In this document: positions 1 to 64,000 of the stretch, one piece after another | How the letters are laid out: each line of letters begins with the position of its first letter | Numbering within the stretch: position 1 is the first letter of the stretch | NCBI GenBank assembly: GCA_041659065.1 | Contig: JBAZYY010000001.1 | Span: 163,124-227,123, forward strand | From: Parcubacteria group bacterium | Lineage (GTDB): Bacteria > Patescibacteriota > Minisyncoccia > Moranbacterales > UBA11712 | Direction: 5' to 3' | DNA length: 64,000 bases | Notes under the pieces: model-generated | Databases searched by the model: none | The model's input: only the letters and a program-made list of their open reading frames with translations | Told to the model about the DNA's origin: nothing | Made by a program: the position numbers and the translations under genes

Positions 1-579
1 TGCTTGAAATTTTTTAGTTCATTTTTTAGATATTTAATTATCTTTTGAAATTCCTCGACATTTTGCGTGGTTTGAGAGAGTAAGATATATCTTTTGCTTT
101 TATCGAGTTTAAATTTCTTTAATTCTGCGAGATTTCGGACAATTTTGGCCTTTTTGTCCGTCCAAGCAAAAATACTTTTCACTTCCTTATGCTCTTTGTC
201 GCCAAAAATTATCACATTATCCCCTTTTTCAATGTGATTTTTTGCGAGCCGCTGGACTTTTATCACTTTAGGACATGTTGCATCGATTACATTGAGGCCC
301 GCGCGCTTCGCCAATTCGTAAATTTCCGGTCCTTCCCCATGCGCGGTGAATATTATAGAGCCACTTTTAATTTGGTTTAATTTTTTTACTTCTTCAATCC
401 CTCGCTCCTTAAGTTTTTTTACAACCTCGTTGTTATGTACTAATCTTCCCAAGACGTAAGACTTCTTGCCGTTCTTAGAATTTGTGAGCGCCAAATCATA
501 AGCTCGTTTCACGCCAAAACAAAAACCGCTGTGCCGCGCAACGGTGATTTTTAGTTTAGATTTTTTGGGACTTATCATG
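1..579 (-). CDS. ispH: 4-hydroxy-3-methylbut-2-enyl diphosphate reductase IspH/LytB, N-terminal part (3' end runs off the window)
   Basis: Minus-strand translation from the ATG at 577-579 gives MISPKKSKLKITVARHSGFCFGVKRAYDLA...NVIDATCPKVIKVQRL. GFCxGVxRA and DATCP are hallmark IspH motifs. There is no stop before the window edge, and the gene sits directly downstream of valS. Confidence 0.7.
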
Positions 580-2934
580 CTATTTTAAATGTTTTGCTCT
601 TCCGACATTTTTCAAAAACTCGCCGTATTTTTTCAGATTGACTTTCGTTTTGAGCTTAATCGAATCAATCTCGGCGCCGAGCGAGAGTCCGTTTTTCGTT
701 TTGTGCTTCCTGATTTCATCCACGGCTTTGATCGCGCTCGCGAAATCCGAAATATCCGGAGATTTTTTCAGTTTGATTTCTTCCGGCCATTTTGAGATGT
801 GGATACTCTTTAATTTCTCGAAATGCTTAAAATAGGTCTGGAAAATCTCTTCCGTCACAAATGGCATGATGGGGGCATATAGTTTCACAATATTGAAGAA
901 CACTGTCGCAATTGTTTTTTCGCCCACTTTTTTCGATTTTACGTCCTCGCCAAAGAAACGATATTTCACGAACTCAACATAATAGTCTGCAAATTTAGAC
1001 CAGAAAAATCCGTCGATTTCTTCTTTAGCTTTGGCATAGGCATAATTTTCAAAAGCTTTGGTCGTTTTCGCGATAGTTTTATTGAGTTCATCAATGATCC
1101 ACGCGTCCGCTGGCTCAATCGTATCCGTGGATTTAAGTAATTCCGCCTTTTTCACATTCATTCCTATGAATCGGGCGGCGTTCCAGAGCTTAGTTGTGGT
1201 CCTCTGGCCCATTTTTATCTCTTCTTCGGAATAGTTAATATCCTGGCCTAAGCTGCTTCCCGCTGACCAAAAACGCAAAGCATCCGAACCGTATTTTTCC
1301 AATATTTCTTGCGGAACAACTGCGTTTCCAAGGCTTTTGGACATTTTTTTGCCTTGAGGATCAAGCACGTGACCTGAAATCATCACATTTTTCCATGGAA
1401 TCTTGTCGAAGTGATAATAGGAGCGCACGACCGTATAAAAAAGCCAAGTTGAAATTATATCATGGGCTTGCGGGCGAAGATTCATCGGAGTCATTCTTTG
1501 CGAAGTTTTCTCATCAAAAAACAGTCGCAGAGCTAGCTGCGGCGAAAGAGAACTTGTCGCCCAGGTATCCATTACATCTTTTTCTGGAGTGAATTTAGAG
1601 TTTCCGCACTTCGCGCATTTACCTTTTGGTTTGTCTGTGAGCGGATCAACTGGCAAATCTTTTTCTTCCGCCATCTTTACTTCTCCGCATTTTTCGCAAT
1701 ACCAGATCGGGAAAGGAACACCAAAAAATCTTTGGCGCGAGATTGCCCAGTCCCATCCCAAATTATTAATCCAATTTTCATAGCGCGCCCGCATAAAAGG
1801 CGGATGCCATTTTATTTTTTTTCCAAGGTCGATAAATTTCTTCTTTTTATCGAGAATTTTGATATACCATTGCAGAGAATTCAGGATTTCGACTTCATTT
1901 TTGCATCTTTCATGAATATTGACCGAGTGACTGATTTTTTTCTGGCCAATAAGTAGTTTCTTTTTTTCTAGATCATTAATAATATTTTGGCGCGCTTCCT
2001 TTATTGATAGCCCAGCGTATTTTTTCGCCTGCTTTGTCATTTTTCCGTATTTTTCAAGTGAAATCACGAGGGGCAGTTTGTATTCTTTGAACCATTCAAC
2101 GTCGGTCTTGTCGCCAAAAGTGCAGCACATCACCGCACCGGTCCCCTTTTCCGGATCGACTTTCTTGTCCGCAAGTATTTCAACTTTATTGCCAAATATC
2201 GGCACCTGCGCATATTTACCGATCAATTTTTTATATCGCTTGTCATTCGGATGGACAAAAACCGCCACACAGCTCGAAAGAAGTTCAGGACGGGTCGTGG
2301 CAATAATCAAATCTTTTTTATCTTCCAGCTTGAAAATAATGTCATTGAAAAGAGTCTCCACTTCTTTGTCTTCGAGCTCGGCTTGCGCGATAGCGGTTTG
2401 ACAATGCGGACACCAGACCACCGGCGCTTCCTGGCGATAGGCGTGGCCCTTTTCAAAAAGATCGATGAAATATTTTTGACTTATCTTTCGAGAATGATCA
2501 TCAATTGTAGAATAAGTTTTTGAGAAATCACAGGACATTCCAAGATTTTTCCAGTCTTTGCTAAATTCCGGAACTATTTCTTGGATAGTCTTGATGCAAA
2601 GCTTTATAAATTCATTCCGATCCATACGATTTGCTCTCACATTGGCTTTTTTTTCCACGAAACGCTCGGATGGAAGGCCGTTGTCATCCGTCCCAAAGGG
2701 ATAGAAGACATTAAATCCTCGCATCCTGAAAAAACGAGCTATGAAATCTTCGTGCGAATAAGAATAAGCATGACCAATATGCATGCGTCCACTAATATTC
2801 GGCGGCGGGGTGTCCACGGAAAAAACATTCCCTTTGGCTTTAGGGTTAAATTTATATATTTTCTCTTTTTCCCAAAATTCCCGCCATTTCGGCTCAACTT
2901 CTTGGGGATTGTAACGCTTTGAAATTTCTTTCAT
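580..2934 (-). CDS. valS: valyl-tRNA synthetase (class I aaRS, short form without C-terminal coiled coil)
   Basis: 784 aa. Contains PPPNISGRMHIGHAYSY (HIGH), KMSKSLGNAV (KMSKS) and DVMDTWATSSLSP, which are ValS-like editing/catalytic core signatures. Confidence 0.72.
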   Translation of the reverse strand: MKEISKRYNPQEVEPKWREFWEKEKIYKFNPKAKGNVFSVDTPPPNISGRMHIGHAYSYSHEDFIARFFRMRGFNVFYPFGTDDNGLPSERFVEKKANVRANRMDRNEFIKLCIKTIQEIVPEFSKDWKNLGMSCDFSKTYSTIDDHSRKISQKYFIDLFEKGHAYRQEAPVVWCPHCQTAIAQAELEDKEVETLFNDIIFKLEDKKDLIIATTRPELLSSCVAVFVHPNDKRYKKLIGKYAQVPIFGNKVEILADKKVDPEKGTGAVMCCTFGDKTDVEWFKEYKLPLVISLEKYGKMTKQAKKYAGLSIKEARQNIINDLEKKKLLIGQKKISHSVNIHERCKNEVEILNSLQWYIKILDKKKKFIDLGKKIKWHPPFMRARYENWINNLGWDWAISRQRFFGVPFPIWYCEKCGEVKMAEEKDLPVDPLTDKPKGKCAKCGNSKFTPEKDVMDTWATSSLSPQLALRLFFDEKTSQRMTPMNLRPQAHDIISTWLFYTVVRSYYHFDKIPWKNVMISGHVLDPQGKKMSKSLGNAVVPQEILEKYGSDALRFWSAGSSLGQDINYSEEEIKMGQRTTTKLWNAARFIGMNVKKAELLKSTDTIEPADAWIIDELNKTIAKTTKAFENYAYAKAKEEIDGFFWSKFADYYVEFVKYRFFGEDVKSKKVGEKTIATVFFNIVKLYAPIMPFVTEEIFQTYFKHFEKLKSIHISKWPEEIKLKKSPDISDFASAIKAVDEIRKHKTKNGLSLGAEIDSIKLKTKVNLKKYGEFLKNVGRAKHLK

Positions 2935-2988
2935 AAGTATATTGAAGCGTTTTGAAAATCATTCAGTATTCTAGAATACTGAATGATT

Positions 2989-4986
2989 TTATTTTCTCAC
3001 CTTCACCCCTAACTTCTTCTCAAGCGCATGGATAATTTTATTCACTACGGTATCAATTTCGCTTGAGGTCAGCGTTTTACCATTAGATCCTATTTCTATA
3101 CGAATAGCCAAACTATCTTTATATTTATCAAACAGAGTTATATTTTTTATGAGTTCTCCGCCAGTTTTTTTAATTTCTTTTGTGATATCCGCGTATTTAG
3201 TATTTTCATCCACAAACATTGAGATGTCCCGATTCACGGTTGGAAATTTGCTGATTGGATGGTAACTTTTTTCAAAAGCATCGCTTGTTTTCATAACTTC
3301 TACGACATCTAGCTCGAAACATACAAGCCGATCTTTTAAGTCATACTTTCGAAGTATATTAGGATTTAATTCAGCTATATAGCCAACTACTGTATTTTTT
3401 AATTTTATAACTGCTGTCCGCGTTGGATGAACAAAATTTCCCGCAACTTTCGGCTGTGCGAATTCAACGTCTGGCAAATTGAGGCATCGAAAAAGTTCTT
3501 CAAGTTTTCCCTTGAGATCGTAATATGGATTATTTTTTTGATTGCGATTCATCAAAGCGCCAGCCAATTTCGTTTTTTCCCCTTTTTTAGCGGAAAAAAT
3601 GTCGCCTATTTCAAATATGGAAAAATCATTGAAATATTTCAAGTTAAGCGTCGCATTCCGGACAATTCCCGGAATGAGCGTGGTTCTCAAATATTGCTGG
3701 TCCAGACTCAAAGGATTTGATACTTCAATATGATCCGACTCATCTAAATTAAAGCTGGCTACTTCATCTTTTCCGTAAAAAGAATAATTCATCACCTCTG
3801 AAAATCCAAGTCCCGTTAAAATATTCTTAAGCTTATTTTCAAAAATCCTTTTTTCGTTTCGTGGCGGAGTTTTGAGTTCAACGCAAAGTGCTTGCTCCTT
3901 AATATTTTCATATCCATAAATACGGCCGATTTCCTCGATGAGATCTTCCTGAGTCTTAAGATCGATTCGGCGGGTTGGAGTTTCGCAGTTCAGAAATTTT
4001 CCAGATACTTTTACGATTAAACCCAGATTTTCCAAAATACTTTTCATTTTTGAAACCGGAATATTTTCGCCAAGCAGATTATTTACGTAATTTGTGTTCA
4101 AATTTATTTTCCACGGGCGTATTATTTTCGCATAAACATCAGTTAATGCGATCACCTCGACATTTTTGCCACCTAATTTCTTTATCAATTCAATCGCGCG
4201 CACAACTCCGATTTCTGCCAGATTCGGGTCAATTTCGCGTTCAAAGCGGTGCGAAGATTCAGTGTTGATGTTGTGGCGCATTCTTGTTTTTCGGATACTC
4301 GGAGCGTCGAAATTGGCCGATTCAAGGATTATCGAAGCAGTCTTATTATTAATGGCCGAGCCAATGCCGCCCATCACGCCAGCCAGTGCTAGGGCTTTTT
4401 CCGAGTCAGCAATTACTAAATCATTTGCAGTGAGTTTATAAACTTTTTCATCTAATAACTTTATTTCTTCATTCTTTTTGGCTTTCCTGACTATGATATT
4501 TCCCGCAGTTCTTTCTAAATCGAAAGCGTGTAGTGGTTGCCCGGTTTCCAGCATCACATAATTTGTAATATCAACAATGTTATTAATTGGCTTAACTCCA
4601 CTAGCCAGCAGCCGCTGCTGCATCCATTTTGGCGAAGCACCGACTTTTATATTTTCCAAAGCCGTTCCAATATATCGCGGGCAAAGATGCCTTTCGTTTA
4701 CTTTAATATTTAACTTCTGACTAAAGCTTAGCTTTAGTCGCTGGCTATAATCTAGTTCTGGAGATAACTTCCGACCTTCAATCGCGCAGATTTCCCTTGC
4801 CATCCCGATATGCGAAAGGGCATCGTGTCCTCGATTTGGCAATATCGCAAATTCAAGTTGAGTTTCGGTCCCTTCTTTTTTACTATCTTCAAACTCAAAA
4901 GCACGCATGCTAATTAGCTGCGCCAGCTGTTCTGGCGTTTTTTTTGTTTTAGATAGCTCTTTTAACCAATTGTAGCTATATTTCAT
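2989..4986 (-). CDS. pheT: phenylalanine--tRNA ligase beta subunit
   Basis: 665 aa starting MKYSYNWLKEL (typical PheT N-terminus), with a B3/4 and B5 domain-like middle and a C-terminal anticodon-binding-like region. It lies upstream of valS and downstream of pheS. Confidence 0.85.
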   Translation of the reverse strand: MKYSYNWLKELSKTKKTPEQLAQLISMRAFEFEDSKKEGTETQLEFAILPNRGHDALSHIGMAREICAIEGRKLSPELDYSQRLKLSFSQKLNIKVNERHLCPRYIGTALENIKVGASPKWMQQRLLASGVKPINNIVDITNYVMLETGQPLHAFDLERTAGNIIVRKAKKNEEIKLLDEKVYKLTANDLVIADSEKALALAGVMGGIGSAINNKTASIILESANFDAPSIRKTRMRHNINTESSHRFEREIDPNLAEIGVVRAIELIKKLGGKNVEVIALTDVYAKIIRPWKINLNTNYVNNLLGENIPVSKMKSILENLGLIVKVSGKFLNCETPTRRIDLKTQEDLIEEIGRIYGYENIKEQALCVELKTPPRNEKRIFENKLKNILTGLGFSEVMNYSFYGKDEVASFNLDESDHIEVSNPLSLDQQYLRTTLIPGIVRNATLNLKYFNDFSIFEIGDIFSAKKGEKTKLAGALMNRNQKNNPYYDLKGKLEELFRCLNLPDVEFAQPKVAGNFVHPTRTAVIKLKNTVVGYIAELNPNILRKYDLKDRLVCFELDVVEVMKTSDAFEKSYHPISKFPTVNRDISMFVDENTKYADITKEIKKTGGELIKNITLFDKYKDSLAIRIEIGSNGKTLTSSEIDTVVNKIIHALEKKLGVKVRK

Positions 4987-5085
4987 ATTGTTTTACGAAA
5001 TACGAATTTAACGAAACTACGAAACAGTATTCACATAACCAGAAAATTTTCGCATTTCGCTTGATTCGTAATTCGTAAAGATTAT

Positions 5086-6225
5086 CTAGAATTGCTTTAT
5101 AAACCTCAAATCTCCGCTCTCAAACCAACGAATGTCATCTATTTTATATTTCATCATCGCAAGCCTCTCGATCCCAAATCCCCAAGCAAATCCTTGAAAT
5201 TTATTTCTCGGGTACCCAGCGGACATAAAAACATTTTGATTGACCATTCCTGCCCCGCCTATCTCAAGCCATTTCCCATATCTGCACGAGGGACAGCCTT
5301 TTCCGGAACAAACCGTGCAGCTGATGTCGAATTCAAAGCTCGGCTCAGTAAAAGGAAAAAAGCTGGGTCTCAACCTGATATCAACGTCTTTTCCAAAAAA
5401 AGCGCTAAAAAACTCTTTGGCTATATGCTTGAAGTGGCCGATGTTGATATCTTTTCCCGTCACAAGAGCTTCAAATTGATGCAGTGTGTGCTCATGCGTC
5501 GCGTCCGTGGCTTCGTTTCGAAAGACTCTTCCCGGTACGATTACTCGAAAAGGCGGCTTATGCTTTTCCATATATCTCACCTGAACTGGCGATGTGTGAG
5601 TTCTGAGTACTAATTTCTCCTTATCCGACTTTACCCCTGCGCCAATCCCGCCGCCGTTTCTCCTCAAATTATTTTCAGATAGCGAAGCGGCTTCGCCTTC
5701 AGAGGGTATCTTCATTTGCATTTTATGGTTTGGATTGGTGATGGGGTGAATCCAAAAAGTATCTTGCATATCCCGCGCCGGGTGATCAGGCGGAAAGTTC
5801 AAAGCGGTAAAATTATACCAGTCAGTTTCCAGTTCCGGACCGCTTGTAATCTCAAAACCCATTGAAGAAAATATTTGCTCAATTTCCCTGTACACTATCG
5901 TGATAGAATTGAGACTTCCCAGCTCATTTTTTTCACCCGGGAGTGTGACATCAATTTTTTCTTTTTCCCAATCAATCTGGTTTTCAAGTTCTTTTTTGCG
6001 CTTATCAAGCCCATTGTCGATTAGTTGTCTCGCGCCATTTGCGAGCGGTCCTATTGATTTTCGCTCTTCGGAGTCAAGATCTCTTAATTTCTTCAGTATT
6101 TCCGTAAGCCTCCCTTTTCTTCCAAGATATTTGACTTTGACATCATAAAGCTGTTTCGCATCCTGTGATTCGGCGATTTCTTTCGCGCTTTCCGCTTCAA
6201 TTTGCTTAATATCAGCTTTATTCAT
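5086..6225 (-). CDS. pheS: phenylalanine--tRNA ligase alpha subunit
   Basis: 379 aa. Class II motifs are present: FRVIVPGRVFRNEATDATH, LRTHTSPVQVRYM and GFAWGFGIERLAMM. A ~35-aa insertion (IHPITNPNHKMQMKIPSEGEAASLSENNLRRNGGGIGAGVKSDKEK) sits between motifs 1 and 2. Confidence 0.85.
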   Translation of the reverse strand: MNKADIKQIEAESAKEIAESQDAKQLYDVKVKYLGRKGRLTEILKKLRDLDSEERKSIGPLANGARQLIDNGLDKRKKELENQIDWEKEKIDVTLPGEKNELGSLNSITIVYREIEQIFSSMGFEITSGPELETDWYNFTALNFPPDHPARDMQDTFWIHPITNPNHKMQMKIPSEGEAASLSENNLRRNGGGIGAGVKSDKEKLVLRTHTSPVQVRYMEKHKPPFRVIVPGRVFRNEATDATHEHTLHQFEALVTGKDINIGHFKHIAKEFFSAFFGKDVDIRLRPSFFPFTEPSFEFDISCTVCSGKGCPSCRYGKWLEIGGAGMVNQNVFMSAGYPRNKFQGFAWGFGIERLAMMKYKIDDIRWFESGDLRFIKQF

Positions 6226-6279
6226 ACCTTAAATTTATCTCAAAAAGGATAAAAAGTCCAATCGGCAGCCTGTCTGCCA

Positions 6280-7386
6280 TTAACGGATAAACGACGCCTT
6301 TCTTGACGTTTCCAGACATTTTTCGAGTTCTTTTTTGTTTAATATTTTACGCTCGTACAGGGCCCGGTACTCCCGAGCAAGTCCGGTGCGGCCGAGATAT
6401 GGCGCGTCAGTGTTGATCGTAAATTTTACTTCGTTTTTCAGAAAGGTCCGCAGGATCCAGTGCATTTCTTCCCAGCTTGCTACCGAACCGGTCATGACAT
6501 TGATAGTTGGACAAATTTCAAGCACGACATCATGTTTTTTTAACAGGTCCATTGCGTTTTTATCATAGGCCGTTCTTATGCCGTGACCAATCCTATCCGG
6601 TTTTATGGCTTCGACAACGCGCATTACTCTTTCTACGCTTGAGTCCTTGGTCTCGCCGGTATGGACCGTAATTCCCAATCCCTTTTCGCGAGCCAAAGAA
6701 AATAGCGCGACATATTTATTAAAATATGTCCCTTCCTCAAAATTCAAGTGGCTCGGATCAGCTATCTTGACTCCGACGTTTTTTCTGAAGTGCTGGCGAT
6801 AAGTCGCGTAATCCTTCTCTTTTCTAAAGGTAAATGCCTCCGGACCCGCGATATCTACGCCCACTACGCCTCTTTTTCTGTACGCAATGGCTTTTTTGAC
6901 AATGACTTCGTTATGCTTGAAAGACAAACGGCGATCAAGGCAAAAAATCAGGCCGGCCCTCACGCCATAATCAAACATTGCGCGCTCCATTCCATGGATA
7001 GCTGAATTAATAATGTGATCCATGTCGAGCTCTGACCCGCGGGTACGAAACATGGGGTTGAAACGGAGCTCGATTGTCGAAACATTAGCGGACCTATATT
7101 CTTTTGAAATCACGTTATATATCCCGCTTTCGATAGCCTTGGGGCTGCTTTGAATCCGGTCAGTCCATTCATAAACATTCAGGAGATCCTCAAAACTATC
7201 GATATCCCGGAGAAAGTTGCAGAAACTCCAGTAATCTCGCGCCGGAGGCTTAATGCCTTGTGATTGGGCAATTTCCCAAAGGATATGCGGACTCATTGCG
7301 CCGCCAACATGAATATGAAGATCGACTAGGTCTTCGCGGAGAATATTTTTGGAATATTTATCGAGTTGTCCTTTTGCGGGAGTCAT
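6280..7386 (-). CDS. adenosine/adenine deaminase family metallo-hydrolase
   Basis: 368 aa. Contains LHIHVGGA (HxH metal site), VHTGE, RIGHG and TINTDAP, matching the ADA-family HxHxDG / HAGE / SLNTDDP pattern. Confidence 0.7.
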   Translation of the reverse strand: MTPAKGQLDKYSKNILREDLVDLHIHVGGAMSPHILWEIAQSQGIKPPARDYWSFCNFLRDIDSFEDLLNVYEWTDRIQSSPKAIESGIYNVISKEYRSANVSTIELRFNPMFRTRGSELDMDHIINSAIHGMERAMFDYGVRAGLIFCLDRRLSFKHNEVIVKKAIAYRKRGVVGVDIAGPEAFTFRKEKDYATYRQHFRKNVGVKIADPSHLNFEEGTYFNKYVALFSLAREKGLGITVHTGETKDSSVERVMRVVEAIKPDRIGHGIRTAYDKNAMDLLKKHDVVLEICPTINVMTGSVASWEEMHWILRTFLKNEVKFTINTDAPYLGRTGLAREYRALYERKILNKKELEKCLETSRKASFIR

Positions 7387-7446
7387 AAAAAAAAGTATAA
7401 ATTAAAACACCCTGACGAAGGGAATTAATGGAAACAAGAATATATA

Positions 7447-9918
7447 CTAATCTAATACATCTCGGATGTTAAGCGCAAGCCGGCTGCCTTTTTGGATTTC
7501 ACCGCTGATTATTTTTTTCACTATCCTATCTCCGATCCGGTCTTGAATAAACCGGTCAATTGATCTCGCGCCGAATTTTTTATCATAGCCTTTTTCCACG
7601 ATAAATTTAGGGAATTCCGGATTGAAAATGACGTCGATATTCTCAACATTTTTCAGATTTTCAGCATATTTAATCAGCAGATGCTTCGCAACTTCAATAA
7701 TCTCAGCCTGCGTGAGCGGCGAAAAAAATATTACTCCTTCAAAGCGATTCAGAAATTCCGGCTTGAATATCCCTTTTTCTATGACATAATTTATAACTTC
7801 TTCCCTGACTTTGTCCGGTTCGGTATCTTTTTCAATCGCAGCCTTAATAATATCCGAAGCCGCGTTAGAGGTGGCTATTATTATTTCATTTTTAAAACTG
7901 ATTTTTTTCCCGAAAGCATCGGTCAACCATCCTTCGTCAAGAACCTGTAAAAATAAACTGAGAATATCCGGGTGAGCCTTTTCAACCTCATCGAGGAGAA
8001 GAAGAGAATAGGGATTTTCCTTCACTTTGTTGGTTAGTTGGCCCGAAAATCCCGATTCCGGAGATCCCAAGAGGCGGTTGATCGATTCTTGCCTTTGAAA
8101 TTCACTCATATCTAGCCGGATCATCCTTTTTTCATCGCCAAAATATGCCTCCGCGAGAGCTTTGGCGGATTCGGTTTTTCCCACCCCGGTAGGACCCAGA
8201 AAGAGAAAGCTTCCCAGTGGTTTATTGGCGTTTGCCATGCCGGTCCGCGCCCTCCGGATAGTTTCCGCAATTTGCTTGATCGCGAATTCTTGGCCGATAA
8301 CTCTTTGGTGAAGAACTTTTTCCATGTCAATCAGTCTGTCTTTTTCACCTTCGGTTATCTCGCCAACTGGGATTTTATATTTTTTCGAAACAACTTCATC
8401 CACCGTTTCCGGAAGAATGTACTTTTCATTTGAAATATGGCTCCAATAAAGAAGGACTTCCTCCAAAAGGTCAAGCGCTTTTTCAGGAAAAGGCGAATCG
8501 CTGATATATTTTTCACAGGATCTCACAATTTCTCTGAGAGCTTGATAGGTGAATATTACTCCGTCTTTTTCGAGCTCTTCTAGCTTTCTAAAGAGCACGT
8601 CTAGAGTTTCTTTCGCGCTCATTTCTTCAATCTGTACTTTTTCGAAATATTTAAGCACCTGCTCATGGCTTTCAATGTCCCCGTGGTAATTTTCCGGCGT
8701 AGAAAGTCCTATAATTTGAAAGTTAGGGTAAGCTAGAAATTCAGACAGCACTGCGGATATATTTTCTCCGGCATTTTTGGGATCTTTCTTGAGATAGCGA
8801 TCTATATTTTCAATAACCAGGATAATATTTCCGGCATAAGTCGCTTCAAAAAAAACTTTTCTGAGGATTTGTTCGATTTCCTGTTGGTGCGTGACGCCGG
8901 ATACAACCTCCCCGATATTAAGCACCAGCACTCTCTTTGTGCCGACCGCTGAATATATGCGATGTTCCCTGATCCTTTTGGCCAGATGATGAGCTAGCGA
9001 CATTTTTCCCGTCCCGGCTTCTCCAATCAACAAAATACTGTTCTGTGACGGCCTTGTCAGGATTAATTCCAGCATCTCAATATCCTGATACCTGCCTTTC
9101 TCATCATCATCCTTATAATCAGTAAAGTCTCCTTTGGACAAATCAGAAGAATACTTATCCAAATTTACTGTGTATGCGAATGTCCAGTCTGCCCCGATTG
9201 GGCGTTTGGCAAATAAATTTTCCCTTGACCAAAATCTTTTTTTAAGCAGCCTTTTGTTTTCCCGCTCCGACTCCCACGCTATTATTTTTTGAAATTCTTC
9301 AGCAGTAACTTCGTAACGTTTAAGATTATCGGACGTTGGGCCGGTCTTTTCAATAAAAAGAATGCCGGGATCGTCTTTTTCAACTCCAATCCTGTTCCAG
9401 ACTCTCTTGAACCATTCCTTTTTTAGATACTGCTTGAAGCTATCCGCGCCTTCGTCTTCCTTTGAATGGAAAAAAGCTTTTATGGAGATAATAAAAAGAA
9501 TGGCCGAAACTGCCAAAAAAACTCCGGCCGTAGCCGACAAGTACAGCGTCTTTGAGTAATAGGCCACGGCCAAAACAATACTTACAATCAAGACAAATGG
9601 GAGCAGCAACCATATAACAAGAATAATTACTCCAAAAACTAAAACTAGAAGCACTGCAATCAATCCAAAAATTGCCGTGAAAAGCCTCACAATTGCTCCC
9701 AGAAAACGCGTAATGAGATTTTCAAAAGCCGATTGGAGAAAAAGTATCGGATGTAATCCCCGCTCACCCACTCTCGAAATATCCCTTTTCCATGGCGAAA
9801 AAAGAGTCAGAAGCATTCTTGAAACGCCAAAATACCACCAAAAAAATGCCAGATAGTTCCTCCAGATTTCAAAAAATTTTTTCGTACCCTTCGAATAGTG
9901 CCAAAAAAAGAAATTCAT
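7447..9918 (-). CDS. membrane-anchored ClpA/ClpB-family AAA+ ATPase (N-terminal polytopic TM domain, degenerate D1, canonical D2)
   Basis: 823 aa. The first ~150 aa are strongly hydrophobic with several predicted TM helices. D1 has LLIGEAGTGKMSLAHHLAKRI, an atypical Walker A. D2 has LFLGPTGVGKTESAKALAEAYF and LLLLDEVEKAHPDILSLFLQVLDEG plus a ClpB D2-small-like C-terminus. Confidence 0.7.
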   Translation of the reverse strand: MNFFFWHYSKGTKKFFEIWRNYLAFFWWYFGVSRMLLTLFSPWKRDISRVGERGLHPILFLQSAFENLITRFLGAIVRLFTAIFGLIAVLLVLVFGVIILVIWLLLPFVLIVSIVLAVAYYSKTLYLSATAGVFLAVSAILFIISIKAFFHSKEDEGADSFKQYLKKEWFKRVWNRIGVEKDDPGILFIEKTGPTSDNLKRYEVTAEEFQKIIAWESERENKRLLKKRFWSRENLFAKRPIGADWTFAYTVNLDKYSSDLSKGDFTDYKDDDEKGRYQDIEMLELILTRPSQNSILLIGEAGTGKMSLAHHLAKRIREHRIYSAVGTKRVLVLNIGEVVSGVTHQQEIEQILRKVFFEATYAGNIILVIENIDRYLKKDPKNAGENISAVLSEFLAYPNFQIIGLSTPENYHGDIESHEQVLKYFEKVQIEEMSAKETLDVLFRKLEELEKDGVIFTYQALREIVRSCEKYISDSPFPEKALDLLEEVLLYWSHISNEKYILPETVDEVVSKKYKIPVGEITEGEKDRLIDMEKVLHQRVIGQEFAIKQIAETIRRARTGMANANKPLGSFLFLGPTGVGKTESAKALAEAYFGDEKRMIRLDMSEFQRQESINRLLGSPESGFSGQLTNKVKENPYSLLLLDEVEKAHPDILSLFLQVLDEGWLTDAFGKKISFKNEIIIATSNAASDIIKAAIEKDTEPDKVREEVINYVIEKGIFKPEFLNRFEGVIFFSPLTQAEIIEVAKHLLIKYAENLKNVENIDVIFNPEFPKFIVEKGYDKKFGARSIDRFIQDRIGDRIVKKIISGEIQKGSRLALNIRDVLD

Positions 9919-10000
9919 TTTGTTTTTGCGTTCGTGCTTTTATATTAGCATAATCCAGCTAAACATAAAAACCGCATCTTAGGAAGCTGTTTTATTTTGA
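9900..10000. repeat. left copy of a diverged ~100-bp direct repeat bounding the accessory island (includes the first codons and upstream region of the ClpB-like gene)
   Basis: gccaaaaaaagaaattcattttgtttttgcg...ttagcataa...gctgtttt is repeated, with indels, at 18975-19080. Confidence 0.55.
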
Positions 10001-10169
10001 AAATTTTCTATTTCCCAACATCCGATGCTGAGAAGCGGCTAATTTTTACTTATAAATGGCTTCCAACTTTTTCGTCTGCTCCGAAAGCGCATCAAGTTTA
10101 GCGAATATTGATTTTTGCTTTGATACGGGTTTTCCTAGTATTGAATATTGGGAGGGGTTAATTACCCTG

Positions 10170-10218
10170 ATTCCTAAAGTTCGAAATTAGGATTGGTTTT
10201 CCTAACATTAAATGTTAG
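10170..10218. repeat. hairpin repeat pair (H1-like ttcctaaagttcgaaattagga plus H2 cctaacattaaatgttag)
   Basis: Inverted repeats are visible directly. Both families recur at eight intergenic sites in 10.1-14.1 kb. Confidence 0.6.
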
Positions 10219-10273
10219 AAACGGTTAGAGGGGCCAGAGGTGAATGCCCAAAAATCAAAACTCCTTTTATGGT

Positions 10274-11449
10274 TTATCTTTTCTCTAAAATATCATTAAG
10301 CGGTTTATATATATACCAGTACCCATCATGACGAGGCGGTGCATTTTTTAATACTGACAAGCCCTTCCTCGCATGATCTTTCATTATATCAATATTAGTT
10401 TTATTTATGCGCAACCCTAGTAATTCAAGCGACCGTCCAAGTCTATCGAGCTCATAATTGAAATCAGATTCTGCAGTTCTCGAGTGTAAAAGTTTTTCAA
10501 GATTACCTATTATTTCCTCAAATCTTTTTTCCCAATAAGTAGTTTCTTTTTCATAAAATATATTAATAAACTCATCCCTTAAATTTGTAATGATTTTTTC
10601 TCGCATTGCAAACTGTTCAACACTAAGGGGCACATCAGATTTGACATTACTATACTTGCCAAAGTCAAGGTTCTCAATCCGATTCTTTCCATGAAATATC
10701 GCATATGCGATGTGATTCGCAATAATATGCCTATCAAAATTATTTCCACCGATAATTGAGAACGCAACATTAAACTTTTTATCCCTATCTCCTTTTTTAA
10801 CATTTTCTAATGCATAAAATATTCCTTCGAATGATTTGTTTATTGTTGCTCTAGAACTAATGTACTCTGTAACATATAAAAAACCATTTTCGATTTTATT
10901 TTCTATTAACAAATTACTCACCACACTTTTCACGCCAGAACTGTCAAGGTTGTGATGCTTATGATCATGACCAATATCGAGTGAAACAAGTTCTGCTAAT
11001 TTTTCATTTTTTGTTTCATAGATTTTATTTATCGCCTTATGTATTATTTCCGCAGGCAATCGACCACTGCTATCTTCTGAAAAAACTACATCATAAGCAT
11101 GCGCATTAACTGCATCACGCATTTGTGGTACCATTTTTTCAAATGCACTCATCATTATATCACTGAGAAAATTAATCTCTGCATTTGGTGTTTTCCAATT
11201 TTCATGAAAGATTCTCGCCTCGGTTTCAGCCAATTCAATGGCAGTAACCTTGGGAAGGTTGAAAATTTTAAACAGAATACCCCTTTTCTTGTTTTTTAAT
11301 TTTGCCAATTCTTCCCATTCAGACCAAGATTCTAAAACTTCACGTCTTATAAAACCATTTTCAAGATTAACGAAATTAGCACGCTCGTCGCTTGGCAAAT
11401 CCTCAACTTTTTTATATTCAGCATTAAATGGATTAAATTTTTCTGACAT
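10274..11449 (-). CDS. hypothetical protein (island cassette gene, 391 aa)
   Basis: Long ORF whose ATG lies 28 nt downstream of the X promoter module. No family recognised. Contains a His-rich patch (SLDIGHDHKHHNLD). Confidence 0.55.
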   Translation of the reverse strand: MSEKFNPFNAEYKKVEDLPSDERANFVNLENGFIRREVLESWSEWEELAKLKNKKRGILFKIFNLPKVTAIELAETEARIFHENWKTPNAEINFLSDIMMSAFEKMVPQMRDAVNAHAYDVVFSEDSSGRLPAEIIHKAINKIYETKNEKLAELVSLDIGHDHKHHNLDSSGVKSVVSNLLIENKIENGFLYVTEYISSRATINKSFEGIFYALENVKKGDRDKKFNVAFSIIGGNNFDRHIIANHIAYAIFHGKNRIENLDFGKYSNVKSDVPLSVEQFAMREKIITNLRDEFINIFYEKETTYWEKRFEEIIGNLEKLLHSRTAESDFNYELDRLGRSLELLGLRINKTNIDIMKDHARKGLSVLKNAPPRHDGYWYIYKPLNDILEKR

Positions 11450-11476
11450 ACCCTCGTATTTTCGATTAATTATTTT

Positions 11477-11509
11477 CCCCTGCCGGAATTACGTAATCAG
11501 TTACGTAAC
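11477..11509 (-). promoter_or_regulatory. conserved promoter/operator module X: tandem TTACGTAA palindromes then CCGGC(A/G)GGGG, ~25-28 nt upstream of the cassette start codon
   Basis: The minus strand reads TTACGTAACTGATTACGTAATTCCGGCAGGGGAAAATAATTA. This fits a -35-like TTACGT, a 17-18 nt GC-rich spacer and a -10-like A/T hexamer, leaving a very short leader. Confidence 0.5.
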
Positions 11510-11517
11510 AAATTTTA

Positions 11518-11547
11518 TTCCTAAAGTCGAACTTTAGGAACGGTCAG
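11518..11547. repeat. H1 hairpin repeat ttcctaaagtcgaactttaggaa followed by cggtcag
   Basis: Perfect 10-bp arms (ttcctaaagt / actttaggaa) around cga. Identical copies lie at 13166-13188 and 13349-13371. Confidence 0.65.
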
Positions 11548-11944
11548 TTTTTCTTTCGAGAGACGGCGGATCGAGCGGGCGAAAGCTTGCTGATTGATTT
11601 TTCGCCATTCAGCCTTGATCAACCTTAGATTCCTATAGTACTGCCGGGGATCCCGGGAAAACCCCAAAGCGACGCCTCCCATAAACGCTAGCAATATTTT
11701 CTTTTTCACCGACCCTATCCTGTACATAAATATATTTTAGCATCAATATACGGCCGTGTCTAAAAACTGAATTGGAGCTGGAGAGTATAAATGTGGGTAT
11801 AAATTATAAATATTGAGCAAGGAAATATTCAACAGAATATAGCTTTAAGATACGGCCGTGGGTAAATGCTGGGTTGGGGAAAAAAGATGAAGGAGGTCGA
11901 ATGAAGTGCGAGCGAGAAAGTATTGCTGCTATTTTTCAATCCAT

Positions 11945-11980
11945 CCCCCGCCGGAATTACGTAATTGGTTACGTAATTAT
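11945..11980 (-). promoter_or_regulatory. X module copy (cccccgccggaattacgtaattggttacgtaattat)
   Basis: Same tandem TTACGTAA motif. No ORF starts at the usual 25-28 nt, so this cassette is probably degenerate. Confidence 0.4.
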
Positions 11981-11985
11981 CTTTA

Positions 11986-12010
11986 CCCTAACATTCAATG
12001 TTGAGTTGGG
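11986..12010. repeat. H2 hairpin repeat (ccctaacattcaatgttgagttggg) immediately 3' of the stop codon at 12011
   Basis: The arms aacatt / aatgtt form a palindrome. The same family occurs at 10201-10218 and 13556-13656. Confidence 0.55.
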
Positions 12011-12562
12011 TTATTTTTTTAGCTTCTTTTTTTCTTCAACTTTCGGCCAGCTGGCGCCCCGAAGCTTAATTTGATCCTGTCTTTTCGCAACCCATTGTCT
12101 GTGCGCGTCAACATTATTCTCTTCCAGACTTGGATGCCTCCAAACTTGTTCTGGAGGAGGTATTTGCCCTTTTTTTATCAGCACATTTTCTTGATATTTC
12201 GCTTGTTGCTTTTTTCTTCTGCCTCCAATACTGAAATATCTTTTGGTTTCTTTTCTCCTTTTTGCTCGCTTGGCTATTCCCTGAAGGATTATCTCCTCGG
12301 GATTTTCAATATTGGATTCACTATCAACATATCTAAAAGTATGAGGATTATCTTCCGGCTCAGCAACCTTTCTAATATTTGGTTTCCCGCTGTCTTTTTT
12401 GAATTGCCGTTTTTTTACAGGAACCGTATCGCCTATTTTTTCCCGAACGCCCAGAGGCCCTCCAGATTCGACTCGCAAATCATCTTCAGTTTGGTGCGCC
12501 GATTCTCCGAAATTATTTTCCTTTAATTGATCCACGAGATCCGGTCTTTCGAGTTTTGGCAT
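12011..12562 (-). CDS. hypothetical highly basic protein (183 aa, K/R/E-rich, likely nucleic-acid-binding)
   Basis: The ORF's ATG lies 24 nt downstream of the X module at 12586-12621. Composition is low-complexity basic. Confidence 0.55.
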   Translation of the reverse strand: MPKLERPDLVDQLKENNFGESAHQTEDDLRVESGGPLGVREKIGDTVPVKKRQFKKDSGKPNIRKVAEPEDNPHTFRYVDSESNIENPEEIILQGIAKRAKRRKETKRYFSIGGRRKKQQAKYQENVLIKKGQIPPPEQVWRHPSLEENNVDAHRQWVAKRQDQIKLRGASWPKVEEKKKLKK

Positions 12563-12585
12563 ATATTATTCTTTATTTATTATCT

Positions 12586-12621
12586 CCCCCGCCGGAATTA
12601 CGCAATTAGTTGCGTAATTAT
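12586..12621 (-). promoter_or_regulatory. X module copy (cccccgccggaattacgcaattagttgcgtaattat)
   Basis: Minus strand reads TTGCGT, then 17 nt AATTCCGGCGGGGGAGA, then TAATAA, then 14 nt, then ATG. This is the best sigma70-like arrangement of the four copies. Confidence 0.5.
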
Positions 12622-12624
12622 TCT

Positions 12625-12645
12625 CGCTAAGGTTCAACCTTAGCG
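12625..12645. repeat. hairpin cgctaaggttcaaccttagcg (perfect 10-bp arms) overlapping the stop codon of the upstream cassette gene
   Basis: Revcomp of cgctaaggtt is aaccttagcg. The TAA of ORF 12640..13155 lies inside the 3' arm. Confidence 0.6.
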
Positions 12646-13155
12646 AAGCTCTAGTTTCTCAATTATTTTTTTAAATGCCCCATATCCTCTGTATGACTCA
12701 CCTGATATATATTCTCCACTTTCATCTTTATATTTTTTTATTTCGCCATTTTCTTTAATTTCCCTCAACTCTGAAATAATTTCCCAAAGCAAATTAACAA
12801 AATCTTTACCCAGATTCCGGTTATTAATGGCAAATTCAATAAAAACTTCGTCGCTGATTACCATTTTAAATGTTTCGAAGGATATTCCACTTATTCTTTC
12901 CTTATCAATTAATCTTTTATTATTATTAAACTCTAATAACAATGCCTTCTTGAGAATTTTATATTTATTTCCCCTTCTATAATTCTCTGCTTTTTCATTT
13001 AACTTAAATGCAACAAAAACACCAAGAAAAGTAGCGATTAAAACAAAAATGAATTGAGTAATATCTATTATTGTAATCAAGTTTAACTGATATAACAAAA
13101 TAACCAATAACAACACTAATAATATAAGGTATATAATAATTTTTTTGTTGCTCAT
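12640..13155 (-). CDS. hypothetical membrane protein (two N-terminal TM helices plus a soluble domain, 171 aa)
   Basis: Hydrophobic N-terminus IIIYLILLVLLLVILLY...FIFVLIATFLGVFVAF. No family recognised. Confidence 0.55.
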   Translation of the reverse strand: MSNKKIIIYLILLVLLLVILLYQLNLITIIDITQFIFVLIATFLGVFVAFKLNEKAENYRRGNKYKILKKALLLEFNNNKRLIDKERISGISFETFKMVISDEVFIEFAINNRNLGKDFVNLLWEIISELREIKENGEIKKYKDESGEYISGESYRGYGAFKKIIEKLELR

Positions 13156-13165
13156 AAATTTTTGA

Positions 13166-13188
13166 TTCCTAAAGTCGAACTTTAGGAA
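13166..13188. repeat. H1 hairpin repeat (ttcctaaagtcgaactttaggaa)
   Basis: Exact copy of the 11518-11540 element, 8 nt upstream of the start codon at 13155. Confidence 0.65.
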
Positions 13189-13279
13189 CGGTTAAGAGAA
13201 ATTGCAGTCTTGTCAAAAGCAAAGACTGGATTAGTATCCATTTCCTGTGGCGCTTTTTTGTCTTCGCGATCAAATGCCA
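13169..13279 (-). CDS. possible 36-aa basic peptide MAFDREAKKRHRKWILIQSLLLTRLQFLLTVPKVRL (cassette-positioned small ORF)
   Basis: The ATG lies 28 nt after the X module at 13308-13343, like the other cassette genes. The last 8 codons and the stop are supplied by the H1 hairpin. Confidence 0.3.
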   Translation of the reverse strand, partial: WHLIAKTKKRHRKWILIQSLLLTRLQFLLTVPKVRL

Positions 13280-13307
13280 TAAGATTAGAGATTTTTCTAA
13301 ATTATTA

Positions 13308-13343
13308 TCCCCCGCCGGAAATACGTATTTAAATACGTATTTA
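13308..13343 (-). promoter_or_regulatory. X module variant (cccccgccggaaatacgtatttaaatacgtatttat)
   Basis: Tandem ATACGTAT palindromes replace TTACGTAA. The CCGGCGGGGG and A/T-rich -10 region are conserved. Confidence 0.45.
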
Positions 13344-13348
13344 TTTTT

Positions 13349-13371
13349 ATTCCTAAAGTTCGACTTTAGGA
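13349..13371. repeat. H1 hairpin repeat (ttcctaaagttcgactttaggaa)
   Basis: Third H1 copy, followed by cggttaac. Confidence 0.6.
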
Positions 13372-13555
13372 ACGGTTAACTATTTTTTTTTGGCTTTGGC
13401 TTTCAGTTTTTTGAGGTGCGTGGCCGAATCACGGCAGGTGCAGTTTTTCGCGTGGCCACCGTGCCACTTTATTTTCTCCTCAAGAGTTGCATTTTTGGGC
13501 ATCTTGTTCTTCAAATGCCAGGTTTTGTTGATTTTCATCTTGTTTTATCGCTATT

Positions 13556-13656
13556 CTAACATTGAATGTGGGGTCGGGTTACCCTTGGACGGAAGTTTTG
13601 ACGAAAGCTCGGCTTTCGTCAGGTTTACCCCAACATTGAATGTTGGGTTGGGTTAT
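13556..13656. repeat. composite H2 element (two ctaacattgaatgtgggg-type palindromes flanking the hairpin gacgaaagctcggctttcgtc), a MITE-like insertion
   Basis: ctaacattgaatgtgggg ... gacgaaagc-tcg-gctttcgtc ... ccccaacattgaatgttgggttggg. The element supplies the last 22 codons and the stop of the truncated ATPase ORF. Confidence 0.5.
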
Positions 13657-13944
13657 TTCGATATTTTTATAACCGCTTGGGTCCCATTTATTATTTTTAA
13701 AAGCATAATTTTTACCATCTGTCATGATTTCAATACTCGGATTGTTATTTTGCCCAAGAGTTGATCTTTCTAATATATAAGTAGGATCGTTCCTCTCTAG
13801 AGATCTAAAGATTGCTGATAATGTAGTCTTTCCGCGACCATTCTCGCCAAATAGAACCGACATTTTTTTCAATTTCGTATCTCCTAGAGATTCATATTTT
13901 TCAAATCTTCCGACATGGAAGATTTTTATTACTTTTTCAATCAT
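13579..13944 (-). pseudogene. N-terminal fragment (~100 aa) of an ABC/SMC-type defence-associated ATPase (AAA_15/AAA_21-like), truncated by the H2 repeat element
   Basis: IFHVGRFEKYESL...MSVLFGENGRGKTTLSAIFRSL is a RecF/OLD/PrrC-type Walker A N-terminus; such proteins are >350 aa. Here the frame runs into repeat-derived sequence and stops after 121 aa. Confidence 0.55.
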
Positions 13945-14049
13945 AATAAATTATTTTCCTCCTTAATCCTAAATTTTCCAGATTTGACTAATTTTATACT
14001 ATTATAATTTTTCGGTTCCTTAAATTCGAATTGCCAAGTGGAATATTTT

Positions 14050-14072
14050 ATTCCTTAAGTTTAACTTTAAGA
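14050..14072. repeat. imperfect H1-like hairpin (ttccttaagtttaactttaagaa then cggttaatg)
   Basis: Degenerate copy of H1 at the 3' end of the DpnI-like operon. Confidence 0.4.
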
Positions 14073-14101
14073 ACGGTTAATGATTCTTCGTTAACATCGA
14101 C

Positions 14102-14257
14102 CTATTCCTCTTCGCGATCTTCTGATAAATCCTCAAGAAACCACTCTCTACCGCAAATACAGCTTCCCTGATATGAATACTGATATTGACCACCAATAAG
14201 TTTTATTGCAAGTTTATTTCCACATTTGCACTTTATCAACATCTGCTGATTATCCAT
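14102..14257 (-). CDS. possible 51-aa zinc-ribbon protein (MDNQQMLIKCKCGNKLAIKLIGGQYQYSYQGSCICGREWFLEDLSEDREEE)
   Basis: Two CxCG pairs. The ATG lies 5 nt after the stop of the 153-aa gene. Too short for the ORF track. Confidence 0.35.
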   Translation of the reverse strand: MDNQQMLIKCKCGNKLAIKLIGGQYQYSYQGSCICGREWFLEDLSEDREEE

Positions 14258-14261
14258 AAAT

Positions 14262-14723
14262 TTATTTGTATTTTTTTATCATCTCCAAGCACTCCTCATA
14301 TGCATCTGCCTTGCCGCCAATAAATTCATTTAGACCAAATTCTTCGATATTTTCACTCTCCCAAAATTCCTCTTTCCACTCCTTTCGATAATTTTTTGCT
14401 AATTCTGCGATATGAGCTTCGAGCGATTCTCCAGTAATTTTTTCCAAAAATCCTTTTGCCATCAGTCGTGTCGTAACTTCATCCAAATTTTGCAAATTTT
14501 CCCACAATTCAAACGTCTGATATTTGTCATCGCTTGCAATCATTTTCCATTCATCCGGTTCGACTTCGACAAAGTCATCGTCTTCTTCAGTGTATTCTTG
14601 GCACATGACCAGAAACGGGAAATAAAAATCTTTATGCGAGTCCAGATATTTCAGTATTTTTATTGCGATTTCTCTTGAAATTTTCATAAATTGACCAGAA
14701 ATTATCTTTTTGCTTCTGATCAA
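14262..14723 (-). CDS. acidic 153-aa protein encoded immediately downstream of the DpnI-like gene; possible DpnD-like partner
   Basis: E/D-rich. The gap to the DpnI-like gene is 24 nt. The pneumococcal DpnI cassette (dpnC-dpnD) has a similar small second gene of unknown function; I cannot verify sequence similarity. Confidence 0.45.
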   Translation of the reverse strand: MIRSKKIISGQFMKISREIAIKILKYLDSHKDFYFPFLVMCQEYTEEDDDFVEVEPDEWKMIASDDKYQTFELWENLQNLDEVTTRLMAKGFLEKITGESLEAHIAELAKNYRKEWKEEFWESENIEEFGLNEFIGGKADAYEECLEMIKKYK

Positions 14724-14747
14724 TTTTTGATCGTTTTAAAAACCTTG

Positions 14748-15548
14748 TCAAATAGCCAATTTATACTTTCCCCGCGAGACAAAATTCAGATAGCCTTTAT
14801 CCCTCAAAACTTGCAGTTGCTGACGCAGCTTGTCTTTGATGAAATTGTTGTCCGGATGTTTTTCTTTCAGTTCTTTTTCGAAAGCATACACGTCATCCAG
14901 TACAAATTCCCGTTTACCGATTTTATCGATGCAATTCATCGTATCCAAAATCCATCCTTTTCTCGTTAATTCTTTTTCTTCTCGCAAAAACAAGGTTTTG
15001 CTCCAATTTTCCAAAACATCTTTTTTGGCTTCCAGTTTTCCATCCTTGATATAAAATATCTTTCCGGATTGCGGAACGCTTTTAAGAACAATATTGCAAC
15101 CGACCCATCCGGCCCGCCGTGCATTTTCCGAGAGCGGTTTTCTTTTCTCGATTATCTCGGGAATAAAAAAGTGCTTCGGAATAACCATAAAATTAATAAC
15201 CGAAAAATTTTTCAAATTATAATTTAGGAAAAAGAAATTGGGATTGCGCTCGCTTTGCAACCGCTCAATCATTGTTCGATATGCACCGTCCACTATTTTT
15301 TTGCCCATTGAATCCTTTTTGCTTTTCAGCTCATATTCCTCTTTGCAGTCATCGCAATAGAAATCGGCTACCGGTCGATTGTTCTCAAAGTGATTGATGA
15401 TAGACCCACAAGCCGGACAAAAAATATTCCTCCCGACCCAATCCTCACTTACCGCTTTTATTTTTTGCGACGCATTGCTATATTTCTCCGCAAGTGTTGA
15501 GTCAAATACTATCTGCATAATTATTTTTGCTTCTAAAATCCTAATCAT
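14748..15548 (-). CDS. DpnI-like methyl-directed (GmATC) type IIM restriction endonuclease, Dam-replacing family
   Basis: The ORF has SQKIKAVSEDWVGRNIFCPACGS..NHFENNRPVADFYCDDCKEEYELKSKK, NPNFFFL, RRAGWVGCNI, MNCIDKIGKREF and RQQLQVLRDKGY...RGKYK. These match my recollection of R.DpnI along its whole length. Confidence 0.78.
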   Translation of the reverse strand: MIRILEAKIIMQIVFDSTLAEKYSNASQKIKAVSEDWVGRNIFCPACGSIINHFENNRPVADFYCDDCKEEYELKSKKDSMGKKIVDGAYRTMIERLQSERNPNFFFLNYNLKNFSVINFMVIPKHFFIPEIIEKRKPLSENARRAGWVGCNIVLKSVPQSGKIFYIKDGKLEAKKDVLENWSKTLFLREEKELTRKGWILDTMNCIDKIGKREFVLDDVYAFEKELKEKHPDNNFIKDKLRQQLQVLRDKGYLNFVSRGKYKLAI

Positions 15549-15603
15549 CCCGTCAGCAATATTTTATATAGATTGACGAGTAGGTTGTCTTTAATCCCTA
15601 TCT

Positions 15604-16203
15604 TTATTTCTTAACCCCAATAAACTCCCAAAATCCTCCTGATTTATCATCTCCGTGAACTTTCATAGCTTTTTTAAGTTTGTCTATTTTTACCAATCTC
15701 CATTTAGGCTGGTTTACCGAAGGATCAATCAATCTAACTATTCCTTTTGGCGGATAAATCCTATCCAAAACACAAACATGACCTCCACCACTCTCTTCAT
15801 TTTTTAATATTCCGTGATTGAAACAGACCAGCATGTCCTTATCCTTTTTAACCGCATCAGTAATAAATTTTTCAAAATCCATCTGGTTAAAACGACTGAT
15901 TGGATGATATATCATTTTCAATGGAATTTTCAGCTTGGGAAAAATTGTGTTGGGATGATTTCGCTTAAGATAGATCTGAGTCCCATATCCTGACGGCGGC
16001 TTTTTGCCGGTTCTGGCATTCCAAAATAATTCCTTATATTCTTTGTCCACAATCAGCCCTAAATGATAGCCCAATAATTCCTGTGGCAACAATGGAATTC
16101 CATTTTTATACATAATCATAGAAATGCATGTTGGAACACAGCATGATTTTTGCTGGGCTAATGGGACATATCTTGAATCTTTTGGAACAATTTCTTTTTT
16201 CAT
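15604..16203 (-). CDS. papain-like cysteine peptidase, C39-like domain protein (standalone, 199 aa)
   Basis: An N-terminal Cys motif (CCVPTCISMIMYKNG) fits the C39 CxxxC(L/I)(A/S)M(I/L) pattern. A downstream His motif (GGGHVCVLD) is also present. Confidence 0.45.
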   Translation of the reverse strand: MKKEIVPKDSRYVPLAQQKSCCVPTCISMIMYKNGIPLLPQELLGYHLGLIVDKEYKELFWNARTGKKPPSGYGTQIYLKRNHPNTIFPKLKIPLKMIYHPISRFNQMDFEKFITDAVKKDKDMLVCFNHGILKNEESGGGHVCVLDRIYPPKGIVRLIDPSVNQPKWRLVKIDKLKKAMKVHGDDKSGGFWEFIGVKK

Positions 16204-16404
16204 TTTTTACTCCGATAATCGCGGACGGTCATAGAAGGGATTACTTATTTATCCTACATAATTGCCTTTTATAAAGCAAATATCATCAGTTATCCACAAT
16301 TTAGTTGAAATATTTTTCGAATTATGCAAGTATTATAAGTACCAAGACCTGTATTCCGAACTATCACCGGATGGTGGTGTGGCTGGGACAACCAGTCTAG
16401 GAAC

Positions 16405-16440
16405 GTGGTCGGAGATAGCCCTTCGGGGCTGTTTTTTGTT
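16405..16440 (+). terminator. plus-strand rho-independent terminator-like hairpin (agccc-ttcg-gggct then gttttttg)
   Basis: A GC stem followed by a T-run on the plus strand only. It lies between divergent/convergent minus-strand genes. Confidence 0.4.
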
Positions 16441-17065
16441 ATTTGAAAGGCCATTCATCTTCAATATGCTTCTTTATTATACTTTTGTATACGGCGCGAT
16501 CATTTTTTGTATTGTCATAGCTTCTTCGAATGCTTCCCGCAGTCATATCAGCCATTTGTATGAGGACATTGCTTTTTGAATTTACAAGACGGCAATTTTT
16601 GATGATTTTCGTTTGTTTGGAATTAAGTTGCTTTCTCAAATACGTGATAAAACTTTTTCGAAACACTCTGTCACCGCTTCCGTCAATTTTTATCGATGCA
16701 TTGAAAATCGTGGAATTGTTATATTTGAGAAGTGTCTTGATTATATAGCTGTAAAAAGAATCTTTGCTGTTTTTCAATTCGTCGCTTCTGATTATCTTCT
16801 TATCGACGACGAGAGACCTGATTCTAAACTCGAATTTGTTCACTGTTTGGAGAAATTTTTCTCTCACATCTTTTCGGGATTTGTTGAATTTGAATTCAAC
16901 CTTATCCGAAAACTTCAAGTTTCTTCTCAATTCTTTTATCGCAACTGCGGCTTTTTCCGCTTCCAGATTATCATCAAAAATAACTGCACTTATCACAAAA
17001 AAGTCAGTTGAGCCCCTTTCGAATTTGAAGCCGGCGTCGCCGGAGTCATCAATGAAAACCAGCAT
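16439..17065 (-). CDS. DUF3800 family protein
   Basis: N-terminal MLVFIDDSGD and a later IQMADMTAGSIRRSY motif are characteristic of DUF3800. Confidence 0.65.
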   Translation of the reverse strand: MLVFIDDSGDAGFKFERGSTDFFVISAVIFDDNLEAEKAAVAIKELRRNLKFSDKVEFKFNKSRKDVREKFLQTVNKFEFRIRSLVVDKKIIRSDELKNSKDSFYSYIIKTLLKYNNSTIFNASIKIDGSGDRVFRKSFITYLRKQLNSKQTKIIKNCRLVNSKSNVLIQMADMTAGSIRRSYDNTKNDRAVYKSIIKKHIEDEWPFK

Positions 17066-17611
17066 AATTTATATTTTGAATGATTCGATACCTATTTAAT
17101 GAGGCAAATCTTTTCACTTTTTCCAATCCTTATATGCCTTCTAACCATTTATTGATTCATTCTCATTATTTTCCCACATCCAGGCAATCCCAATAATGAT
17201 CAACGCCAAAACTGTCTCAATGGTCGCGATGGCTATGTAGTGAGGATATGATGATACTGTATATATCATTATAGATCATATTGATAACCAGGACTGTCCA
17301 AAGCCCGGATAAAACCTCTTTCGGATTGCTTTTGATGATGTTTTTCATTTATTCATCCTTAATTTTATTTTTTTCAATCCTTGATATCTTGCGGATGTTT
17401 TGGTCTTTCATTTAGTTGCTACTTACCTTCCGCCCGAGGCGGACACGTGCTACATAACAATTCGCGATTAAGGTGACTGTTTCGCTATTAAATAAAGGTT
17501 TTCTGTGCTTTTATGTTATCACTAAACTCCCAATTTCTCAAATTTTTTGCAAAAAACCCCGCTGTTTCCAGCGAGGCATTCGCGAATGTGTGAATTTACA
17601 ACGAAGCTCGA

Positions 17612-17655
17612 AGGCACCCCGCCAATGGCGGTGGCAGTCTTAGTTAAATTTGTGG
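17612..17655. repeat. copy of the 44-nt tRNA-locus repeat gcaccccgccaatggcggtggcagtcttagttaaatttgtgg
   Basis: Identical to 19226-19262, which lies directly 3' of the intact tRNA-Tyr. Confidence 0.6.
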
Positions 17656-17789
17656 ACAGTTTGGGACAAAGTTGGAACATACCTCGCTTTGCATAGTTAT
17701 TCTACGTAATTTGAGAGAATTTGCCAATTTGCACTATTTTGCTTTATGTAATATTATTTTTTTAGGGGGATTATCAGTAATTTAAATAA

Positions 17790-18503
17790 ATGGAAAAAAA
17801 ATCATTAGAGGGATTTCCAGAACAATTTAAGCAGAATATTGAGGATGTCGATCAGCAACGACACGAATACGAAGAGGAAATGACAGCGACTCGCTTTGAC
17901 GCAGAGAAAGATGCTGCTGTTTTAGCAGAATTAGCCAATGAATTGGCAAAAAGGGAAGGGGGAGATGTTGACAAAAAAATAGAAGCCATGGATATATTAA
18001 AAACAGAAGCCGAGAAGATGGACGGATGGAGGGAGCAAGATTACTCTAGAAAAGTAGATGATCTAATAAGCCAAATCGGCTTAAAAAAACAGCAGCCTTT
18101 TCAAGTGGAGAAAGGCGGAAAAGAGGTTTATGGAGATGTTTATTATCAGTGGCCGAATAATAGTAGCTCTTTATCAAGTGCTATTGAAAAAGTTCGGAAG
18201 GATATTCCGAAACTATTTGAAAATGCCTGGGTTATTGAACGTTTCGTAGAGCGTACAAAAAAATTTGAAATACTAAGATATATTCCCGAAAAGCTTAGGC
18301 ATGACAAAACTTTTTTGCATGGGATGATAAAAAAACAAGGTATTGAAGCTCTCAAATATTTACCTTACGGAGTGAAGAACGTAAATTTTCTGCTAGAAGT
18401 CGTAAACAAAAATCCAAACTTAAAACTTGCCGATTTGAAAGAAAATATTCCGGGTGAAATCTATTCAGTATTGGAAAAGAATTTGAAAACCAAAAGCGAC
18501 TAA
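17790..18503 (+). CDS. hypothetical protein (237 aa, acidic N-terminus)
   Basis: The ORF is preceded by a TTGCAC-17-TATTAT promoter-like sequence at ~17728-17756. No family recognised. Confidence 0.5.
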   Translation: MEKKSLEGFPEQFKQNIEDVDQQRHEYEEEMTATRFDAEKDAAVLAELANELAKREGGDVDKKIEAMDILKTEAEKMDGWREQDYSRKVDDLISQIGLKKQQPFQVEKGGKEVYGDVYYQWPNNSSSLSSAIEKVRKDIPKLFENAWVIERFVERTKKFEILRYIPEKLRHDKTFLHGMIKKQGIEALKYLPYGVKNVNFLLEVVNKNPNLKLADLKENIPGEIYSVLEKNLKTKSD

Positions 18504-18521
18504 CGAGGATATTATTTTTTT

Positions 18522-18893
18522 ATGAGTTTAGAAACTTCTGCCGAGGAAGAACAAGGCAACGATTCAATAAAGCAATGGGCAACGGAAGAATATTTTGATA
18601 CTATTTTGCGAGTTGCTTGCTGTGCCCTCCCCCAACTTAATGGAAGTGAAAAAGAATTATTGCTCAATGATGTTGAAAGTGGGCAAGGAGATTTAGCGGA
18701 AACATTCGCCGAATTGCTGAAAAAGCAAAGGGAATGCGATAAAATGTTTCACATGTGGGTTTCCGTAAAGCCCGTCAAAGAATCACCTGTATTGCAAGAG
18801 CATTACAGAAAAAAAGATGAGATAACCTTTCATTTAATTACACTTTTAGCTTCAAGGATTTCCGAGTTAAGACAGCCTCGCTTGGTAAAATAA
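18522..18893 (+). CDS. hypothetical protein (123 aa)
   Basis: The ORF starts 18 nt after the previous gene, consistent with a two-gene plus-strand operon inside the island. Confidence 0.45.
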   Translation: MSLETSAEEEQGNDSIKQWATEEYFDTILRVACCALPQLNGSEKELLLNDVESGQGDLAETFAELLKKQRECDKMFHMWVSVKPVKESPVLQEHYRKKDEITFHLITLLASRISELRQPRLVK

Positions 18894-18974
18894 TAAATGT
18901 ATTCTTCCCAACGATTTGACTTTTTCCAAATCCAGCGATACACTAACCTGATTCAATCAATCAGGTTTTTGTAT

Positions 18975-19080
18975 GCCAAAAAAAAGAAATTCATTTTGTT
19001 TTTATTTGCGGTGTTGCTGGTATTTTAGCATAAAAAAGACAAACTTAAAAACAGCCTTTTAATGAAAGACTGCTTTTACG
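18975..19080. repeat. right copy of the island-bounding direct repeat (contains a pseudo-start ATGAATTTCTTTTTTTTGGC duplicating the first codons of the ClpB-like gene)
   Basis: gccaaaaaaaagaaattcattttgtttttatttgcgg...ttagcataaaaaagacaaacttaaaaacagcc... aligns with 9900-10000. Confidence 0.55.
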
Positions 19081-19154
19081 ATTACTTAAGTTGTTTGTGG
19101 TACCTTTTGGTTAAAATCCGAACTTTTTTTGACGAAAATCCGGATTTTGAAAAT

Positions 19155-19204
19155 TGGCGGGTAGGGAGGGATTCGAACCCCCGTAGCCCGAAGGCGCCAG
19201 ATTT
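19155..19204 (-). pseudogene. tRNA-Tyr 3' fragment (anticodon-loop position ~36 to the 3' end, with encoded CCA)
   Basis: Minus strand reads AAATCTGGCGCCTTCGGGCTACGGGGGTTCGAATCCCTCCCTACCCGCCA. It is identical to the 3' part of the intact tRNA-Tyr apart from the discriminator base. Confidence 0.7.
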
Positions 19205-19258
19205 ATGTCGCCTCTTGCGGCACCCCGCCAATGGCGGTGGCAGTCTTAGTTAAATTTG

Positions 19259-19341
19259 TGGGTAGGGAGGGATTCGAACCCCCGTAGCCCGAAGGCGCCA
19301 GATTTACAGTCTGGTACAATTGGCCGCTCTGTCACCTACCC
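19259..19341 (-). tRNA. tRNA-Tyr (anticodon GTA), long variable arm, no encoded CCA
   Basis: The tRNA reads GGGTAGGTGACAGAGCGGCCAATTGTACCAGACTGTAAATCTGGCGCCTTCGGGCTACGGGGGTTCGAATCCCTCCCTACCCA. Acceptor arms are GGGTAGG / CCTACCC. Anticodon stem CCAGA / TCTGG carries loop CTGTAAA. Confidence 0.85.
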
Positions 19342-19342
19342 G

Positions 19343-19594
19343 TTACTTTATTCTTTTAATCAATTTTTTAAACGCGTCACCACCTTTGTATGATTTTATC
19401 CGTAATTCTCTTTTGTAAGCATCATTCTTAGTATTATATTCTTCCGTATAAATAATTTTCCAGGGACGAGCACTCTTAGTCGATCTTACTAATCCTCGGT
19501 TATGTCTTTCCAGTCTATTATTTAAGTCCTGCGTACGGCCAATATAATATTTATTAGATTTTTCTATAGATTCTAAAATATATACTCTATACAT
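19343..19594 (-). CDS. GIY-YIG nuclease family protein (UPF0213/YhbQ-like, 83 aa), copy 1
   Basis: YRVYILES...YYIGRTQDLNNRLERHN...PWKIIYTEEY...KRELRIKS matches the small GIY-YIG family signature. The stop codon lies 1 nt from the tRNA-Tyr 5' end. Confidence 0.75.
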   Translation of the reverse strand: MYRVYILESIEKSNKYYIGRTQDLNNRLERHNRGLVRSTKSARPWKIIYTEEYNTKNDAYKRELRIKSYKGGDAFKKLIKRIK

Positions 19595-19693
19595 AACATA
19601 ATAGCATGAACATTCTGATTTATGCCGCCCCTAGCGGCACCCCGCCAACGGCGGTGGCAGTCTGGTACAATTGGCCGCTCTGTCACCTACCCG

Positions 19694-19945
19694 TTACTTT
19701 ATTCTTTTAATCAATTTTTTAAACGCGTCACCACCTTTGTATGATTTTATCCGTAATTCTCTTTTGTAAGCATCATTCTTAGTATTATATTCTTCCGTAT
19801 AAATAATTTTCCAGGGACGAGCACTCTTAGTCGATCTTACTAATCCTCGGTTATGTCTTTCCAGTCTATTATTTAAGTCCTGCGTACGGCCAATATAATA
19901 TTTATTAGATTTTTCTATAGATTCTAAAATATATACTCTATACAT
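19694..19945 (-). CDS. GIY-YIG nuclease family protein, copy 2 (identical)
   Basis: The ORF has 100% identical translation to copy 1. Confidence 0.7.
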   Translation of the reverse strand: MYRVYILESIEKSNKYYIGRTQDLNNRLERHNRGLVRSTKSARPWKIIYTEEYNTKNDAYKRELRIKSYKGGDAFKKLIKRIK

Positions 19946-20083
19946 AACATAATAGCATGAACATTCTGATTTATGCCGCCCCTAGCGGCACCCCGCCAAC
20001 GGCGGTGGCAGTCTGGTACAATTGGCCGCTCTGTCACCTACCCGTTTTAAAATAGTACTATTCGCTCCGCGTCATCAACCGGG

Positions 20084-20155
20084 AGCCGGGAAGAGGAGTC
20101 GAACCCCCAACCTACTGTTTACAAAACAGTTGCTCTGCCATTGAGCTATCCCGGC
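20084..20155 (-). tRNA. tRNA-Thr (anticodon TGT)
   Basis: The tRNA reads GCCGGGATAGCTCAATGGCAGAGCAACTGTTTTGTAAACAGTAGGTTGGGGGTTCGACTCCTCTTCCCGGCT. Acceptor arms are GCCGGGA / TCCCGGC. Anticodon stem ACTGT / ACAGT carries loop TTTGTAA. Confidence 0.8.
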
Positions 20156-20172
20156 AAACTCAACTTAAGCAT

Positions 20173-20916
20173 TTATGATCCTAATCTCATTCGCATCTCA
20201 ATTTCTCTCAAGCTACTTTTTGCCTTTAGATCCCGTGGTCGCAATTTCAGAACCATCTTAAAAGAGTCTTTAGCATCTTTTATGTTGCCCGTTGCCAGGT
20301 AGTAGTCGCCTAACTCGCGATAAGCTTCAATATCCTTTGGATTTTCCGCAATTCTGAAAATTAAAGCTTCTTCCCGTGCTTTATTTTCCGGTATTGGCTC
20401 TTCTCTTAATTTCGGAAGTGGCATTTCCGGCTGTTTTTTTCTCCTTAGCACAGCAAGTCCACTGGTAAAACCTGCCCCTTCTTCTTTTCTAATAAGCATT
20501 TCTTCGTCCGTATCAGGCCGATTCTCATCGTCCAGACTTATGTTCTTAATCTTATCAAGAAAACCTGCTTGGTCTTGCAGTTCATTTCCCGGTGAGGCAA
20601 AAGATTGTTCATCCGTATTTCGTTTACCCTTTTTCATTTTGAGCGCCCACCCTGATACAATCATCTCGGATTTCTTAAAACCGTTTTTTAATAAAATCAG
20701 AAGATTTTCCAGGATTCGGGCTAGAGTAACTAATATTCTTTTTGACTTGGTTCCTTCGCGCTCCGCGTTAACGCTGATTTTTTCCGAAACTCCGAGTTGA
20801 ATGCCCCGGCTTTTCAGTCTGGAAATCTTTCTCCAAACCAAAAGGATTAGCGCCACGAGAGAAATAAGCAATATTATTGGTGGTACGTAGATCCAAAACA
20901 TAAAACCATTTAACAA
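20173..20916 (-). CDS. membrane-anchored TPR-like repeat protein
   Basis: N-terminal TM helix. The C-terminus has a TPR-like segment (YRELGDYYLATGNIKDAKDSFKMVLKLRP). Confidence 0.5.
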   Translation of the reverse strand: MLNGFMFWIYVPPIILLISLVALILLVWRKISRLKSRGIQLGVSEKISVNAEREGTKSKRILVTLARILENLLILLKNGFKKSEMIVSGWALKMKKGKRNTDEQSFASPGNELQDQAGFLDKIKNISLDDENRPDTDEEMLIRKEEGAGFTSGLAVLRRKKQPEMPLPKLREEPIPENKAREEALIFRIAENPKDIEAYRELGDYYLATGNIKDAKDSFKMVLKLRPRDLKAKSSLREIEMRMRLGS

Positions 20917-20917
20917 A

Positions 20918-21604
20918 TTATTTTACAACTTTTTTGGGTTCTTCTTTTTCCTCCTCCTTTAGTTTGTCACGATAAAAATCCGCTTCGTATGCGAGACAGC
21001 ACATCAGCCGCCCGCATAACCCGGAAATTCTTTCCGATCCCCTGTGCAGAATTTGCTGGACCTTAGCCATCTCTGAACCGATACTGGGCAGATCGCCCTT
21101 GAATGTAATGCAGCAAAGATGCCTTCCACAAATGCCATATCCCCCTTGCTGCCTGGCTTCGTCCCGGGCGCCGATTTGATGAAGCCTCACGGATCTTTGA
21201 AACTGCTTTGACAGATTTTTCACTAACTCCCTGAAATCCACCCTTCCATCCGCGATAAATGCAAATGTAATGATTCCCCCATCAAATGAATAGTCGGCAG
21301 ACACAACCTTCATCGGCAAATTGCTTTTTTTAATTTCGCCATGGCAATATTCTATCGTTTCCTCAGCTTTTTTCTTATGCTCGCGGATAATGTCAATATC
21401 CCGCAAGTTGGCTTTCCGCAGAACTTTCGCAACCGGGAAATTTTCGGCATGTTCACGCTCGACGTAGTTTAATTCGTCCACAATGGCTGACTCGAGCACA
21501 TCGTCAATTTGGGCAATAACGATGTCACCAACATTGAGCGGAAAATTACTCTCCGCCTTTTTGGATTCTTCCCATTTATGGATTTTTACGGAGATATAGC
21601 TCAT
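20918..21604 (-). CDS. ricT: PSP1 C-terminal domain protein (RicT/YaaT-like)
   Basis: Paired Cys motifs GICGRHLCCITF and GLCGRLMCCLAYE are typical of PSP1/YaaT. Confidence 0.65.
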   Translation of the reverse strand: MSYISVKIHKWEESKKAESNFPLNVGDIVIAQIDDVLESAIVDELNYVEREHAENFPVAKVLRKANLRDIDIIREHKKKAEETIEYCHGEIKKSNLPMKVVSADYSFDGGIITFAFIADGRVDFRELVKNLSKQFQRSVRLHQIGARDEARQQGGYGICGRHLCCITFKGDLPSIGSEMAKVQQILHRGSERISGLCGRLMCCLAYEADFYRDKLKEEEKEEPKKVVK

Positions 21605-21627
21605 TTACCCTATGTCTTGAAAATTTT

Positions 21628-22227
21628 CTAGATTTTAAATCTCACAAAATTTTTTATCTGGATATTTTCGCCAATTTTAGCAATTTTTTCTTTGAGTAAA
21701 TCCCCCACTGTAATATTATTGTCTTTTACGAATGGTTGGCTCAAGAGTGACAACTCTTCAAAATGCTTCTTGATTTTTCCACTTACAATTTTTTCAATAA
21801 TTTCTTCGGGTTTATTCTCGGAGGATAATTCTTCCCGCGTAACATGTTCAAATTCTTCTTTTTCCTTTCCGCTGGCGTCATCAATAGACAAATATTTAGG
21901 ATTCATAGCGGCTATATGCATGGCAATATCATAGGCAAGATCTTGAAACTCGGAATTTTTTGCGACAAAATCTGTCTCGCATACCAGTTCGACCATCGCT
22001 CCAACCTGTTTGTTGCTGTGAATATAGGCTGCGACAATTCCCTGTCCCGTCTCCCTGTCGGATTTTTTTTCGGCTCTTTCCTTTCCTTTTGCCCTCAGAA
22101 AATCCTTGGCTTTTTGCATATCGCCAGAAGCTTCTTCCAACGCGTTGCGGCAATCCATGATGCTGGCTCCCGTTTCATCTCGCAATTCCTTAACTATGCC
22201 AGCGGATATTTTTGTTTTTTCGCTCAT
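21628..22227 (-). CDS. tsf: translation elongation factor Ts
   Basis: The N-terminal ELRDETGASIMDCRNALEE motif identifies EF-Ts. It is adjacent to rpsB, as in the conserved rpsB-tsf pair. Confidence 0.85.
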   Translation of the reverse strand: MSEKTKISAGIVKELRDETGASIMDCRNALEEASGDMQKAKDFLRAKGKERAEKKSDRETGQGIVAAYIHSNKQVGAMVELVCETDFVAKNSEFQDLAYDIAMHIAAMNPKYLSIDDASGKEKEEFEHVTREELSSENKPEEIIEKIVSGKIKKHFEELSLLSQPFVKDNNITVGDLLKEKIAKIGENIQIKNFVRFKI

Positions 22228-22233
22228 ATGATC

Positions 22234-23049
22234 CTATTGTTGTGAATTATTTTTGGCGTCAGCTTTCTTTTCATCAGCTGCTTTCTTTTTTGCCAGCTTG
22301 ATTCGTTTTACAACCAAACCCAACAGGTATTTCAAAGATGATAAAGCGTCATCATTTCCCGGAATTGGATAATCGACCAAAGTCGGATCAGTATTGGTAT
22401 CCGCAATTCCTATTGTAGGAATTTTAACTTTTCTGGATTCTTTCAAGGCCAAAATATCTTCCTTGATATCTGTCACAAAAACTGCCTGCGGCATCCTGTC
22501 CATCGTCTTGATTCCGCCCATCTTTTCATTCATCTTGTCTATTTCCTTGTTTAGCTGGCTCTTTTCGTATTTGGTGAACTTTTCAAAATCTCCCCTGGAT
22601 TTTCCCAACTCCTGATCGTTCAGATATTTTATCCGCTTTTTTATAACGTCGTAGTTAGTAAAGGTTCCGCCCAGCCATCGGTGCGTGACATAAGGCATCT
22701 CGCATTCATGAGCGACTACCTCAATCAGCTTCCGCGTCTGCGGCTTCGTTCCGATAAAGAGAATTTTCCCGCCACTGGCGGCAATGCCTTCTATATAATC
22801 AAGAGCCTTCTCAAACAACACGGCTGTTTTTTCAAGATCGATTATATGAATATTGTTCCTTACTATAAAGGTATAGGGCTTCATCTTTGGATTCCAACGC
22901 GATTTTTTGTGCCCAAAATGAACACCCCGCTTCAACATTTCCGGCACTGACAGCTCCAGCGCCTCATAATTAAAACCACCGAGAACTTCTTGTCTCGAGG
23001 CTTCATCAACTGAAGGGCTTTTTGAGCCCTCGCTATTACTTTTTTGCAT
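22234..23049 (-). CDS. rpsB: 30S ribosomal protein S2
   Basis: RGVHFGHKKSRWNPKMKPY...HRWLGGTFTNY... is strong S2 conservation. Confidence 0.9.
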   Translation of the reverse strand: MQKSNSEGSKSPSVDEASRQEVLGGFNYEALELSVPEMLKRGVHFGHKKSRWNPKMKPYTFIVRNNIHIIDLEKTAVLFEKALDYIEGIAASGGKILFIGTKPQTRKLIEVVAHECEMPYVTHRWLGGTFTNYDVIKKRIKYLNDQELGKSRGDFEKFTKYEKSQLNKEIDKMNEKMGGIKTMDRMPQAVFVTDIKEDILALKESRKVKIPTIGIADTNTDPTLVDYPIPGNDDALSSLKYLLGLVVKRIKLAKKKAADEKKADAKNNSQQ

Positions 23050-23333
23050 GATTGTTTCCTTTAATTATTTACCCTGTTAAATGCCGGTAATGGGCGCTCC
23101 TGCCTGGCAGGATTACTTAATAGGGGTAACTTCTATTTCCTTCTGCGCCTAAGCCATATACCCGGAACTGAAGCCTAAAATAGCTATAAAACAGGACCGG
23201 GGCAAGGATGGCAAGCTCTGGAAATATGAATGATAACACATGGATTTTAGCAGGTGCCAAGAGGCTTGTCAATTCTAATATAATATGGTAGCCTATGATA
23301 GTTATTATTTATTGGGATTAGCTTATATTATGA

Positions 23334-23704
23334 AAAAAGATATCCATCCAACTTACTACACTGATGCTAAAATTATTTGTTCCTGTGGCAACACTATCAT
23401 CACGGGTTCGACAAAAAAGGAAATGAAAGTCGAGGTCTGCAGCGCCTGTCATCCCTTTTATACTGGGAAAAAACGCCTAGTTGACTCCACGGGACGTCTT
23501 GACCGCTTCAAGAAGCGCTCTGAAAAGACGGCTCAGATTCAAGCCGTTGAACTAGCTAAAAAGCAAGCGAAGAAAAAACCCGCCCCGGCAAAAGCGGTGA
23601 AACCAGCGAAAAAGAAAGTTGCGGCCAAAAAGGCTGTTGCGAAGAAAGTGGCTGTTAAAAAATCGACAGCCAAGAAAGCACCGGCAAAGGCGAAGAAAAA
23701 ATAA
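23334..23704 (+). CDS. rpmE: 50S ribosomal protein L31 with a ~55-aa Lys/Ala-rich C-terminal tail
   Basis: [10 protein letters not shown]...CSCGNTI...[14 protein letters not shown] is the L31 core. I placed the start at the conserved MKKDIHP rather than the upstream ATG at 23285. The tail is [31 protein letters not shown]... Confidence 0.8.
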
Positions 23705-23734
23705 CTTAACTTCTCGTTAAGGAGGTGTTTTACC

Positions 23735-23971
23735 GTGTTGATATATTCAAGGAAGCGGATTTTTAGCCCCAAGGAGCTTGCAAATAGGGCGGCATTACTG
23801 GCAGCCCGAAATCGCAAGCGCGCAAATCGGGCAGCCCGACCGAAACTCACGCCAGCAGAACTTGCCGCTCAGGCAAGAGCTGCGAGGATACTGATCCTGG
23901 AGGCGCAAGAGGAGAGGACACGTGATCTCGAATTTCGCCAACGGGGGCGGTACGCCTACCGGGGGTGGTAA
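23735..23971 (+). CDS. small Arg/Ala-rich basic protein (78 aa, GTG start) in a GC-rich island
   Basis: A strong SD (AAGGAGG at 23719-23725) lies 9 nt before the GTG. High GC is explained by the Ala/Arg codons. A large hairpin follows at 23989-24038. It could alternatively be a structured RNA. Confidence 0.4.
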   Translation: MLIYSRKRIFSPKELANRAALLAARNRKRANRAARPKLTPAELAAQARAARILILEAQEERTRDLEFRQRGRYAYRGW

Positions 23972-24079
23972 AACCATTCTATATTTATCCCGACGAACGT
24001 TAGACTGTTAAATGCAGCTAAAGAATACGTTCGTCGGGCACATTCAAAAGCAGTTTTTAGAAAGACTGTTTTTGTTTAT

Positions 24080-24640
24080 TTACAGTATTGATTTAATTAC
24101 TTCAATTATTTTCGCATTTTTCATTCCTTTTGCGACTGCGTACTGGAGATATTTCACGGAATTTTCATGTTGCTCGAGATCATATGCATCGACGCAATCG
24201 AGCGCCAGAATTACTTCATAATCTCTCTGATAAGCGTCAATTGCAGTGACGCGGACGCAAGTCATAGTGTTTATGCCCGCTATTATGACCGTATCAACTT
24301 TTAGCTTTTTTAGCAGTTCCTCTAAATTGGTATTAAAAAACGAGCTATAGCGTTTCTTCACTATTTCATAATCATTTTTATTTTTATGTAATTCCGGCAA
24401 AAATTCAGCGCCGGGCGTGCCTTCAATCGTCGATAATTTATGATGCTTGCGGTTATATAACGGCGCGTCGGACAAATCCGCCTTAAATTTCTGCCGGATC
24501 CAAATCACCGGAATATTTTTATTATGCGCCGCATCAGCCAATTTATTGATATTAGCCACCAATTTATCTTTATTTTCCTTAAGCCGACCTTCTTCAAAAA
24601 ATTCCCGCTGAACGTCAATGATTAATAACACAGTTTTCAT
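24080..24640 (-). CDS. isochorismatase-family cysteine hydrolase (nicotinamidase-like)
   Basis: LLIIDVQ..F at the N-terminus and VIIAGINTMTCVRVTAIDAY match the isochorismatase fold signature. Confidence 0.75.
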   Translation of the reverse strand: MKTVLLIIDVQREFFEEGRLKENKDKLVANINKLADAAHNKNIPVIWIRQKFKADLSDAPLYNRKHHKLSTIEGTPGAEFLPELHKNKNDYEIVKKRYSSFFNTNLEELLKKLKVDTVIIAGINTMTCVRVTAIDAYQRDYEVILALDCVDAYDLEQHENSVKYLQYAVAKGMKNAKIIEVIKSIL

Positions 24641-24691
24641 ATTTTCCTATTTAAATCTTAACAGCGCAACTCCTCCAATAATACCGTTATT

Positions 24692-25147
24692 TTAATCCTT
24701 TCTTTTAAAATTTTTCGACAAAATCTTATCCATCCACACAAATGCTTTCCCCTTTTTTAGCCCATTTGTGATATAAAATTTTTCCGCCTTTTCATTCTGA
24801 CTATCAACGAGAGCGCATACATATTCGCATTTGATGGATTTAAGTTTTTCAATGGCTGTTTTCAATAATTTTTTCGCGATTTCCCTGTTTCTATGCGAAG
24901 GAGTTATGAAGATATTTTCGATAATCGCTTTTTTGAATGTCGGATTATGATTAATGATTATAAACCCGACTATTTCTTCATTTTCTTCCGCGACAAATAG
25001 AAAGCCTGATTTACTTTGTATGCAATTGCGTAAAATTTTCTTCGGCCAAAAGTTAACAGTGTCTTTGGAAACGCTAAATTCACTAACATCTCTGCCAAGT
25101 TCATCAATTTTTTTCACATCATCTACTTTTGCTTTTCGAATGCGCAT
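24692..25147 (-). CDS. GNAT family N-acetyltransferase
   Basis: EIVGFIIINHNP...RNREIAKKLLKTAIEKLK is an acetyl-CoA binding motif A-like segment. Confidence 0.7.
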   Translation of the reverse strand: MRIRKAKVDDVKKIDELGRDVSEFSVSKDTVNFWPKKILRNCIQSKSGFLFVAEENEEIVGFIIINHNPTFKKAIIENIFITPSHRNREIAKKLLKTAIEKLKSIKCEYVCALVDSQNEKAEKFYITNGLKKGKAFVWMDKILSKNFKRKD

Positions 25148-25227
25148 TAAATATTCTATTAACTTTTAATATCGACTTTTTGGAAAAAAGTGGGGGGCCG
25201 CCAGAAATATATTATATTTGACAGCCC

Positions 25228-25464
25228 CTATGCTGCAAGGGCGAAGTGAACAGCAGGCTCGGTTTCAGGTTTGTATTTGCGGATTTTATCCGGATCCTCA
25301 GGTGGATCGCATGACGGGAAGATATGATACTTGTAAACGACCAGTTGGCCCTCTTCGATACGAACAGAGGCTTTGTAACATTCTCCCGGCATAATAAATT
25401 GACAGCAATTATCACACCAATGCTCAATTTGAGCAATGCGAAGGTAAGTCCGCAAGATTCGCAT
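25228..25464 (-). CDS. small Cys-rich protein (79 aa from ATG; the ORF track extends to a TTG at 25500) in a GC-rich island
   Basis: HWCDNCC...C...SC suggests a metal-binding fold. A purine-rich run (AGAGGGGGGG) precedes the ATG. Composition is atypical for this genome. Confidence 0.4.
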   Translation of the reverse strand: MRILRTYLRIAQIEHWCDNCCQFIMPGECYKASVRIEEGQLVVYKYHIFPSCDPPEDPDKIRKYKPETEPAVHFALAA

Positions 25465-25505
25465 AGATGCCCCCCCTCTCTTGATAGATTTACCCGACAA
25501 ATGCT

Positions 25506-26018
25506 TTAATGAACTTCTTTTTCGAATAGAAAATAATCCTGATGGTGCCAGAAATTTTTTAGATTGGCGATTTTTTTATATTTTTCCGACTTAAGCAACT
25601 TGATTGACGCAAAATTATTCACTCGAGTATCGCACCAGATCTTATGTGCTCCTCTTTTTTTCGCCGAATCGTCAAGCGCTCTGATTAATAATCGCCCGAC
25701 GCCTTTTCCCCGGGCTAAGCCTGTCACGGCAAACCATTCCAGCCAAACGACCGTGCCTTCATCCTGATTTATGCAAAATCCCACAATCTCATTTCCTTCG
25801 CGAGCCACTAAAACCGAGAATTTATCTTCTTTTATTTTTCGCAAGAGAACTTTGGCTGAGTATTTATTTATTTCGCAACTTCTGGCCGCCGGCGTATAAA
25901 ATTCAAGAGCAGAGATGATTTCTCGCGCCAACCTGGAAACTTTAGCAGCCTCCAAAGCCCGCATCGGTCGGATAACAATGCTATTTTTAAGATTTTTATT
26001 TCGTTTTGCTTGAAACAT
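25506..26018 (-). CDS. GNAT family N-acetyltransferase
   Basis: VGFCINQDEG...RGKGVGRLLIRAL is the acetyl-CoA binding motif R-x-x-G-x-G. Confidence 0.7.
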   Translation of the reverse strand: MFQAKRNKNLKNSIVIRPMRALEAAKVSRLAREIISALEFYTPAARSCEINKYSAKVLLRKIKEDKFSVLVAREGNEIVGFCINQDEGTVVWLEWFAVTGLARGKGVGRLLIRALDDSAKKRGAHKIWCDTRVNNFASIKLLKSEKYKKIANLKNFWHHQDYFLFEKEVH

Positions 26019-26045
26019 ATTGACGCAACAAAGAGTGGTTATAAA

Positions 26046-26741
26046 TTATTTTTTTCTGCAAATTGAAATATAATCGCCATACTCTGATTTAAAAGTTGGC
26101 CAGGTTTTGAGGGTTTCGACGCTGCTAAAATATTTTTCATAGATGGGTAAGCGTTTTTTAAAAGAGGTTTTAAATTCATTCATCATTACATCGTTGTGGA
26201 GAATATCAACAGTTGCCAAAACAACATCTTCGGGAGCACCATTGCTTATAGTCGCACGCAAATATTCATACCCCAACTTCGCGGCTGCGATCTTTCTTTC
26301 TTTTTCGCTTGAATAATCATCAATATAACAGTCTGAGATTATGCAAAATCCGTCAGCCTTTACCATTGAAGCCATTCTTTCAACAGCCTTTTCTTGTTTT
26401 TCATAAGGTATATGGTGAACAGATCCTGTGCAAATAACTACGTCAAAAAGCCCTTTTGGTTCCCAGAAAAGAACATCGCCAACTTCAAAATTAATTCCCG
26501 GGTATTTTTCTTTTGCATAGTCTATGTATTTTTTATTCAAGTCTACTCCCAGAAGCGACAAGTCCTTTCTTTGTCCAGCTATCAGGCTTAATAAGTAACC
26601 GGTACCGCACATTAAATCCAATAAACTACCATTTACTGGGGATTGCGAAGTGATGGTCTCTAATACTTTCTTTAAAGATTCTTTGTAGGGCATATAAGCC
26701 ATCTCTCCTTCATATGTTTTTGATTCTGGCAGTTCCTTCAT
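26046..26741 (-). CDS. class I SAM-dependent methyltransferase
   Basis: LLDLMCGTGYL (motif I) and DVVICTGSVHH are Rossmann MTase signatures. Confidence 0.7.
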   Translation of the reverse strand: MKELPESKTYEGEMAYMPYKESLKKVLETITSQSPVNGSLLDLMCGTGYLLSLIAGQRKDLSLLGVDLNKKYIDYAKEKYPGINFEVGDVLFWEPKGLFDVVICTGSVHHIPYEKQEKAVERMASMVKADGFCIISDCYIDDYSSEKERKIAAAKLGYEYLRATISNGAPEDVVLATVDILHNDVMMNEFKTSFKKRLPIYEKYFSSVETLKTWPTFKSEYGDYISICRKK

Positions 26742-26883
26742 AATGGCCTTTTAAAAATTAAATTTTGCCCAACTCATATTTAGTTGAGCTAATAACTAGA
26801 TAAGCACTGAATGTTGTGTATTACCTAGATATATGCTACTTTTATTTGGAAATTGAGGTTAATTTGATGATACCGCAATATTT

Positions 26884-27945
26884 ATGAAAAGCCAAATTGA
26901 CGCGATAAAAAAGGAATATCTGGAACTTAAAACCGAGCTCGAAAAGCCCGATGTGGTTTCTGATAACCAAAAAATGAAAATTATGGGAAAAAGGATGGCG
27001 GAACTCGAACCGATCATGGTTAAAATATCCGAACTTGAAAAAATCAAAAAAGATATGGCCGGAAACGCTGAAATCATAAACAGCCAGCAAGATGAGGAGC
27101 TGGCCAGCCTGGCAATGGAAGAAAATATCAAACTCTCCAAAGAAAAGGAAATCTTGGAAAGCGAGCTGCAGACACTCCTGATACCGAAAGACCCGCATGA
27201 TACCAAGGATGTTATTGTTGAAATCCGGGCCGGAGCCGGAGGAGACGAATCTGCGCTTTTTGCGGCGGAGCTATTGCGGATGTATTTGCGCTATGCGGAA
27301 AAGAACGGCTGGCATGCTTCTCTTTTAAGTTCGAGTCCGAACGCTATCGGAGGATTCAAAGAAGTTATTGCAAGCATTGAAGGAAAGGATGTATTTGGAA
27401 AAATGAAATATGAATCAGGCGTGCACCGAGTGCAAAGAGTTCCCGAAACGGAAAAGATGGGGAGAATTCACACTTCAACGGCAACGGTCGCAGTTCTTCC
27501 TGAGGCGGAGGAAGTTGATGTTGAGATTAATCCCAAGGATTTGCGCATTGACACCTTTTGTTCTTCCGGACCCGGCGGACAGAGCGTGAATACAACCTAT
27601 AGCGCTGTCCGCATCACGCATATTCCAACCGGCACTATCGTATCTTGCCAGGATGAAAAATCTCAAATCAAAAACAAGGAAAAAGCCTTGAAGGTTTTGC
27701 GGTCGCGAATTTTAGCGACTCAGGAAGAAAAAAGGCTGAAGGAACTCGGCGCGGAAAGGAAAAGTCAAATTGGAACCGGGGATCGATCGGAAAAAATCCG
27801 GACTTACAACTTCCCGCAAGACCGCATCACTGACCATCGTATCAAAGAAAGCTGGAGTAATATTAGCGCGATACTCGACGGAGATTTAGGGAAGATTATT
27901 GATTCGCTGGAAGAAGAAGACTTTAAGAGAAAAATGACGAACTAA
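26884..27945 (+). CDS. prfA: peptide chain release factor 1
   Basis: The GGQ motif ([11 protein letters not shown]), RVPETE (RF1-type PxT position) and an AGAGGDE-type N-domain are all present. Confidence 0.85.
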
Positions 27946-28041
27946 ATCCAAACTCTAGAATCCAAATGCCAAATCAAGTTCAAAGCTTAAAATATAAAAC
28001 TTTTTTAATTTAGATTTTAGAATTTATTTGAAATTTGAGCT

Positions 28042-28965
28042 TTGAAATTTGGATTTTATAAGTACGTGATTATTAAAAATAAATTATTGACCGTATCTGA
28101 AATTTTAAAAGTTACTCAAAAAGAATATAAACTATCTCCCTTCGATGCGGAGATTCTTTTATCTTACGCACTTGAAAAACCGCGCGAATATTTGTTCGCG
28201 CATCCGGAAAAAAAGCTGGCACAAAAACAAATCACTAGATTTAATAAATTAGCTAGGCGGAGAAGCAAAAATGAGCCCATTGCTTATATTCTCAAACAAA
28301 AGGAATTTTACGGCCTTGATTTTTTTGTTGACAAACAAGTTTTGGTCCCGCGTCCGGAAACGGAAATACTTGTCGAAGCTGCGCTTCGCCGAATTATGAA
28401 TTATGAATTAGGAATTAGGAATTTTATTGACTTGGGTACGGGCAGCGGGAATATAATTATTTCAGTTTTGAAAAATATGCCTGCTAACCTTAGAAGTAAA
28501 ATAAATTTTTATGCTTCGGATATTTCAGGGAAGGCTTTAAACGTCACGAAAAGAAATATAAAAAAATATAAAATGGAAAAAATAATAAATTTGAAAAAAT
28601 CGGATCTATTGGACTTTGTTTTGGAAAATAATTTATCTTTAGCGGGAAACACTATCATAACGGCCAATCTCCCCTATCTTGATGGCAAATGGAGAAATCT
28701 CCTTGAAAGCAGTGATAGCAAAGACCTTGAATCTGAGCCTAAAATCGCTCTAGAGGGCGGTTGTGACGGTCTGGCCGTGTATAGGGAGCTGGCCAAGCAA
28801 GTCAGGCGCTTAAGGGCGCAAAACACCGGCAGCCGAATGTCAATTTTGTGCGAAATAGGGCACTCACAAAAAAGCGGAATAAAAAGTATTTTTTCTTTTG
28901 TTGAAAAGATTAAATTTCATAAAGATCTTGCCGGAAGAAACAGAATAGCTGAGATTATCTTATAA
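28042..28965 (+). CDS. prmC: release factor glutamine N5-methyltransferase PrmC/HemK
   Basis: LVPRPETE, DLGTGSGNI and NLPY (an NPPY variant) are present. It lies directly downstream of prfA. Confidence 0.75.
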   Translation: MKFGFYKYVIIKNKLLTVSEILKVTQKEYKLSPFDAEILLSYALEKPREYLFAHPEKKLAQKQITRFNKLARRRSKNEPIAYILKQKEFYGLDFFVDKQVLVPRPETEILVEAALRRIMNYELGIRNFIDLGTGSGNIIISVLKNMPANLRSKINFYASDISGKALNVTKRNIKKYKMEKIINLKKSDLLDFVLENNLSLAGNTIITANLPYLDGKWRNLLESSDSKDLESEPKIALEGGCDGLAVYRELAKQVRRLRAQNTGSRMSILCEIGHSQKSGIKSIFSFVEKIKFHKDLAGRNRIAEIIL

Positions 28966-28966
28966 A

Positions 28967-28995
28967 CAAACCCGCCCAAGTTTTTGGTGGGCGGG
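28967..28995. terminator. bidirectional intrinsic terminator hairpin (aacccgccc-loop-gggcgggtt)
   Basis: A perfect GC stem sits between the convergent prmC (+) and Lys-rich peptide gene (-), flanked by T/A runs. Confidence 0.6.
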
Positions 28996-29025
28996 TTACA
29001 TTTCAAAAAGAAAACTTATTTCAAA

Positions 29026-29100
29026 CTATTTCTTCTTCTTTTTCTTTGCTACTTTTTTCTTAGCTGTTTTCTTTTTTGCTGCTTTCTTTTTCTTTGCCAT
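29026..29100 (-). CDS. 24-aa Lys/Ala-rich peptide MAKKKKAAKKKTAKKKVAKKKKK
   Basis: SD GGGAGGTG lies 8 nt upstream of the ATG, and the terminator above follows the stop. Composition resembles the L31 tail. Confidence 0.4.
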   Translation of the reverse strand: MAKKKKAAKKKTAKKKVAKKKKKK

Positions 29101-29253
29101 TTTTATTTTCACCTCCCTTCGTTATTAGTTTAATTTCTAAAAAATTTTTTGTTTTTTAGATTTGCTTTAATTATAAATAAATTATTTTGCAAATGCAATA
29201 CAAGAAAGTTATCCACAGGTCAAATTTTTCAAAAAATTAATTTATTTTCTACG

Positions 29254-30720
29254 CTAGCCTCCAAAAAATCCTGTCTTTTTTGGAAACTCGAAAAAATATA
29301 ATTTATTTTCTCCATTCATTTCATTCAGAAAATAAAATATTCCATTCCCTGCGTCATAACTTCCCAAAAAATTTTCCGGATTGCTTCCGATAAAGCTGGA
29401 TGACAGCCTCCTGTCTCTTCCGTCAAGCTCAATGATGTTCAGTTTACCCTGATTGCTGAAAAAAATATGCTCATAATCCTTGTACCAGGCTACGTTGTAG
29501 ACAGGAGAAGATAATCTCGCAATTTGCTGTATCTCGCCTTCTTCTCGTCTGGGCTGCACATCCCAGGCGCGGAGATACAGCACATTGATTTCATTCTTAT
29601 TCCAGAAAAGCATTTTTTTTCCATCATCTGAGAATTGGATGCCTTCGCAATCATCCATCAGGGATTTTATACTGTCTTCCTTTCCGTTATTTCGCAGATA
29701 CAGTTTTCCGTCAGTTGAAATTAAGGCAAGACGGTCATCATCATAGACAATCAATCTTGCGTCATCGCCTATCTCATTACTTGTAAAAGGAGACGGCAAT
29801 ATTTGCGATTCATTTTTTCCCAAAAGATCCGTCTTAAAAACAACATTATTGTTTTTAAGAATATAAACCGAACGCGACGAAAGGTCATAGGTATAAATAT
29901 CATCCGCAATTGTCAGCAACTCCCTGCTTCCGACATCAAGCTGGTTGAGATTTTTTTTATGCTCTCCATCCCTGAGAGTGATAAAATACAGCAGATTTTC
30001 ATTGCTCGGACTCCATCGTGCTTTAAGCGGGACTTCATCTTGGGGCAAAAAAGATGAAACAAATACCGGCTCAAAATCTTTGTTGTCAGTTGATAAGATG
30101 AGGTATTCTTTTTTTCCTCCCTTCAGAATCGGGCAAGCAACAAGGTCTTCTTTAAAATTCCATTCGATATTCTCCCTCGAATCGTCCGTAAAAGAAACAT
30201 CACGGCCCGAATACAGCATGGTATTTTGCGAATTTTTGAGGTCGTTAACCCAGAGCTGAAACTCGTCATCCTTGTTCACGACATAAGCTATCTTCTTTCC
30301 GAAGGGCGAAGGAAAATAGCGCATCGGATTAGACGCATTTATCTCTTTTATCTCCGGGTCATTTGGAATCAAAACCACATTCCAAAATTCCGTCGAAACG
30401 CCGCTGTGCACATCTATTGTCTTTGACCAATCCTTATAGCCCGCGAGGCTAACCCTAATTCTGTAGTTTCCAGGCCTAAGGCCGTTAATAGTCACCGAAT
30501 TATTGATAATATCCAAAGCTCCGGTTTGCTGCTGAACATCATCCAGAAAAATAGCTGCATTCGCTGGTGTAGCTTTTATGGTTATTGAGCCACTGTGAAT
30601 AAAAACCCCCTTCTTGTTATCAAACCTATAGCCCTGGGAATACAAAATTATGTAAGACGCCGTAACAAGAAAAAGGAGGGCAAAAATCCAAAATAATATT
30701 TTTCTTACAGATTTACTCAT
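29254..30720 (-). CDS. membrane-anchored PEGA domain plus TolB-like beta-propeller protein
   Basis: N-terminal TM helix. The PEGA-like segment is GLRPGNYRIRVSLAGYKDWSKTIDV. The long C-terminal region has a beta-propeller-like repeat character. Confidence 0.55.
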   Translation of the reverse strand: MSKSVRKILFWIFALLFLVTASYIILYSQGYRFDNKKGVFIHSGSITIKATPANAAIFLDDVQQQTGALDIINNSVTINGLRPGNYRIRVSLAGYKDWSKTIDVHSGVSTEFWNVVLIPNDPEIKEINASNPMRYFPSPFGKKIAYVVNKDDEFQLWVNDLKNSQNTMLYSGRDVSFTDDSRENIEWNFKEDLVACPILKGGKKEYLILSTDNKDFEPVFVSSFLPQDEVPLKARWSPSNENLLYFITLRDGEHKKNLNQLDVGSRELLTIADDIYTYDLSSRSVYILKNNNVVFKTDLLGKNESQILPSPFTSNEIGDDARLIVYDDDRLALISTDGKLYLRNNGKEDSIKSLMDDCEGIQFSDDGKKMLFWNKNEINVLYLRAWDVQPRREEGEIQQIARLSSPVYNVAWYKDYEHIFFSNQGKLNIIELDGRDRRLSSSFIGSNPENFLGSYDAGNGIFYFLNEMNGENKLYFFEFPKKTGFFGG

Positions 30721-30936
30721 TTGGGTAATAATTCAAATAAAGTTGCTATAAAGTAATATATGCTTTCTGGCAGACTTTGTGAAGTGCGCGTTAATTATTT
30801 GTTCATAAAAGGCTGGCAGCAAAATCATACTTTGCAAATTGCCAAAAAACCGGCTTTGCCGGCTTTCTGGTATATCTCTAAATATAAACTCTATAGAAAG
30901 GAACAATTTTCTTATTTGATTCCAAAAAAATTAATT

Positions 30937-31653
30937 TCAGCTCAATCCAGGAACTTTATCCGCGAATTTCTTGAGATTCTTCAATTGATTTTCATTCAAG
31001 ATCTTGGATTTCTGGATAGCGTTATTCACCATGTCCTTGCTAAATTCCCTAGTGTCTCCGATTTTTAGTCTTCCGTCCGGAACTTGCCTTCTGAGGTAGT
31101 CCTCAATGTATATCTTATGTTCCACAGTCAAAGACGCGTCCGGATTTTTCTCGAGATAATTCGCAAGGGCTCGTCTGGCGAGATTCGTCGAACCATCCCC
31201 TTTCACCGCAGTTTCAACAAATGAAGCCTCGGTTTCTTTGGATGTTTCAGCCGGAGTCTCGCTAACACTTGGAGTTTCTGCTTGAACTTGCTGATTCTCT
31301 GAAGGTGCAGGAGCAGCTGCATTTTCTTCACTGTTAGCTGCTTCGTTCTGTGAATCCCCGCCAATTACGCTGATTTTGCCTTCTCCCTCCTGGTTTTGGG
31401 CAACCTCTTGCTTTTCATTTACTGAGACGGGGTTCTGGGTTCGTTTGGAATAAGAGTAGATGCCACCAGCAATTATAACCACAATCAGAACGCTGATAAT
31501 CATCCTCAAATTCTCTTGAAGCCAAACTTTCATGTTTTCCCTCCCATTCTCTGAAGCCTCGTTCTTGTCTTCAGAGTCAACGGGATTTTTTTCCACTTTA
31601 ACACCTGCCTTTCTAGTTTGCCCGGTTAAACACCGATAAATCGGAATTCCCAT
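30937..31653 (-). CDS. hypothetical membrane-anchored protein (238 aa, acidic low-complexity linker)
   Basis: Long ORF with one predicted TM helix. No family recognised. Confidence 0.45.
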   Translation of the reverse strand: MGIPIYRCLTGQTRKAGVKVEKNPVDSEDKNEASENGRENMKVWLQENLRMIISVLIVVIIAGGIYSYSKRTQNPVSVNEKQEVAQNQEGEGKISVIGGDSQNEAANSEENAAAPAPSENQQVQAETPSVSETPAETSKETEASFVETAVKGDGSTNLARRALANYLEKNPDASLTVEHKIYIEDYLRRQVPDGRLKIGDTREFSKDMVNNAIQKSKILNENQLKNLKKFADKVPGLS

Positions 31654-31790
31654 GAAGTGGGAAATATTTAACGGGTGGAATTATTAATGATCTTAAACTG
31701 ATATTTCTCGTCGCAACAATGTCAGGATTTATTGAAATATATCAGATTTAATTTAATTTTGTCAAAATTAAGCGGCATACAGCCCAGAAG

Positions 31791-32285
31791 CTAACGCTTC
31801 TGCCATTGAGGGGCGCGGCGGGCTTTTTTGAGGCCTGGTTTTTTGCGCTCCACGATTCGCGCGTCCCGCGTCAGATATCCCTTATCCCTCAGGGGCTTTC
31901 TAAATTCTTCATTAAATTTTACCAATGCTCTGGCAATTCCTAATCTGCTCGCTTCAGCCTGGCCTCTGACTCCGCCCCCTCTAGTTCTTATGGAAACGGC
32001 GAAGTTTTCTTTGATACTTGCAACCTGGATTGGATCTACGACTATATTTCTTAACTCATCCGAAGGTAAATATTTTTTATAGTCAATGCCATTCATAACA
32101 ACCTCTCCGGTATTTTGGTCCGAGGCTGTTTTTTGCAAAAAGCTAAACCGTACTTCAGCGATAGATTCTTTTCTTCGTCCGATCCCTCTGAAGTATTTTT
32201 TACTCTTTGAAACTGCTTTGGCAGGCACTGGCTTTACGGCATCATCCTTCGCCTGACTTGCTTTTTTAGTGATTTTAACTGGCAT
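31791..32285 (-). CDS. rpsI: 30S ribosomal protein S9 (with N-terminal extension)
   Basis: GRRKESIAEVRF...IRTRGGGVRGQAEA..RLGIARAL...KKPGLKKARRAPQWQKR matches S9. Confidence 0.9.
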   Translation of the reverse strand: MPVKITKKASQAKDDAVKPVPAKAVSKSKKYFRGIGRRKESIAEVRFSFLQKTASDQNTGEVVMNGIDYKKYLPSDELRNIVVDPIQVASIKENFAVSIRTRGGGVRGQAEASRLGIARALVKFNEEFRKPLRDKGYLTRDARIVERKKPGLKKARRAPQWQKR

Positions 32286-32289
32286 AAAG

Positions 32290-32733
32290 TTACGGTTTTA
32301 TTTGCTTTAATTCCTGCTTAAATCCATGCTTTTCGTCCTTAAATATCAACAATCTCTTCATCCGCTCGCTCCTCAATTTATTTTTTGGAAGCATGCCGTA
32401 AACCGCCCAGGATATGACCTTCTCCGGATCTTTTTCGAGATATTCACCCAATTTTTTAGCTCTTATTCCTCCCGGATAACCCGAAAAAGAGTAATATACC
32501 TTGCTCAGCGTTTTATTTGCGGATGTCCTAAGGGCATTCGCGTTAATGATGACAGCAAAATCTCCCCCGTCAAAATTTGGCCTGAAATCCGCCTTGTGTT
32601 TGCCTTGCAGTATAAAGGAGGCTTTCGTGCCGATCCGCCCCAAATTAGCGTCTTTGCAGTCAAAAAGATAGTAATCTCTGGTTATTTTATTGTTCTTTGG
32701 AGTTTTTTCTGGCATTGCTGCTCTCTTAGTCAA
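32290..32733 (-). CDS. rplM: 50S ribosomal protein L13
   Basis: YYLFDCKDANLGRIGTKASFILQGKHKADF...GDFAVIINA...YGMLPKN matches L13. Confidence 0.88.
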   Translation of the reverse strand: MTKRAAMPEKTPKNNKITRDYYLFDCKDANLGRIGTKASFILQGKHKADFRPNFDGGDFAVIINANALRTSANKTLSKVYYSFSGYPGGIRAKKLGEYLEKDPEKVISWAVYGMLPKNKLRSERMKRLLIFKDEKHGFKQELKQIKP

Positions 32734-33097
32734 TAAATTCTAAAATTGCTTTTTCGGCCGAATCTGATTTCCTTCGACCCGACCTTACAAGCCGGGTAAA
32801 GCCGCTGTTTCTTTTCGCAAATCTTTGTGAAATTTTCTTTAAATCCGCAGGGGTAATATTTTTTGACAGCACAGTTTTCAAGATCCTTATCTTCGCGATA
32901 TCCATGCTTTCTTCCGATGCGTAAGCTTTTTTTATCTTCGATACTGTCGCTTCAGCTTCTTTTTTCAGCTCTTTGGCTTTTGCCAAGGTCGTATTTATTT
33001 TTCCTCTTTGAATAAGCTGAGACAGCAAGCCATTCATCAAAGCTTTTCTTTGTTTCGCTGTACGGCTAAATTTTCTTCCTACCTGTAAGTGCTTCAT
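32726..33097 (-). CDS. rplQ: 50S ribosomal protein L17
   Basis: MKHLQVGRKFSRTAKQRKALMNGLLSQLIQRGKINTTLAKAKELKKEAE matches the L17 N-terminus. Confidence 0.85.
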   Translation of the reverse strand: MKHLQVGRKFSRTAKQRKALMNGLLSQLIQRGKINTTLAKAKELKKEAEATVSKIKKAYASEESMDIAKIRILKTVLSKNITPADLKKISQRFAKRNSGFTRLVRSGRRKSDSAEKAILEFID

Positions 33098-33100
33098 TTG

Positions 33101-34102
33101 TTATTTTAGGGTAAGCCCGAAATTACCGACTGCTTTTTTGATTTCCTTGATTCCTTTCTCGCCCATGCCTTCCAGCCCATTTAGTTCTTCTTCCGTAAAC
33201 TTAATAAGATCTCCAATGGTTTTTATTTCATTCTTCTCGAGTACATTCATGGTTCTTGTCGAGAAAGACAACGTCTCCGTTCCGATACTCTTAGCATCCT
33301 GCTTGGGCTCAGCTTCATTCGCGCCAAGCATATTTTCATCTGGCTGAACTGCTACTTCCTTAGCGGCGGGTTCTTCCAGCTTCTCATCATTGAATTCCGC
33401 CAAGGCTTTGTACTGAGCTATAACAGTTCCCACGGCTTCCGTAAAAGCTTCTTGCGGAGACATGCTGCCATCTGTTTCCACTTCCAAGGTAATTTTATCG
33501 TAGTCGGTTCTTTTTCCAACTCTGGTATTTTCAATGGAATAATTTACTCTTTTGATTGGCGTGTATATAGCATCAATTGCTATCAGGCCAATTTCTTTTT
33601 TTTCCCTTAGCTGCTGCTCTACTGGAACATAACCCAATCCTTTTTGAATTTCGATTTCCATGTCCAACTCACCCTTTTTATCAGTAATCTTCGCAATGTG
33701 CGCGTCTTTATTTACCACTTCAACATCCGCCGGACATTGTATTTGAGCCGCGGTAATAGTTTTGACGCCGATTTCCTTAAGCGTCAGTCTTATCGGGCCG
33801 TCTTGATGCGATTTAAATCTGACTTTCTTCAGATTTAAAATTATTTGTATAACATCTTCAAGAACACCCGGAACGGTTGAAAATTCATGAGTGACTCCCT
33901 TGATTTTTATGGCAGTTACGGCTGATCCCTTCAAGGAAGAGAGCAAGACTCTCCTAAGGCTGTTAGCAAGAGTAGTGCCGTAGCCCGGATAGCAGCCATC
34001 TATTTCAATTTTCCCCGTATTGTCGTTTAGCGCGACATAGGTGGGATTTTTGGGTAAAGTTACCTCCAACATTTTTATTGATCGGGCTAAAGTGCTTCGC
34101 AA
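33101..34102 (-). CDS. rpoA: DNA-directed RNA polymerase alpha subunit
   Basis: GYGTTLANSLRRVLLSSLKGSAVTAIKIKGVTHEFSTVPGV matches the RpoA N-terminal domain. A C-terminal helix-hairpin-helix domain is also present. Confidence 0.88.
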   Translation of the reverse strand: MRSTLARSIKMLEVTLPKNPTYVALNDNTGKIEIDGCYPGYGTTLANSLRRVLLSSLKGSAVTAIKIKGVTHEFSTVPGVLEDVIQIILNLKKVRFKSHQDGPIRLTLKEIGVKTITAAQIQCPADVEVVNKDAHIAKITDKKGELDMEIEIQKGLGYVPVEQQLREKKEIGLIAIDAIYTPIKRVNYSIENTRVGKRTDYDKITLEVETDGSMSPQEAFTEAVGTVIAQYKALAEFNDEKLEEPAAKEVAVQPDENMLGANEAEPKQDAKSIGTETLSFSTRTMNVLEKNEIKTIGDLIKFTEEELNGLEGMGEKGIKEIKKAVGNFGLTLK

Positions 34103-34139
34103 AATAGCCTGAATTATATTAATAAATTAAATGCAAAAT

Positions 34140-34778
34140 TTACCTAGAGTAAAACTCGACAATCATTTGAGGATTTACGCTTAGGTTTAGAGAATCTTTG
34201 GTGGGCTTTGCTGTGACTTTTACCGAGAGTTTGTCAGCGTCCATCTGCAGCCAGCTTGGCAAAACTTGATCTTTTTTACTTCGAACCACCTCGGCAAGAT
34301 TCTTAAAAAATGTCTTTTTAAGCTTGCTGTCTTTGATTTCTATAACATCATCCTTTTTTACTATGTATGAAGGAAGATCGACTATTTTGCCATTCACCGT
34401 AAAGTGCGAGTGTTTCACTAATTGACGGGCCTGGCATCTGCTGGAAGCTATCTGGCACCGATAAATAACGTTGTCCAGCCGCATCTCAAGCCTCTGCATA
34501 AGAAGATCTCCCGTGACTCCGGATTTTCCTTTGACTTTTTGGAAATAAATCTTAAGCTGTTTTTCCATCACGCCGTAGATGCGCTTTACTTTTTGTTTGG
34601 TCGCTAATTGCTGGCCAAATTCGCTCAAACCCTTCCTGGAAATGCTTTTATGCACTCCCGGTGGATAAGGCCGTTTTACAATGGCGCATTTAGGCGTCGC
34701 GCAACGGTCACCTTTAAGGAAGAGCTTCTCTCCTGCTCTTCGACATCTCTTACATTTTGCCGTAAAATCTCTAGGCAT
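34140..34778 (-). CDS. rpsD: 30S ribosomal protein S4
   Basis: MPRDFTAKCKRCRRAGEKLFLKGDRC..PKC is the zinc-ribbon type S4 N-terminus, followed by an S4 RNA-binding domain. Confidence 0.88.
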   Translation of the reverse strand: MPRDFTAKCKRCRRAGEKLFLKGDRCATPKCAIVKRPYPPGVHKSISRKGLSEFGQQLATKQKVKRIYGVMEKQLKIYFQKVKGKSGVTGDLLMQRLEMRLDNVIYRCQIASSRCQARQLVKHSHFTVNGKIVDLPSYIVKKDDVIEIKDSKLKKTFFKNLAEVVRSKKDQVLPSWLQMDADKLSVKVTAKPTKDSLNLSVNPQMIVEFYSR

Positions 34779-34805
34779 CTGTCTTTATATCTTAATGCTC
34801 AATTA

Positions 34806-35324
34806 TTATACTCTTCGAGGCTTTTTCGGCCGACACCCATTGTGCGGAATCGGCGTAAGGTCCTTAATCATCACGATATCCAAATTGTTATTCGCGAGCG
34901 CCCTAACTGCTGCTTCACGTCCACTTCCAACTCCCTTCAGGTAAACTTCCACTTCCTGCATACCGAATTTTTGAATTTTATCGATAACGCTTTTTACGAT
35001 TTGAGTGGCCGCGAACGGTGTGGCTTTTTTCGCTCCCTTGAAGCCCAGCGATCCCGCACTGGACCATGCTACGGTCCGACCCTGCGCGTCGCTGACGTTC
35101 ACTATAGTATTGTTGTAAGTGCATTGAATGTGAGCCTGCCCGCGAAGAATCTGGCGCCTAATCTTGCGTTTCTTTTTCTTCGCCGCTGCCTTTTCAGCTG
35201 CCAACTCTTTGCTATTATCTTCCGTATCTTTAACTTCTGGTTTTTTTTCCGCGCTTGCTACAGCTTCTGATTTACTATCAGGTTTTTGCGAATCTTCGTT
35301 ATTTTTTATGTCCTCGTTAGCCAT
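34806..35324 (-). CDS. rpsK: 30S ribosomal protein S11 (with Lys-rich N-terminal extension)
   Basis: AHIQCTYNNTIVNVSDAQGRTVAWSSAGSLGFKGAKKATPFAA...GVGSGREAAVRAL matches S11. Confidence 0.9.
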   Translation of the reverse strand: MANEDIKNNEDSQKPDSKSEAVASAEKKPEVKDTEDNSKELAAEKAAAKKKKRKIRRQILRGQAHIQCTYNNTIVNVSDAQGRTVAWSSAGSLGFKGAKKATPFAATQIVKSVIDKIQKFGMQEVEVYLKGVGSGREAAVRALANNNLDIVMIKDLTPIPHNGCRPKKPRRV

Positions 35325-35388
35325 TTTTACGAAAAATTATTTGAGATTAATAGTCCAAGTTAAATGCAGATTTAGCGCGCCCAGAACA

Positions 35389-35778
35389 TTATGTCTTTTC
35401 AGCAGATGTCTTTCTTCCGCTTCCGGCCGTTTTTCTGACATTTCCTCTTACAGTACGCGTATTCGTTTTCGTTCTCTGCCCGCGAACCGGCAAGCCTCGC
35501 ATATGCCTAATCCCCCTGTAGCATCCGATATCCTTCAATCTTTTGATATTCATCATTTTCTGATGCTTAAGCTCGCCCTCAATCGTAAAGTTCTTTTCAA
35601 TATATTCCTTCAATTTATTGACATCCGCCTCGCTCAATTCGCTGGTCCTCATATCCGGATTGAAACTCAAAGCCGAAAGTATTTGAGCACTCCTGGCGTT
35701 TCCTATTCCATACAGATAGGTTAACGCTATTATTATTCTTTTGTCGTTTGGAATTGTGATTCCTGCGATACGTGCCAT
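35389..35778 (-). CDS. rpsM: 30S ribosomal protein S13
   Basis: MARIAGITIPNDKRIIIALTYLYGIGNARS matches the S13 N-terminus. Confidence 0.9.
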   Translation of the reverse strand: MARIAGITIPNDKRIIIALTYLYGIGNARSAQILSALSFNPDMRTSELSEADVNKLKEYIEKNFTIEGELKHQKMMNIKRLKDIGCYRGIRHMRGLPVRGQRTKTNTRTVRGNVRKTAGSGRKTSAEKT

Positions 35779-35920
35779 GCTCGTTTCACTCGAGTTAAAA
35801 AGTTAAAAGATGTCATGCCATAGGCAGATCAGCCTTCGGCTGAAAAAGTTTAAAATTAAACTGAAGGGTTGAATTAAATATCAAAACTGTTAATTTTGAA
35901 CTTTTAACTTTAAACTATCT

Positions 35921-36034
35921 TATCCTTGCCTTTGCTTATGTTTTGGGTTAGTGCAAATAACATAAATCTTTCCTTTCCTTCTGATAATTTTGCACTGAAT
36001 ACAAATCTTTTTTACTGATGCTCTTACTTTCATT
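35921..36034 (-). CDS. rpmJ: 50S ribosomal protein L36
   Basis: Minus-strand translation gives [37 protein letters not shown], a C4 zinc-ribbon L36. It is absent from the ORF track because it is under 60 aa. Confidence 0.85.
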
Positions 36035-36157
36035 CTATTCTTATCTTAATATTCGCTTATCTAATTAATGAGCCGGCAGATCCAAAAATGCACCTCTAAT
36101 CCTGCCCACGAAAAATTGATAAAATCATTAGCGGGATAAATATTCCAGATTTTAGAT

Positions 36158-36376
36158 TCACATCCGCTGAACTATTCTGCCTTTGGTCAAATCATACGGA
36201 CTCATTTCAACTAGAACTTTATCTCCAGGGAGCAGTCTAATATAGTTGACTCTCATTCTCCCGGATATATGCGCTAGAATTTCATGCCCATTTTCAAGTT
36301 CCACTTTAAAAGTGGTGCTAGGCAGAGTTTCTGTTACTTTGCCTTCCAGTCTTATTATTTCCTTCTCCTTTGCCAT
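36158..36376 (-). CDS. infA: translation initiation factor IF-1
   Basis: [59 protein letters not shown] matches IF-1. It ends in a TGA stop. Confidence 0.9.
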
Positions 36377-36573
36377 TTATAATTTTTTATTGAATACAAA
36401 GCAAAAAAGGGGCTACCGCCGAAAGCCCTAATTATCCAGAAGGCGGCACATCCAAACATTCCAATTTCTTGTAAGGCACTCCTTTTTCAGCTTCATTATT
36501 GCTGAAATTATTTTAGCTGTAATTGAAAATATTGTCAACAGTCCGGGGGTGATTTATCCGCCGAAGGAGGCTC

Positions 36574-38508
36574 CTATTCTGAGACATTAATAATGATACG
36601 ATTTTCAAATATTGGCATTTTCTTCAAAAAATACGGCCACATCTGTATATCTATTTTGCTGATAGACGGATAACTTTTTGCATAATTATAGGCTGATTCA
36701 ACGCTTTTTCCTAAAATGCCGCGCTTAAAATTTTCTGCGTCAATTTTTGGATTTTCATTTGCATCGCCTTTTATATTGAAGCTGAGGGTGTCATTATCCA
36801 AGTCATACCCATCCACGATATAGTTCAGATTCTCTCCGTCCACAATATTGCTACTGCCTAAGTCTCTTGTTCCAAAAATCACCTCAGCGATGTCGCCCTT
36901 ACTGACAGCTAAGCCTTGCAACTTCACATCAGCGGTGAGTGTGAATTTATCAGCTGAATCTCCGACAGAAGCAGAAGAAGTCGTGCTGATTATTTCAGCT
37001 TTTACAGTATCTTCAAATAATTTTTCATCGCTTCCCATCTTTTGCGCAATCTTATCTATGGCTTCTTTTTTAATCTGACCGGCTATATCCTCTTTGGCCG
37101 CCTGTAAATCTTGAGAGGAAACAATCTTTGCCTCGTCTGAAGAGCCGCCTGTCATATTCGCAGCCGATTTGGCGTAAAATTTCTGATATTTTGGGCTGTC
37201 CTTAAATCCCGGGATCGTAAAGGACGTTGGCGCTATATCATATTCTTGTCCTGGCTGATCGGCTAATACTTCTACTTCGACCGAGCCTGGAGAGTTGTCA
37301 TTTCCTGACTTTTTCATGCCCGGAACAACTGCTGAATTCGTTATCCTGAAAATTTTTCCATCCGGCGTTTCCAGCCTGGTGGTGGCTACCAGTGCCTGGT
37401 CTTCAGTGCTGTACTCATTGTATATTATCACTTTTCCCCCAGATTTGCCTTTTCCCGTTTTTGATCCGGTAGCATTATATTCCAGGGCTTTTTTTTCGGT
37501 AAATTCCATTTTTTTGGCGGGAATATTGCCGCTGGCTGCGTCGACTGCATTTACACTGGCGGAAGCGTTAATATTTTTAGACACGGATTTAGCCAAGCTT
37601 ATCGGATGAATATTGACAGTAGCCTTTGGAAGATAAACATAAGCGAGAAATCCCACTGCAGCTACTGCAAAAAAGGCCAAAAAAAATAAAAAGTATTTAG
37701 CCGCAGAACCCTTGACCTTTTCCGTATCCATGATCTTTTTTTCCTTTCGGCTATGGCTGAAAATCGATGATCTGCCAAAATACGCATCCGTTTTTTTAGC
37801 AAAATTATCAGTCAAAAAAATGTTTTTATCCAGTTTTTCCAAGCTATCCTCTTTGATTATTATGGCTTCGCTGTTTAATGTTGCGGAGTTGCTCTTCGGA
37901 GTGTGAATATTTTTTTCAGTTTGTCTCGCCATAGGAGTTGATACGGATTTCCTTCCAGGCGCTTTTTTCTTCGCTTCTGGTATAATATCACTCATTCTTA
38001 CCGATTTTTTCTTTACTTTCTGGCTGCTTGCTTTGCTTGCAGGCGAAACAATGTCATTCTTTTTTTCAGGAATTTCAGGGATTTCATTCTCATTCTCTTG
38101 CGCAACCGGCATACTGACTGCCGCCCCGTAAAAAAAGTCCGATCCAATTTGCCTTTTAAAATCGCTTTGCTCAAAGTTGGTTTCCTTTGAAGCAGCTGAC
38201 TTTTCGAGCAATGACTCATTTATATCCTCCACGGCACTTGCCGAAACTTCGCCCTCCGGCCTGCCAGCGCTCTTTATGCCCGCCTTTTCAATTAATTTTT
38301 TTCCAAGCTTATCCTGGGTGACAATTATTAATTTCTTTTTTCTCCGATCTGATTCCCGCTTCAGAAGACGCAAATTTACGAGACTTTGTAAAAGCAACGC
38401 TCTTTTTGGCGCGACTACAATCACCTCCGCTTCTCTCGATTTTTTCAATCGGTCGATAATAGAGGTTATCTCCTCGTCTATATCAATATAGATAGTTTTA
38501 TGTGACAA
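36574..38508 (-). CDS. hypothetical single-pass membrane protein (644 aa), downstream of the ftsA-like gene
   Basis: A charged N-terminal domain, one TM helix (YFLFFLAFFAVAAVGFLAYVY) and a long extracytoplasmic region. No FtsZ or FtsQ signatures. Confidence 0.5.
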   Translation of the reverse strand: MSHKTIYIDIDEEITSIIDRLKKSREAEVIVVAPKRALLLQSLVNLRLLKRESDRRKKKLIIVTQDKLGKKLIEKAGIKSAGRPEGEVSASAVEDINESLLEKSAASKETNFEQSDFKRQIGSDFFYGAAVSMPVAQENENEIPEIPEKKNDIVSPASKASSQKVKKKSVRMSDIIPEAKKKAPGRKSVSTPMARQTEKNIHTPKSNSATLNSEAIIIKEDSLEKLDKNIFLTDNFAKKTDAYFGRSSIFSHSRKEKKIMDTEKVKGSAAKYFLFFLAFFAVAAVGFLAYVYLPKATVNIHPISLAKSVSKNINASASVNAVDAASGNIPAKKMEFTEKKALEYNATGSKTGKGKSGGKVIIYNEYSTEDQALVATTRLETPDGKIFRITNSAVVPGMKKSGNDNSPGSVEVEVLADQPGQEYDIAPTSFTIPGFKDSPKYQKFYAKSAANMTGGSSDEAKIVSSQDLQAAKEDIAGQIKKEAIDKIAQKMGSDEKLFEDTVKAEIISTTSSASVGDSADKFTLTADVKLQGLAVSKGDIAEVIFGTRDLGSSNIVDGENLNYIVDGYDLDNDTLSFNIKGDANENPKIDAENFKRGILGKSVESAYNYAKSYPSISKIDIQMWPYFLKKMPIFENRIIINVSE

Positions 38509-38576
38509 AAATTACGGAGCGCAGAACATGTAACGCAAAGATGTTTCATGCTATGTGCTGATATATTATGTGAATT

Positions 38577-39842
38577 TTAATTCTGCATCATCTTTACCGC
38601 ACGCCGAAGCATATTTGAGAGCATTTTTTCTTCACCCACTAAATCCAAAGCAAGATTCGCAAGGCCCATCGGCGTTATATCCTGAGGATCTTTCAAAAAT
38701 CCGGTCGTATCCTGGATATTTACGACATCTTTCGGCTGCAAAAAATTCACACTTGGCATCTTGCTGAATGGCAAATTTTTTGACCAGTTTCTGTTCAGCA
38801 AAGCTCTTTTTATGCCAGGAAGCGCGGATCCTCCTCCGCACAAAAGAATTCTAGGCGGCAACAAATCCGTTTCAGAATATTCATTGAGCGACAATTCTAC
38901 CCCATCCAGCCATACTCCGCAATCCTCCTCTAGGATTTTGTCCAGTTTCGGCGCTATGTCCGCGCCCAACTTCCCTAAACCGTAGCTGATTTTAAGATGC
39001 TCAGCTTCTTCAAAAGAAATATTCAGCTCTTGGGCAATTTTCTTTGTAAAAGCCCGCCCACCAAGAGCAAACATTTTGGTCCCTTCCAGTCCGCCGTTTC
39101 TGACCACGGCAATATCCGTTGTCCCTCCCCCAACGTCAATGAAAATCGCGCTAAAATCGACTGTATTTTCGAGTCCCATCGATCTGGCAACCGCATAGGG
39201 TTCCGCGGCAATACTTAGCAGATCCAAGTCAAGCTCCTCAGCTATCGCTTGAAGGGCGCCCAAGTGGACAATCGGCGCATAGGCATTGAAGATGCCGATT
39301 GAAACATCCCTGCCCTGAAATCCCAACGGATTTGTCACCCTATACCCATCGATCCTTACATCCACAATGGCGGCGTTTATTAGCTTCACATCAATCTCAC
39401 TATGTCCTGTTTCCCAAGCCAGCTGCTGGCGAATTCGGTCGAATGCTTTCCATTGCACTTTTTGAATAATATTTTTAAGTTCCGGAAGATCTATCCTTAT
39501 CTCCGGTTTTAATCTTTCGTAATGCACGGTCGTGGTCGAGCCCTTTACCAGCTCTCCGGCAATTCCCATTATGGTCTGTTCAATCCTTCTGACATTTGCC
39601 ATATTTTCGGCCATTTCAATCGCATGCTGGCAAGTTCTTATGACTCCGCTAATATCACTGACAGCTCCGCTTTGCATATCGCCAAGTTTTTGCCTGACTT
39701 TCCCGACACCCATGACTATTCCCTTTTCGCTTTCCTCATCAATCCTAAAAATCAAGGCCTTCACTACTTCAGTGCCGATATCCAAAGCAAGCGCAAAATT
39801 AGCCTTACCTCTTCCCCTAAATATATTAGAAAATAGGCCCAT
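38577..39842 (-). CDS. ftsA: actin-like ATPase, FtsA-like cell division protein
   Basis: Phosphate-1 (ALALDIGTEVVKA) and phosphate-2/adenosine (IFIDVGGGTTDIAV) motifs are present. At 421 aa, the size fits FtsA rather than PilM or MreB. Confidence 0.6.
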   Translation of the reverse strand: MGLFSNIFRGRGKANFALALDIGTEVVKALIFRIDEESEKGIVMGVGKVRQKLGDMQSGAVSDISGVIRTCQHAIEMAENMANVRRIEQTIMGIAGELVKGSTTTVHYERLKPEIRIDLPELKNIIQKVQWKAFDRIRQQLAWETGHSEIDVKLINAAIVDVRIDGYRVTNPLGFQGRDVSIGIFNAYAPIVHLGALQAIAEELDLDLLSIAAEPYAVARSMGLENTVDFSAIFIDVGGGTTDIAVVRNGGLEGTKMFALGGRAFTKKIAQELNISFEEAEHLKISYGLGKLGADIAPKLDKILEEDCGVWLDGVELSLNEYSETDLLPPRILLCGGGSALPGIKRALLNRNWSKNLPFSKMPSVNFLQPKDVVNIQDTTGFLKDPQDITPMGLANLALDLVGEEKMLSNMLRRAVKMMQN

Positions 39843-39900
39843 TGGGAGTATTTATTATTTTTCCATTACCTGACCTTTATTATACTGACAATCATCCTTT

Positions 39901-40938
39901 TTGACAAAAGCTGCGAATATCCGTAATCTTAAATCATTGACTATGCTATCAGCTGAACAAATAAAATCAATTTATAAATACCTGCGGTTTTTTATCTATC
40001 TCATCCCACTCATGACCGTTTTTTTTGGAGCTTTTTTTATTCTTTTTCCCACGGACAGTTACAGCTATACCGCAAATAATTCCGCTGCATCGAAATTCGC
40101 AATAAGTGAAAACGAAGTAAAAAACACTTTACATTTTGGAATTTTTCCGCTTAGATCCTTCCAAAATATAAACTTAAACCTTACTCTGAAAAATACCGCC
40201 AATAGCGGCTGCCCCAAAAATCTTACGATTTCCCTGATTAAAACTTACGCCGCTTTTCTTTTGCCGGAAGGGAAACCGATCAGCACCGAGGATGAACTAA
40301 ACCAAATTCTATTTGATGAAAATAAAACAAAATATCCCAACGGATCTCTCTTGCATTTAAAGCCTACAAACGAAGTTTTTTTCGTTAGCCATGGAAAGAT
40401 TACGCTATTTCCGGGTCCGGAAATATTCGAAGCCTTCGGCTTTAGTTTTGACAATCTCACGGATATTGACAAAGCCACTGCCGATTTATTCCCTGTCTCG
40501 GATACCAAAGTATTCAAGTGGACGGACATCCATCCGGACGGCACTATTTTCAAAGCGTACCCGTCACATCGCCTCTACATCATCTCTAATGGAGCAAAAC
40601 ACCTGATTGAAAACGGAGATTTACTCAATAAGGTTTGGCCGCAAAATTTCACCGTTCCGGTTGATGATCCGGATACCCTCGAGAGCCAAACATGCAATGT
40701 TTCAAATCAAGCATTGAGAAATGGCCGGGTAAATTGCAAGTTTAATAATAAGTTTGGGTCTCTCGGAAAATATCTTAATTTCACCATCGCTCCTGCTGAA
40801 GGATGCGGCATCAACTCAATAGGCATTAAACAAGCCGAAGTAAAAATTATTTCCTCAAAGACAATGGAAACAGCGAAACAGTCCCTGCAAAATATTGCTG
40901 CTTCAATTTTAAATAGATATTTTTTTAAGAGTAACTAA
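39901..40938 (+). CDS. hypothetical secreted/membrane-anchored protein (345 aa)
   Basis: N-terminal TM/signal anchor. No family recognised. Confidence 0.5.
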   Translation: MTKAANIRNLKSLTMLSAEQIKSIYKYLRFFIYLIPLMTVFFGAFFILFPTDSYSYTANNSAASKFAISENEVKNTLHFGIFPLRSFQNINLNLTLKNTANSGCPKNLTISLIKTYAAFLLPEGKPISTEDELNQILFDENKTKYPNGSLLHLKPTNEVFFVSHGKITLFPGPEIFEAFGFSFDNLTDIDKATADLFPVSDTKVFKWTDIHPDGTIFKAYPSHRLYIISNGAKHLIENGDLLNKVWPQNFTVPVDDPDTLESQTCNVSNQALRNGRVNCKFNNKFGSLGKYLNFTIAPAEGCGINSIGIKQAEVKIISSKTMETAKQSLQNIAASILNRYFFKSN

Positions 40939-40943
40939 TTGAC

Positions 40944-41354
40944 ATGAGCTGGAAGAAATTTTTTATTTCAATACTTAAAGACCTGACGGTATCGTTGATC
41001 GTCACTTACTTCATATTGATCATTCCCGAACTCGTCTTGCCTAATTTGGTGAGCTCGCATGTGAGCCTTAAATACCTGCTGGCGCTGATAGTGCTGCTTG
41101 GCTTGGCTTATTCCTTGCTTGCTGAGAAAAAAACACGCCCGGAAACAAATCCGAAGTTCAGGTCAATTTCGCAAAACATCTTGAACATCCTTCTTTTTCT
41201 GATATTCGCAATGCTGCTTCTAAGTCTATATAAGATGAGGTTTTGGGAGGTCGTTTTAATCTCCGCGCTTTCTCTTTTATTTTTTATCTCACTGGAAAAT
41301 ATACTATTTTCTGAAAAGAAGGACCTCGCCAATAATCAGAAATTAATAAAGTAG
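40944..41354 (+). CDS. hypothetical integral membrane protein (136 aa, ~4 TM)
   Basis: Hydrophobic throughout. It starts 6 nt after the previous gene. Confidence 0.5.
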   Translation: MSWKKFFISILKDLTVSLIVTYFILIIPELVLPNLVSSHVSLKYLLALIVLLGLAYSLLAEKKTRPETNPKFRSISQNILNILLFLIFAMLLLSLYKMRFWEVVLISALSLLFFISLENILFSEKKDLANNQKLIK

Positions 41355-41358
41355 TTCG

Positions 41359-42930
41359 TCAGTTTATTTCCGATCCAACGCTTAAGCCGTTAACATCGCT
41401 TCGTTTTACTTTTGTTATTTTTTTGAACCCCATAGTGGAGGCAAGTTTTTTTGCTGAAAAACGCCTTAGGTTTTTATTTTCAACAAAATAATATCTGCTT
41501 TTATAACTCACCACTCCGCCATCTTGGACTTTCAGCGAGTTTTTAGTTTTAAACAATTTTAATGCTTTTTTTGAAACCCGCAGAACCATTCTGGAACTGA
41601 AACTGGCCTTAAATACTGTTTTGGAAATTTTCAGCTTTACGGACCCTTCGGCTATGTAATAATAATCCTTTTTGTTGCTAGTAATTATTGTCCCCGCAGG
41701 CAGATTGCTGATCGTTTCTATGTCTACTCCTGCTTGGTAAGCGCTAATCTCCGCATCGGAGATTGCCTCGGAGCTGTTTAGATTCACCAGTCCCAGTTCG
41801 CTCTGAGGCAAAACCAGTTTACGCTTCAAACCGCTTTCGATTAAATAATAATCGTTTCCGCTGCCTCTCACAAACGCTCCGTTTCTGAGATCAGCTGCAC
41901 CGCCTTGCTCATAGCTTTCCCACTTTGCCTGGCTTATCTCAATAATATTGTTAAGATTATATCCCGTAAAAAGAACCGCGGAGCTATTGATCGGCCGAAT
42001 TTTTCCGTCCTCCAGAATTCCGCATTGTCCATTTTCCGCCGTCCTGAATATAGTTCCGGATGGATAAATATGACCGGTATTCTCTCCCGAGCTTCCGATC
42101 TCACCTGCCAGCGGAAACATCATTATTTGATTCGAACTCAAAGCGGCCACTTGCGGCTTGTTGCTGTTGGTATATCGTTTGCCGTCCGAGAACTCATTCA
42201 AGCTGCCGTCAGCATTATTTTTGAACGCGAAATTTTGATACGAGGCGGCGTAACTTAAGCTAGCTTTCCTGATTTCCGACAAGGTATTGTACAATTTTTT
42301 GCCTGGACATTGGGTGCTGGTTAAATCCCGGTGGCCTACTACCGCCGAATCAAGATTCCTGCTTGAAAAATGAACTTTTTTTGAAAGATCAATATCATTA
42401 GCCATTGCGAGCCAGCCTATTAGTTTATCCAGCGATTCTTGAGCCGCGGACGAGATATTATTGGATTCGTAATTTCCTAGAATTGCGATTCCTATCGAGC
42501 CTTCGTTATAGCCGGAAGTATGTCCCGCAATCACTCCATTGCCGCCTTCGCGACCCTCGAAAATTTGTCCATCCTTTCCGATAACATAGTTATAGCCAAT
42601 ATCACCCCATCTTTTAGTATAAGAGTGGTATTTATAAATACTTTGGATTTGTTTGGCATCGGATTTGCTCGAAGACGTATCGGTATGATGGACGACAAAT
42701 ATTTCGGGATCCGCATATTCCTTGCTCCAGGTAACCCCTCTTTTCTTATTCTTTTTTTCAAGCGAACTCATCGCGCTGTTCCACCAATCGGATCGTGCGT
42801 GAATAATCGGAACACCTGATGTGTCCAGCGCCTTTACCTTGTTTTTGGCGCCGCATTCCAAGGCAAAATTAGAAGCCAAGAGGCTGCTTATAGCAAGTGA
42901 AAAAAGAGAAAGTCTTATGAATTTTATCAT
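41359..42930 (-). CDS. secreted N-acetylmuramoyl-L-alanine amidase (Amidase_2/PGRP domain) with C-terminal repeat domain
   Basis: A signal peptide precedes the Amidase_2 Zn site (IFVVHHTDT...GDIGYNYVIGKDGQIFEGR...GHTSGYNEGSIGIAILGNY...VGHRDL..TQCPG). Confidence 0.7.
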   Translation of the reverse strand: MIKFIRLSLFSLAISSLLASNFALECGAKNKVKALDTSGVPIIHARSDWWNSAMSSLEKKNKKRGVTWSKEYADPEIFVVHHTDTSSSKSDAKQIQSIYKYHSYTKRWGDIGYNYVIGKDGQIFEGREGGNGVIAGHTSGYNEGSIGIAILGNYESNNISSAAQESLDKLIGWLAMANDIDLSKKVHFSSRNLDSAVVGHRDLTSTQCPGKKLYNTLSEIRKASLSYAASYQNFAFKNNADGSLNEFSDGKRYTNSNKPQVAALSSNQIMMFPLAGEIGSSGENTGHIYPSGTIFRTAENGQCGILEDGKIRPINSSAVLFTGYNLNNIIEISQAKWESYEQGGAADLRNGAFVRGSGNDYYLIESGLKRKLVLPQSELGLVNLNSSEAISDAEISAYQAGVDIETISNLPAGTIITSNKKDYYYIAEGSVKLKISKTVFKASFSSRMVLRVSKKALKLFKTKNSLKVQDGGVVSYKSRYYFVENKNLRRFSAKKLASTMGFKKITKVKRSDVNGLSVGSEIN

Positions 42931-42951
42931 CTCGAAAAAGAGTTATTTTTG

Positions 42952-43980
42952 TTATTTCACCGAACCAAGCTTGGTGTCATCGTCAACGTATTGAAATTCA
43001 CAATTTTCGTTGTTTTTCGCAGAAATAGCTTCAAAAGCCTCGGGAGAAAGGCCGCCTACTCTTCCCGTCCAGATTGCCGGTCCGGCTTCCAGAATAGAGG
43101 CTACAACTTTTTTTCCATTTCTCTTGTTGGTGACCAGTACCTTTTTCTTTTTATACCAATCTTTTTTGCTCGTGCTTGAATCAAGGGCTCGAGTGACTCT
43201 CTCCCACTGTCCGCCCTTGTATCTATATTCCAACCTCACGGCGTCATTTTTATCATGGGCGGCTTTGGAACTTTTATAACCCCGGCTTAAACCCTTCAAT
43301 TTATCGCCGCTTTTGGAAGAATAGTGCATATATTCACCCTCTATTTTTACATAGCCTGATTTGGGAAAATCATCCGCATCCTTAAGCGTGATTGATTTTG
43401 CAACCTTGTCTATCTTGCTTGCCAACTCTGATTCCGGTTCCTTCCAATCCGTGTATTCCCAACGCATGGTGACGTAGTATTTTTCTTCGTTTTTATCGCC
43501 GCTATCAAGTGGCCCAAATGATCCGTAACCCCCCGCCATGCCGTTCTGGCAGCTCTTGGACACATTCGCCATGGAATAATGGCTACTAGCCGATTGGTTC
43601 TTTTTTAGCCAAAGATGCTGCTCAATCGCGATTTTCCCAACAGTATCCGGAAGCGGGTATTTGCCACTAACGACATTAACGACGTCGCTCGTGCTCGAAG
43701 GAGAATTCCCGCTGTTAGTATTATTATTTTGAGAAGCGACGGCAGCCTGATAATTTTTTTTAATCTTATTGTATTCGGTGCGGCTTATTTTGGGCAGATA
43801 TTTTTCCCAGTATGTTTGCGGCACGCCGTTCTGTTCCAGTATGTTTTGCCATTTTGTCTTTTTGGCGGCTTGGCACGAATATCCAAACAGGACTAAAGCG
43901 GCAATGAAAAAAACAGACCATGCGAATGATCGTAAATATTTTGTTATTCCCTTGTTTTTTGGTTTTATATTCGAAAGCAT
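42952..43980 (-). CDS. hypothetical secreted protein / lipoprotein-like (342 aa)
   Basis: Signal anchor with Cys (LFGYSCQAAKK). No family recognised. Confidence 0.5.
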   Translation of the reverse strand: MLSNIKPKNKGITKYLRSFAWSVFFIAALVLFGYSCQAAKKTKWQNILEQNGVPQTYWEKYLPKISRTEYNKIKKNYQAAVASQNNNTNSGNSPSSTSDVVNVVSGKYPLPDTVGKIAIEQHLWLKKNQSASSHYSMANVSKSCQNGMAGGYGSFGPLDSGDKNEEKYYVTMRWEYTDWKEPESELASKIDKVAKSITLKDADDFPKSGYVKIEGEYMHYSSKSGDKLKGLSRGYKSSKAAHDKNDAVRLEYRYKGGQWERVTRALDSSTSKKDWYKKKKVLVTNKRNGKKVVASILEAGPAIWTGRVGGLSPEAFEAISAKNNENCEFQYVDDDTKLGSVK

Positions 43981-44005
43981 CCTTAACCGATGATTAAAAG
44001 ATAGA

Positions 44006-45121
44006 TTATTCTATAAGCCAATCGAGTGTTTCCTGGGCGCATTTCTTCCAGCTAAATTCAGCTGCTCTCGCTAATCCCTTATTTTTAAGATCATCTTTTA
44101 GTTTATTATTTTTTAGTAATTCGCGCAATACCCTTTCCAGATCTTGCGAATCATTCTCGTCGAATAATAATCCGTTTTCCCCTATTATTTCGCTTAAACT
44201 GGAGTTATCCGCAGCGATTACCGGCACTCCACAAGCCATCGCTTCAAGCGCTGTCATTCCAAAACCTTCGTAGAGCGAAGGCAATATGAAAGCTTCCGCT
44301 CCCGCCAGAAGTCCCGGAAGATCTTTGGTTTCAAATTTCCCGGTCAGGATCACGCTTTCAGATTCATTAATTTTTTTTACAATACTCTCGTGAAACCAGC
44401 CTAAGTCTCCCGCGATGACCAGTCCCATATCTTTATACGAACTATCTCGCTTTAATGACGCAAAAGCATCCAAAAGAACCTCGATGTTTTTCCTGGGCTG
44501 AATCGCGCCGACATAAATCAGATATTTGGCATAAGATACATGATGCTTGGCTTTAGCCTTATTGATATCTTCCGAAGGAATATTTTCATTAAACAGCTCT
44601 TTGTCATATCCATGATAAATTACTTTTATCTTATCTTCCCTGGCGCCTGGATACAGCCTTAGAATGTCACCTTTTGTTGAATTTGATACTGCAATAATTT
44701 TATCGGCTCTTTTTATGGCGTAGTCGGTAAAATAATTCAGCCTTCGCAGATCTTTGCCGGGGAAATGGTCCGGAAATAACTTGAAAGCCAGGTCATGTAT
44801 CGTAACGACAGTTTTTGTCATTTTTGATCGAATGCACGGCAGGGAGTGCATGGGCATCCATAAAACATCCGGTTTTTCGCGCAAAATTTTCAGCCCAAAA
44901 CGGACTTGCGTCCACCAGAAGGGAAATTCAAGATTAATAATTTGATAGTTTGGAAAGACAGGAAAGCTTAACTCCGGATTAAATTCCTTGTTTTTGTGGT
45001 AAATCAAAAATTGGTCCTCTTTATCGAGAAGACCAAAATTTTTCAATATATTTCGGATGTATATTCGCGTTCCGTCAATCCGCGCGTGATCAAGATCGGA
45101 AGCATTAATCGCGATTCGCAT
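44006..45121 (-). CDS. glycosyltransferase family 4 (GT-B fold)
   Basis: The C-terminal GT4 motif ILPSLYEGFGMTALEAMACGVPVIAADNSSLSEI is present. Confidence 0.75.
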   Translation of the reverse strand: MRIAINASDLDHARIDGTRIYIRNILKNFGLLDKEDQFLIYHKNKEFNPELSFPVFPNYQIINLEFPFWWTQVRFGLKILREKPDVLWMPMHSLPCIRSKMTKTVVTIHDLAFKLFPDHFPGKDLRRLNYFTDYAIKRADKIIAVSNSTKGDILRLYPGAREDKIKVIYHGYDKELFNENIPSEDINKAKAKHHVSYAKYLIYVGAIQPRKNIEVLLDAFASLKRDSSYKDMGLVIAGDLGWFHESIVKKINESESVILTGKFETKDLPGLLAGAEAFILPSLYEGFGMTALEAMACGVPVIAADNSSLSEIIGENGLLFDENDSQDLERVLRELLKNNKLKDDLKNKGLARAAEFSWKKCAQETLDWLIE

Positions 45122-45158
45122 AAAAACCGTAAATATTTAACTCCTTTTAGATTAACAA

Positions 45159-46643
45159 TTAATCTATCTTGCCTCTCCGCATCTTATTTACAAATTGCGC
45201 AAAGCCAACTTGCGCATCCTGCTCAAACATTGCCTTAATTGCTATTGGGGTAGTTGCCGGTGATTTCCAATTATAGATAGGCTTTAAATTCTTTCTTATT
45301 ATATAAGCGGTTTTGACCAAAAAATTAGTGTCTCCCTGAACCGGGCAAGCATAGATATAATCTTGCAGGTCGCCGCTCTGGCTGAACGTGCTCTTGATTT
45401 CGAAAGAAATTGGCAATCCTCTTTCTTTTATTTTTCTATATGACTCGACCGGATTGGGATAATGATTAAAATTCTTGTTCAGGTGTTTAATTTCCTCGTT
45501 TTTAATGTTTTTAAGTTGATTGCTTTCCACCATGACCACCCGCCGAATTTTTTTGTCGAAAAAGCAGGCTCCGCCTTTCTGCGGCTTAATAGGATTTTGC
45601 GCGACAATTTCCATAACCATATTAAAGCCTTTTCTTCCCAGCTCTAGTGCCAACGCCAAACTCGGTAAATCAACTGCGCAGGTCAGATATCCCAAGTCCT
45701 CGACGTTGTAGGAAAGCAGGTCATCGTGTGCAGCTAAAATTCTTTCAAATTCAATGTTGGATACGAACTCCCGTTTTCCGCTATTTTTTTTATCAACTCT
45801 AAAAAATACGTTGTCATGCGCTTTTTGCATCATCATCTGGCCGTGATTATGCAGCCGCTTATTTTTCTCCGTGGTTTGGTCGTAATACAGGCTACCTTCC
45901 TTGATGTATATTCCGTGAAAGCTGCGCTGGATCATAAATAAAACTTTTTTGGGATCTAATCCAAAAAAATTATACTTTCTGAATTTATCGAGAATTTCTT
46001 CCGCAGTCTGTTCATTGAGAACTATGATTGCCGTTTGCTTGGCTAATACCTTTTTAGGATCTTTACGATTCCGCTTGGCAATTTGAGCCACATCAAACGC
46101 CATCTGGAGCATATGTCTGTTTCCCAGGGAAATACCTAAAAGTTTTTCGGGATGTCCCCCGGCAATGTTGAGAACGCTTTTCGCGTTTATTTCCTGGTTT
46201 ATTTTTTTCCTTTCTTTGGCAAGCTCTTTTGTCTTATATCCTTTTTTCTTCAACTCTTGGAGCGCCTCTTGGCGTATATGCGACACCACATCGCCCAAGG
46301 AAAATTTACTTAAATCCAAAAGATATTTTGTTCCCAATCCCAGTCGGGTTGCTTCACCAGCAGCCGTATGCTCCCAGAGGAACTTTCCCTCAAGAATCGC
46401 CTTTTCAGCCGAGGCTGTTCCTATTTTATCCTCATCCAAAACTATAATATCCTTTTCATTTATGGGCTCGAGCTGTTCGAAATTTTCGTAAGTATTTATT
46501 TTTTCCTGATCTCTCTCGATATCTTTCAATGTTGCTTTCTTGATATTTTTATAATGCCGGTTAAGCATCCATTCAATATATCGCAAGACTGAAATTCGAT
46601 ATTCCTCAAAAGAGTCCAGGTGAATTTTTGGCTTAGTGTTCAT
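45159..46643 (-). CDS. UDP-sugar pyrophosphorylase-like nucleotidyltransferase (UDPGP/UAP family-like)
   Basis: HTAAGEATRLGLGTK resembles the (L)xGGxGTRLG nucleotide-binding loop of UDPGP-type enzymes. Assignment is tentative. Confidence 0.4.
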   Translation of the reverse strand: MNTKPKIHLDSFEEYRISVLRYIEWMLNRHYKNIKKATLKDIERDQEKINTYENFEQLEPINEKDIIVLDEDKIGTASAEKAILEGKFLWEHTAAGEATRLGLGTKYLLDLSKFSLGDVVSHIRQEALQELKKKGYKTKELAKERKKINQEINAKSVLNIAGGHPEKLLGISLGNRHMLQMAFDVAQIAKRNRKDPKKVLAKQTAIIVLNEQTAEEILDKFRKYNFFGLDPKKVLFMIQRSFHGIYIKEGSLYYDQTTEKNKRLHNHGQMMMQKAHDNVFFRVDKKNSGKREFVSNIEFERILAAHDDLLSYNVEDLGYLTCAVDLPSLALALELGRKGFNMVMEIVAQNPIKPQKGGACFFDKKIRRVVMVESNQLKNIKNEEIKHLNKNFNHYPNPVESYRKIKERGLPISFEIKSTFSQSGDLQDYIYACPVQGDTNFLVKTAYIIRKNLKPIYNWKSPATTPIAIKAMFEQDAQVGFAQFVNKMRRGKID

Positions 46644-46652
46644 ATAGTGAAG

Positions 46653-47465
46653 TTATAATAATCTTTTCTTGGCTATCACTTTCAACGCTTCATTAAATTC
46701 CTGAATAGCCTGGTCAATTAAAGGATCGAAATTCTTGTTTATGCCTTTATCCCGAACGATATTCCCCGCGTCAAGAAGAGAATCGTACGTACCCGCGTCC
46801 AACCATTCCCCTTTTATAATATTAACATTCAATTCTCCCATTTCAAGATATTTTTTGTTAATGTCGGTAATTTCTATTTCTCCTCGCTCTGAAGGATCCA
46901 TATTTTTGGCAATTTCAACCACCCGATTGTCATAAATATAGGCTCCGGTCACGCAAAAATTGCTTTTTGGCTTTTCCGGCTTTTCCTCGATTGAGATTGC
47001 TTTTCCCGATCCGTCAAATTCAACAATGCCAAATCGTTCCGGATCCGGCACTTCTTTGGCAAAAACGACTCCTCCCTGCTTGAAATTTTTAATAAACCGA
47101 GAGAGATCGTCTTCGAAAATATTGTCACCCAGAATCATCGTCACGTTATCCTCTCCAATAAAAGATTCTCCCAGAACAAATGCGTCCGCAAGCCCGCGCG
47201 GAACCTTCTGCACTTCAAAATAAAGATGCACCCCGTGATTCTTAAAAATTGACCCCAAGAGATTCAAAAACTGTCCGGAATGATCCGGAGCCACAATGAT
47301 CAGGATTTCTCTCACCCCCGCCTTTATGAGGACATTGAGCGGATAGAATACCATCTGCCGATCATAAACAGGGAGAAGCTGTTTGCTGGTCGTAGCAGTG
47401 AGAGGAAACAGCCTGGTCGCTGTGCCGCCCGCCAAAATTATGCCTTTCATATTAATATTTTCCAT
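46653..47465 (-). CDS. rfbA: glucose-1-phosphate thymidylyltransferase-like sugar nucleotidyltransferase
   Basis: MKGIILAGGTATRLFPLTATTSKQLLPVYDRQMVFYPL matches the RmlA N-terminus. Confidence 0.72.
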   Translation of the reverse strand: MENINMKGIILAGGTATRLFPLTATTSKQLLPVYDRQMVFYPLNVLIKAGVREILIIVAPDHSGQFLNLLGSIFKNHGVHLYFEVQKVPRGLADAFVLGESFIGEDNVTMILGDNIFEDDLSRFIKNFKQGGVVFAKEVPDPERFGIVEFDGSGKAISIEEKPEKPKSNFCVTGAYIYDNRVVEIAKNMDPSERGEIEITDINKKYLEMGELNVNIIKGEWLDAGTYDSLLDAGNIVRDKGINKNFDPLIDQAIQEFNEALKVIAKKRLL

Positions 47466-47474
47466 ATATAAAAT

Positions 47475-48344
47475 TTAATTATTTATTCCCATAATTTTCA
47501 TGTAGTCGACGAGAGCGTCCTGATAATTTCTCAGGGGTTTCAACTTTGAGTTGATAAGCACTGAAGACTTTGGCCGTTTGGCAGGCCGCGGAAATTCCGA
47601 AGACGGGACAGGAACGGTCTCAATATCGATTTTAGCCAATTTAAAAAGAAAATCAGCCGCTTCGAACCACGTACAAGCCCCTTCGTTAATCACGTGATAT
47701 ATCCCGTACGGAATTTTCTCTTCAATTATTTTTTTCGTTTCAAGCGCGAGATCGGGAGTGTAAGTAAAGCAGCTTTTTTCTTCGTCTACTATTTTCAAGA
47801 CTGAATTGTCTTTTGAAAGCTCAATCATGGAATCAAAGAAACTTCTCTTAGCCATCGCGGAACTGCCCGGAGATCCAAAAAGCTTTGATGACCGAATCAA
47901 ATAGTAGCTGTCGGTATTTTTTGCGACTTCTTCCTCCCCCAGCAGCTTCGAGCGACCATAGTTGCTGATCGGATTAGGCTTCTCATTTTCGTTATATTCG
48001 CCCTTATCTCCGTCAAAAACATAGTCAGTGCTGTAATGGATGATGGGAATGTTTTTTTCCTTGCCGATTTTTGCCAGAATCCCCGGGCCGTACCCATTGA
48101 TTTTTTTGGCCAATTCATATTCAATTTCGTCCGTCTCGCACCGGTCCACGGCGTTATAAGCGCTGGCATTGATCACAGCGTTGGGCTTGTCTTGATCAAT
48201 GATTTTTCTTAAACTTTCTTCCGAAGTTATATCAACCGATTCGCGGTCGTACCCAAAAACTTCCCAGTTCATGTCATTTTCAAAGACTTTGACGAGATCC
48301 TGTCCTAGCATTCCTTTTGATCCGATTATAATTAGCTTTTTCAT
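47475..48344 (-). CDS. rfbD: dTDP-4-dehydrorhamnose reductase
   Basis: MKKLIIIGSKGMLGQDL is a Rossmann N-terminus, and the C-terminal domain is RmlD-like. It overlaps the next gene by 4 nt (ATGA). Confidence 0.7.
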   Translation of the reverse strand: MKKLIIIGSKGMLGQDLVKVFENDMNWEVFGYDRESVDITSEESLRKIIDQDKPNAVINASAYNAVDRCETDEIEYELAKKINGYGPGILAKIGKEKNIPIIHYSTDYVFDGDKGEYNENEKPNPISNYGRSKLLGEEEVAKNTDSYYLIRSSKLFGSPGSSAMAKRSFFDSMIELSKDNSVLKIVDEEKSCFTYTPDLALETKKIIEEKIPYGIYHVINEGACTWFEAADFLFKLAKIDIETVPVPSSEFPRPAKRPKSSVLINSKLKPLRNYQDALVDYMKIMGINN

Positions 48345-49072
48345 GAGATTTGGCTTAATATTTTTTCGATGTATTTCTTCGCTTTTAGTTGGTCACGGAA
48401 CGAGTTCTCAAGTTCAATGGCAATATAGTTTGAAAACCACTTTTTGGGGAATTTTCTGAGATAATTCAAATCGGAAACATTCCTCATCTCATGGCTATCA
48501 AACCGATACGACCTATCAGCTTTATCAAGTCTTTTTCGACGGGAGAAAGCGGACACGTGACAGCATTTTATGGAATAATTCTTAATTAACTCCAGTTTTT
48601 TTGGATAATAAACGGGATACTCCAGCTCCTCCGCCGCCAAATGTGAAAAATCCGCGCATAGTCCTGGAATTTTATATTTTTTAAAATATTTTTCGCTGAA
48701 ATATTTTCTTCTGGCCGGAGCGTAATGCGTTTCAACAAAAATTTTGGCTTGATATCTGGAATTTTTAATGAAATTATACGCGTGCAGATCCGCGTGCATG
48801 TTAAAACATTTCGCGCCCCATCTCGTGGCCAGATAATCTATTTCGTCATCAGTAAAATCGTGCCGCAAATGAACAAAGGGTATGGCTTTCAGTTTTGTTC
48901 TCTCAATCAGTTGGTAAAGAATTTTTCGGCTATTAATATCCAGAAATGTCGGGAATAAAGAAATCTCTCTGAGTCCAAGCTCATCTATCTCTTTCGCTTT
49001 TCGCTTCCAATTTGAGCCGGGAGTGGTGGTAAGCGCCGGCAATATTTTCCTCTTTTCACTTCTGCGAGCCAT
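48341..49072 (-). CDS. hypothetical protein embedded in the rml operon (start uncertain: ORF track gives 49174; internal Met at 49105 or 49072 is more likely given the rfbB overlap)
   Basis: Long ORF, basic. No family recognised. Confidence 0.45.
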   Translation of the reverse strand: MARRSEKRKILPALTTTPGSNWKRKAKEIDELGLREISLFPTFLDINSRKILYQLIERTKLKAIPFVHLRHDFTDDEIDYLATRWGAKCFNMHADLHAYNFIKNSRYQAKIFVETHYAPARRKYFSEKYFKKYKIPGLCADFSHLAAEELEYPVYYPKKLELIKNYSIKCCHVSAFSRRKRLDKADRSYRFDSHEMRNVSDLNYLRKFPKKWFSNYIAIELENSFRDQLKAKKYIEKILSQIS

Positions 49073-50105
49073 ACTGTTTTTCGTAGTACTTGAGATATTC
49101 GCCATTTTTAATTTTGCGCCACCACTCCTGATTATTTTTATACCATTCGACAGTTTTTTGCATGCCGGATTCAAAACTTTCCAGTGGCTCCCAGCCCAGT
49201 TCGCTTTTTACCTTGGAAAAATCAATCGCGTAGCGTCGATCATGGCCGGGCCTGTCCTTCACAAATTCAATAAGATCATCACTGAGCCCCATGAGTTCAA
49301 GAATTTTTTTAGCAACATCCAGGTTTGCAATCTGGCAATCTCCTCCCACGCAATAAGTCTCCCCAATTTTGCCGTTATGAATAATCAGATCAATCGCCCG
49401 GCAGTGATCATCGACGTAAAGCCAATCCCTGATCTGCATGCCGTCTCCGTAAATCGGGACTTTTTTGTCTTCCAGTAGATTTGTAATAAACAGTCCGTGC
49501 AACTTTTCCGGAAATTGGAAGGGACCATAGTTATTCGAGCAATTTGAAATTGTCACCGGAAGCCCGTGAGTATGGAAGTAAGCCATCACCAAGTGGTCGG
49601 AAGCGGCTTTTGAAGCGCTATAGGGACTTCTGGGAGCATAAGCGGTGTTTTCATTGAAGAGCGGGTCGTTCGGCCCCAGATGGCCGTAAACTTCATCAGT
49701 CGAGATATGGTGAAATCGCTTGAGCCCGTTTGATTTTGCCGCCTCAAGCAGGTTGTGTGTACCCAGAACATTAGTATGGATAAAACTCGCGCTATCAAGT
49801 ATCGAACGATCGACATGAGACTCCGCCGCGAAGTTAACCACCACATCAGCTTCCCGCACCAGACGATCGACAAGTTCTTTGCCTGCTATATCACCCTTAA
49901 CGAATTTATAGTTCGGATTATTTTCAACCTCTTTCAGATTCTCAAGATTCCCCGCGTAGGTCAAAAGGTCAAGATTTACAATCTTATAATCCGGATATTT
50001 TTTGAGAATATGGCGGATGAAATTGCTTCCAATAAATCCCGCTCCGCCGGTAACGAGAAGTGAGAGTTGGGATTTGAGAGTTGGGATTTGAGAGTTATTT
50101 TTCAT
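49056..50105 (-). CDS. rfbB: dTDP-glucose 4,6-dehydratase
   Basis: LVTGGAGFIGSNFIRHIL and YxxxK short-chain dehydrogenase motifs are present. Confidence 0.85.
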   Translation of the reverse strand: MKNNSQIPTLKSQLSLLVTGGAGFIGSNFIRHILKKYPDYKIVNLDLLTYAGNLENLKEVENNPNYKFVKGDIAGKELVDRLVREADVVVNFAAESHVDRSILDSASFIHTNVLGTHNLLEAAKSNGLKRFHHISTDEVYGHLGPNDPLFNENTAYAPRSPYSASKAASDHLVMAYFHTHGLPVTISNCSNNYGPFQFPEKLHGLFITNLLEDKKVPIYGDGMQIRDWLYVDDHCRAIDLIIHNGKIGETYCVGGDCQIANLDVAKKILELMGLSDDLIEFVKDRPGHDRRYAIDFSKVKSELGWEPLESFESGMQKTVEWYKNNQEWWRKIKNGEYLKYYEKQYGSQK

Positions 50106-50448
50106 TGAATTTAATTAACCCGCTTAACATTTTTGAAATTTCTTCGCTTAGTCTATACAATTCGTCGTATTCCGTCTTTGAAATATAATTTTGCATCAAG
50201 GATAAATCCAGCAAACTCACAACTTCATAAACAGATCCTTTTGCAATGTTAAATAAGTTCCTGCTTTCTCTGCTGCCACTTCTTCCGCAAGCTTCGGCTA
50301 TATTGGCAATAACAGAAATAGCCGCTCTTATCATTTGGCTAACTAGTGAGAACTTGAGATTATCCGGAAACTTATTGGTTATTCTAAAAATTTCTTTGTT
50401 AAAAATCAGGGCTTTTTTATAGACTTCCAGTTTTTCAAATTTATACAT
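50095..50448 (-). CDS. four-helix-bundle protein (23S rRNA intervening-sequence protein family)
   Basis: KLEVYKKALIFNKEIFRITNKFPDNLKFSLVSQMIRAAISVIANIAEACGR matches this family. The gene is inserted between rfbB and rfbC. Confidence 0.65.
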   Translation of the reverse strand: MYKFEKLEVYKKALIFNKEIFRITNKFPDNLKFSLVSQMIRAAISVIANIAEACGRSGSRESRNLFNIAKGSVYEVVSLLDLSLMQNYISKTEYDELYRLSEEISKMLSGLIKFNEK

Positions 50449-50503
50449 ATCTCTATCTCAAATCTCTATCACATTTATCTTTTCTCTGTCACGACTCCCT
50501 ATC

Positions 50504-51094
50504 TCATATCTCAAATGGGTTTCTGCTTTTAAAATCTTTGAAAGATTGCAGTCCCGCGTCTTTCTCTGAAAGAATGGGAGTCCTCATCGGCCATGCAATA
50601 TCCAAATCCGGATCATTCCAAATAATTCCGCTGTCGTATTCCTTGGAATAATAATTATCCACCTTATAAATTATTTCCGTGTTATCTTCAAGAGCCATGA
50701 AGCCGTGCGCGAATCCGCGCGGCACGAAGAGCATATGGAAATTCGAAGCAGACAGCCCAAAGTTTTCCGACTTGAGATAGGTCGGTGAATCTTTGCGCAG
50801 GTCAACAACTACGTCATAAATCGAACCTCGAATTACCCGAATCAATTTTGCTTGTTCGAATGGAGGCAGCTGAAAATGAAGCCCGCGCAAAGTTCCTTTT
50901 TTTGCGGAATATGAATGATTATCCTGAATAAAATCTGCTTTAATGTCTTTTTCTTCCAGAACTTTCTTGGAATACGACTCTAAAAAAAATCCCCTCTCGT
51001 CTTGAAAAACTTGAGGTTTTATTAGATATGCACCCTTTAGTGAAGTCTCGATTATTTCCATAATTCGGTTTTTATATAATAACTCGCGCGGCAA
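50504..51094 (-). CDS. rfbC: dTDP-4-dehydrorhamnose 3,5-epimerase
   Basis: RGLHFQ..P..QAKLIRVIRGSIYDVVVDLRKDSPTY...FVPRGFAHGF matches the RmlC cupin. Confidence 0.85.
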   Translation of the reverse strand: MPRELLYKNRIMEIIETSLKGAYLIKPQVFQDERGFFLESYSKKVLEEKDIKADFIQDNHSYSAKKGTLRGLHFQLPPFEQAKLIRVIRGSIYDVVVDLRKDSPTYLKSENFGLSASNFHMLFVPRGFAHGFMALEDNTEIIYKVDNYYSKEYDSGIIWNDPDLDIAWPMRTPILSEKDAGLQSFKDFKSRNPFEI

Positions 51095-51196
51095 AAAAAA
51101 TCAAAAAACTTGTCCACAAAAAAAGAGAGGCACCCTAATCGCTTCCGGAATTAATCCGAATTTTAGTGATAGAGTGCCAATTGAAGCCGCCTAAGC

Positions 51197-51469
51197 TTAA
51201 AGACGGCTAAGGCCGGTGTGTTTGGCAGCGGCGTGATCTTCGAAAGGCGGGGCGTAGAACCGCAGTGAAAGGCCCATGACCTTGGCGGCGGCTCGCACAG
51301 CTTCGTGCGCAGGAACACCGTCAGTAATCACGCAGCACTGCCACGTTAAAAGAGCTGCCTCAACTGCCTCATCCCGCCGCTCGTCTCCCGGCCGCCGCAG
51401 ACAATCCCGCCTCTCTGCCATCTTTTCTAAAATTTTATACAGCGTCCTTCCAGTCTTAGTCGTTCTCAT
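51197..51469 (-). CDS. hypothetical 90-aa protein in a strongly GC-rich island
   Basis: ORF with GAGGTGG upstream of the ATG. GC is far above the local background. No family recognised. Confidence 0.35.
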   Translation of the reverse strand: MRTTKTGRTLYKILEKMAERRDCLRRPGDERRDEAVEAALLTWQCCVITDGVPAHEAVRAAAKVMGLSLRFYAPPFEDHAAAKHTGLSRL

Positions 51470-51723
51470 TTGCCACCTCTGAATTTAGTTGATGTTTATA
51501 ATTTTTATAAAAAAAGCGCCAATACTAAGCGCTATTCCCCTTTGCCAAAGAACTTTCCCTCCCCAATCTTGAATCCGCTCGTAGTTTCAGATTCACTCAA
51601 GGGTAAGAAAATTCTTTTGATTCTATTTTAAATAATTTTTGATTTTTCGTAAACCATCTTCTCTCTATCTCTATCTCAACTCCCTATCTCATATCTCAAA
51701 TCTCTATCTCAGCTCTCACATCC

Positions 51724-52614
51724 CTAAAGCTCTCCTCGCATAAGGCGGTTCAGCCGATCCTTGACCTCGTCATCGGTCGGTTCATGAAAATTTTCCTGAT
51801 TATTCTCAACTTTTTCCGTTATATCCTCAGCTATAGGCAGATTCTCCGGCGCCCCGCCTCTTGCTGCCTGAGTCGCGGGTTTCACAATTTCCTCATATCT
51901 TCTCTCCGTTTCAGGAGTATAAGGCATTTCCGGCCTGATCATTGGCATCTCTTCGAGTATCTCAGCCTCTTCTTCGTGAGCAAATGAGGGCGATTTAATT
52001 CTTTCTTTCGTCGGCTCGATTGTTTCTTCCGGCTCGATTTCTTGAGCAGCGCCGGCGATCCCGAACAGAATCCAGTAAAGCGTGAACAAGACTAGCCCGG
52101 CTAAAAATCCAATTCCCGCGTACAGCGCGACATTCGGTTCGGTCGGACGGGCCGAAACTTCAGGATCACCAATCAAAAGATATTTGAAGGGCTGTCCGCC
52201 GTAAAGGTCTCGCGTGTAACTCGCGACATCATTGGGAAGCTCGACGATTTTATTCTCGATATTTTGAATATCCGCCTGATTACTGCGGAAAACAATCTTG
52301 ACGGTTGAAGAATTTTTAACGGCTTCAGCTGAATGGAAATTCGCCGCGAGATTTCCCAAAATATTTTTCTGAAAACTCTGTCCTTTGACTATTTCCGCCG
52401 TATTAGCCGACTCCAAAAATAAATTAGCCGCCGCGGTCGGAGAAGTTATGGCCGGGACTATCACGATTTTGCCTGTCACATCCCATTTTTTCGTAAGAAA
52501 CATCGAGTACGCAAAACCAACCAGCGCCAGAATTGCGCCTGCCAGAATTGCTTGCGATATGAAATTTTTTAGCGTATTGGACTCATTCATATATTTTTTG
52601 TAGGTGTCCGACAC
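51724..52614 (-). CDS. Wzz-like polysaccharide chain-length determinant / two-TM envelope protein (tentative)
   Basis: N-terminal and C-terminal TM helices flank a ~170-aa extracytoplasmic loop. An acidic Pro/Glu-rich C-terminal tail follows. Confidence 0.35.
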   Translation of the reverse strand: MSDTYKKYMNESNTLKNFISQAILAGAILALVGFAYSMFLTKKWDVTGKIVIVPAITSPTAAANLFLESANTAEIVKGQSFQKNILGNLAANFHSAEAVKNSSTVKIVFRSNQADIQNIENKIVELPNDVASYTRDLYGGQPFKYLLIGDPEVSARPTEPNVALYAGIGFLAGLVLFTLYWILFGIAGAAQEIEPEETIEPTKERIKSPSFAHEEEAEILEEMPMIRPEMPYTPETERRYEEIVKPATQAARGGAPENLPIAEDITEKVENNQENFHEPTDDEVKDRLNRLMRGEL

Positions 52615-52629
52615 CTACAAACGGCTGAA

Positions 52630-53592
52630 TTATTTTACCAGATCCGCCTTAACAATCAACCTTCTGAAATTAGTACCCAGCGGCCAACAAGTTGAGAGGG
52701 TTAGGGTCGGTTCGGCCGTATCTGAAAATATAAGCGGATCATCTGGAGCAACAATTTTTTTGAGGCTGTTTACTTTATAGTGGTAAGTTAGCACTCTTCC
52801 ATTTTGCTGGATCGTTTTCACGTCCACCATGTCGCCTTCCACGAGATTATTTAAGTTTTTGAAAATATAATTATAATCGCCCTTGACCCAGATATAGTTG
52901 CTACTGTGGCCGGAAATAACCATATTGCCTGTTTGGCCGGGCGTGGCTGATTTCGGGTAATGATTAACTCCGCTTTTAAGGTCTTCGAGCATACTGTTTT
53001 CATCCTCGCTTGTTGACCAGACCATTGGCACGGCCACATCGATTTTTTTGATCGTAATTTCCACGCTCGGTTTCGCTTCCCCTGGCGAATCCGGATCAAA
53101 ACCGTTATTTATTTCTTGTCGATCGCTGAATCCATCTCCGTCTGTATCGGCATTTTTTGGATTTGTCCCGTGAGCGTATTCCAGAAAATTCGGCAATTTA
53201 TCAGCGTCCGGGTCATCATCAAATTTTCCGTCAGCGCTGGTGAGTCCAAACGCCGTTGCCCACTCTCCATAGTTTAGATCCGCGACATCCGTCGAGCCAA
53301 TTTTTTCTTTGAGATCGCCGCCCAAAACTTTTCCGGAAAAAGAGGCGTCTGAAAGTGAGTCTGTTTTCTCGGCGGGCTTTATTTCCATATTCACGAGATA
53401 GAATAATGCCGCGAATACCACGAGAAATATAAAGACCGCTAGGAACAGGGATTTCCAGCTTTTCTGAAGGCCATTTTTCAATATGCGCCAAACCAGAGCG
53501 AGAGGATAATATATCGGCAAAGTTCTTTTGGGTTTATCCTCGCTCTGATTTTGGCTATGAAACACCGCTTGGAAAAGTTTAATCATTTCCAT
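52630..53592 (-). CDS. sortase (class with TLxTC active site) carrying a TSP3-like calcium-binding repeat segment
   Basis: N-terminal TM. DTDGDGFSDRQEINNGFDPDSP is an Asp-rich repeat. The catalytic region is GNMVISGHSS...LTLSTCWP. Confidence 0.75.
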   Translation of the reverse strand: MEMIKLFQAVFHSQNQSEDKPKRTLPIYYPLALVWRILKNGLQKSWKSLFLAVFIFLVVFAALFYLVNMEIKPAEKTDSLSDASFSGKVLGGDLKEKIGSTDVADLNYGEWATAFGLTSADGKFDDDPDADKLPNFLEYAHGTNPKNADTDGDGFSDRQEINNGFDPDSPGEAKPSVEITIKKIDVAVPMVWSTSEDENSMLEDLKSGVNHYPKSATPGQTGNMVISGHSSNYIWVKGDYNYIFKNLNNLVEGDMVDVKTIQQNGRVLTYHYKVNSLKKIVAPDDPLIFSDTAEPTLTLSTCWPLGTNFRRLIVKADLVK

Positions 53593-53626
53593 TTCGTAAT
53601 TTCAAAAGTAAAGTTGGCGATTTCGA

Positions 53627-54436
53627 TTATTTAGAGAATATGTTGCGAAAAGATTTTTTGGATCCAACCGCGGCGAGACCGGAAACAGCCATAATACCAG
53701 CTAAAGCCATAGAACCTGAACCGGTAGCCGGCAAAGTCTTAGCTTCGACATAGACGACTTTTCCGTCATTGTCTTTGTAATAGCGTTTATGATTGCTGTC
53801 ATAGTGATAGTTGTGATTATTGTCTTTGTCACAATCGCTCTTGCAATCATGGTTGTCGTTGTGATCGCTATCAGCATCTGCATCTGCAGAGCTGGAAGCG
53901 TGCGAGCCATCCGCATCGGCATCAGCAGAAGCATGCGCATCTTTTCCGGCTGAAGCGGCAGCGGCTGAACTAGCAGCGGCAGAACCAGCCGACGCAGCAG
54001 CGCCAGAACCAGCGGCAGCAGACGCGTCTTTTCCAGCTGAAGCAGCAGCGGCAGCGGCGCTGGAAGCAGAGCTTGAAGTCGAAGAATTATTAACTACTTT
54101 GGCTTCGTTTGAATCCGACTTTTGAGATACAGTCGTCGAATTCTTAGCAGCGGCGGCAGCAGCTGAACTAGCAGCGGCGGCAGCAGACGCACCTTCTCCT
54201 GATTTCTTCCCAGAATTTACAGCGGCGGCAGCCGAGCTTGAAGACGAACTGGAAGAGCTTGAACTGTTGTTCACGCTGATGTTCGTCGAATTCACGTTCT
54301 TGTTGACGTTCGTGTTGCTGTTGTTGTTAATGTTTACGTTCTTGTTTGTGTCAGCCATTGTCTTAGCCGCACCCAAAAGCAGGGCTAACGCCAGGACAAT
54401 CGCTACTCTCATCGAGATTTTGCTTCTCTTTGACAT
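53627..54436 (-). CDS. LPXTG-anchored low-complexity (Ser/Ala/Asn-rich) surface protein, a sortase substrate
   Basis: A signal peptide and long S/A/N-rich runs precede the C-terminal sorting signal: LPATGSG, a hydrophobic stretch, then KKSFRNIFSK. Confidence 0.7.
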   Translation of the reverse strand: MSKRSKISMRVAIVLALALLLGAAKTMADTNKNVNINNNSNTNVNKNVNSTNISVNNSSSSSSSSSSSAAAAVNSGKKSGEGASAAAAASSAAAAAAKNSTTVSQKSDSNEAKVVNNSSTSSSASSAAAAAASAGKDASAAAGSGAAASAGSAAASSAAAASAGKDAHASADADADGSHASSSADADADSDHNDNHDCKSDCDKDNNHNYHYDSNHKRYYKDNDGKVVYVEAKTLPATGSGSMALAGIMAVSGLAAVGSKKSFRNIFSK

Positions 54437-54832
54437 AGTTTTTTGCTTAGATAATTAAATTAATGGCTTATATAATTAACAAAATAGAATAGCAGGGTGG
54501 CTATTTTTTGTCAATAGCCTGACCCACTAATAATTATGGCTTATATAAAGCATAATTAGAATATTCTCATATACTTAAAACCAAAAATAATAGTTTTTAC
54601 TAAATTATATTATGCAAATACTACCATCCTACCAAGCGTGGTAGTAATTGCATTAAATGCTCTAACTAAGGATTTTTGCTGACTTAAAGGTATATTTAAG
54701 CCTTTGTAGGGATTTTAAGTAAAAGAAAAACCTCATAGTCTCGCTCTATATCCATCCTCCGTTTTCGGATTAGGTTATCGATTGAAACTATGAGGCTTAG
54801 TTGAGGTCAGCGGCCTCACCCGGAATCCGGGG

Positions 54833-55519
54833 TTATTTCTCCACAACTTTTGCCTTGGAACCCGACTTTGACTTCGAGTTGGCAATACTCGTGGTATCCA
54901 CGTCCACGTTAGTTTTGGTAACCTGGACGGGCTTACTGATGAGCTTGTTCCTGTTCTTGTTGATATTGGTGTTGTCGGAGTTGCCGCTGCCTTCGACACC
55001 GGAGACACCGGAGATAGTGGTCTGATCTGGCCGTAGGGCAGCAAATGCGGCTTTGAGAAAATATCCGCCGATAGCCGCTACCCCAACATCCGAAACCATC
55101 TTGACAATGGCCGCCAAAATCTTGGGGCCTGGGGCATCCAAGGGATACCCAAAGGAACTGAAGATGGTCACTACTTCTTCAAGAGCGCCCTTGTCCTTTA
55201 GCCAGATCATCATTTCATCCCACCCTTTTCTTACTTGAGTGATCTGGTCATCATTTGGGCACTTACCCGTTTGCTCGTACCAGGCGAGCTTAATCTTCTC
55301 TTTTGTCAGCCTTTCGCTGGCGACCATCTGAACCAGAGCTTGGAAGCCCTGGGTGGCTCCGCCGTACCAAGGCTCGCCGTAAATTTGGATGGAAGACACG
55401 ACCTTGGCTGTCGGAGACAAGATGACTGTTTCCGTATAGATACCTTTCGTCTCCCCATGAGACATAACAGGGGCAAACACCATCGCCAAAACTAGCGGCA
55501 ATACAATAAAATTCTTCAC
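54833..55519 (-). CDS. hypothetical secreted protein (228 aa)
   Basis: Signal peptide MKNFIVLPLVLAMVFAPVMSHG. No family recognised. Confidence 0.5.
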   Translation of the reverse strand: MKNFIVLPLVLAMVFAPVMSHGETKGIYTETVILSPTAKVVSSIQIYGEPWYGGATQGFQALVQMVASERLTKEKIKLAWYEQTGKCPNDDQITQVRKGWDEMMIWLKDKGALEEVVTIFSSFGYPLDAPGPKILAAIVKMVSDVGVAAIGGYFLKAAFAALRPDQTTISGVSGVEGSGNSDNTNINKNRNKLISKPVQVTKTNVDVDTTSIANSKSKSGSKAKVVEK

Positions 55520-56622
55520 GAGAAATTCTCCTTCTTCTCAATCAGTGTGGGTTTAAGTTCTTCGATACCCTCTGGGCACGAACCCATTGGGCCAAACACC
55601 GGCCTTAAAAACACCTGCCCAGACGCTGACTCTGCCCAAAACAACGTTTGTTGGATAGGCTTTTCTACTCGTTCAGACTGAGCAGTGTGCGGATTAATTC
55701 GCTCCAGACAGTGACCTAGATCGTTCCAATCCCCATCTGGCGTTTTCTGTGGCCATTGATAATAGCCACTTTGAACTTCTATATCACTGACCGTAGATTG
55801 CTCGGCAGTATTACCTGCTATATTTTTACCCGCGAACTTTTGGGGTGCTGACGCGGGATTCTTTACATCGGGGGTGACTGCTGGTAAATCATATTTCGAG
55901 TCCGAGCGGAAATTTTTGGGTGCTGACGCCACGGACTTCTGAATATCGGGGGTGACTGCTGATGAATCATATCGGGAGCCTTCAGGCCGAACTTTTGGGG
56001 TGTTGACGGCCAAAGGCTTCTGGGTCTTATTTGTCTCGGGGACGACTGCTGGGGTGAAGCTATGCGGCGCAATAGCCGCTATTTTCGAAGCAGGCTGACC
56101 CTGCTTTTGGGCGCCGATAACCGGCGCAACAGGGCTGCTGCTGAAAGAAGGCTTATTGATAACGTTCGAATCCGCAAACTTTTTGGATGATGACGCGGAC
56201 TGAACCTTCGGCGCATTCTTTTGCGCCTGGAAACCATTATGAAACGGGGGCGACTGCTGGTCATTCGTAGAGGTTAAACCTCTATTGACAGGAGTTTCAA
56301 CTTTTTTCGCCGTCGCAATTGGCACAGGCGCGGTAGCCATAGTGGGCTGAAAATTAAAGCCCGCCTTAGCCTTAAGGTTGCGAGAACGAGAAGAGTACTT
56401 CGATTTCGCCACGAACTTTTCCATCCGTTCGCGGTTAAAAACCGTCACTCTCTTCCCATTTTCTTTCCAGCTTGCCCAGATGAGGCCATCCTCACTGGAG
56501 TATTCGGCGATGTGATCCACACCGCCGATCTGGAAATTATACAACTTGGCCTCGGCCAATCCCGCGCTTGCTAAAAATATAGCGACGGCGGCCAGTGCCA
56601 GAAAACCTAGCAGCCTTTTCAT
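55516..56622 (-). CDS. hypothetical secreted protein with internal ~19-aa tandem repeats
   Basis: Signal peptide. The DNA carries tandem ~57-bp repeats at ~55840-56010, encoding S(K/R)YD(L/S)(P/S)AVTPD(V/I)...ASAP(Q/K)(K/N)F. Confidence 0.5.
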   Translation of the reverse strand: MKRLLGFLALAAVAIFLASAGLAEAKLYNFQIGGVDHIAEYSSEDGLIWASWKENGKRVTVFNRERMEKFVAKSKYSSRSRNLKAKAGFNFQPTMATAPVPIATAKKVETPVNRGLTSTNDQQSPPFHNGFQAQKNAPKVQSASSSKKFADSNVINKPSFSSSPVAPVIGAQKQGQPASKIAAIAPHSFTPAVVPETNKTQKPLAVNTPKVRPEGSRYDSSAVTPDIQKSVASAPKNFRSDSKYDLPAVTPDVKNPASAPQKFAGKNIAGNTAEQSTVSDIEVQSGYYQWPQKTPDGDWNDLGHCLERINPHTAQSERVEKPIQQTLFWAESASGQVFLRPVFGPMGSCPEGIEELKPTLIEKKENFS

Positions 56623-56986
56623 GGCCGCCTCCTTTTATCAGATTTTTACAGCATATATTAACGGCAAATTGCCGTTTATGAAGTTTTTAATGATCTCATT
56701 ATATTTTTGACCCTATTTAGGGTTAAATATATCCGCAATATAAAGCAAAAAAGGATATTCCGGGAATATTTAACACTAAATGGATTTTCCGCCGATAATT
56801 AGAGATTTTTTCGTTAATAGTTAGAACATTGCATACTAAACGAAAAATTTATGTTTGTCAAGTAATTTTCTGCCTTAAATAAAGCTAATTTTTTAGCATA
56901 TTTTACTTGTTAGCACGTTTTAAAATTGAATTTTAGAACTATTTTTGGATTGACCTGCAAATATATCACCCTGTCATTATTAACCT

Positions 56987-58393
56987 CTACGGGATAATTT
57001 GCTTATCCCCTTTTAGCGGTTCTTTGCTTTCCAAAACGCTGCCATCGGCTTTTTTTATCTTAATTTCCAATGGGACTTCACCTGATCCGGATTGTTTTTG
57101 AATAAGCAGGCTGTATGGTTTTGATTTGAAATCATCCGGAAGATCATAGTCAAGCGTAATTTTCTGACTGTCTCCGATCGGGACATAAACCAGCATTCCG
57201 AAAACTTTTTTCCCAAGTTCATTCGCGAATACCACATCTCCGATTTGTCCGCTGGCGGAGTTAAGCCGCGATCCATCCGGGGCATACACCCGCAGCCAAT
57301 CCCGATAGTTTGCCGTCATCCAATCGGCTGTACGGCAAGTATGCTCATAGTTAATCTCGAGATGCGCCTTGGGCGTCTCGCCCGCCAGGTCGACTTCATA
57401 TCGCATTTCCCTCTTGATGCAAATGTCGCTCTTCAGTGAATTTAGATTCGCATCCACCGCCATGAGATAATCTTCTTTGCTTTCCGCCGTTCGCCCGCCC
57501 CAATTGATGTTTTGAATTTCCGTGTCCAAATTATTATCCTTGAAAAACATCTGAATATCTTTGGCTTTAATGTGTTCTTCGATAATCTTGGCGAGCTCCA
57601 CTTTCTGCGGCAGGGAAAAATTCCGGATTTTTTCCTCAAGAATTTTTGCGAGGTCTCCAAGAATATTTTTTCTCTCCCCTTTTTCTATGCCTTGGTCGAG
57701 ATATCCTTTTTCAACCTGATATTCGAGCTGCAGTATTGCCGTTTCGTCATTGTATTCTCCGGGGTATCCGTTAATTTTGACCGGACCAGTGATGGCGAGC
57801 AGCGAATTCAAGACATCTGTGTTTATCGCGATAATGCCATCGAAGTTCTCGCCGCCTTGGCCCAGTTTATAAAAATATTCCGCCTTTTCGGCATTGGTGC
57901 GAAAATCCGGCGACCAGTTCGAATCGCGCAACTTCCACGCCTGAAGTTTCAGAATTTTCGTGAGCGGCTCGGGCGGAACCTCGGTATTTGGAATCCTCAC
58001 ATCAAAATTACCCGTGTCATGCACTTCGATATCCGAAATCCTGCCACGGTTAAGCTTGATAATGCCGAAAGATCCGATAAATCCGCCTCCCGGTCGAAGC
58101 TCCATGTTATTTTGAAAGAGAACCAAAAAAGTTTGTTCGCCTGAAAAGCCGCCAGCTTTTTGATAGAGATCCGCCGCGGTTTGAAGTTCCTTTTTGCGTT
58201 CGGTACTGATTGGAAATAATCGAATCAAAGTTTTTATTCCCTCAATATCCCTATTTTTTATCTCCAGAAAAGCAAACCAGGCGAAAAGTAAAACCGCCGA
58301 TGCCGCCCAAAACACGATCCAAAAAACCGGCCCTTGCCTGTTCCGAGCTTTTTGCAGACTTACTTTAGCGGATTTTTCCTCAATTTTCGCCAT
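56987..58393 (-). CDS. DUF4012 domain membrane protein
   Basis: N-terminal TM. ELRPGGGFIGSFG is the DUF4012 hallmark. Confidence 0.7.
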   Translation of the reverse strand: MAKIEEKSAKVSLQKARNRQGPVFWIVFWAASAVLLFAWFAFLEIKNRDIEGIKTLIRLFPISTERKKELQTAADLYQKAGGFSGEQTFLVLFQNNMELRPGGGFIGSFGIIKLNRGRISDIEVHDTGNFDVRIPNTEVPPEPLTKILKLQAWKLRDSNWSPDFRTNAEKAEYFYKLGQGGENFDGIIAINTDVLNSLLAITGPVKINGYPGEYNDETAILQLEYQVEKGYLDQGIEKGERKNILGDLAKILEEKIRNFSLPQKVELAKIIEEHIKAKDIQMFFKDNNLDTEIQNINWGGRTAESKEDYLMAVDANLNSLKSDICIKREMRYEVDLAGETPKAHLEINYEHTCRTADWMTANYRDWLRVYAPDGSRLNSASGQIGDVVFANELGKKVFGMLVYVPIGDSQKITLDYDLPDDFKSKPYSLLIQKQSGSGEVPLEIKIKKADGSVLESKEPLKGDKQIIP

Positions 58394-58493
58394 AAAATTC
58401 CTTGAATTTGACTCTTAAGGCTATCAAAATCATATACGCTTGTCAACAAGATTTAATTGACGCCGGCGCCTGCATTTGTTATTTATAATATGC

Positions 58494-58684
58494 GCTTATG
58501 AGCGGAGTTTGAGAAATTGCAAGGTTGAGGGGTGTCGTTCGGTCCGGGAGCGCCAACGACACGACAGCTTGAGCCATCTGGGGGAGACTGGAATACAGTT
58601 CCATTTTGGCCCGCTGTCTCTCAACCCCGCATACCTCTCCTGCTTATCAACCTCTCTCCCGATAGGCAGTCTCTGCTCATAAGC
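58494..58684. ncRNA. candidate structured RNA element (~190 nt) closed by a 14-bp long-range helix; identity and strand unknown
   Basis: 58494-58507 pairs with 58671-58684 (one G-U). Nested stems are 58532-58539/58555-58562, 58582-58588/58616-58622 and hairpin 58589-58603. GC is well above background. Confidence 0.3.
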
Positions 58685-60022
58685 TGTTTCTTATTGCACG
58701 CGAGGGTTATCCACAGGAATAAATTTGACAGAGTGGATAATTTTGCAATTTTAAGGTATTATTTGGATAAAGGACTTGTCTAGCAAACCTAGCAAAAACT
58801 GTTATTTTAAAATTTCTTCGTAAATCTCAAACTCCTCACGATCCAATTCGCAAATGCAGACAGGTAGCATTCTGCGCCTGATCAGCTGGGGAATACACTA
58901 TAAGGGAGGTGGTGGCCAGAGGAAAGTTTGGCAAGGAATCGGCTATATTTTTGGAACCCCGCTTGCGGGAGCAGTTCGGTTGGCTTTGGCCATTAATCAC
59001 CACTCAATATCGTCATCGAGCGATCCCTTGTCTGGTGTGCCCTAGGCACCCCTTCACTTTTTATAGCAATTGACCAAAATATTTCGGTCTTTTTTTATAC
59101 CCCAAAATACAACAATACAAATTCGCTTGCAGTTATCTAGCATATTGTAAATGAATTTTCTAAAACATAAACGCTTAAAAATCTAAATCCGTCCCTTTTC
59201 TTTACATAGTAAACCAGCTCAATCAAATCCTACAGTATACTGTAATACTGTAGGATTTGTTAATCGCATTTTAGAATGTTTTTTTCTTTTTCAAGTCAGA
59301 GTTTAAGTTCTTAAACTAAGACTTGACAAACTCGGCGTAATAATTATTATTAAGCCAATTCTTCTTTCTAGGTATGCTTCTGCATGTGGATCCGGGCGCC
59401 TCGGGGAGTGGAGCGCACTGGGCGCTTAACTTGCCAAAGCTACAAATTAGTTATAAGGATAAGTAAGATCGCTCCCCGAGGCAAACTCTTCAAAATTATG
59501 GGCCCTGCAAGTCAAACCTGCCCCGGTCCAGCCAGATCCTTTCCAGAGCTAGCTGGTGTGCTTGCAGGGCTCCACCCGTTCTTTAGCAAGTACAATTTGC
59601 CGAGGCATTGATATCCGACACCACCATCCTCCTTTCAAGATTTGGTAGGTAAGTCGCATATTTCTTGCCTCGGCAATCCTCAATCCCGCGCGCTAATCCT
59701 AGCGCTTTTCTTTTATGTAAATCTTTTCTATACTTTAAAAGGAGGTTTCGCAAAGATTTCGCAGAGCTGACTTCGGGGGAGGTATCAGCATAGCGAAAAA
59801 AATTTCGGGAAACCGGATCGGAAACCTCTAGGGCTCGGGATAATACCCACTATCGACTGAAAGCCTTACCCACTTTCATACAACCCGATAATGGCATTAG
59901 AACGAGCCCGTCCATTTTTTTTACTCGCCTTGATTTTATTGAGACGATTTTTTTATACAAAAAAGATGCCGCGAAGCGGCACCCTAAACTTTTCACTTTT
60001 AATTTTTAACTTTAAACTTTTT

Positions 60023-61357
60023 TTATTCATACCGAAGCGCGTCCAAAGCGTGGATTCGAGAGGCGCGCCGCGCCGGCATCAGCCCGGTCACAAGCCCCAA
60101 GAAGAAGATAAAAATTACAATCGCCACCACGAAATAAGAAGGTATAAAAATGAAGTTTAGGGTCGAGTGTCCGGATCTGATTGCTAGTAGGTTGAAGATA
60201 ACATTAATCACGTATGCCGTAGCGTAACCGCCCATGAAACCGATAGCACCGCCCAGAAAACTTATTATCGCCGCTTCGAACACGAACATTTTGAAGATGT
60301 CTTTTCTTTTCGCGCCAAGCGCTTTGAGAATTCCCACTTCTTTTGTGCGTTGCAGAAGCGAAACTGAGAGCGTATTGAGCATGCCCATGGCGGAAATGGA
60401 CATAATAATCGTTCCTAAAACGATCATAGCAACACGAATGATGGTAAAAAACGAGTTGATGTCATTCACAAGATCCACTACGCTCTCCGTGACAAAGCCC
60501 ATCTGCTCGACTTGCGCCCTTATTTCACCGATATTTTTGACGTCAATCTTGAGTTTTCCGGATTGAGCGCCGGATATTCCTAAATTTTTCTGAAGATAAG
60601 GAAGCGGCAAGTATAGGTAGGTACTTTGCTCGTCCGCGATCACTCCCACCACCTTAAGCTTTCCTTTTTCCGAGGTCGTGTCTTTTTCCACGTTGGCCGC
60701 TATATCCGAAGACAGAACCATGTCGAATTCCAACTCTTTGCCCAACGCGTCCGCGGGATTCGCAAATCCCAAAAATTTCGCGAGTCTGGCTGAAATGGCG
60801 GCGGTACTGCCCTCCGGATCCCAATCCGCCGCATTGCCATTGGCAAATTTCACGTTCGCCATCTCAAGATATTCTTGATTGGTGCCATAGATAATGCTGT
60901 CAGTCTGCGAGTCAGCCCAATAAACTTTGCCGCCGGTATTCATCAAGGCGGCGATTTTTTCCACTCCCGGGATAGCTTTCAGCTTTTCAATGCTTTCGTC
61001 ATTGATGACTATAAAATTCTCGAGGTTGCTATTGCTTATGTCAACCACATCAATGGAATTGTTTTTCGTGACCTCGCTCACCACTAATTTCTGGACTCCA
61101 AATCCCAGGCAAATCAAAATGGTGATTATTCCGATCCCAATGGCCACTCCGCCAATCGTGAGGAAGGAACGAAGCTTGCTTGAACGCAGATTTCGATATC
61201 CTATATAAACCAGCATCCCCAGCCGCATTTTCGAAAGCTTTGCTCTCTTTTTTTTGACTTCGGTTTTTTTCGGATCTATTTCCCCGTTTTTTGGATTTTT
61301 TGTGGGAATATCGGCAATTTTAGATTTTTTTGAGAATGGATTTAGATTCATTTTCAA
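60023..61357 (-). CDS. ABC transporter permease, FtsX/MacB family
   Basis: N-terminal TM, a large periplasmic domain and a C-terminal FtsX-like 3-TM bundle. It is immediately downstream of the ABC ATPase. Confidence 0.75.
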   Translation of the reverse strand: MKMNLNPFSKKSKIADIPTKNPKNGEIDPKKTEVKKKRAKLSKMRLGMLVYIGYRNLRSSKLRSFLTIGGVAIGIGIITILICLGFGVQKLVVSEVTKNNSIDVVDISNSNLENFIVINDESIEKLKAIPGVEKIAALMNTGGKVYWADSQTDSIIYGTNQEYLEMANVKFANGNAADWDPEGSTAAISARLAKFLGFANPADALGKELEFDMVLSSDIAANVEKDTTSEKGKLKVVGVIADEQSTYLYLPLPYLQKNLGISGAQSGKLKIDVKNIGEIRAQVEQMGFVTESVVDLVNDINSFFTIIRVAMIVLGTIIMSISAMGMLNTLSVSLLQRTKEVGILKALGAKRKDIFKMFVFEAAIISFLGGAIGFMGGYATAYVINVIFNLLAIRSGHSTLNFIFIPSYFVVAIVIFIFFLGLVTGLMPARRASRIHALDALRYE

Positions 61358-61378
61358 AATGCATAAAAATTATTAGAT

Positions 61379-62395
61379 TCAGCTTTTTACGATTTTTCCG
61401 TCCACCATTTGAACCAAACGATTGGCATATTTGTATTGATCTTGGTTATGCGTCACCATCAGGATTGTGATATTAAACCGCTCGTTGAACTCCTTGAAAA
61501 GCTCCATTATTTCCGCGCCCGATTTTTGGTCAAGATTCCCAGTCGGCTCATCCGCGATAATAAATTTTGGGTTAAGCAGGAGCGACCGGGCCATCGCGAT
61601 TTTTTGCTGTTCTCCTCCGGAAAGGTCATACGGCCGATTGTCCGCGCGATGCTCCATATTTACCAACTGAATCAATTTGGCCGCCTTTTCCATAGCTGAG
61701 CTGAACGATTCTCCCTTGATCGTCGCGGGTATGGCCAGATTTTCAATAACCGAAAAAGATTTTACCCAAAAGGATTGCTGCGGAATAAAGCCGATATATC
61801 TGTTCCGAAAATCAGCTCTCCAGTTTTTCCCCTCCGTCCAAATATCCTTATCTTCTATAAAAACCTTCCCGCTGCTCGGCTCTTCAAGTCCGTAGATAAC
61901 ATGCAGAAGTGTTGATTTCCCGCAACCGGAAGGCCCTACCAGCATCACGAAGTCTCCCTGATCAACTTTAAAACTGACATCTTTCAAAATATTCACTATA
62001 GTATCGCCAAGTTCAAAATCCTTAATCACATTTTCAACGCTAATAATTTCCGATTTTCCCGACCGGCCTTCATAATTATGACTCAGATATTCTTCAATTT
62101 CTTTTTTGGTCAACTGCGGATTTTGTTCTCTTGCGCTTTGAACTTCTTCTTTTGGCTTTTTAACTTCGCTCACGGTTTCAGCTTTTTTTTCAGGTTTATT
62201 GCCAAAAAGAGATTTCAGCCATGAGTCTTTCTTTTTTTTATCAGACTCATAGCGAGTTCCAGTGCTTAAAAATTTATTTGGTTTGTACCGGGCAGCTGCT
62301 TTCTCGGGCAACTTTCCGTTTTGATCCGCGCCCAGCTTTTGCCAGTAATTTGTGAGCGGACTGGTCGGTTTATTTTTTATATTTTTATTATCCAC
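61379..62395 (-). CDS. ABC transporter ATP-binding protein (MacB/LolD-like) with ~110-aa Lys-rich N-terminal extension
   Basis: Walker A (LVGPSGCGKST), ABC signature (LSGGEQQKIAMARSL) and Walker B (IIADEPTGNLD) are present. Confidence 0.85.
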   Translation of the reverse strand: MDNKNIKNKPTSPLTNYWQKLGADQNGKLPEKAAARYKPNKFLSTGTRYESDKKKKDSWLKSLFGNKPEKKAETVSEVKKPKEEVQSAREQNPQLTKKEIEEYLSHNYEGRSGKSEIISVENVIKDFELGDTIVNILKDVSFKVDQGDFVMLVGPSGCGKSTLLHVIYGLEEPSSGKVFIEDKDIWTEGKNWRADFRNRYIGFIPQQSFWVKSFSVIENLAIPATIKGESFSSAMEKAAKLIQLVNMEHRADNRPYDLSGGEQQKIAMARSLLLNPKFIIADEPTGNLDQKSGAEIMELFKEFNERFNITILMVTHNQDQYKYANRLVQMVDGKIVKS

Positions 62396-62408
62396 AATAT
62401 TGAAATTA

Positions 62409-64000
62409 TTATTTTTTCCCGAATAAAGTTCCTAGCCAGCCGAATTGGCGCGAGAACGTCCCGGTCACTATTTCCGCCGCGTTAGCTTTGTTGTCTTCGA
62501 CTACGATAGTGTTTGGTTTGGCCAGAGTTTGATTTCGCGCCATATCATACGCTTCCGCCTGATAGCTATAGACTTGGCCCGCCTCCACGGGAATAGTGAT
62601 CATATGATAGGTATTGGCCGCATCCTCCGTTGTGTTTTGGTCAAAACCCGAGACTGTCACGCCCTTGCTGTAATTTATTTTCACAGCCGTAAGTTCGTTG
62701 GTTTCGATTTTGATGTATACCGTAGCCTGGGCGTCTTTTCCTCGCCCGTTCACTTTCCCGACCGCGCGATTTACAATAACTTCTGGAGGCCGGCTGTCGG
62801 AGCGAGTGGTGACTTTGATTGTCTGCGATAGCGCTTCCACTCCGGTTCCGCTGATTCCCGATAAAATCATTTCATATTCTTTGGCCGGCTCAAGGCCTTC
62901 TATCGTGGCCTTGTGCTCCGTCACGCTGTCATTCGTTAGATAATTATGATATGAGCCTTCGTCATTTGACTTGAATTTGATCAGCGTCGTCGTAGACTCA
63001 TCAGTTTTGTACGAAACATCCACCGTTGGGATATCGACGTTTTCCTTGTTTTCAACCTGCGGTTCCGACACGACTGGCTGGCGCAACGTGGTAAAAGTAT
63101 ATTCATCCGATGAAAATATATTTCCATCCCCATCAGTGCAATCCGCCATCACGTTATAGGTTGTCGAACTTTCAAGACCGTCCAACATTTCCATGTGGCT
63201 AGTCGCGGATGCTGTTTCTTCAATCGTCGAGGTATAAGCGCCTATTCCATACTTGATCGTGCAAACCGCTCCTGCGTTTGTTTTGAACCCGATGTGAGCC
63301 GAATTCAAAGCGACATCCGAAACCGCGAATTCAGAGATGGTCGGTGGCGGCAGGGTCGTTAAACTATCAACTTCTGAAGTGCCGATATTACCATCCGGAT
63401 CAATAAATTTTACGCGATAGAAATATTTCGTATCCGCCTCAAGTCCTTTCACTAAAACTTCATGGTCAGTCAGGGAATCAACCTGCCCGGTAGTCTCGCC
63501 CAGCTTAATTGTTTTTCCATATTCCACGAAAGAACTACAAACACGATTCGTCGCCCAGCTAAAAGTCGCCTGGTAAGACTGGACCGTGGTCGAGGGTTGC
63601 TGCACGATTTTCGGCGCAGTCGTGTAGCGTCCGGTCGGAGTGAGGCTCACCGTTGAAGAAGCAATTGAATAATTATTAGTTTTGTCTTTTGCTTTGACGT
63701 AATAATAATAAAGTTTGCTTTCAAGACCCGTATCCACAAAAGCCGAGCCGGTCGTCATTGCCATCTCAGCGAAGGTCGCGTTGTCTTCCGAGCGAAAAAT
63801 TGCGTATCCGGCGAAGTTTGAGGTGTCGATTCCCTCGGGTGTGCTCCATTTGACCGCTACGCTGTATTCCTGCGACTCGCGGTCGGAAGTGTCAAAGGCC
63901 TGCACATTTACGGGAACCGGCGGATTAGCCGTATCCGCCGTAAATTCGACTGAAGAGTAGAGGCTGTAGTCAATATTTCCCGATTCATCTTTAGCGACAA
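62409..64000 (-). CDS. secreted protein with tandem fibronectin type III-like beta-sandwich repeats (5' end beyond window)
   Basis: A repeated ~90-aa pattern (...YYYYVKAKD..., ...KYFYRVKFID..., ...SYQAEAYD...). The reading frame is open upstream of the GTG at 63903-63905 to the window edge. Confidence 0.55.
   Translation of the reverse strand, partial: VAKDESGNIDYSLYSSVEFTADTANPPVPVNVQAFDTSDRESQEYSVAVKWSTPEGIDTSNFAGYAIFRSEDNATFAEMAMTTGSAFVDTGLESKLYYYYVKAKDKTNNYSIASSTVSLTPTGRYTTAPKIVQQPSTTVQSYQATFSWATNRVCSSFVEYGKTIKLGETTGQVDSLTDHEVLVKGLEADTKYFYRVKFIDPDGNIGTSEVDSLTTLPPPTISEFAVSDVALNSAHIGFKTNAGAVCTIKYGIGAYTSTIEETASATSHMEMLDGLESSTTYNVMADCTDGDGNIFSSDEYTFTTLRQPVVSEPQVENKENVDIPTVDVSYKTDESTTTLIKFKSNDEGSYHNYLTNDSVTEHKATIEGLEPAKEYEMILSGISGTGVEALSQTIKVTTRSDSRPPEVIVNRAVGKVNGRGKDAQATVYIKIETNELTAVKINYSKGVTVSGFDQNTTEDAANTYHMITIPVEAGQVYSYQAEAYDMARNQTLAKPNTIVVEDNKANAAEIVTGTFSRQFGWLGTLFGKK

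Follow-up and report, generated by a model that had tools for sequence, protein, structure and literature searches.

Horizontal-transfer hotspots between conserved core genes can lack integrases and are turned over by recombination in their flanks. Islands of the dusA type are integrative; they target a gene at its 5' end and restore it. Tycheposon islands exemplify tRNA-proximal arrays of degraded integrative elements, and T4-type phages carry free-standing GIY-YIG homing endonuclease genes that undergo intron-less homing. Here, we describe a locus of a Parcubacteria group bacterium (CPR; GCA_041659065.1), analyzed within a window of 64,000 nt (JBAZYY010000001.1, positions 163,124-227,123; all coordinates below are those of the window), that bears likenesses to each of these systems. 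Positions 10004-18971 form an accessory island that is lineage-specific and composite, carries defence-type cargo and lies at the junction between tRNA-Tyr and a ClpB-like gene. The island itself is fairly ordinary as genomic islands go; the more novel item is a set of neighboring GIY-YIG/tRNA cassettes, for which no description was found in the literature searched. Related papers concern defence-island repertoires (PMC10121019), dusA-specific islands and prophages (PMC8409611) and the tycheposons of Prochlorococcus (bioRxiv 10.1101/2020.12.28.424599).

The gene order TPR, tRNA-Thr, tRNA-Tyr, ClpB-like, PheS/T is conserved across relatives. In the window, tRNA-Thr(UGU) (20082-20155, minus strand) is the upstream neighbor of an intact tRNA-Tyr(GUA) (19258-19341, minus strand; identified by ARAGORN and Rfam tRNA, 55.9 bits), and the 823-aa ClpB-like AAA+ gene lies at 7447-9918 (minus strand; Pfam AAA_2 7.4e-48, ClpB_D2-small 5.8e-17). 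Its orthologues in relatives share 52-81% identity and have the same neighbors, with L082 at 81% amino acid identity. An initial annotation had predicted that relatives would carry an empty site with the ClpB-like gene directly beside tRNA-Tyr, and such sites are present in L001, L082, L147 and L079, where 81, 92, 166 and 241 bp, respectively, separate tRNA-Tyr from the ClpB-like start. The 12 cargo ORFs gave no tblastn match in any relative's locus, so the same content is not shared by all relatives and the proposed accessory status held. The 8.97-kb island body is thus recognized by the empty sites, the cargo missing in relatives and its composition: its GC content is 0.359 (vs 0.417 for the rest of the window), and it is the lowest-GC, most trinucleotide-deviant 9-kb stretch within the window. 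Other genomes carry different content at the same junction (DUF47 and PiT genes in L078, other small ORFs in L150-152), which marks it as a variable hotspot. Independent assemblies of the same population (samples SRR18595301, ERZ27249449 and JGI 3300014208) were also considered; the left junction recurs in L076 and L077 and the right junction in L141 and L142, and no island-free population variant was seen in the three samples. As initially proposed, no integrase or recombinase was detected in the island ORFs across four profile libraries, nor in 20 other long ORFs spanning 580-48344. The island has no recombinase of its own and is not self-mobile.

Diverged direct repeats of ~100 bp had been proposed at both ends of the island, and alignment bears this out. 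A 25-nt exact core (9903-9927 = 18979-19003) lies within copies of 105-115 nt with 73-80% similarity: the left copy (L, 9897-10003) and the right copy (R, 18972-19085), both on the minus strand, are identical at 83 of 104 aligned bases (80%), or 73% once 10 gap columns are counted. Beyond these two sites, a 23-nt version of the core, with ≤3 mismatches allowed, has no match in the 64 kb, and shuffles contain none. Read on the minus strand, each copy consists of a terminator-like hairpin, a promoter region, a leader, and an ATG with the first seven codons. The repeat thus spans the 5' end of the ClpB-like gene together with its promoter, and the assignment of the real start and upstream region to the left copy was correct, as L runs on into the 823-aa ORF. 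The right copy, annotated as a pseudo-start only, is indeed a stub: one additional T in a T-run shifts the frame, and R reads MNFFFLAYKNLID* over 13 codons before entering the terminator hairpin of an oppositely oriented ORF (18522-18893).

Divergence between L and R is distributed unevenly, with 29 of 30 columns identical in the core and 54 of 84 elsewhere (Fisher p = 2.8e-4), i.e., zero in the 25-nt core and 28-36% outside it; were drift uniform, the core would stay intact with a probability of ~1e-4 or less. The island-free relative L082 has an identical core as well, so that the core alone is no mark of a crossover and divergence tracks functional constraint, the pattern that orthologues of separate genomes should show. 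Compared with the intergenic region of L082, L is 84-91% identical and R 76-83%; conversely, the more distant L147 shows 69% identity to R and 59% to L. Since R shares states with this outgroup that are absent from both L and L082, it does not represent a decayed copy of L. Judged from these alignments, L and R appear to be homeologous forms of one functional unit (promoter and 5' end) that stem from different lineages, and not a drifted duplication. Accordingly, the accessory island originally suggested stands, but its repeats are neither a plain insertion footprint nor a duplicated target.

The cargo is as first annotated, comprising a DpnI-like enzyme, a DUF3800 protein, an ATPase fragment and hairpin repeats. 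The DpnI-like type IIM methyl-directed restriction endonuclease (14748-15548, minus strand; Pfam DpnI 2.6e-81, DpnI_C 3.2e-32; PADLOC mREase_II 7.5e-118) adjoins a 199-aa ORF (15604-16203, minus strand) that matched no family in the profile libraries and nothing in a PDB search. It is followed by a DUF3800 protein (16439-17065, minus strand; Pfam 3.6e-16; PADLOC 8.4e-15; PHROG 9243 4.4e-14), a candidate defence gene (PDC-M04A), and 25 nt past its stop codon lies a DUF3800-IX RNA motif (Rfam RF02968; 16346-16414, plus strand; E 1.6e-08, 50.1 bits against a gathering threshold of 36.8), whose model lies on the strand opposite to the gene. An AAA_13/PDC-S06-type defence ATPase (13579-13944, minus strand; Pfam AAA_13 6.1e-07; PADLOC PDC-S06 5.8e-14) is present as an N-terminal fragment of ~96 of ~750 residues, of which residues 1-92 correspond to PDC-S06 profile positions 1-97 of 784; the gene is truncated where a run of hairpin repeats starts (13655; hairpins at 13623-13655 and 13549-13581). 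At the left end, a 391-aa ORF (10274-11449, minus strand) matched none of the families in Pfam, NCBIfam, PHROG and PADLOC and is not a recognizable recombinase. Its N-terminal module of ~80 aa is common to many proteins of varied length, as most of its 113 HMMER matches cover residues 1-80, with one word-indexed homologue at 32%; a PDB sequence search gave nothing, and its AlphaFold model (pLDDT 51.6) is unusable.

The left part of the island (10128-14088, minus strand) is a region of ORFan mini-cassettes, in which small same-strand ORFs (68, 183, 171, 52 and 51 aa, among others) alternate with hairpin units. Four of these units are composite (11462-11560, 11936-12020, 12576-12652 and 13294-13392) and follow the layout (T)AACC, helices A and B (10 bp each) and TTCCGGCGGGGGA; solitary hairpins are present in the region too. 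In the composite units 96% of cells are paired, vs 28-41% in slid controls, and compensatory changes occur in 5 of 20 pairs. Apart from the same-genome contig L076, the motif was not found elsewhere in the window or in 160 loci.

The right-hand 1.6 kb of the island is set apart from the rest. A second direct repeat (17613-17666 vs 19219-19272; 44 nt exact, 49/54 identical overall) interleaves with the outer repeat and brackets this segment, in which gene orientation and GC skew are both opposite to those in the remainder of the island. The internal repeat copy (17613-17666, minus strand) consists of the tRNA-Tyr trailer CACAAATTTAACTAAGACTG and the first GC hairpin, followed by a terminator-like hairpin; its flanks past the repeat bear no significant likeness to tRNA. 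Within the segment are two ORFan genes of 237 and 123 aa (17790-18893, plus strand, positive GC skew) and a terminator hairpin (18945-18967). A database search matched only the protein itself, and L141-L143 show the same arrangement. The interleaved exact repeat and the switch in GC skew mark the 1.6 kb as a separate module. Thus, the single island of the initial annotation is an accessory block as described, but a composite one.

Beyond the island, that annotation had correctly placed tRNA-Tyr and tRNA-Thr next to it, but had overlooked tandem units and a duplicated 3' half around tRNA-Tyr. Two tandem 351-bp units precede the intact gene (19343-20043, minus strand) and are 100% identical over 300 nt. 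Each is composed of a tRNA-Tyr 5' half (35 nt), a GC double hairpin, TAAATC and a GIY-YIG ORF of 83 aa (19343-19594 and 19694-19945, minus strand). GIY-YIG proteins of these cassettes measure 79-84 aa and comprise the catalytic domain alone, and the 83-aa protein found here has no DNA-binding domain. After the intact gene follows a displaced tRNA-Tyr 3' half (19155-19240, minus strand), where the ~35-nt GC hairpin interrupts the anticodon at position G34^U35. All 47 nt of this half equal the intact gene and are followed by G and CCA, an end that differs from the intact gene and from relatives. Partial or nested tRNA-Tyr copies occur both in this genome and in related genomes, and this unusual tRNA-Tyr gene beside the island is a hotspot of recombination that small nuclease cassettes have invaded more than once. 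Going by this arrangement, tRNA-Tyr with its cassettes and partial copies probably makes the junction a hotspot by providing breaks and homeologous repair templates.

Regarding the origin of the island, we lean towards acquisition from a related lineage by recombination at the conserved junction. Two versions of the ClpB-like 5' unit would have evolved under selection in two different, related genomes, and recombination of the relative's DNA into the junction would have brought both versions together. This would most likely have been a single-crossover (Campbell-type) or homology-facilitated recombination via the ~25-29-nt invariant stretch around the ATG, and one such event could have introduced the foreign block while leaving the 5' unit in two copies, one live and the other dead. 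The right-hand 1.6 kb, with its own exact repeat, would have been added or rearranged in a separate event. A length of 25-29 nt is at the lower limit for RecA-type crossover, which counts against this reading. As no donor genome carrying the island was found, we infer transfer from a relative only from the pattern of repeat divergence and from composition. Identity of the ClpB-like gene to L082 revealed no recombination tract; the N-terminal gradient is present in all orthologue pairs. The sequence upstream of either repeat copy has no significant similarity to the tRNA-Tyr trailers of relatives. For polarity, we slightly favor R, the stub next to the tRNA, as the original resident copy, with the live L having arrived with the island, because R comes 73 nt after a 3' tRNA half that fully matches the genome's own allele and because displaced tRNA remnants in relatives are followed by the native flank.

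On the other hand, L and the flanking genes, and not R, are nearest to the closest relative L082, a pattern that the opposite polarity fits equally well. L would then be the native promoter and the island would have grown serially beside the tRNA, like arrays of degraded elements near tRNA genes: the 10.0-17.6 kb segment inserted just downstream of tRNA-Tyr, and the 1.6-kb module joined later through the 44-nt hairpin/trailer repeat, carrying a tRNA-Tyr 3' half and an intergenic region (R), both of foreign origin, along with the ClpB-like stub and the two ORFans. The exact repeat that brackets precisely this module, its reversed orientation and positive GC skew, the outgroup-like R and the G and CCA end of the displaced 3' half all agree with such an order of events. 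However, the 47 nt of that half equal the genome's own lineage-specific tRNA-Tyr allele, which argues for a local origin, a tRNA remnant is undetectable at the distal (left) island end, and a recombinase is absent; we regard this course as possible but rather doubtful. In-place duplication of the junction, through slipped replication or unequal crossover, with drift of the unused copy and genes gathered between the copies, would require no transfer of the repeat and finds a parallel in the frequent local duplications nearby (the identical 351-bp units and the duplicated 3' tRNA half). It is disfavored as highly improbable, since drift that altered the other ~85 nt by 28-36% could not have spared a stretch of 25-29 nt, R has character states of the outgroup lineage, and the DNA between the copies is compositionally foreign.

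A classical integrative island at the 5' end of a protein gene, similar to the dusA-specific ones, would account for the direct repeats with an exact core, for similarity decaying on the promoter side only, for one copy keeping the gene intact and the other being a stub, for the clean empty sites of relatives and, by decay, for the truncated ATPase and ORFans. A tyrosine recombinase would have joined an attP bearing a replacement promoter and 5' end to an attB around the start codon, with the 25-nt core as crossover site and the integrase gene lost later or acting in trans. This origin seems unlikely, as neither the island nor the 20 other long ORFs encode a recombinase, the core is a conserved start region that is identical in L082 and need not be an att site, the ~85 nt of homeologous similarity past it exceed usual att arms, and a second instance of the element was not found anywhere. 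For the left 4 kb alone (10.1-14.1 kb), capture of cassettes into an integrase-free integron-like array (CALIN), with the hairpin units as recombination sites, is suggested by small same-strand ORFs bounded by structured units that keep their geometry, vary in sequence and show compensatory changes, by the truncation of the ATPase gene exactly at a unit, and by the restriction of the units to this region. Yet neither IntI nor any tyrosine recombinase is present, each unit comprises two separate 10-bp hairpins and not one long imperfect hairpin, RYYYAAC...GTTRRRY end pairing is absent, and the units were found at no other locus, making this origin very unlikely.

Compared with integrase-free hotspots and defence islands, the locus has a familiar profile: a fixed spot between the same core genes, variable content, defence-type cargo and no mobility gene. 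Here, however, the host is a CPR bacterium, and the flanking gene's 5' end, with its promoter, is duplicated as a homeologous pair, which is unusual for flank-mediated replacement. With the dusA-specific islands and prophages, the locus shares insertion right at a protein gene's start, imperfect flanking direct repeats and an element-side copy that provides the promoter and first codons; it differs in having no integrase, similarity extending ~85 nt past the core, a core formed by a conserved start region and no known second copy of the element. Like the tycheposons of Prochlorococcus, the island abuts a tRNA gene, is accompanied by partial tRNA copies and has a modular, decayed structure. Unlike in tycheposons, these copies occur only at the tRNA-proximal end and are tied to GIY-YIG cassettes instead of tyrosine recombinases, and the outer repeat has no tRNA origin. 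The neighboring cassettes, and only these, resemble T4-type homing in that a GIY-YIG ORF is inserted into a conserved essential gene or beside one, is tied to an intact target copy and varies in presence among relatives at the same site. They depart from it in that the protein is a catalytic domain alone (79-84 aa), cellular tRNA genes are targeted, in CPR bacteria, and the cassette carries a tRNA or part of one together with a conserved GC double hairpin.

The stretch between the ClpB-like gene and the tRNA-Tyr/tRNA-Thr locus (10004-18971, hereafter the island) is flanked by two direct repeats on the minus strand, which the initial annotation had described as diverged copies of about 100 bp. 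Direct reading and alignment of both regions confirmed this description: the left copy (9897-10003) and right copy (18972-19085) matched at 83 of 104 bases with 10 gap columns (~105 nt at 73-80% identity overall) and contained a core that was identical at 25 of 25 nucleotides (9903-9927 and 18979-19003). A 23-nt version of the core, allowing up to three mismatches, occurred at only these two sites in the 64-kb window and in none of 100 shuffles. Both copies present the same order of elements, i.e., a terminator-like hairpin, promoter region, leader, ATG and first codons. The left copy continues into the 823-aa ClpB-like ORF (7447-9918). The right copy has an extra T in its T-run, reads MNFFFLAYKNLID followed by a stop, and then runs into the terminator hairpin (18945-18967) of an opposite-strand ORF (18522-18893). 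The proposal that this arrangement is an insertion footprint needed correcting: an island does lie between the repeats, but the repeats themselves read as homeologous promoter/5' units.

The accessory nature proposed for the island was upheld by empty sites in relatives, its low GC and cargo without a match at relatives' loci. Across related genomes the order S2 - EF-Ts - PSP1 - TPR - tRNA-Thr - tRNA-Tyr / ClpB-like - PheS/PheT is conserved, and in four relatives tRNA-Tyr stands directly beside the ClpB-like gene, with 81-241 bp to its ATG: 92 bp in the closest relative L082 (81% amino acid identity of the ClpB-like protein), 166 bp in L147 (GIY-YIG 83%), 81 bp in L001 (ClpB-like 57%) and 241 bp in L079 (ClpB-like 56%). 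The same spot holds DUF47 and PiT in L078 and, in L150-152, a group of different small ORFs; as at a hotspot, the same core genes flank content that is variable or nil. No island ORF gave a tblastn match in any fetched relative locus. The GC content of the island was 0.359, compared with 0.417 elsewhere in the window, making it the GC minimum, and it was also the trinucleotide-composition maximum, among all 9-kb windows. Contigs with exactly the same proteins were found in three samples (SRR18595301, ERZ27249449 and JGI 3300014208). Two of these contigs (L076 and L077) contain the left junction with island DNA upstream, and two others (L141 and L142) contain DUF3800, the two plus-strand ORFs and the right copy, with L141 extending to tRNA-Tyr and GIY-YIG. 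As the junctions recur in contigs from three samples, the structure is no assembly artefact. Look-ups of the exact flanking proteins returned island-bearing contigs only in these three samples, with no island-free variant of the population. The host genome is a member of the CPR/Patescibacteria; its ClpB-like protein had its best genome-collection match in a Candidatus Moraniibacteriota MAG (57% identity), and the island proteins appear in NCBI under "Parcubacteria group bacterium" (locus tags WC858_00810 and WC858_00865, on a 339-kb contig).

Divergence between the two repeat copies was distributed unevenly, with identical columns at 29/30 positions around the ATG versus 54/84 elsewhere (Fisher p = 2.8e-4); under uniform drift, the probability of an intact core was ~1e-4 or less. 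Against the intergenic region of L082, identity was 84-91% for the left copy and 76-83% for the right copy, and the two copies were 70-80% identical to each other. Against the more distant L147, the right copy was closer (69%) than the left (59%), and in both the terminator and the upstream promoter region it had specific states in common with L147. Judged from these alignments, this is the pattern expected if the copies were orthologous promoter/5' units that had diverged under selection in different genomes. The uneven divergence, together with a core that is equally identical in the island-free L082, argues for such orthologous units; it is not the pattern of a decaying, unused copy, which makes duplication of the junction in place followed by drift highly improbable. 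The divergence pattern further suggests that one copy came from a related lineage along with foreign DNA, and on balance we consider it probable that DNA of a related lineage recombined into the tRNA-Tyr / ClpB-like junction. The incoming DNA would have entered by a single crossover or a homology-facilitated event at the conserved start-codon stretch and, before or after this crossover, at least one further rearrangement would have occurred through a 44-nt repeat (17613-17666 and 19219-19272). The main rival for the outer repeat is dusA-type integration driven by an integrase that was later lost, and flanking repeats of the attL/attR type with an identical core, together with unoccupied sites in relatives, are what it has in its favor. 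However, the core being just as identical in island-free L082 speaks against it, as does the lack of any recombinase among the scanned ORFs, and we regard this route as unlikely. In agreement with the earlier statement that no integrase or recombinase is recognisable inside, no island ORF matched a recombinase, transposase or integrase family in profile searches (Pfam, NCBIfam, PHROGs, PADLOC), and no recombinase family was found in 20 further ORFs of 180 aa or longer spanning 580-48344, which were housekeeping or cell-envelope genes.

Within the preferred reading of recombination with related-lineage DNA, the right copy may be the resident one and the left copy imported. The right copy lies 73 nt past a displaced tRNA-Tyr 3' half, with 47 nt identical to the genome's own allele, and in relatives the native flank comes after such displaced tRNA remnants. 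In addition, the similarity of the left copy to L082 exceeds that of coding sequence, and the core, at the gene-proximal end, is the sole stretch long enough for homologous crossover. The opposite polarity, a serial model with the left copy resident, is a variant of the same explanation and does not contradict it: the left copy and both of its flanks are L082-like, the right copy sits within a 1.6-kb module that has its own exact 44-nt repeat and in which gene orientation and GC skew are both reversed, and a terminal G + CCA is present on the displaced tRNA-Tyr 3' half but not on the intact gene. Taking polarity and history together, we hold this variant to be possible, if doubtful. As a test of polarity, sequence upstream of either copy was compared with the tRNA-Tyr trailers of relatives, and the similarity was not significant. 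The idea that a decayed remnant of tRNA-Tyr lies at the island's left end or upstream of the right copy was rejected, as local alignments scored 18-22 versus shuffled means of 17.7-17.9 and many other places in the window scored above these candidates. Resemblance of the flanks of the 17.6-kb copy of the 44-nt repeat to a decayed tRNA was not significant (266 and 393 of 2000 shuffles scored as high or higher). A recombination tract in the 5' region of the ClpB-like gene was also discarded; the identity gradient between the window and L082 was mirrored in all orthologue pairs, indicating constraint and not a tract.

The island cargo includes known and candidate defense genes. A full-length ORF (14748-15548; mREase_II, 7.5e-118) covers profile positions 1-182/183 of the DpnI catalytic domain (PF06044) and 2-69/70 of the C-terminal winged-helix domain (PF17726); from these domain matches it is a DpnI-family type IIM restriction enzyme with predicted methyl-dependent cleavage. 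A DUF3800 protein (16439-17065) matched PDC-M04A (8.4e-15), and the Rfam DUF3800-IX RNA motif was detected on the plus strand at 16346-16414 (50 bits vs a gathering score of 36.8), 25 nt past the DUF3800 stop and modeled on the strand opposite the DUF3800 gene. An AAA_13/PDC-S06 ATPase (13579-13944; PDC-S06, 5.8e-14) is reduced to the first ~96 of ~750 residues. The remaining ORFs are more obscure: a 237-aa ORF had no homologue at all, and a 391-aa ORFan (10274-11449, minus strand) had a single word-indexed homologue at 32%, no family and no hit in a PDB search, with an AlphaFold model (pLDDT 51.6) too poor for a fold search. Its first ~80 residues nevertheless form the N-terminal module of ~100 otherwise different proteins of 47-808 aa in a library of 1.8 billion proteins. 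At the locus of the 32% homologue (L158), a scan too coarse to pick up even the 10-bp hairpins of the window revealed no long inverted repeats. Between a triple hairpin and the left copy, a short minus-strand reading frame (10040-10100) ending in KLDALSEQTKKLEAIYK and a stop may be all that is left, at the C-terminal end, of a deleted gene. Also on the minus strand, 17545-17666 comprises the 44-nt copy of the tRNA-Tyr trailer and first GC hairpin, then a palindrome (GCATTCGCGAATGC) and, beyond it, a strong terminator-like hairpin (CCTCGCTGGAAACAGCGGGG) with a U-run, and could be a small transcribed unit.

To the right of the island, tRNA-Thr is followed on the minus strand by two tandem 351-bp units (19343-20043), which share 300 nt at 100% identity. 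Each consists of the first 35 nt of tRNA-Tyr (to G34), a ~35-nt GC double hairpin, TAAATC and an 83-aa GIY-YIG-only ORF. Past them stands the intact tRNA-Tyr (19258-19341), then AGACTG, the GC hairpin again and the complete, displaced 3' half (19155-19240, minus strand). The GIY-YIG domain occupies residues 2-68 of the ORF (PF01541, 1.5e-15), with a weak match to PHROG 5123, "homing endonuclease with GIY-YIG motif" (E 0.0046); no separate DNA-binding domain is present in the 83-aa protein or its 79-84-aa homologues. The cassette occurs in the window (two copies), L082, L147, L148, L155 and L162 and is absent from L001, L078 and L079, where tRNA-Thr and tRNA-Tyr stand 10-12 nt apart; presence and absence thus vary among relatives at one conserved target site, as for homing elements.

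Read along the tRNA strand, the wider cassette family shares a tRNA 5' fragment, a conserved GC double hairpin (CCACCGCC-N3-GGCGGGGTG..CCGC-N4-GCGGCA), a GIY-YIG-only ORF of 79-84 aa and an intact tRNA matching the fragment in kind. tRNA-Tyr is cut in the anticodon loop in L082 (239-671), L147 (9912-10333), L148 (9905-10456), L155 (3554-3979), L156, L157 and L162 (1348-1834), and in the D loop in L150-152 (L150, 9941-10334). Other targets are tRNA-Gln, cut in the D loop (L002, 3638-4045), tRNA-Ser(UGA), cut in both the D loop and anticodon loop (L161, 1396-1852), and tRNA-Ser(GCU), cut in the D loop (L164, 1397-1855). In L155, the upstream 5' remnant (GGGCAGG...) pairs with the downstream 3' remnant (...CCTGCCCA) and not with the intact tRNA between them (GGGTGGA.../...TCCACCCA), which indicates that the cassette comes with a tRNA of its own and lies within an older tRNA gene. 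No Rfam family covers these cassettes. Other inserts were seen nearby: a different structured insert of ~100-170 nt lies just past tRNA-Tyr in three relatives (L078, 8092-8200; L079, 9760-9935; L150, 10335-10456), flanked by duplicated tRNA-Tyr 3' ends and sharing the blocks GGGAAAAC..GTTTTCCC along with a second short hairpin (e.g., GAAACCGCAAGGTTTC). Partial tRNA-Thr-like copies between tRNA-Thr and the GIY-YIG cassette (L147, 9113-9300; L148, 9743-9900) hold short GC hairpin inserts, e.g., TCCCGCC-TCG-GCGGGA in the anticodon region.

At the opposite end of the island (10128-14088), hairpins lie between small same-strand ORFs. The window contains 30 perfect hairpins (stems of 8 bp or more), 11 of which fall within 11.4-13.95 kb. 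Four composite double-hairpin units (11462-11560, 11936-12020, 12576-12652 and 13294-13392) and solitary hairpins (10128-10227, 13166-13188, 13549-13655 and 14045-14088), all on the minus strand, set the ORFs apart, and the ATPase gene is cut exactly at the start of a hairpin run. In each composite unit, (T)AACC is followed by two 10-bp helices joined by an A-rich linker, the first with a 3-nt loop and the second with a 4-nt loop. An invariant TTCCGGCGGGGGA tail comes last and, in three of the four units, ends ~25 nt ahead of the next ATG. When the four units were aligned, 96% of cells paired, with compensatory double changes in 5/20 pairs, compared with 28-41% pairing in slid controls. No further double-hairpin units were found in the rest of the window, the other loci or viral contigs; two viral-contig matches to a TTCCGGCRGGGGA-type pattern were chance hits in GC-rich coding DNA without hairpins, and the tRNA GC-hairpin pattern had no match in viral contigs.

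A tRNA-Tyr locus that is repeatedly broken and repaired from homeologous templates plausibly makes the adjacent junction a hotspot, although the link to the island is one we infer. In a broader and rather improbable reading, the island is a by-product of an undescribed mobile system, with tRNA-invading GIY-YIG cassettes and hairpin units that act as an integrase-independent cassette-junction element. Candidate GIY-YIG cassettes may invade the D loop or anticodon loop of tRNA genes in CPR and other bacteria, and since each cassette would supply an intact tRNA, or part of one, the host would be left with a functional gene. With tRNA-Tyr cut time and again and repaired from homeologous templates, neighboring DNA of relatives would be drawn in, and such DNA would yield the duplicated junction and the island; the covarying double-hairpin units at 10.1-14.1 kb may in turn be a new integrase-independent cassette-junction element. 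If the cassettes are truly homing elements, they would represent a new route for a selfish nuclease to colonize essential tRNA genes and would give rise to recombination hotspots in reduced genomes. Together with the covarying hairpin units they are the elements worth following. Literature searches on GIY-YIG/tRNA cassettes in CPR gave nothing relevant, and no description was found of tRNA-invading GIY-YIG cassettes with a replacement tRNA (here tRNA-Tyr, tRNA-Gln and two tRNA-Ser in several lineages), or of structured hairpin units bounding ORFan cassettes.

The homeologous promoter/5' duplication would be a clean natural marker that the incoming DNA derived from this locus in a relative, providing a base-pair-resolution record of horizontal acquisition between related lineages of CPR/Patescibacteria, whose mobile-element biology is poorly known and nearly all of whose members are uncultured. 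Taken alone, the island is of an already known kind, i.e., an ordinary integrase-free defense/accessory island occupying a variable site beside a tRNA gene. The hairpin units were also considered as integron/CALIN attC sites, a reading rejected as their two independent perfect hairpins lack complementary RYYYAAC/GTTRRRY (R''/R') ends and no ORF scanned matched a tyrosine recombinase such as IntI. An integron attC is a single imperfect hairpin with paired R''/R' ends, whereas each unit described here is built from two separate 10-bp hairpins.

Follow-up and report, generated by a model that had tools for sequence, protein, structure and literature searches.

The question raised by this locus is what kind of element the short hairpin repeats are that crowd into one small part of the window, i.e. 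the whole 64-kb stretch of DNA that was analysed. There are 11-12 short hairpin elements between positions 10134 and 14079, all on the minus strand and of uniform polarity, and almost all of them are positioned at gene stop codons; scans for the four sequence families described below found none in the remaining 60 kb. They lie in a 9-kb, low-GC island with defence genes, which has a direct repeat of ~70 nt on either side. An earlier note on this DNA had described the repeats as two families that delimit gene cassettes. The repeats are real, structured and far above chance, with 5 matches of H1 (0.01 expected in the 64-kb window) and 8 strand-matches of H2 (0.05 expected). The two families, on the other hand, became a single structural class, a 10-bp stem with a 3-nt loop, that is represented by at least four sequence families.

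H1 (TTCCTAAAGT-N3-ACTTTAGGAA) has exact copies at 11518-11540, 13166-13188 and 13350-13372, and two degenerate ones, with 3 mismatches at 10171-10193 and 2 at 14051-14073. H2 copies lie at 10202, 11988, 13556 and 13630, the last one reading CCCAACATT-G-AATGTTGGG, and H3 (TCGCTAAGGT-TCA-ACCTTAGCGA) is a perfect 10-bp stem at 12624-12646. The sites had been placed correctly before, with shifts of 1-2 nt at most. Three features had been missed: H4, a fourth perfect hairpin with a 10-bp stem and a 3-nt loop (TGACGAAAGC-TCG-GCTTTCGTCA, 13599-13621), in the centre of the supposed H2 composite; an additional degenerate H2-like copy at 10134-10160 (family D1); and a common register in which H1, H2 and H3 can be aligned, TTYCTAA-stem-loop-stem-TTAGRA-NGGTTA (also family D1).

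Folded as single-stranded DNA, the intact copies reach -7.8 to -10.2 kcal/mol (z -3.8 to -5.9). The values are -10.2 kcal/mol and z -5.92 for H3, -7.8 kcal/mol and z -4.66 for H1 at 13350..13378, z -4.28 and -3.82 for H1 at 13166..13194 and 11518..11546, and -20.4 kcal/mol (z -5.45) for H4 within its composite. The imperfect H2 at 11988..12013 folds weakly (z -1.16), and the degenerate H1 at 14051..14079 (families D1 and D2), located between ORF 14102..14257 and the ATPase fragment discussed below, no longer folds better than shuffled sequences. When 22 copies were compared, compensatory, both-side changes were found between families at 10/10 stem pairs, and 93.6% of cells were able to pair, where shuffles gave 69.6% and slid controls 30-51%, a comparison that carries a selection bias in as much as the non-window hairpins had been chosen for being perfect hairpins.

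On the gene-sense strand, TAACC usually forms the 5' foot of the hairpin (GGTTA on the plus strand, as at 14075-14079). It is present in H1 at 13166..13194 and 13350..13378, in H2 at 11988..12013 and 13630..13655 (foot at 13650-13655) and in the degenerate H2 at 13556..13581 (families D1 and D4); H1 at 11518..11546 has TGACC instead. A three-element mosaic cluster at 10134..10228 (families D1 and D4), between gene 10274..11449 and a Clp-like gene, consists of H2 at 10202-10218 with a TAACC foot extending to 10228, the degenerate H1 and the degenerate H2-like copy, again with a TAACC foot. An outward-facing TAACC was found within 10 nt of 17/57 perfect hairpins, where chance would give about 0.3, and only 2/57 had it in the opposite orientation. 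The loop of H1 reads CGA (11518..11546 and 13166..13194) or TCG (13350..13378, plus strand), yet the orientation of the foot is constant, which means that the mobile unit is not cleanly defined.

The stop of ORF 12011..12562 is the TAA of the TAACC foot of H2 at 11988..12013; the stops of ORFs 12640..13155 (H3), 13182..13280 (H1) and 11521..11727 (H1) are inside a hairpin arm; that of ORF 13380..13538 is 2 nt ahead of the TAACC of H1 at 13350..13378, and those of ORF 14102..14257 and gene 10274..11449 precede their elements by ~22 and ~46 nt. The LTVPKVRL endings reported earlier were found in ORFs 11521..11727 and 13169..13273, and H1 at 11518..11546 provides TVPKVRL and the stop of the former. 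Since the CTAA/TTAG stems carry stops in all three frames, an upstream ORF is either ended by the element or given a new 3' end by it. The hairpins probably form 3' stem-loops on the mRNAs and may have effects at the RNA level.

This raises the possibility, which we consider improbable, that the hairpins are purely regulatory palindromes, i.e. immobile 3'-end stabilisers or attenuators of the host, or operators of a dimeric protein, that were copied along with genes. E. coli REPs stabilise upstream mRNA, and the placement between a stop codon and the upstream region of the next gene (10 nt before the ATG at 13155 and 17 nt before that of ORF 13380..13538, for example) would suit such a role. 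The arms are conserved and the 3-nt spacer is free, as in a dimer operator, but compensation at all 10 stem pairs points to a nucleic acid that folds rather than to a duplex operator. A lenient scan scored one copy as terminator-like; the overall count of terminators, however, was barely above that of shuffles (5 vs 3.1 +/- 1.9), and the gene-sense strand has no T-run after the hairpin. Ordinary terminators were rejected as a candidate: the 3' sequence is A-rich, not T-rich, canonical GC-rich terminators with T-runs adjoin the hairpins in relatives, and no Rfam family matches them. The existence of decayed copies also speaks against a purely regulatory role.

One element coincides with a broken gene. 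The 121-aa ORF 13579..13944 (minus strand) is the N-terminal fragment of a defence ATPase of ~760 aa of the AAA_13 / PDC-S06 type: it matches Pfam AAA_13 and positions 1-97 of the 784-position PADLOC profile PDC-S06, and 1341 homologues, mostly ~760 aa long, align to residues 1-~97 of the query. Homology detected by tblastn is confined to 13944-13654 and ends at the TAACC foot of the H2 copy, and the hairpin cluster supplies codons 98-121 and the stop. The truncation proposed earlier therefore holds, with a longer parent (the note had expected >350 aa) and a tail of ~24 rather than 22 codons. It is not an assembly artefact, an alternative that the note had named, since an independent JGI contig from another sample matches the window at 12349-14513 with the same structure and a single SNP at 13430. 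The element had been thought to have inserted into the gene. The cluster is indeed at the exact point of truncation, but simple insertion is too simple an explanation: the remaining ~660 codons were not found by tblastn anywhere in the window, thus the element marks a deletion or rearrangement junction. As for target-site duplications, only a borderline 8/10 flank repeat was found here, and no other copy has one.

Beyond the window, GTDB species genomes, mostly of Moranbacteria, contain 28 loci with exact H1, and RIFOXYB1_FULL_43_19 alone has 11 copies over 6 contigs, with loops that differ between copies. H2 and H3 are also present in H1-bearing genomes, H3 as an identical hairpin at L008:7212. 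In these relatives hairpins occur singly in core-genome intergenic regions (e.g. adjoining rplU in locus L018) and in frame inside conserved genes, and an identical hairpin, its loop in either orientation, is found beside genes that have no relation to one another in several genomes. Such a distribution calls for copying or insertion rather than vertical descent, which is difficult to reconcile with immobile regulatory palindromes. The mobile-like behaviour suggested earlier is thus borne out by copies on many contigs of related genomes and by their tie to a transposase-family gene, even though the census found none elsewhere in the 64-kb window and the hairpins are not MITEs in the strict sense, i.e. 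derivatives of DDE transposons with terminal inverted repeats and target-site duplications. If the genomes have the ~1 Mb typical of CPR, the density in the island is ~100x that in relatives, none of which has more than 11 exact H1 copies.

The transposase in question is a 220-aa IS200-like Y1 protein, and each gene is flanked by its own hairpin type. In L018, ORF 864..1529 (Pfam Y1_Tnp, 32.5 bits, cutoff 23) has H1 both 9 nt past its stop and 16 nt ahead of its ATG, and its homologue in L013 is flanked by a different hairpin. RAYT-like genes are flanked by H1 at L034-L036, by H2 at L038-L041 and by H3 at L037, so that each of these three families matches a hairpin bracketing such a gene in relatives; H4 only resembles one, GACAAGAGC-CCG-GCTCTTGTC at L042, which is related but not identical. 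In 77 of 80 homologous loci from metagenomes, the gene is accompanied by a perfect hairpin with 8 bp or more (up to 100 nt upstream, within the gene, or up to 120 nt downstream), and in 39 the upstream and downstream hairpins have an 8-mer in common. At the gene ends there are 5.7 hairpins per kb, compared with 0.43 per kb in the background, and in 15/54 loci a 12-mer from the cognate hairpin turns up again at a distance of over 300 nt from the gene (control 0/54). In 24 family members the catalytic motifs, NH[YF]H and Y-x3-N among them, show no variation. Several such gene/hairpin pairs are present in the genomes of Candidatus Moranbacteria and related CPR. We therefore regard the hairpins, with a probability of roughly 70%, as the CPR (Moranbacteria-like) counterpart of REP elements, the cognate substrates of Y1 (HUH/tyrosine) transposases that resemble RAYTs and belong to the IS200 superfamily. 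There is no RAYT-like gene within the 64-kb window, and the cognate gene would lie elsewhere in the source genome. If the hairpins were purely regulatory, the link to these genes would mean autoregulation of those genes only.

The REP reading leaves two features unexplained. One is local crowding, 11-12 copies in 4 kb and 0 in the other 60 kb, which simple REP dispersal does not account for; the other is the partnership with motif X. X has four copies, all in the island and absent elsewhere in the 64 kb: at 11475..11508 (CCCCTGCCGGAA + TTACGTAA-TCAG-TTACGTAA; 26 nt upstream of the ATG at 11449), 11943..11978 (no gene start within about 210 nt), 12584..12619 (compensated palindrome AATTACGCAA-TTAG-TTGCGTAATT; 22 nt upstream of the ATG at 12562; family D3) and 13307..13342 (CCCCCGCCGGAA + palindrome AAATACGTATTT-AAATACGTATTT; 27 nt upstream of the ATG at 13280; families D3 and D5), all on the minus strand. 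A hairpin is almost always immediately 5' of X, and three hairpin families share this slot. Three loci in two other Moranbacteria genomes (L012, L021 and L028), where the flanking genes are unrelated, have copies with 80-91% identity to the X-hairpin composite at 13300-13378, and two window copies are 79% identical (89 nt, family D5). X thus travels with the hairpins, and its role as a promoter is only putative. The earlier claim that each cassette has its own X promoter did not survive: only 4 of about 8 gene boundaries carry X, one X copy in L012 faces a convergent terminator beyond which there is no gene, and sigma-70 sites are not enriched (16 vs 15.7 expected). Near X at 11943..11978, the sigma-70-like sites 11832-11803 and 11762-11734 belong to ORF 11521..11727 itself.

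These composites could also be read as recombination joints of true cassettes, stem-loop + X modules of ~80-90 nt that shuffle accessory and defence genes by homologous recombination, like the promoter/stem-loop PeSLs of T4-type phages, or by catalysis of a HUH enzyme. PeSL architecture can drive modular shuffling (PMC2839356), and the like-oriented elements at almost all gene boundaries from 10.1 to 14.1 kb, the shared slot, the composites amid unrelated genes, the ATPase cut exactly at an element, the bracketed low-GC defence island and the breaks of short-read contigs at X and H1 all agree with it. Nevertheless, we find it unlikely, if slightly less so than pure regulation. The same cargo gene with the same modules in another context was not found, gene order is identical in two independent assemblies, copies share only short identical stretches, none longer than about 27 nt, there is no recombinase in or near the island, about half of the boundaries lack X, and relatives carry the hairpins singly in core-genome sites and in frame inside genes. 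The latter point, together with the cognate RAYT-like genes, also argues against the different cassette system envisaged earlier.

A divergent integron, whose attC sites the hairpins would be, is the least probable explanation, and we consider it effectively refuted. The gene array does have a single orientation with elements at ORF 3' ends, and H2 contains CTAAC...GTTAG, resembling inverse-core and core sites, so that the earlier statement that cores are lacking applies to H1, H3 and H4, which have no AAC/GTT. However, the absence of an integrase was upheld, with no tyrosine recombinase between 0.6 and 30.7 kb of the window; no attC is present, and the hairpins are spread over genomes and go with a Y1 HUH gene instead. 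Moreover, attC sites are imperfect R''-L''/L'-R' structures of 57-141 nt with extrahelical bases, whereas the elements here are 23-nt perfect hairpins.

It remains to compare the REP-like hairpins with known systems. By analogy with IS200/IS605 and the E. coli RAYT, a RAYT-like enzyme would bind the hairpin on single-stranded DNA, probably on the lagging-strand template, and then cut and rejoin beside it, with the TAACC foot taking the part played by GTAG in classical REPs. On this reading, copies of the four families have built up between the island's accessory genes, all oriented alike and often joined to X into BIME-like mosaics, and they serve as rearrangement breakpoints, one such event having cost the ATPase ~660 codons precisely where a TAACC foot lies. 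In known systems a tnpA_REP gene is flanked by REPs of a family of its own, which may also lie in frame inside the gene (PMC6006769). At the level of the protein the likeness is distant: the sole NCBIfam match of the L018 transposase is the REP-associated tyrosine transposase (RAYT), at 36 bits far below the family cutoff of 80, i.e. a weak membership. The hairpin itself is atypical as well, since classical REPs have a GT[AG]G foot and a GC-rich or bulged stem and the hairpins here have none of these. The similarity to REP/RAYT systems lies in the arrangement, a gene flanked by its own hairpin type, as seen in the RAYT-like loci of the relatives.

The earlier note had described intergenic hairpin repeats in this part of the window, and these are real: H1, H2 and H3 were recovered by reading the region 9600-14600 and by pattern searches. 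Exact copies of H1 (TTCCTAAAGT-N3-ACTTTAGGAA) are found at 11518, 13166 and 13350 and degenerate ones at 10171 and 14051, i.e. there are five matches in the window vs 0.01 expected. Copies of H2 are at 10202, 11988, 13556 and 13630, and the repeat finder indicated a decayed H2-like copy at 10134-10160. Two further perfect hairpins complete the set, H3 at 12624-12646, found by a hairpin search, and H4 (TGACGAAAGC-TCG-GCTTTCGTCA) at 13599-13621, between the two H2 copies of what had been called a composite element. The H1 and H2 copies align in a single register (TTYCTAA-stem-loop-stem-TTAGRA-NGGTTA, family D1 of the repeat finder) and are variants of one design, with a 10-bp stem, a 3-nt loop and GGTTA on the + strand. 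Polarity is identical for all hairpin copies in the window, and since the genes here are all on the minus strand, the unit reads 5'-TAACC(N)-hairpin in gene sense. This TAACC foot is present on 9 window copies, and its orientation is fixed while that of the H1 loop is mixed (CGA or TCG). All 11-12 copies lie within 4 kb, a roughly 100-fold local density; the other 60 kb of the window were searched for hairpins and for X, a second conserved motif that adjoins the hairpins, and no copy of either was found. Integron attC sites can be rejected on structural grounds, as these are 57-141-bp imperfect R''-L''...L'-R' structures with extrahelical bases and a GTTRRRY core whereas the hairpins here are perfect and 23 nt long; CTAAC/GTTAG-like ends are found in H2 only. 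A DNA-uptake sequence was also considered and rejected: single H1 half-sites number 14 vs 6.4 expected, all the exact ones are inside hairpins, and beyond the hairpins there is no enrichment.

The intact window copies fold as single-stranded DNA with energies of -7.8 to -10.2 kcal/mol (z -3.8 to -5.9), and the decayed copies fold no better than shuffles. In an alignment of 22 copies (11 from the window, the others picked as perfect hairpins) changes on both sides are seen in 10/10 stem pairs, and pairing cells make up 93.6% vs 69.6% in shuffles and 30-51% in slid controls. The foot is also found on other hairpins: an outward TAACC is present on 17 of the 57 perfect hairpins in Moranbacteria DNA (chance about 0.3), and the reverse orientation on 2. 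A GTAG or GTGG foot is absent and the stems are AT-rich and perfect; by analogy, TAACC would be the counterpart of the GT[AG]G foot of classical REPs. Intrinsic terminators do not account for the hairpins, whose stems are AT-rich and whose 3' tail on the sense strand is A-rich. A terminator scan gave 5 sites vs 3.1 +/- 1.9 in shuffles, only one H1 being among those that scored, and canonical GC-rich terminators with T-runs adjoin H1 in relatives. Rfam, searched at E <= 1, gave no family for the hairpins or for X.

The hairpins occupy the left half of a low-GC stretch (~9.95-19.0 kb, GC 0.34-0.37 vs 0.40-0.46) that splits housekeeping genes, with PheRS, another tRNA synthetase, adenosine deaminase and a Clp-like ATPase on one side and tRNA-Tyr, tRNA-Thr, EF-Ts and S2 on the other. 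This island is bracketed by an imperfect direct repeat of ~70 nt with a 26-nt perfect core, CAAAAAAAGAAATTCATTTTGTTTTT (9900-9970 and 18975-19045); the repeat covers the sequence just upstream of the Clp-like gene 7447..9918 together with its start codon, and it may be a trace of the way in which the island was inserted. The cargo is of defence type, i.e. a DpnI-like methyl-directed restriction enzyme, a DUF3800 protein and an ORF for the N-terminal part of a PDC-S06/AAA_13 ATPase; the other genes are small ORFs of unknown function, for which Pfam gave nothing at E <= 5. When every sizeable ORF between 0.6 and 30.7 kb was scanned with Pfam, only housekeeping and defence genes came up, with no transposase and, as the earlier note had stated, no integrase.

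A few other features in and beside the island deserve to be mentioned. An Rfam DUF3800-IX RNA motif (16346-16414, + strand, 50.1 bits vs a gathering score of 36.8) lies opposite in strand to the DUF3800 gene 16439..17065 (-), ~25 nt past its 3' end. To the right of the island, tRNA-Tyr (19258-19341, minus strand) has a partial 3' self-copy beside it at ~19160-19206, and next come two identical tandem genes for 83-aa GIY-YIG proteins (19343..19594 and 19694..19945, Pfam GIY-YIG 57.7 bits). Behind each of these genes there is a fragment that corresponds to the 5' portion of tRNA-Tyr (region 19160-20045); this looks like a repeated insertion or duplication of a GIY-YIG element at the tRNA-Tyr gene. 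The motif GCACCCCGCCAA(T/C)GGCGGTGGCAGTCT recurs at ~17610, 19220, 19640 and 19990. The hairpins themselves are not tRNA-derived att repeats: their likeness to a T-arm is superficial, and the real tRNA-Tyr fragments at 19.1-20.0 kb are unrelated to them.

Read in gene sense, the hairpin unit TAACCGTTCCTAAAGT...ACTTTAGG contains one stop per frame (TAA, TAA, TAG), so ORFs end at hairpins. The hairpins had been said to sit at or overlapping the stop codon of the upstream gene, and this holds, as the stops of several ORFs lie in TAACC or in the hairpin arms: the TAA of TAACC is the stop of ORF 12011..12562, and ORFs 12640..13155 and 13182..13280 have their stop inside the hairpin 5' arm. ORF 11521..11727 reads through H1 and terminates in ...LTVPKVRL*; VPKVRL* endings are also present on unrelated ORFs beside H1 in another genome. 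Because the hairpins supply stop codons, short chimeric ORFs result in annotations.

The clearest case of a gene ending at a hairpin is ORF 13579..13944 (-), which is 121 aa long and of which only residues 1-97 are homologous to a ~760-aa defence ATPase. All 1341 relatives recovered by an exhaustive HMMER search, most of the full-length ones being ~760 aa, align to residue 1 to about 88-101 of the query, and tblastn with six ATPase relatives gave a match at 13944-13654 only. Base 13654 falls within the TAACC foot (13650-13655, + strand) of an H2 copy, and the last ~24 codons and the stop are supplied by the hairpin cluster. Of the other ~660 codons tblastn shows no trace in the window; the 420 nt after the break are occupied by two ORFs, of 52 and 32 aa, with an X-H1 unit between them. 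It had been proposed that an element inserted into this gene and truncated it. The homology does end exactly at the hairpin foot, but with ~660 codons missing a deletion or rearrangement junction at the element is indicated and not a simple insertion. The corresponding check for a target-site duplication gave one borderline case: the 10-mers flanking the cluster 13556-13655 agree at 8/10 (null 0.003 per test, about 15 tests) and those of the other elements at 1-7/10, and the gene does not resume beyond the cluster. The proposed MITE-like behaviour is right in spirit, but a strict (DDE-derived) MITE can be rejected since the hairpins lack terminal inverted repeats with a target-site duplication beside them. 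An assembly artefact can be discounted, as a JGI contig from another sample matches 12349-14513 with one SNP. An intact ATPase orthologue in a similar context was also sought, and in the two loci P0002 and P0003 we found no hairpin involvement; the ATPase of P0003, the closest relative, lies in a restriction-modification context and is split by a frameshift, where there is no hairpin, and that of P0002 is truncated by unrelated sequence.

In a scan of one genome per GTDB species, exact H1 was found at 28 loci, most of them in Candidatus Moranbacteria (Moraniibacteriota) MAGs, and one Moranbacteria genome has 11 exact copies on six contigs. The 3-nt loop of H1 varies freely from copy to copy, and the H1-bearing genomes also have H2, H3 and further 10-bp/3-nt hairpins. 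A scan of virus contigs gave 0 matches for H1 and three for X; the latter are most likely due to chance, the one in locus L001 being in GC-rich, apparently coding sequence. An extended form of the H1 palindrome, GAGTTTCCTAAAGT-N3-ACTTTAGGAAACTC, occurs in Planctomycetota, Flavobacteriales and Bacteroidia MAGs (L007, L009, L029, L030), lineages that are unrelated to CPR. At two loci of different CPR genomes (L006:766 and L015:3490) H1 is at a matching position near the 3' end of an apparently orthologous gene, as judged by the similarity of the flanking sequences, and could be an old or conserved intragenic copy.

One of the H1 loci, L018, contains five copies around and inside a 221-aa ORF, L018 864..1529 from MFSH01000002.1, with H1 16 nt before its start and 9 nt past its stop. 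With Pfam the ORF scores 32.5 bits for Y1_Tnp (IS200-like transposase; cutoff 23), and its sole NCBIfam match is 'REP-associated tyrosine transposase', at 36 vs a cutoff of 80 bits. A homologue in L013, 47% identical to it, is bracketed by another hairpin, CTACCCTAGAGC-TGA-GCTCTAGGGTAG. The two proteins were used in a metagenome scan in which, among the 599 matches listed, at least 454 were confirmed as encoding a relative, and the best 80 of these confirmed loci were examined (L034-L113). A perfect hairpin of at least 8 bp is present within 100 nt upstream, in the gene or within 120 nt downstream in 77/80 of the examined loci, upstream and downstream hairpins share an 8-mer in 39/80, and the hairpin density is 5.7 per kb near the gene ends vs 0.43 per kb elsewhere. 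The hairpin sequence is specific to the gene: H1 flanks L034-L036, H2 flanks L038-L041 and H3 flanks L037. As an earlier 9-mer recurrence test had been too permissive, dispersal was judged with 12-mers and a control, and in 15/54 loci a 12-mer from the cognate hairpin is found again at a distance of over 300 nt from the gene, vs 0/54 in the cross-locus control. The motifs NH[YF]H (HUH) and Y-x3-N are invariant in this RAYT-like family, whose members score 23-36 bits with NCBIfam NF047646 (REP_Tyr_transpos, an equivalog), below the cutoff of 80, and match no other NCBIfam model. An in-frame internal cognate hairpin, often an inverted double (REPIN-like), is found in three quarters of the examined genes (60/80; e.g. 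L018:1309-1331, L049:912-949, L053:3167-3218), and its site is a hypervariable stretch ~10-25 codons upstream of NH[YF]H. The arrangement of genes and hairpins in the relatives matches the defining features of the REP/RAYT 'REPtrons'. The hairpins are a class that can fold as single-stranded DNA, is under structural selection, is dispersed in the lineage and is tied, family by family, to RAYT-like genes. No RAYT-like gene was found in the 64-kb window.

The motif X is more difficult to interpret. Its constituents are a TTACGTAA-type palindrome and CCGGCGGGGGA, and the window copies, with CCCCCGCCGGAA plus the palindrome, are at 11475, 11943, 12584 and 13307, each adjoining a hairpin. Elsewhere in Moranbacteria X occurs twice in L012 and in L024 and once in L019, L021 and L028, and nearly always a hairpin of some family is immediately 5' of it in the sense direction. 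The resulting H-X composite of ~80 nt is present at four gene boundaries of the window and is 80-91% identical between the window and three loci with unrelated neighbour genes. X had been taken for a promoter. An ATG follows it after 22-27 nt in 3/4 window copies, and its 3' edge, GGGGGA(T/A)AATAAT, could include a -10 element. Against this, a scan for sigma-70 promoters gave no enrichment and only one X scores 9/12, the copy at 11943 is followed by no gene for about 210 nt, and one of the L012 copies faces a convergent terminator. Weighing the two sides, we consider it probable that X is a partner motif of promoter/operator type within a BIME-like mosaic. The X palindrome was also tried as a further RAYT-cognate hairpin and rejected, being beside 0/80 of the RAYT-like genes. 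In another Moranbacteria genome (L008:2490-2560 and 3305-3385) the slot beside the hairpins is filled by a different repeated motif, ACTATCTTGAC-N4-GTCAAGCATTTT, which contains a palindrome and reads TTGACA-N16-TATAGT on the gene strand; mosaics of a hairpin and a promoter-like motif thus appear to be general in the lineage. The 210-nt spacer between ORF 11521..11727 and the X at 11943 (11728-11942) contains a duplicated segment of ~47 nt (11729-11775 and 11831-11877, 72% identical) with the palindrome TACGGCCGTG, as well as TTGAAT-18-TATAAT and TAGACA-17-TAAAAT, which are the best two sites of sigma-70 type in the region. The spacer may represent a promoter/operator that was duplicated, or else a gene for a small RNA.

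The earlier note went further and suggested a different cassette system in the island, which is not supported: there are no alternative gene orders in the available assemblies and no recurring cargo was found, and the hairpins are dispersed in the lineage together with RAYT-like genes. Contigs that encode the Clp-like, 183-aa and 171-aa proteins in unaltered form either match the window fully or differ from it by one SNP, and none shows an alternative arrangement, and no cargo gene was found between matching modules in another context. The 391-aa protein has one distant homologue, with neither hairpin nor X nearby, and a homologue search with the 68-aa ORF, which may be a truncated PaaX-like CPR protein, was empty. 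The feature in the window is a repeat class typical of the lineage, and not new cassette machinery; in the island the hairpins accumulated in one polarity, and one gene has its breakpoint exactly at a hairpin foot. In a related reading the RAYT-cognate hairpins of CPR bacteria, together with X, would go beyond selfish REPs and be the joints of an HUH-driven or repeat-recombination cassette system that assembles and reshuffles defence genes in small chromosomal islands. The ~100-fold density, the mixed H1 loop orientation and the tight partnership with X leave room for such a PeSL-like or HUH-driven role, and if true this reading would explain the density, the uniform polarity, the interchangeable families beside X and the ATPase cut at TAACC. 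It would be analogous to integrons or phage PeSLs, built on the recognition of single-strand hairpins, and we consider it unlikely.

For the lineage-typical repeat class a mechanism can be sketched by analogy with IS200/IS605 and the E. coli RAYT. The Y1 enzyme would recognise the hairpin on single-stranded DNA and cleave and ligate beside it, TAACC possibly serving as guide or cleavage motif. The uniform polarity would fit targeting of the lagging-strand template; GC skew of the + strand is negative throughout, which would make the TAACC-hairpin strand the one with the leading-strand sequence. A second role of the hairpins, as mRNA 3' stem-loops, is probable. CPR/Patescibacteria genomes are usually seen as streamlined and repeat-poor, and the present results indicate a widespread CPR family of RAYT-like genes, each with its own perfect-hairpin partner and many with an in-frame internal copy. 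Such hairpins break short-read assemblies and mark rearrangement breakpoints in defence islands, and if the specificity between enzyme and hairpin holds, the many natural pairs would be a ready panel for studying how HUH enzymes read single-stranded DNA hairpins.

It remains to compare these features with known systems. With integrons the island shares an array of genes in the same orientation with a palindromic element after each gene, but there is no IntI, attI or Pc, and the elements are perfect and much shorter, are spread over whole genomes and go with another enzyme family. With IS200/IS605 insertion sequences and their miniature derivatives, the PATEs, the enzyme superfamily is shared (Pfam Y1_Tnp), and target-site duplications are absent; the recognition of a subterminal single-stranded hairpin with an adjacent short target or cleavage motif is probably shared, and the uniform hairpin orientation is consistent with lagging-strand targeting. 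However, no tnpA/tnpB-carrying element whose left end differs from its right end is present, the hairpins here are isolated units of 23-29 nt, and the gene is single and bracketed as RAYT genes are, not multi-copy. The PeSLs of T4-type phages are modules of a repeated stem-loop and a putative promoter that are associated with small non-essential genes in a hyperplastic region (PMC2839356, PMC4122927). In a PeSL a strong promoter of sigma-70 type adjoins a terminator stem-loop, and genes are shuffled by recombination between the copies. Here too, repeated composite modules of a stem-loop and a putative promoter flank small genes, with a potential for modular shuffling and deletions. The differences are that we deal with a bacterial chromosome and not a phage, that the stem-loop is a transposase-cognate hairpin and not a demonstrated terminator, that X is not a sigma-70 consensus promoter, and that neither shuffling nor mini-circles were observed, the available assemblies having no alternative gene orders.

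The BIMEs of E. coli are intergenic mosaics of REP types and other motifs, to which 10134-10228, 13556-13655 and the H-X composites correspond, the X motif being without a known counterpart. REP/RAYT (TnpA_REP) systems, with their 'REPtrons' and REPINs, are known mainly from Proteobacteria, Cyanobacteria and Bacteroidetes. They are reportedly the subject of Nunvar 2010, Bertels & Rainey 2011 and Ton-Hoang 2012. A full-text literature search gave no REP/RAYT description for CPR, Patescibacteria or Moranbacteria. In the described systems every tnpA_REP gene has at its flanks a REP family of its own, of which further copies are dispersed (Quentin et al. 2018, PMC6006769), and likewise each Y1 HUH gene in the relatives is bracketed by its own hairpin family, several gene/hairpin pairs coexist, and the window-type hairpins are short, palindromic, extragenic and present in many copies per lineage. 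An oriented conserved motif at the hairpin foot and the HUH and Y-x3-N motifs are further points in common. Yet REPs are defined by GT[AG]G at the 5' foot and a GC-rich, often bulged basal stem (PMC6006769), whereas the CPR hairpins are perfect, AT-rich and unbulged, with a 10-bp stem, a 3-nt loop, no GC-rich foot, and TAACC in place of GT[AG]G; 'atypical secondary structures' are described for subclasses 2.6 and 3 (Quentin et al., PMC6006769). The copy number is also low here, in genomes of roughly 1 Mb, the host is a CPR/Patescibacteria lineage, and the NCBIfam score of the protein is below the cutoff. In-frame hairpins within the transposase gene recall subclass 2.4, in which REPs are in frame between HUH and Y (PMC6006769), but in CPR the internal hairpin is upstream of HUH. 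The protein motifs NH[YF]H, FQ and Y[IV]xxN resemble those of subclass 2.1, which is reported to be REP-less (PMC6006769). The departures from the described REPs are thus the perfect AT-rich 10-bp/3-nt hairpins, the TAACC foot, the internal copy upstream of HUH and a protein similar to subclass 2.1.

Follow-up and report, generated by a model that had tools for sequence, protein, structure and literature searches.

A modular 35-base element upstream of unrelated genes in a Moranbacteria-type lineage: a putative transplantable, repressor-controlled promoter region

To our knowledge, next to nothing has been learned about how transcription is controlled in bacteria of the Candidate Phyla Radiation (CPR), which cannot be grown alone. 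Short intergenic hairpin modules that occur in varying order and are restricted to particular lineages include REP/BIME in E. coli, BOX in the pneumococcus, Correia elements, and NIME/dRS3 in Neisseria; they are found beside variable genes, and at times they provide a promoter or a site of RNA processing. Most integron cassettes have no promoter, and the attC site is an imperfect hairpin of 57-141 nt in which R'' (RYYYAAC) pairs with R' (GTTRRRY). The operator of yefM-yoeB consists of paired TGTACA hexamers, 6 bp apart and 12 bp from centre to centre, that lie over the promoter, at most a few tens of bp from the start codon (PMC1802561). Near-identical upstream regions before non-homologous genes, both within and between related genomes, have been described as putative mobile promoters and suggest that promoters are re-used (PMC3488235). 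Our literature searches on TTACGTAA operators or CPR promoter motifs gave nothing relevant.

Here we describe a 35-base module that occurs four times, always on the minus strand, in a window of 64 kb (the whole stretch of DNA that was analysed; Table 1). It consists of three separable parts: a pair of TACGTA palindromes, an invariant GC box and a -10-like AATAAT. All four copies, which the earlier note had already listed, are found again when the window is searched with TACGTAATTCCGGCGGGGGA at up to three mismatches, and they are the only matches (11476-11495, 11944-11963, 12585-12604 and 13308-13327, all minus), with 0.00 expected from shuffled sequences; TTACGTAA occurs 5 times against 0.61 expected. 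It also holds that the copies lie shortly upstream of minus-strand starts, one of them being ORF-less: three of the four stand 23-28 nt from a start codon (counted from the last G of the run to the ATG, 28 nt for the ORF at 13279, 23 nt for that at 12562 and 27 nt for that at 11449), and behind the copy at 11944-11978 comes the native upstream region of a truncated PaaX-like gene. The genes behind the modules follow one another in the same direction, 60-110 nt apart. A partial motif, TACGTAAT at 17697-17710, had been proposed to precede the plus-strand gene at 17790, which we attribute to chance: TACGTA occurs 10 times in the window against 4.8 expected, with 6 of the 10 inside modules, and the single one at 17703 is at chance level. 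The 391-aa cassette protein behind copy 4 was set aside as a lead, being an ORFan whose single distant relative comes without the module.

Table 1. Module copies and hairpin (H) elements in the 64-kb window (window positions).
Feature	Coordinates	Strand	Description
Module copy 1	13308..13342	-	ATACGTAT-TTAA-ATACGTAT in dyad 13319-13342; GC box TTCCGGCGGGGGA 13308-13320
Module copy 1, downstream part		-	-10-like GATAATAAT 13301-13309; ATG of 32-codon ORF at 13279
Module copy 2	12585..12619	-	TTACGCAA-CTAA-TTGCGTAA, dyad 12596-12619; GC box 12585-12597
Module copy 2, downstream part		-	GATAAT 12579-12584; ATG of 183-aa ORF at 12562
Module copy 3, orphan	11944..11978	-	TTACGTAA-CCAA-TTACGTAA; GC box 11944-11956; no -10-like AATAAT, no ORF
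Module copy 4	11476..11510	-	TTACGTAA-CTGA-TTACGTAA; GC box variant TTCCGGCAGGGGA 11476-11488
Module copy 4, downstream part		-	AATAAT 11469-11474; ATG of 391-aa ORFan at 11449
H1 variant (TTAACCGTTCTTAAAGTTAAACTTAAGGAA)	14045..14088	-	upstream edge of the array
Two H2 elements	13623-13655 and 13549-13581	-	first truncates the ATPase gene
H1 (TTAACCG-TTCCTAAAGT-CGA-ACTTTAGGAA)	13344..13377	-	3' end of 52-aa ORF; 7 nt upstream of module copy 1
H1	13160..13193	-	closes 32-codon ORF; no module after
H3 (CTTCGCTAAGGT-TGA-ACCTTAGCGAG)	12623..12648	-	overlaps stop codon of 171-aa ORF; just before module copy 2
H2 (TAACCCAACTCAACATTGAATGTTAGGG)	11981..12013	-	TAA is the stop codon of 183-aa ORF; just before module copy 3
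H1	11512..11545	-	left edge exactly at the PaaX-like truncation; just before module copy 4
Three tandem H elements (H2, H1-like, H2)	10128..10227	-	close the array

The most conserved part of the module is the GC box TTCCGGCGGGGGA, which is also found without the palindromes. Upstream of an orthologous 119-aa gene it is invariant in four genomes and five gene copies, the encoded proteins being 49-78% identical, and the sequence farther upstream is not alignable at these loci. The GC-rich stretch had been taken for the spacer of a promoter. It is better regarded as a separate element, since it occurs away from the palindromes and lies, in L088, so close to the ATG (8-10 nt) that a -10 could not fit between the two. 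In a second class of copies (type B), a C run 9-13 nt upstream pairs with the G run of the box, including U-G pairs. A remnant of a tRNA 3' end or att site was considered and discarded, because the box is unlike the tRNA-Tyr and tRNA-Thr of the window, as was a general G-rich signal 21-26 nt before all starts, where there is only a weak rise in G that is due to neighbouring coding sequence.

The same module is present in at least L026, L075 and 15 metagenome contigs, and in no fewer than about 30 distinct places in Moranbacteria-type contigs; among the matches listed, the family is restricted to Moranbacteria/Parcubacteria-type contigs. Exact matches to the module in viral contigs numbered zero, and on this ground a phage origin was rejected. 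The module also precedes TspO (in L123 and L088) and a glycosyltransferase in relatives, and thus does not define a regulon dedicated to the cassettes of this island as the earlier note proposed, while the palindrome pair alone precedes msrA and trmD. TspO was in turn dismissed as the carrier: its upstream regions in other CPR lineages are devoid of the module, indicating that the module is specific to a lineage rather than to a gene.

Distances from GC box to start cluster at 21-28 nt. For 27 of 32 distinct instances of the box in an AT context, a script found an ORF of 30 or more codons that lies within 90 nt and runs in the same direction, some of these ORFs being spurious in our judgement. 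The expectation that related genomes carry the motif in front of genes is borne out in several Moranbacteria-type loci, where about two thirds of the cases are oriented toward a downstream gene at short-leader distance, but in our reading about a third of the copies have no gene downstream. It is possible that the module is a structural or selfish intergenic repeat, akin to the REP/BIME or BOX mosaics, that spreads by recombination, regulates no gene in particular and is at most an insulator. On the opposite strand, the C-rich box, the hairpin and a T-rich run would then resemble an intrinsic terminator directed against antisense or convergent transcription. The orphan copies fit such a repeat, some of them facing convergent genes or terminators (L026, L075_3982, L125_1450, L127_875 and L130), as do five copies that border directly on the 3' ends of convergent genes or RNAs, and the T-rich runs that follow the hairpin on the opposite strand (TTATTTTTATT in copy 1, ATTTTTTATT in L088_5170). 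Modular composition and variable spacing fit as well, the parts being seen as H element plus pair plus box, C run plus box, pair plus H2, box plus H2, and tandem H elements. However, the module is strongly related to downstream start codons in orientation and distance, orthologues share a conserved box and leader, and the AT-rich stems have little stability (about -10 kcal/mol). Moreover, no gene in the window runs toward the modules from the opposite side, and canonical GC-rich terminators are present in these genomes (L130, L075). We consider a purely selfish or structural role improbable.

The palindrome pair carries the symmetry that a regulatory role would predict. TACGTA-N6-TACGTA is present in 17 of 20 distinct modules, the hexamers lying 12 bp apart from centre to centre; the surrounding 8-mers are separated by 4 nt (start to start 12) and not by 3 nt as first described. 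They were also described as perfect palindromes, which is true of copies 1, 3 and 4 but not of copy 2 (12585-12619), whose TTACGCAA and TTGCGTAA are not palindromic and yet are reverse complements of each other. Two models can be held against the 20 modules. If each 8-mer is treated as a palindrome, 95.6% of cells fit, and the outer W positions co-vary inside the 8-mer in 18/20 and 19/20 sequences; if the 24 nt are treated as one dyad, 93% is paired, with three positions changed on both sides and one G-U pair, and the arms pair at the variable positions in 15/20 and 18/20 sequences. Since an 8-bp palindrome is unable to fold on itself, this symmetry points to duplex DNA and a symmetric protein. 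The earlier proposal of a dimeric-repressor operator therefore gains support from the 8-mer palindromy, the co-variation, a spacing like that of yefM-yoeB and the presence of candidate factor genes behind the pair. The pair is positioned 13-22 nt upstream of the -10-like AATAAT of a predicted promoter and 35-50 nt upstream of the ATG.

Copy 2, where the palindromes are lost and the arms remain complementary, instead speaks for one long dyad or for a hairpin. It is conceivable that the module acts in RNA, within a 5' leader or an intercistronic region, where the pair would form a 10-bp hairpin and the G run (GGGGGA, resembling a Shine-Dalgarno (SD) sequence) would be either free or sequestered by the upstream C run. 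Such an element would set mRNA stability, processing or the translation of the downstream gene, much as a 5' stabiliser hairpin with a decoy ribosome-binding site. The paired dyad with its two-sided changes and G-U pair would be consistent with this, as would the pairing of G and C runs in type B copies, which with its U-G pairs works on the sense strand only, the box of L088 at SD distance from the ATG, and the head-to-tail genes, whose short gaps are compatible with polycistronic transcripts. However, RNA folding does not explain why the symmetry within the 8-mers exceeds the pairing between the arms, and a hybrid in L075, TTACGTAA with ATACGTAT, breaks the hairpin while both palindromes stay intact. 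The G run mostly lies too far from the ATG for an SD sequence, one copy (L075_3226) sits between divergent genes, and the folding energies of the H hairpins do not consistently favour either strand, a mixed outcome for which we abandoned strand bias as a test of RNA versus DNA. Known RNA families were rejected as well: neither the window nor 9 related loci match Rfam 15 at the gathering threshold, and in 10000-14200 there is no match even at E up to 5. An RNA-level element thus appears unlikely to us, if not as much so as a selfish repeat.

If the pair is an operator, relatives offer a candidate for the protein that would bind it. The best candidate is a MazE/AbrB-like antitoxin-type protein of 58-60 aa, because its own genes carry the palindrome pair directly upstream, 10-16 nt before the ATG: two in L123 (1299-1475 and 3655-3837) and one in L026 (670-846). 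A Fic/DOC gene comes after one of them (in L123), and a methyltransferase gene paired with a nuclease gene comes after another. Among the proteins encoded in the lineage, KKR43963.1 and KKR43966.1 are the foremost candidates. The three pairings of operator and gene are not independent, since the genes are paralogues or orthologues, and the Pfam match to MazE is borderline (E = 2.5e-5, 24.6 bits against a cut-off of 24.7; 20 bits for the paralogue). The protein has no sequence match in the PDB and no homologue within the 64-kb window, and a structure prediction was discarded as unusable (pLDDT 56, low confidence).

The predicted promoter is less sharply drawn. A -10 hexamer near TATAAT (GATAAT or AATAAT) lies 0-3 nt past the GC box in the three gene-linked copies of the window, and in most relatives AATAAT lies 0-9 nt past the box and 8-23 nt from the ATG. 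The earlier note assumed a fixed sigma70 geometry, with the -35 inside the palindrome and a 17-nt spacer. Its -10 finds a counterpart, but the -35 candidates (ATACGT, TTGCGT and TTACGT) match TTGACA at only 1-3 of 6 positions, and the spacing varies: it is 16, 15 and 16 nt in the window, and from the TWCGT hexamer to AATAAT in gene-linked type A modules of relatives it is 16 nt in 6/10 and 19-22 nt in 4/10. A promoter consensus scan flags 1 of the 4 window copies, with no enrichment over shuffles, and a by-eye comparison with ECF, sigma-54, sigma-28, sigma-B and single-subunit RNA polymerase consensus sequences revealed none that fits both sequence and spacing. Canonical TTGACA/TATAAT promoters occur in genomes that carry the module, which is thus a special class of upstream region. 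The short leaders do lack an SD sequence as claimed, but this is not distinctive of the module genes, because only 10 of the 58 genes in the window carry one.

A second repeat family, missed by the earlier note, accompanies the module. TAACC-plus-hairpin (H) elements of about 30 nt, with stems of 8-11 bp and a 3-nt loop, stand 4-8 nt before most module copies, and the stems of H3 and H1 differ by compensatory changes. Since an H element usually closes the preceding gene just upstream of the module, the two together form a junction between cassette-like genes. The hairpins do not read as intrinsic terminators on the sense strand, where A-rich sequence or the GC box follows and a scan passes only the H1 at 11517-11541. 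H elements also coincide with broken genes: a PaaX-like gene retains residues 1-61 of 185 (11545-11727), an AAA_13 / PDC-S06-type ATPase gene (ORF 13579-13944) is cut by H2 after about 96 codons, and an HsdS-like C-terminal remnant (10045-10127) follows the tandem H elements.

It is worth asking whether H element and module are, above all, boundary sites of a lineage-specific cassette system, comparable in function to the attC arrays of integrons or the intergenic mosaic elements of Neisseria, with the promoter features being secondary. The array is made up of short ORFan genes that all point the same way and have repeats at their borders; it lies in a decaying defence island beside tRNA genes, and in two genes the truncation coincides exactly with the left edge of an H element. 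Elsewhere there are 'empty' units in which the module is followed by an H element with no gene between (L119_411, L121), shuffled parts such as a palindrome pair joined directly to H2 before msrA (L123), nested or tandem H elements (L075 and L127, as in the window), and the same module and gene behind different H elements and neighbours (L126 versus L129, L118 versus L123). On the other hand, a scan of 29 proteins, taken from around the island and from other parts of the window, detected no recombinase domain, terminal inverted repeats and target duplications are missing, and we found no closely related pair of genomes with a cassette present in one and absent from the other at a junction. The stable conservation of the GC box upstream of one orthologous gene at five loci also speaks against this reading. 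The TAAC end of the H elements has no GTTRRRY partner, and the hairpins are about 30 nt in place of at least 57 nt; sequence, size and the lack of an integrase among the scanned proteins led us to exclude an integron attC. A MITE or IS-derived element is likewise not apparent, with no inverted GC box or flanking duplication and with all copies per locus in direct orientation. Boundary sites with secondary promoter features seem to us a doubtful account, to be ranked with the selfish repeat. More doubtful still is the idea that H elements and modules bound a CPR platform for cassette capture and expression, integron-like but lacking an IntI-type integrase, whose junctions would supply a three-frame stop, a 3' hairpin and a repressor-controlled promoter.

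A more appealing scenario, and the most likely one, is that the 35-base module is a putative transplantable, repressor-controlled promoter region. The TACGTA pair would serve a small dimeric DNA-binding protein as its operator, perhaps the MazE/AbrB-like antitoxin-type protein, with two dimers side by side. The asymmetric box (A)ATTCCGGCGGGGGA stays with its gene over evolutionary time and could serve a second factor, a contact with RNA polymerase or the start of the transcript. A -10-like AATAAT follows 0-9 nt further on, and then a putative short leader without an SD sequence. That the module is, in these terms, a promoter-proximal control region copied onto unrelated genes within one Parcubacteria/Moranbacteria-type lineage of the CPR is a proposition to which we give an even chance. 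What is gained in either case is a short and sharply defined cis element, conserved before orthologues and copied onto unrelated genes, together with a named candidate binder. If the operator reading is true, a reduced genome places new genes under one small antitoxin-like regulator by means of a 35-nt cassette; if the junction reading is true, there is a new way to assemble gene cassettes. Were the junctions to form a capture platform, captured TspO, ORFans and defence genes would be insulated and at once placed under one MazE/AbrB-like regulator. Under either reading, the invariant TTCCGGCGGGGGA box would mark a recognition event.

How does the locus compare with the systems described above? 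Like integron arrays, it has co-oriented short ORFs between similar hairpin repeats, with repeats ending shortly before the next start and some units being gene-less. Unlike them, its H elements start with YTAAC and are short and unpartnered, no adjacent integrase is present among the proteins scanned, and each cassette seems to come with, or to be given, a control region of its own. The variable order of H and module parts, their intergenic position and their restriction to one lineage are shared with the intergenic mosaic repeats; no sequence similarity to these is known, and no RAYT-like transposase was seen. Compared with REP and BOX, the copy number is apparently low (4 in 64 kb, all within 1.9 kb), and the relation to start codons is much tighter. 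As with putative mobile promoters, the same upstream sequence is re-used before non-homologous genes, but the module, itself a putative promoter, measures only 35 nt, is modular, contains an operator-like dyad and is usually coupled to the 3' hairpin of the preceding gene. Operators of the yefM-yoeB and axe-txe type have a geometry identical to that of TACGTA-N6-TACGTA and are as close to the start codon, and in L123 the palindrome pair likewise stands directly before a small antitoxin-like gene and then Fic/DOC. The core, however, is TACGTA rather than TGTACA, the candidate binder resembles MazE/AbrB rather than Phd/YefM, and the putative operator of the module reaches beyond its own operon to many unrelated genes and is joined there with an invariant GC box.

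Four module copies had been claimed for the minus strand, and they are borne out: between 11000 and 14000 all have the form AATTACGTAA-NNNN-TTACGTAATT, the last TT fusing the palindrome pair to CCGGCGGGGGA, and a junction-spanning 20-mer with up to 3 mismatches matches the window only at their starts (0.00 expected). The repeat finder groups the identical four copies as family D4, and TTACGTAA occurs 5 times in the window against 0.61 expected. The gap between the 8-mers, read as 3 nt in the earlier note, is in fact 4 nt (start-to-start 12), and the partial motif at 17697-17710, which had been proposed as a site before the plus-strand gene at 17790, is a lone TACGTA (17703) at chance level, with 10 TACGTA in the window, 6 of them inside modules, and 4.8 expected. 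The ORFs described just downstream are present for three copies, 23-28 nt from the G-run end to the ATG, the remaining copy being ORF-less as had been said (Table).

Coordinates of the module copies, associated genes and neighbouring elements (L numbers denote related loci or contigs)
Feature	Location	Strand	Remark
Module copy 1	window 13308-13342	-	ORF start 13279, 28 nt from G-run end to ATG
Module copy 2	window 12585-12619	-	ORF start 12562, 23 nt
Module copy 3	window 11944-11978	-	no ORF behind it
Module copy 4	window 11476-11510	-	ORF start 11449, 27 nt
Gene-less copies, then H hairpin	L119_411, L121		
Gene-less copies, then convergent gene or RNA end	L026 (abiF RNA), L075_3982, L125_1450, L127_875, L130		
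Gene-less copies, then other sequence	window copy 3, L127_737, L127_1297, L131		
abiF RNA motif	L026 3124-3159	-	RF03085, 45.3 bits
MazE-like gene	L123 1299-1475		paralogue pair, 58 and 60 aa; palindrome pair upstream
MazE-like gene	L123 3655-3837		paralogue pair, 58 and 60 aa; palindrome pair upstream
MazE-like homologue	L026 670-846		in-frame stop; palindrome pair upstream
TspO gene, 134 aa	L123 8366-8770; L134-L155		
Open frame	window 10045-10127	-	directly follows the array's last hairpin
Hairpin elements	window 10128-14088		eleven
Truncated PaaX-like gene	window 11545-11727		
ACGGCCGT palindromes	window 11729-11775, 11831-11877		upstream of truncated PaaX-like gene
ACGGCCGT palindromes	L088 about 5900-6650		around full-length PaaX-like homologue
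DUF3800-IX RNA	window 16346-16414	+	RF02968, 50.1 bits; beside DUF3800 gene
DUF3800 gene	window 16439-17065	-	also matches candidate defence family PDC-M04A
GTCCGCC-N3-GGCGGAAGGTAAGTA	window 17420-17444	-	
GTCCGCC-N3-GGCGGAAGGTAAGTA	L162 1244-1268; L163 750-774, 1448-1472; L164 16-40		
Repeats around tRNA-Tyr	window 19151-20040 (also 17613-17666)		
tRNA-Tyr gene	window 19258-19341	-	
Exact 300-nt copies	window 19307-19606, 19658-19957		each with an 83-aa GIY-YIG ORF

Among the matches listed in a scan of species-representative genomes with a 17-mer, the full module occurs in at least two Moranbacteria-type MAGs (L026 and L075), with AACCGTTCC... ahead and TAAT behind as in the window; the remaining listed matches are chance. 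The long pattern was recovered from 15 metagenome contigs, and none was found in viral contigs. A census of the GC box, taking every CCGGC[AG]GG[GA] in AT-rich context, yielded 32 distinct instances, either joined to the palindrome pair (type A) or without it (type B), the latter having (C)TCGAA ahead and usually, 9-13 nt upstream, a C run able to pair with the G run. Since pairs without a box add a third state, standing before msrA in L123 (joined to an H2 hairpin), trmD in L026 and three small MazE-like genes, the module consists of separable parts. Its 13-nt 'spacer', the GC box, is the most conserved part and exists independently.

Symmetry models were scored on the 20 distinct type-A modules. 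A single 24-nt dyad gives 93% paired cells, with three positions changed on both sides, and a model in which each 8-mer is its own palindrome gives 95.6%, slightly more. At the variable outer positions, symmetry within the 8-mer holds in 18/20 and 19/20 modules and inter-arm pairing in 15/20 and 18/20, and hybrid modules such as that in L075 (TTACGTAA + ATACGTAT) keep both palindromes intact while losing two inter-arm pairs. Because an 8-bp palindrome cannot fold alone, symmetry of the 8-mers is the expected signature of two symmetric dimers reading duplex DNA. The pair also shares exactly the geometry of the yefM-yoeB operator, hexamer-N6-hexamer with 12 bp centre to centre (PMC1802561). Both points favour the dimeric-repressor operator of the earlier note, but window copy 2 is the only clear exception, as its 8-mers (TTACGCAA/TTGCGTAA) are mutually complementary and neither is palindromic. 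An alternative is that the element acts at the RNA level, as a 5' or intercistronic hairpin with an SD-like G run; copy 2, which keeps inter-arm complementarity without palindromic 8-mers, points in this direction, as do the G run/C run pairing of type B and the arrangement in L088. H-hairpin folding energies have no consistent strand bias and so do not arbitrate between DNA and RNA.

The module had also been read as a sigma70-like promoter. In the window, AATAAT/GATAAT follows ATACGT, TTGCGT and TTACGT by 16, 15 and 16 nt, a spacing that would fit a sigma-70 promoter. However, the -35 hexamers are poor (1-3/6 positions), a consensus scan catches one copy only with no enrichment, the spacer in ten gene-linked type-A modules of relatives is 16 nt in 6/10 and 19-22 nt in 4/10, and in L088 no space is left for a -10 after the box; a fixed promoter geometry is not established. 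Canonical TTGACA-17-TATAAT promoters and the leaderless arrangement are both present in these genomes, which indicates that the primary sigma factor is ordinary. AATAAT/GATAAT lies 0-9 nt after the box and 8-23 nt before the ATG and, if it is a -10, leaders would be about 1-16 nt long. We conclude that the module would abut or overlap a weak promoter, an arrangement in keeping with repression from a variable distance. An SD-like tetramer lies 4-20 nt upstream of only 10/58 window ORFs of at least 100 aa, and the start codons of several housekeeping genes in the window are preceded by GG-N1-5-AATAAT at 10-20 nt.

By script, 27/32 instances have a co-directional ORF at most 90 nt downstream, some of which were judged spurious. 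G run and ATG are 21-28 nt apart in a cluster of 13 cases, and L088 gives the extremes, 8 and 10 nt. In our assessment, roughly one copy in three lacks a real downstream gene (Table). It is conceivable that the module is instead a repeat or insulator, as such orphan copies and a terminator-like reading on the opposite strand suggest. The best evidence for assigning the element to the gene downstream of it is a family of 119-aa genes. Across five gene copies in four genomes (49-78% protein identity), the upstream CCGGCGGGG does not vary and the leader AATWA-TCAAAAAT-ATG is also conserved, whereas the sequence upstream of the box is unalignable, with the palindrome pair complete, half or absent. 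The module was thought to be dedicated to island cassettes, which does not hold, as it also precedes TspO in L123 and L088. TspO of other CPR phyla (80-91% protein identity, unrelated neighbourhoods) lacks it, and the element is thus a property of the lineage rather than of the gene. In L123, within the 6 kb that follow the MazE-like genes, five consecutive genes (188 aa, TspO, 119 aa, 106 aa, msrA) each carry the pair and/or the box. The abiF RNA motif facing an orphan module belongs to Candidatus Moranbacteria GW2011_GWC2_40_12. The 134-aa TspO itself shares 80-91% identity among MAGs labelled Moran-, Komeili-, Kerfeld-, Taylorbacteria and Paceibacterota, its gene standing in unrelated neighbourhoods and often adjoined by GGCGCGCC-like motifs, a pattern that points to a probable recent horizontal spread within CPR.

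A search for palindrome pairs without the box led to candidate genes for the factor. The pair lies 10-16 nt upstream of the ATG in 3/3 MazE-like genes, cases that are related by descent. The MazE/AbrB-like proteins (KKR43963.1, KKR43966.1) are hypothetical proteins of Moranbacteria in public records; the match to Pfam MazE_antitoxin (SpoVT/AbrB fold) is borderline (E = 2.5e-5, 24.6 bits, cut-off 24.7), and the paralogue reaches 20 bits. Downstream of one gene lies a Fic/DOC gene; the other has a DNA methyltransferase and a MutH-like nuclease downstream of it. A site ahead of a small DNA-binding protein's own gene is the usual mark of autoregulation, and because the pair is so placed, the MazE/AbrB-like protein is the best candidate binder of the TACGTA pair. 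It has no match among PDB sequences and no homologue within the 64-kb window, and its structure model is too poor to use.

The window has CPR-type gene content (PheS, ClpB, EF-Ts, ribosomal proteins, few SD sequences), and its modules fall within a low-GC interval that separates clpB from two tRNA genes. Also found there are a DpnI-like nuclease, a truncated AAA_13 / PDC-S06 ATPase and a DUF3800 protein together with its DUF3800-IX RNA; the interval looks like a decaying defence island. The same intergenic gaps are occupied by a second repeat family, a TAACC lead followed by an 8-11 bp hairpin with an H1 (TTCCTAAAGT/ACTTTAGGAA), H2 (CCAACATT/AATGTTGG) or H3 stem (CGCTAAGGT/ACCTTAGCG, a single compensated variant). 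These hairpins are located at ORF 3' ends and provide stop codons in several frames; two are exact truncation points, the PaaX-like gene (residues 1-61 of 185 left) ending at the left edge of H1 (11545) and the AAA_13 gene being cut off at H2 (13655), and the array therefore reads as repeats of module, gene and hairpin. Hairpin and module might alternatively form a cassette junction, as truncated genes, empty units and shuffled parts suggest, but there is neither a recombinase among the 29 proteins scanned around the island and elsewhere in the window, nor attC features, nor a presence/absence case between close relatives. A cassette platform without integrase is a minority reading and, if true, would be much more surprising.

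The ACGGCCGT palindromes are probably the PaaX-like regulator's own operator; strong sigma-70-like hexamers also lie upstream of its gene, where TAAAAT 6 nt before the ATG suggests that the mRNA may be leaderless. The open frame after the last hairpin, ending in ...KQKSIFAKLDALSEQTKKLEAIYK (stop), looks by eye like the coiled-coil C-terminal region of a type I restriction S subunit; this and the truncated AAA_13 gene suggest that an older restriction/anticodon-nuclease locus was partly replaced by the array. The conserved hairpin motif GTCCGCC-N3-GGCGGAAGGTAAGTA, found 27-50 nt upstream of GC-box variants in related contigs, may belong to this mosaic of intergenic elements as well. Around tRNA-Tyr, the 300-nt copies are accompanied by repeats of the tRNA 5' half and four copies of a 54-nt GC-hairpin repeat (GGCACCCCGCCAAYGGCGGTGGCAGTCT...), which looks like repeated insertion of a GIY-YIG homing element at the anticodon region.

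The module provides a checkable cis element, together with a candidate for its regulator, in bacteria whose gene regulation is essentially unexplored. It belongs to none of the families that could be tested (Rfam, attC, MITE families). Its build resembles that of intergenic mosaic repeats known from other bacteria. In mode of action it would be akin to the paired-palindrome operators of the antitoxin type, and in distribution it is like the 'putative mobile promoter' class (PMC3488235).
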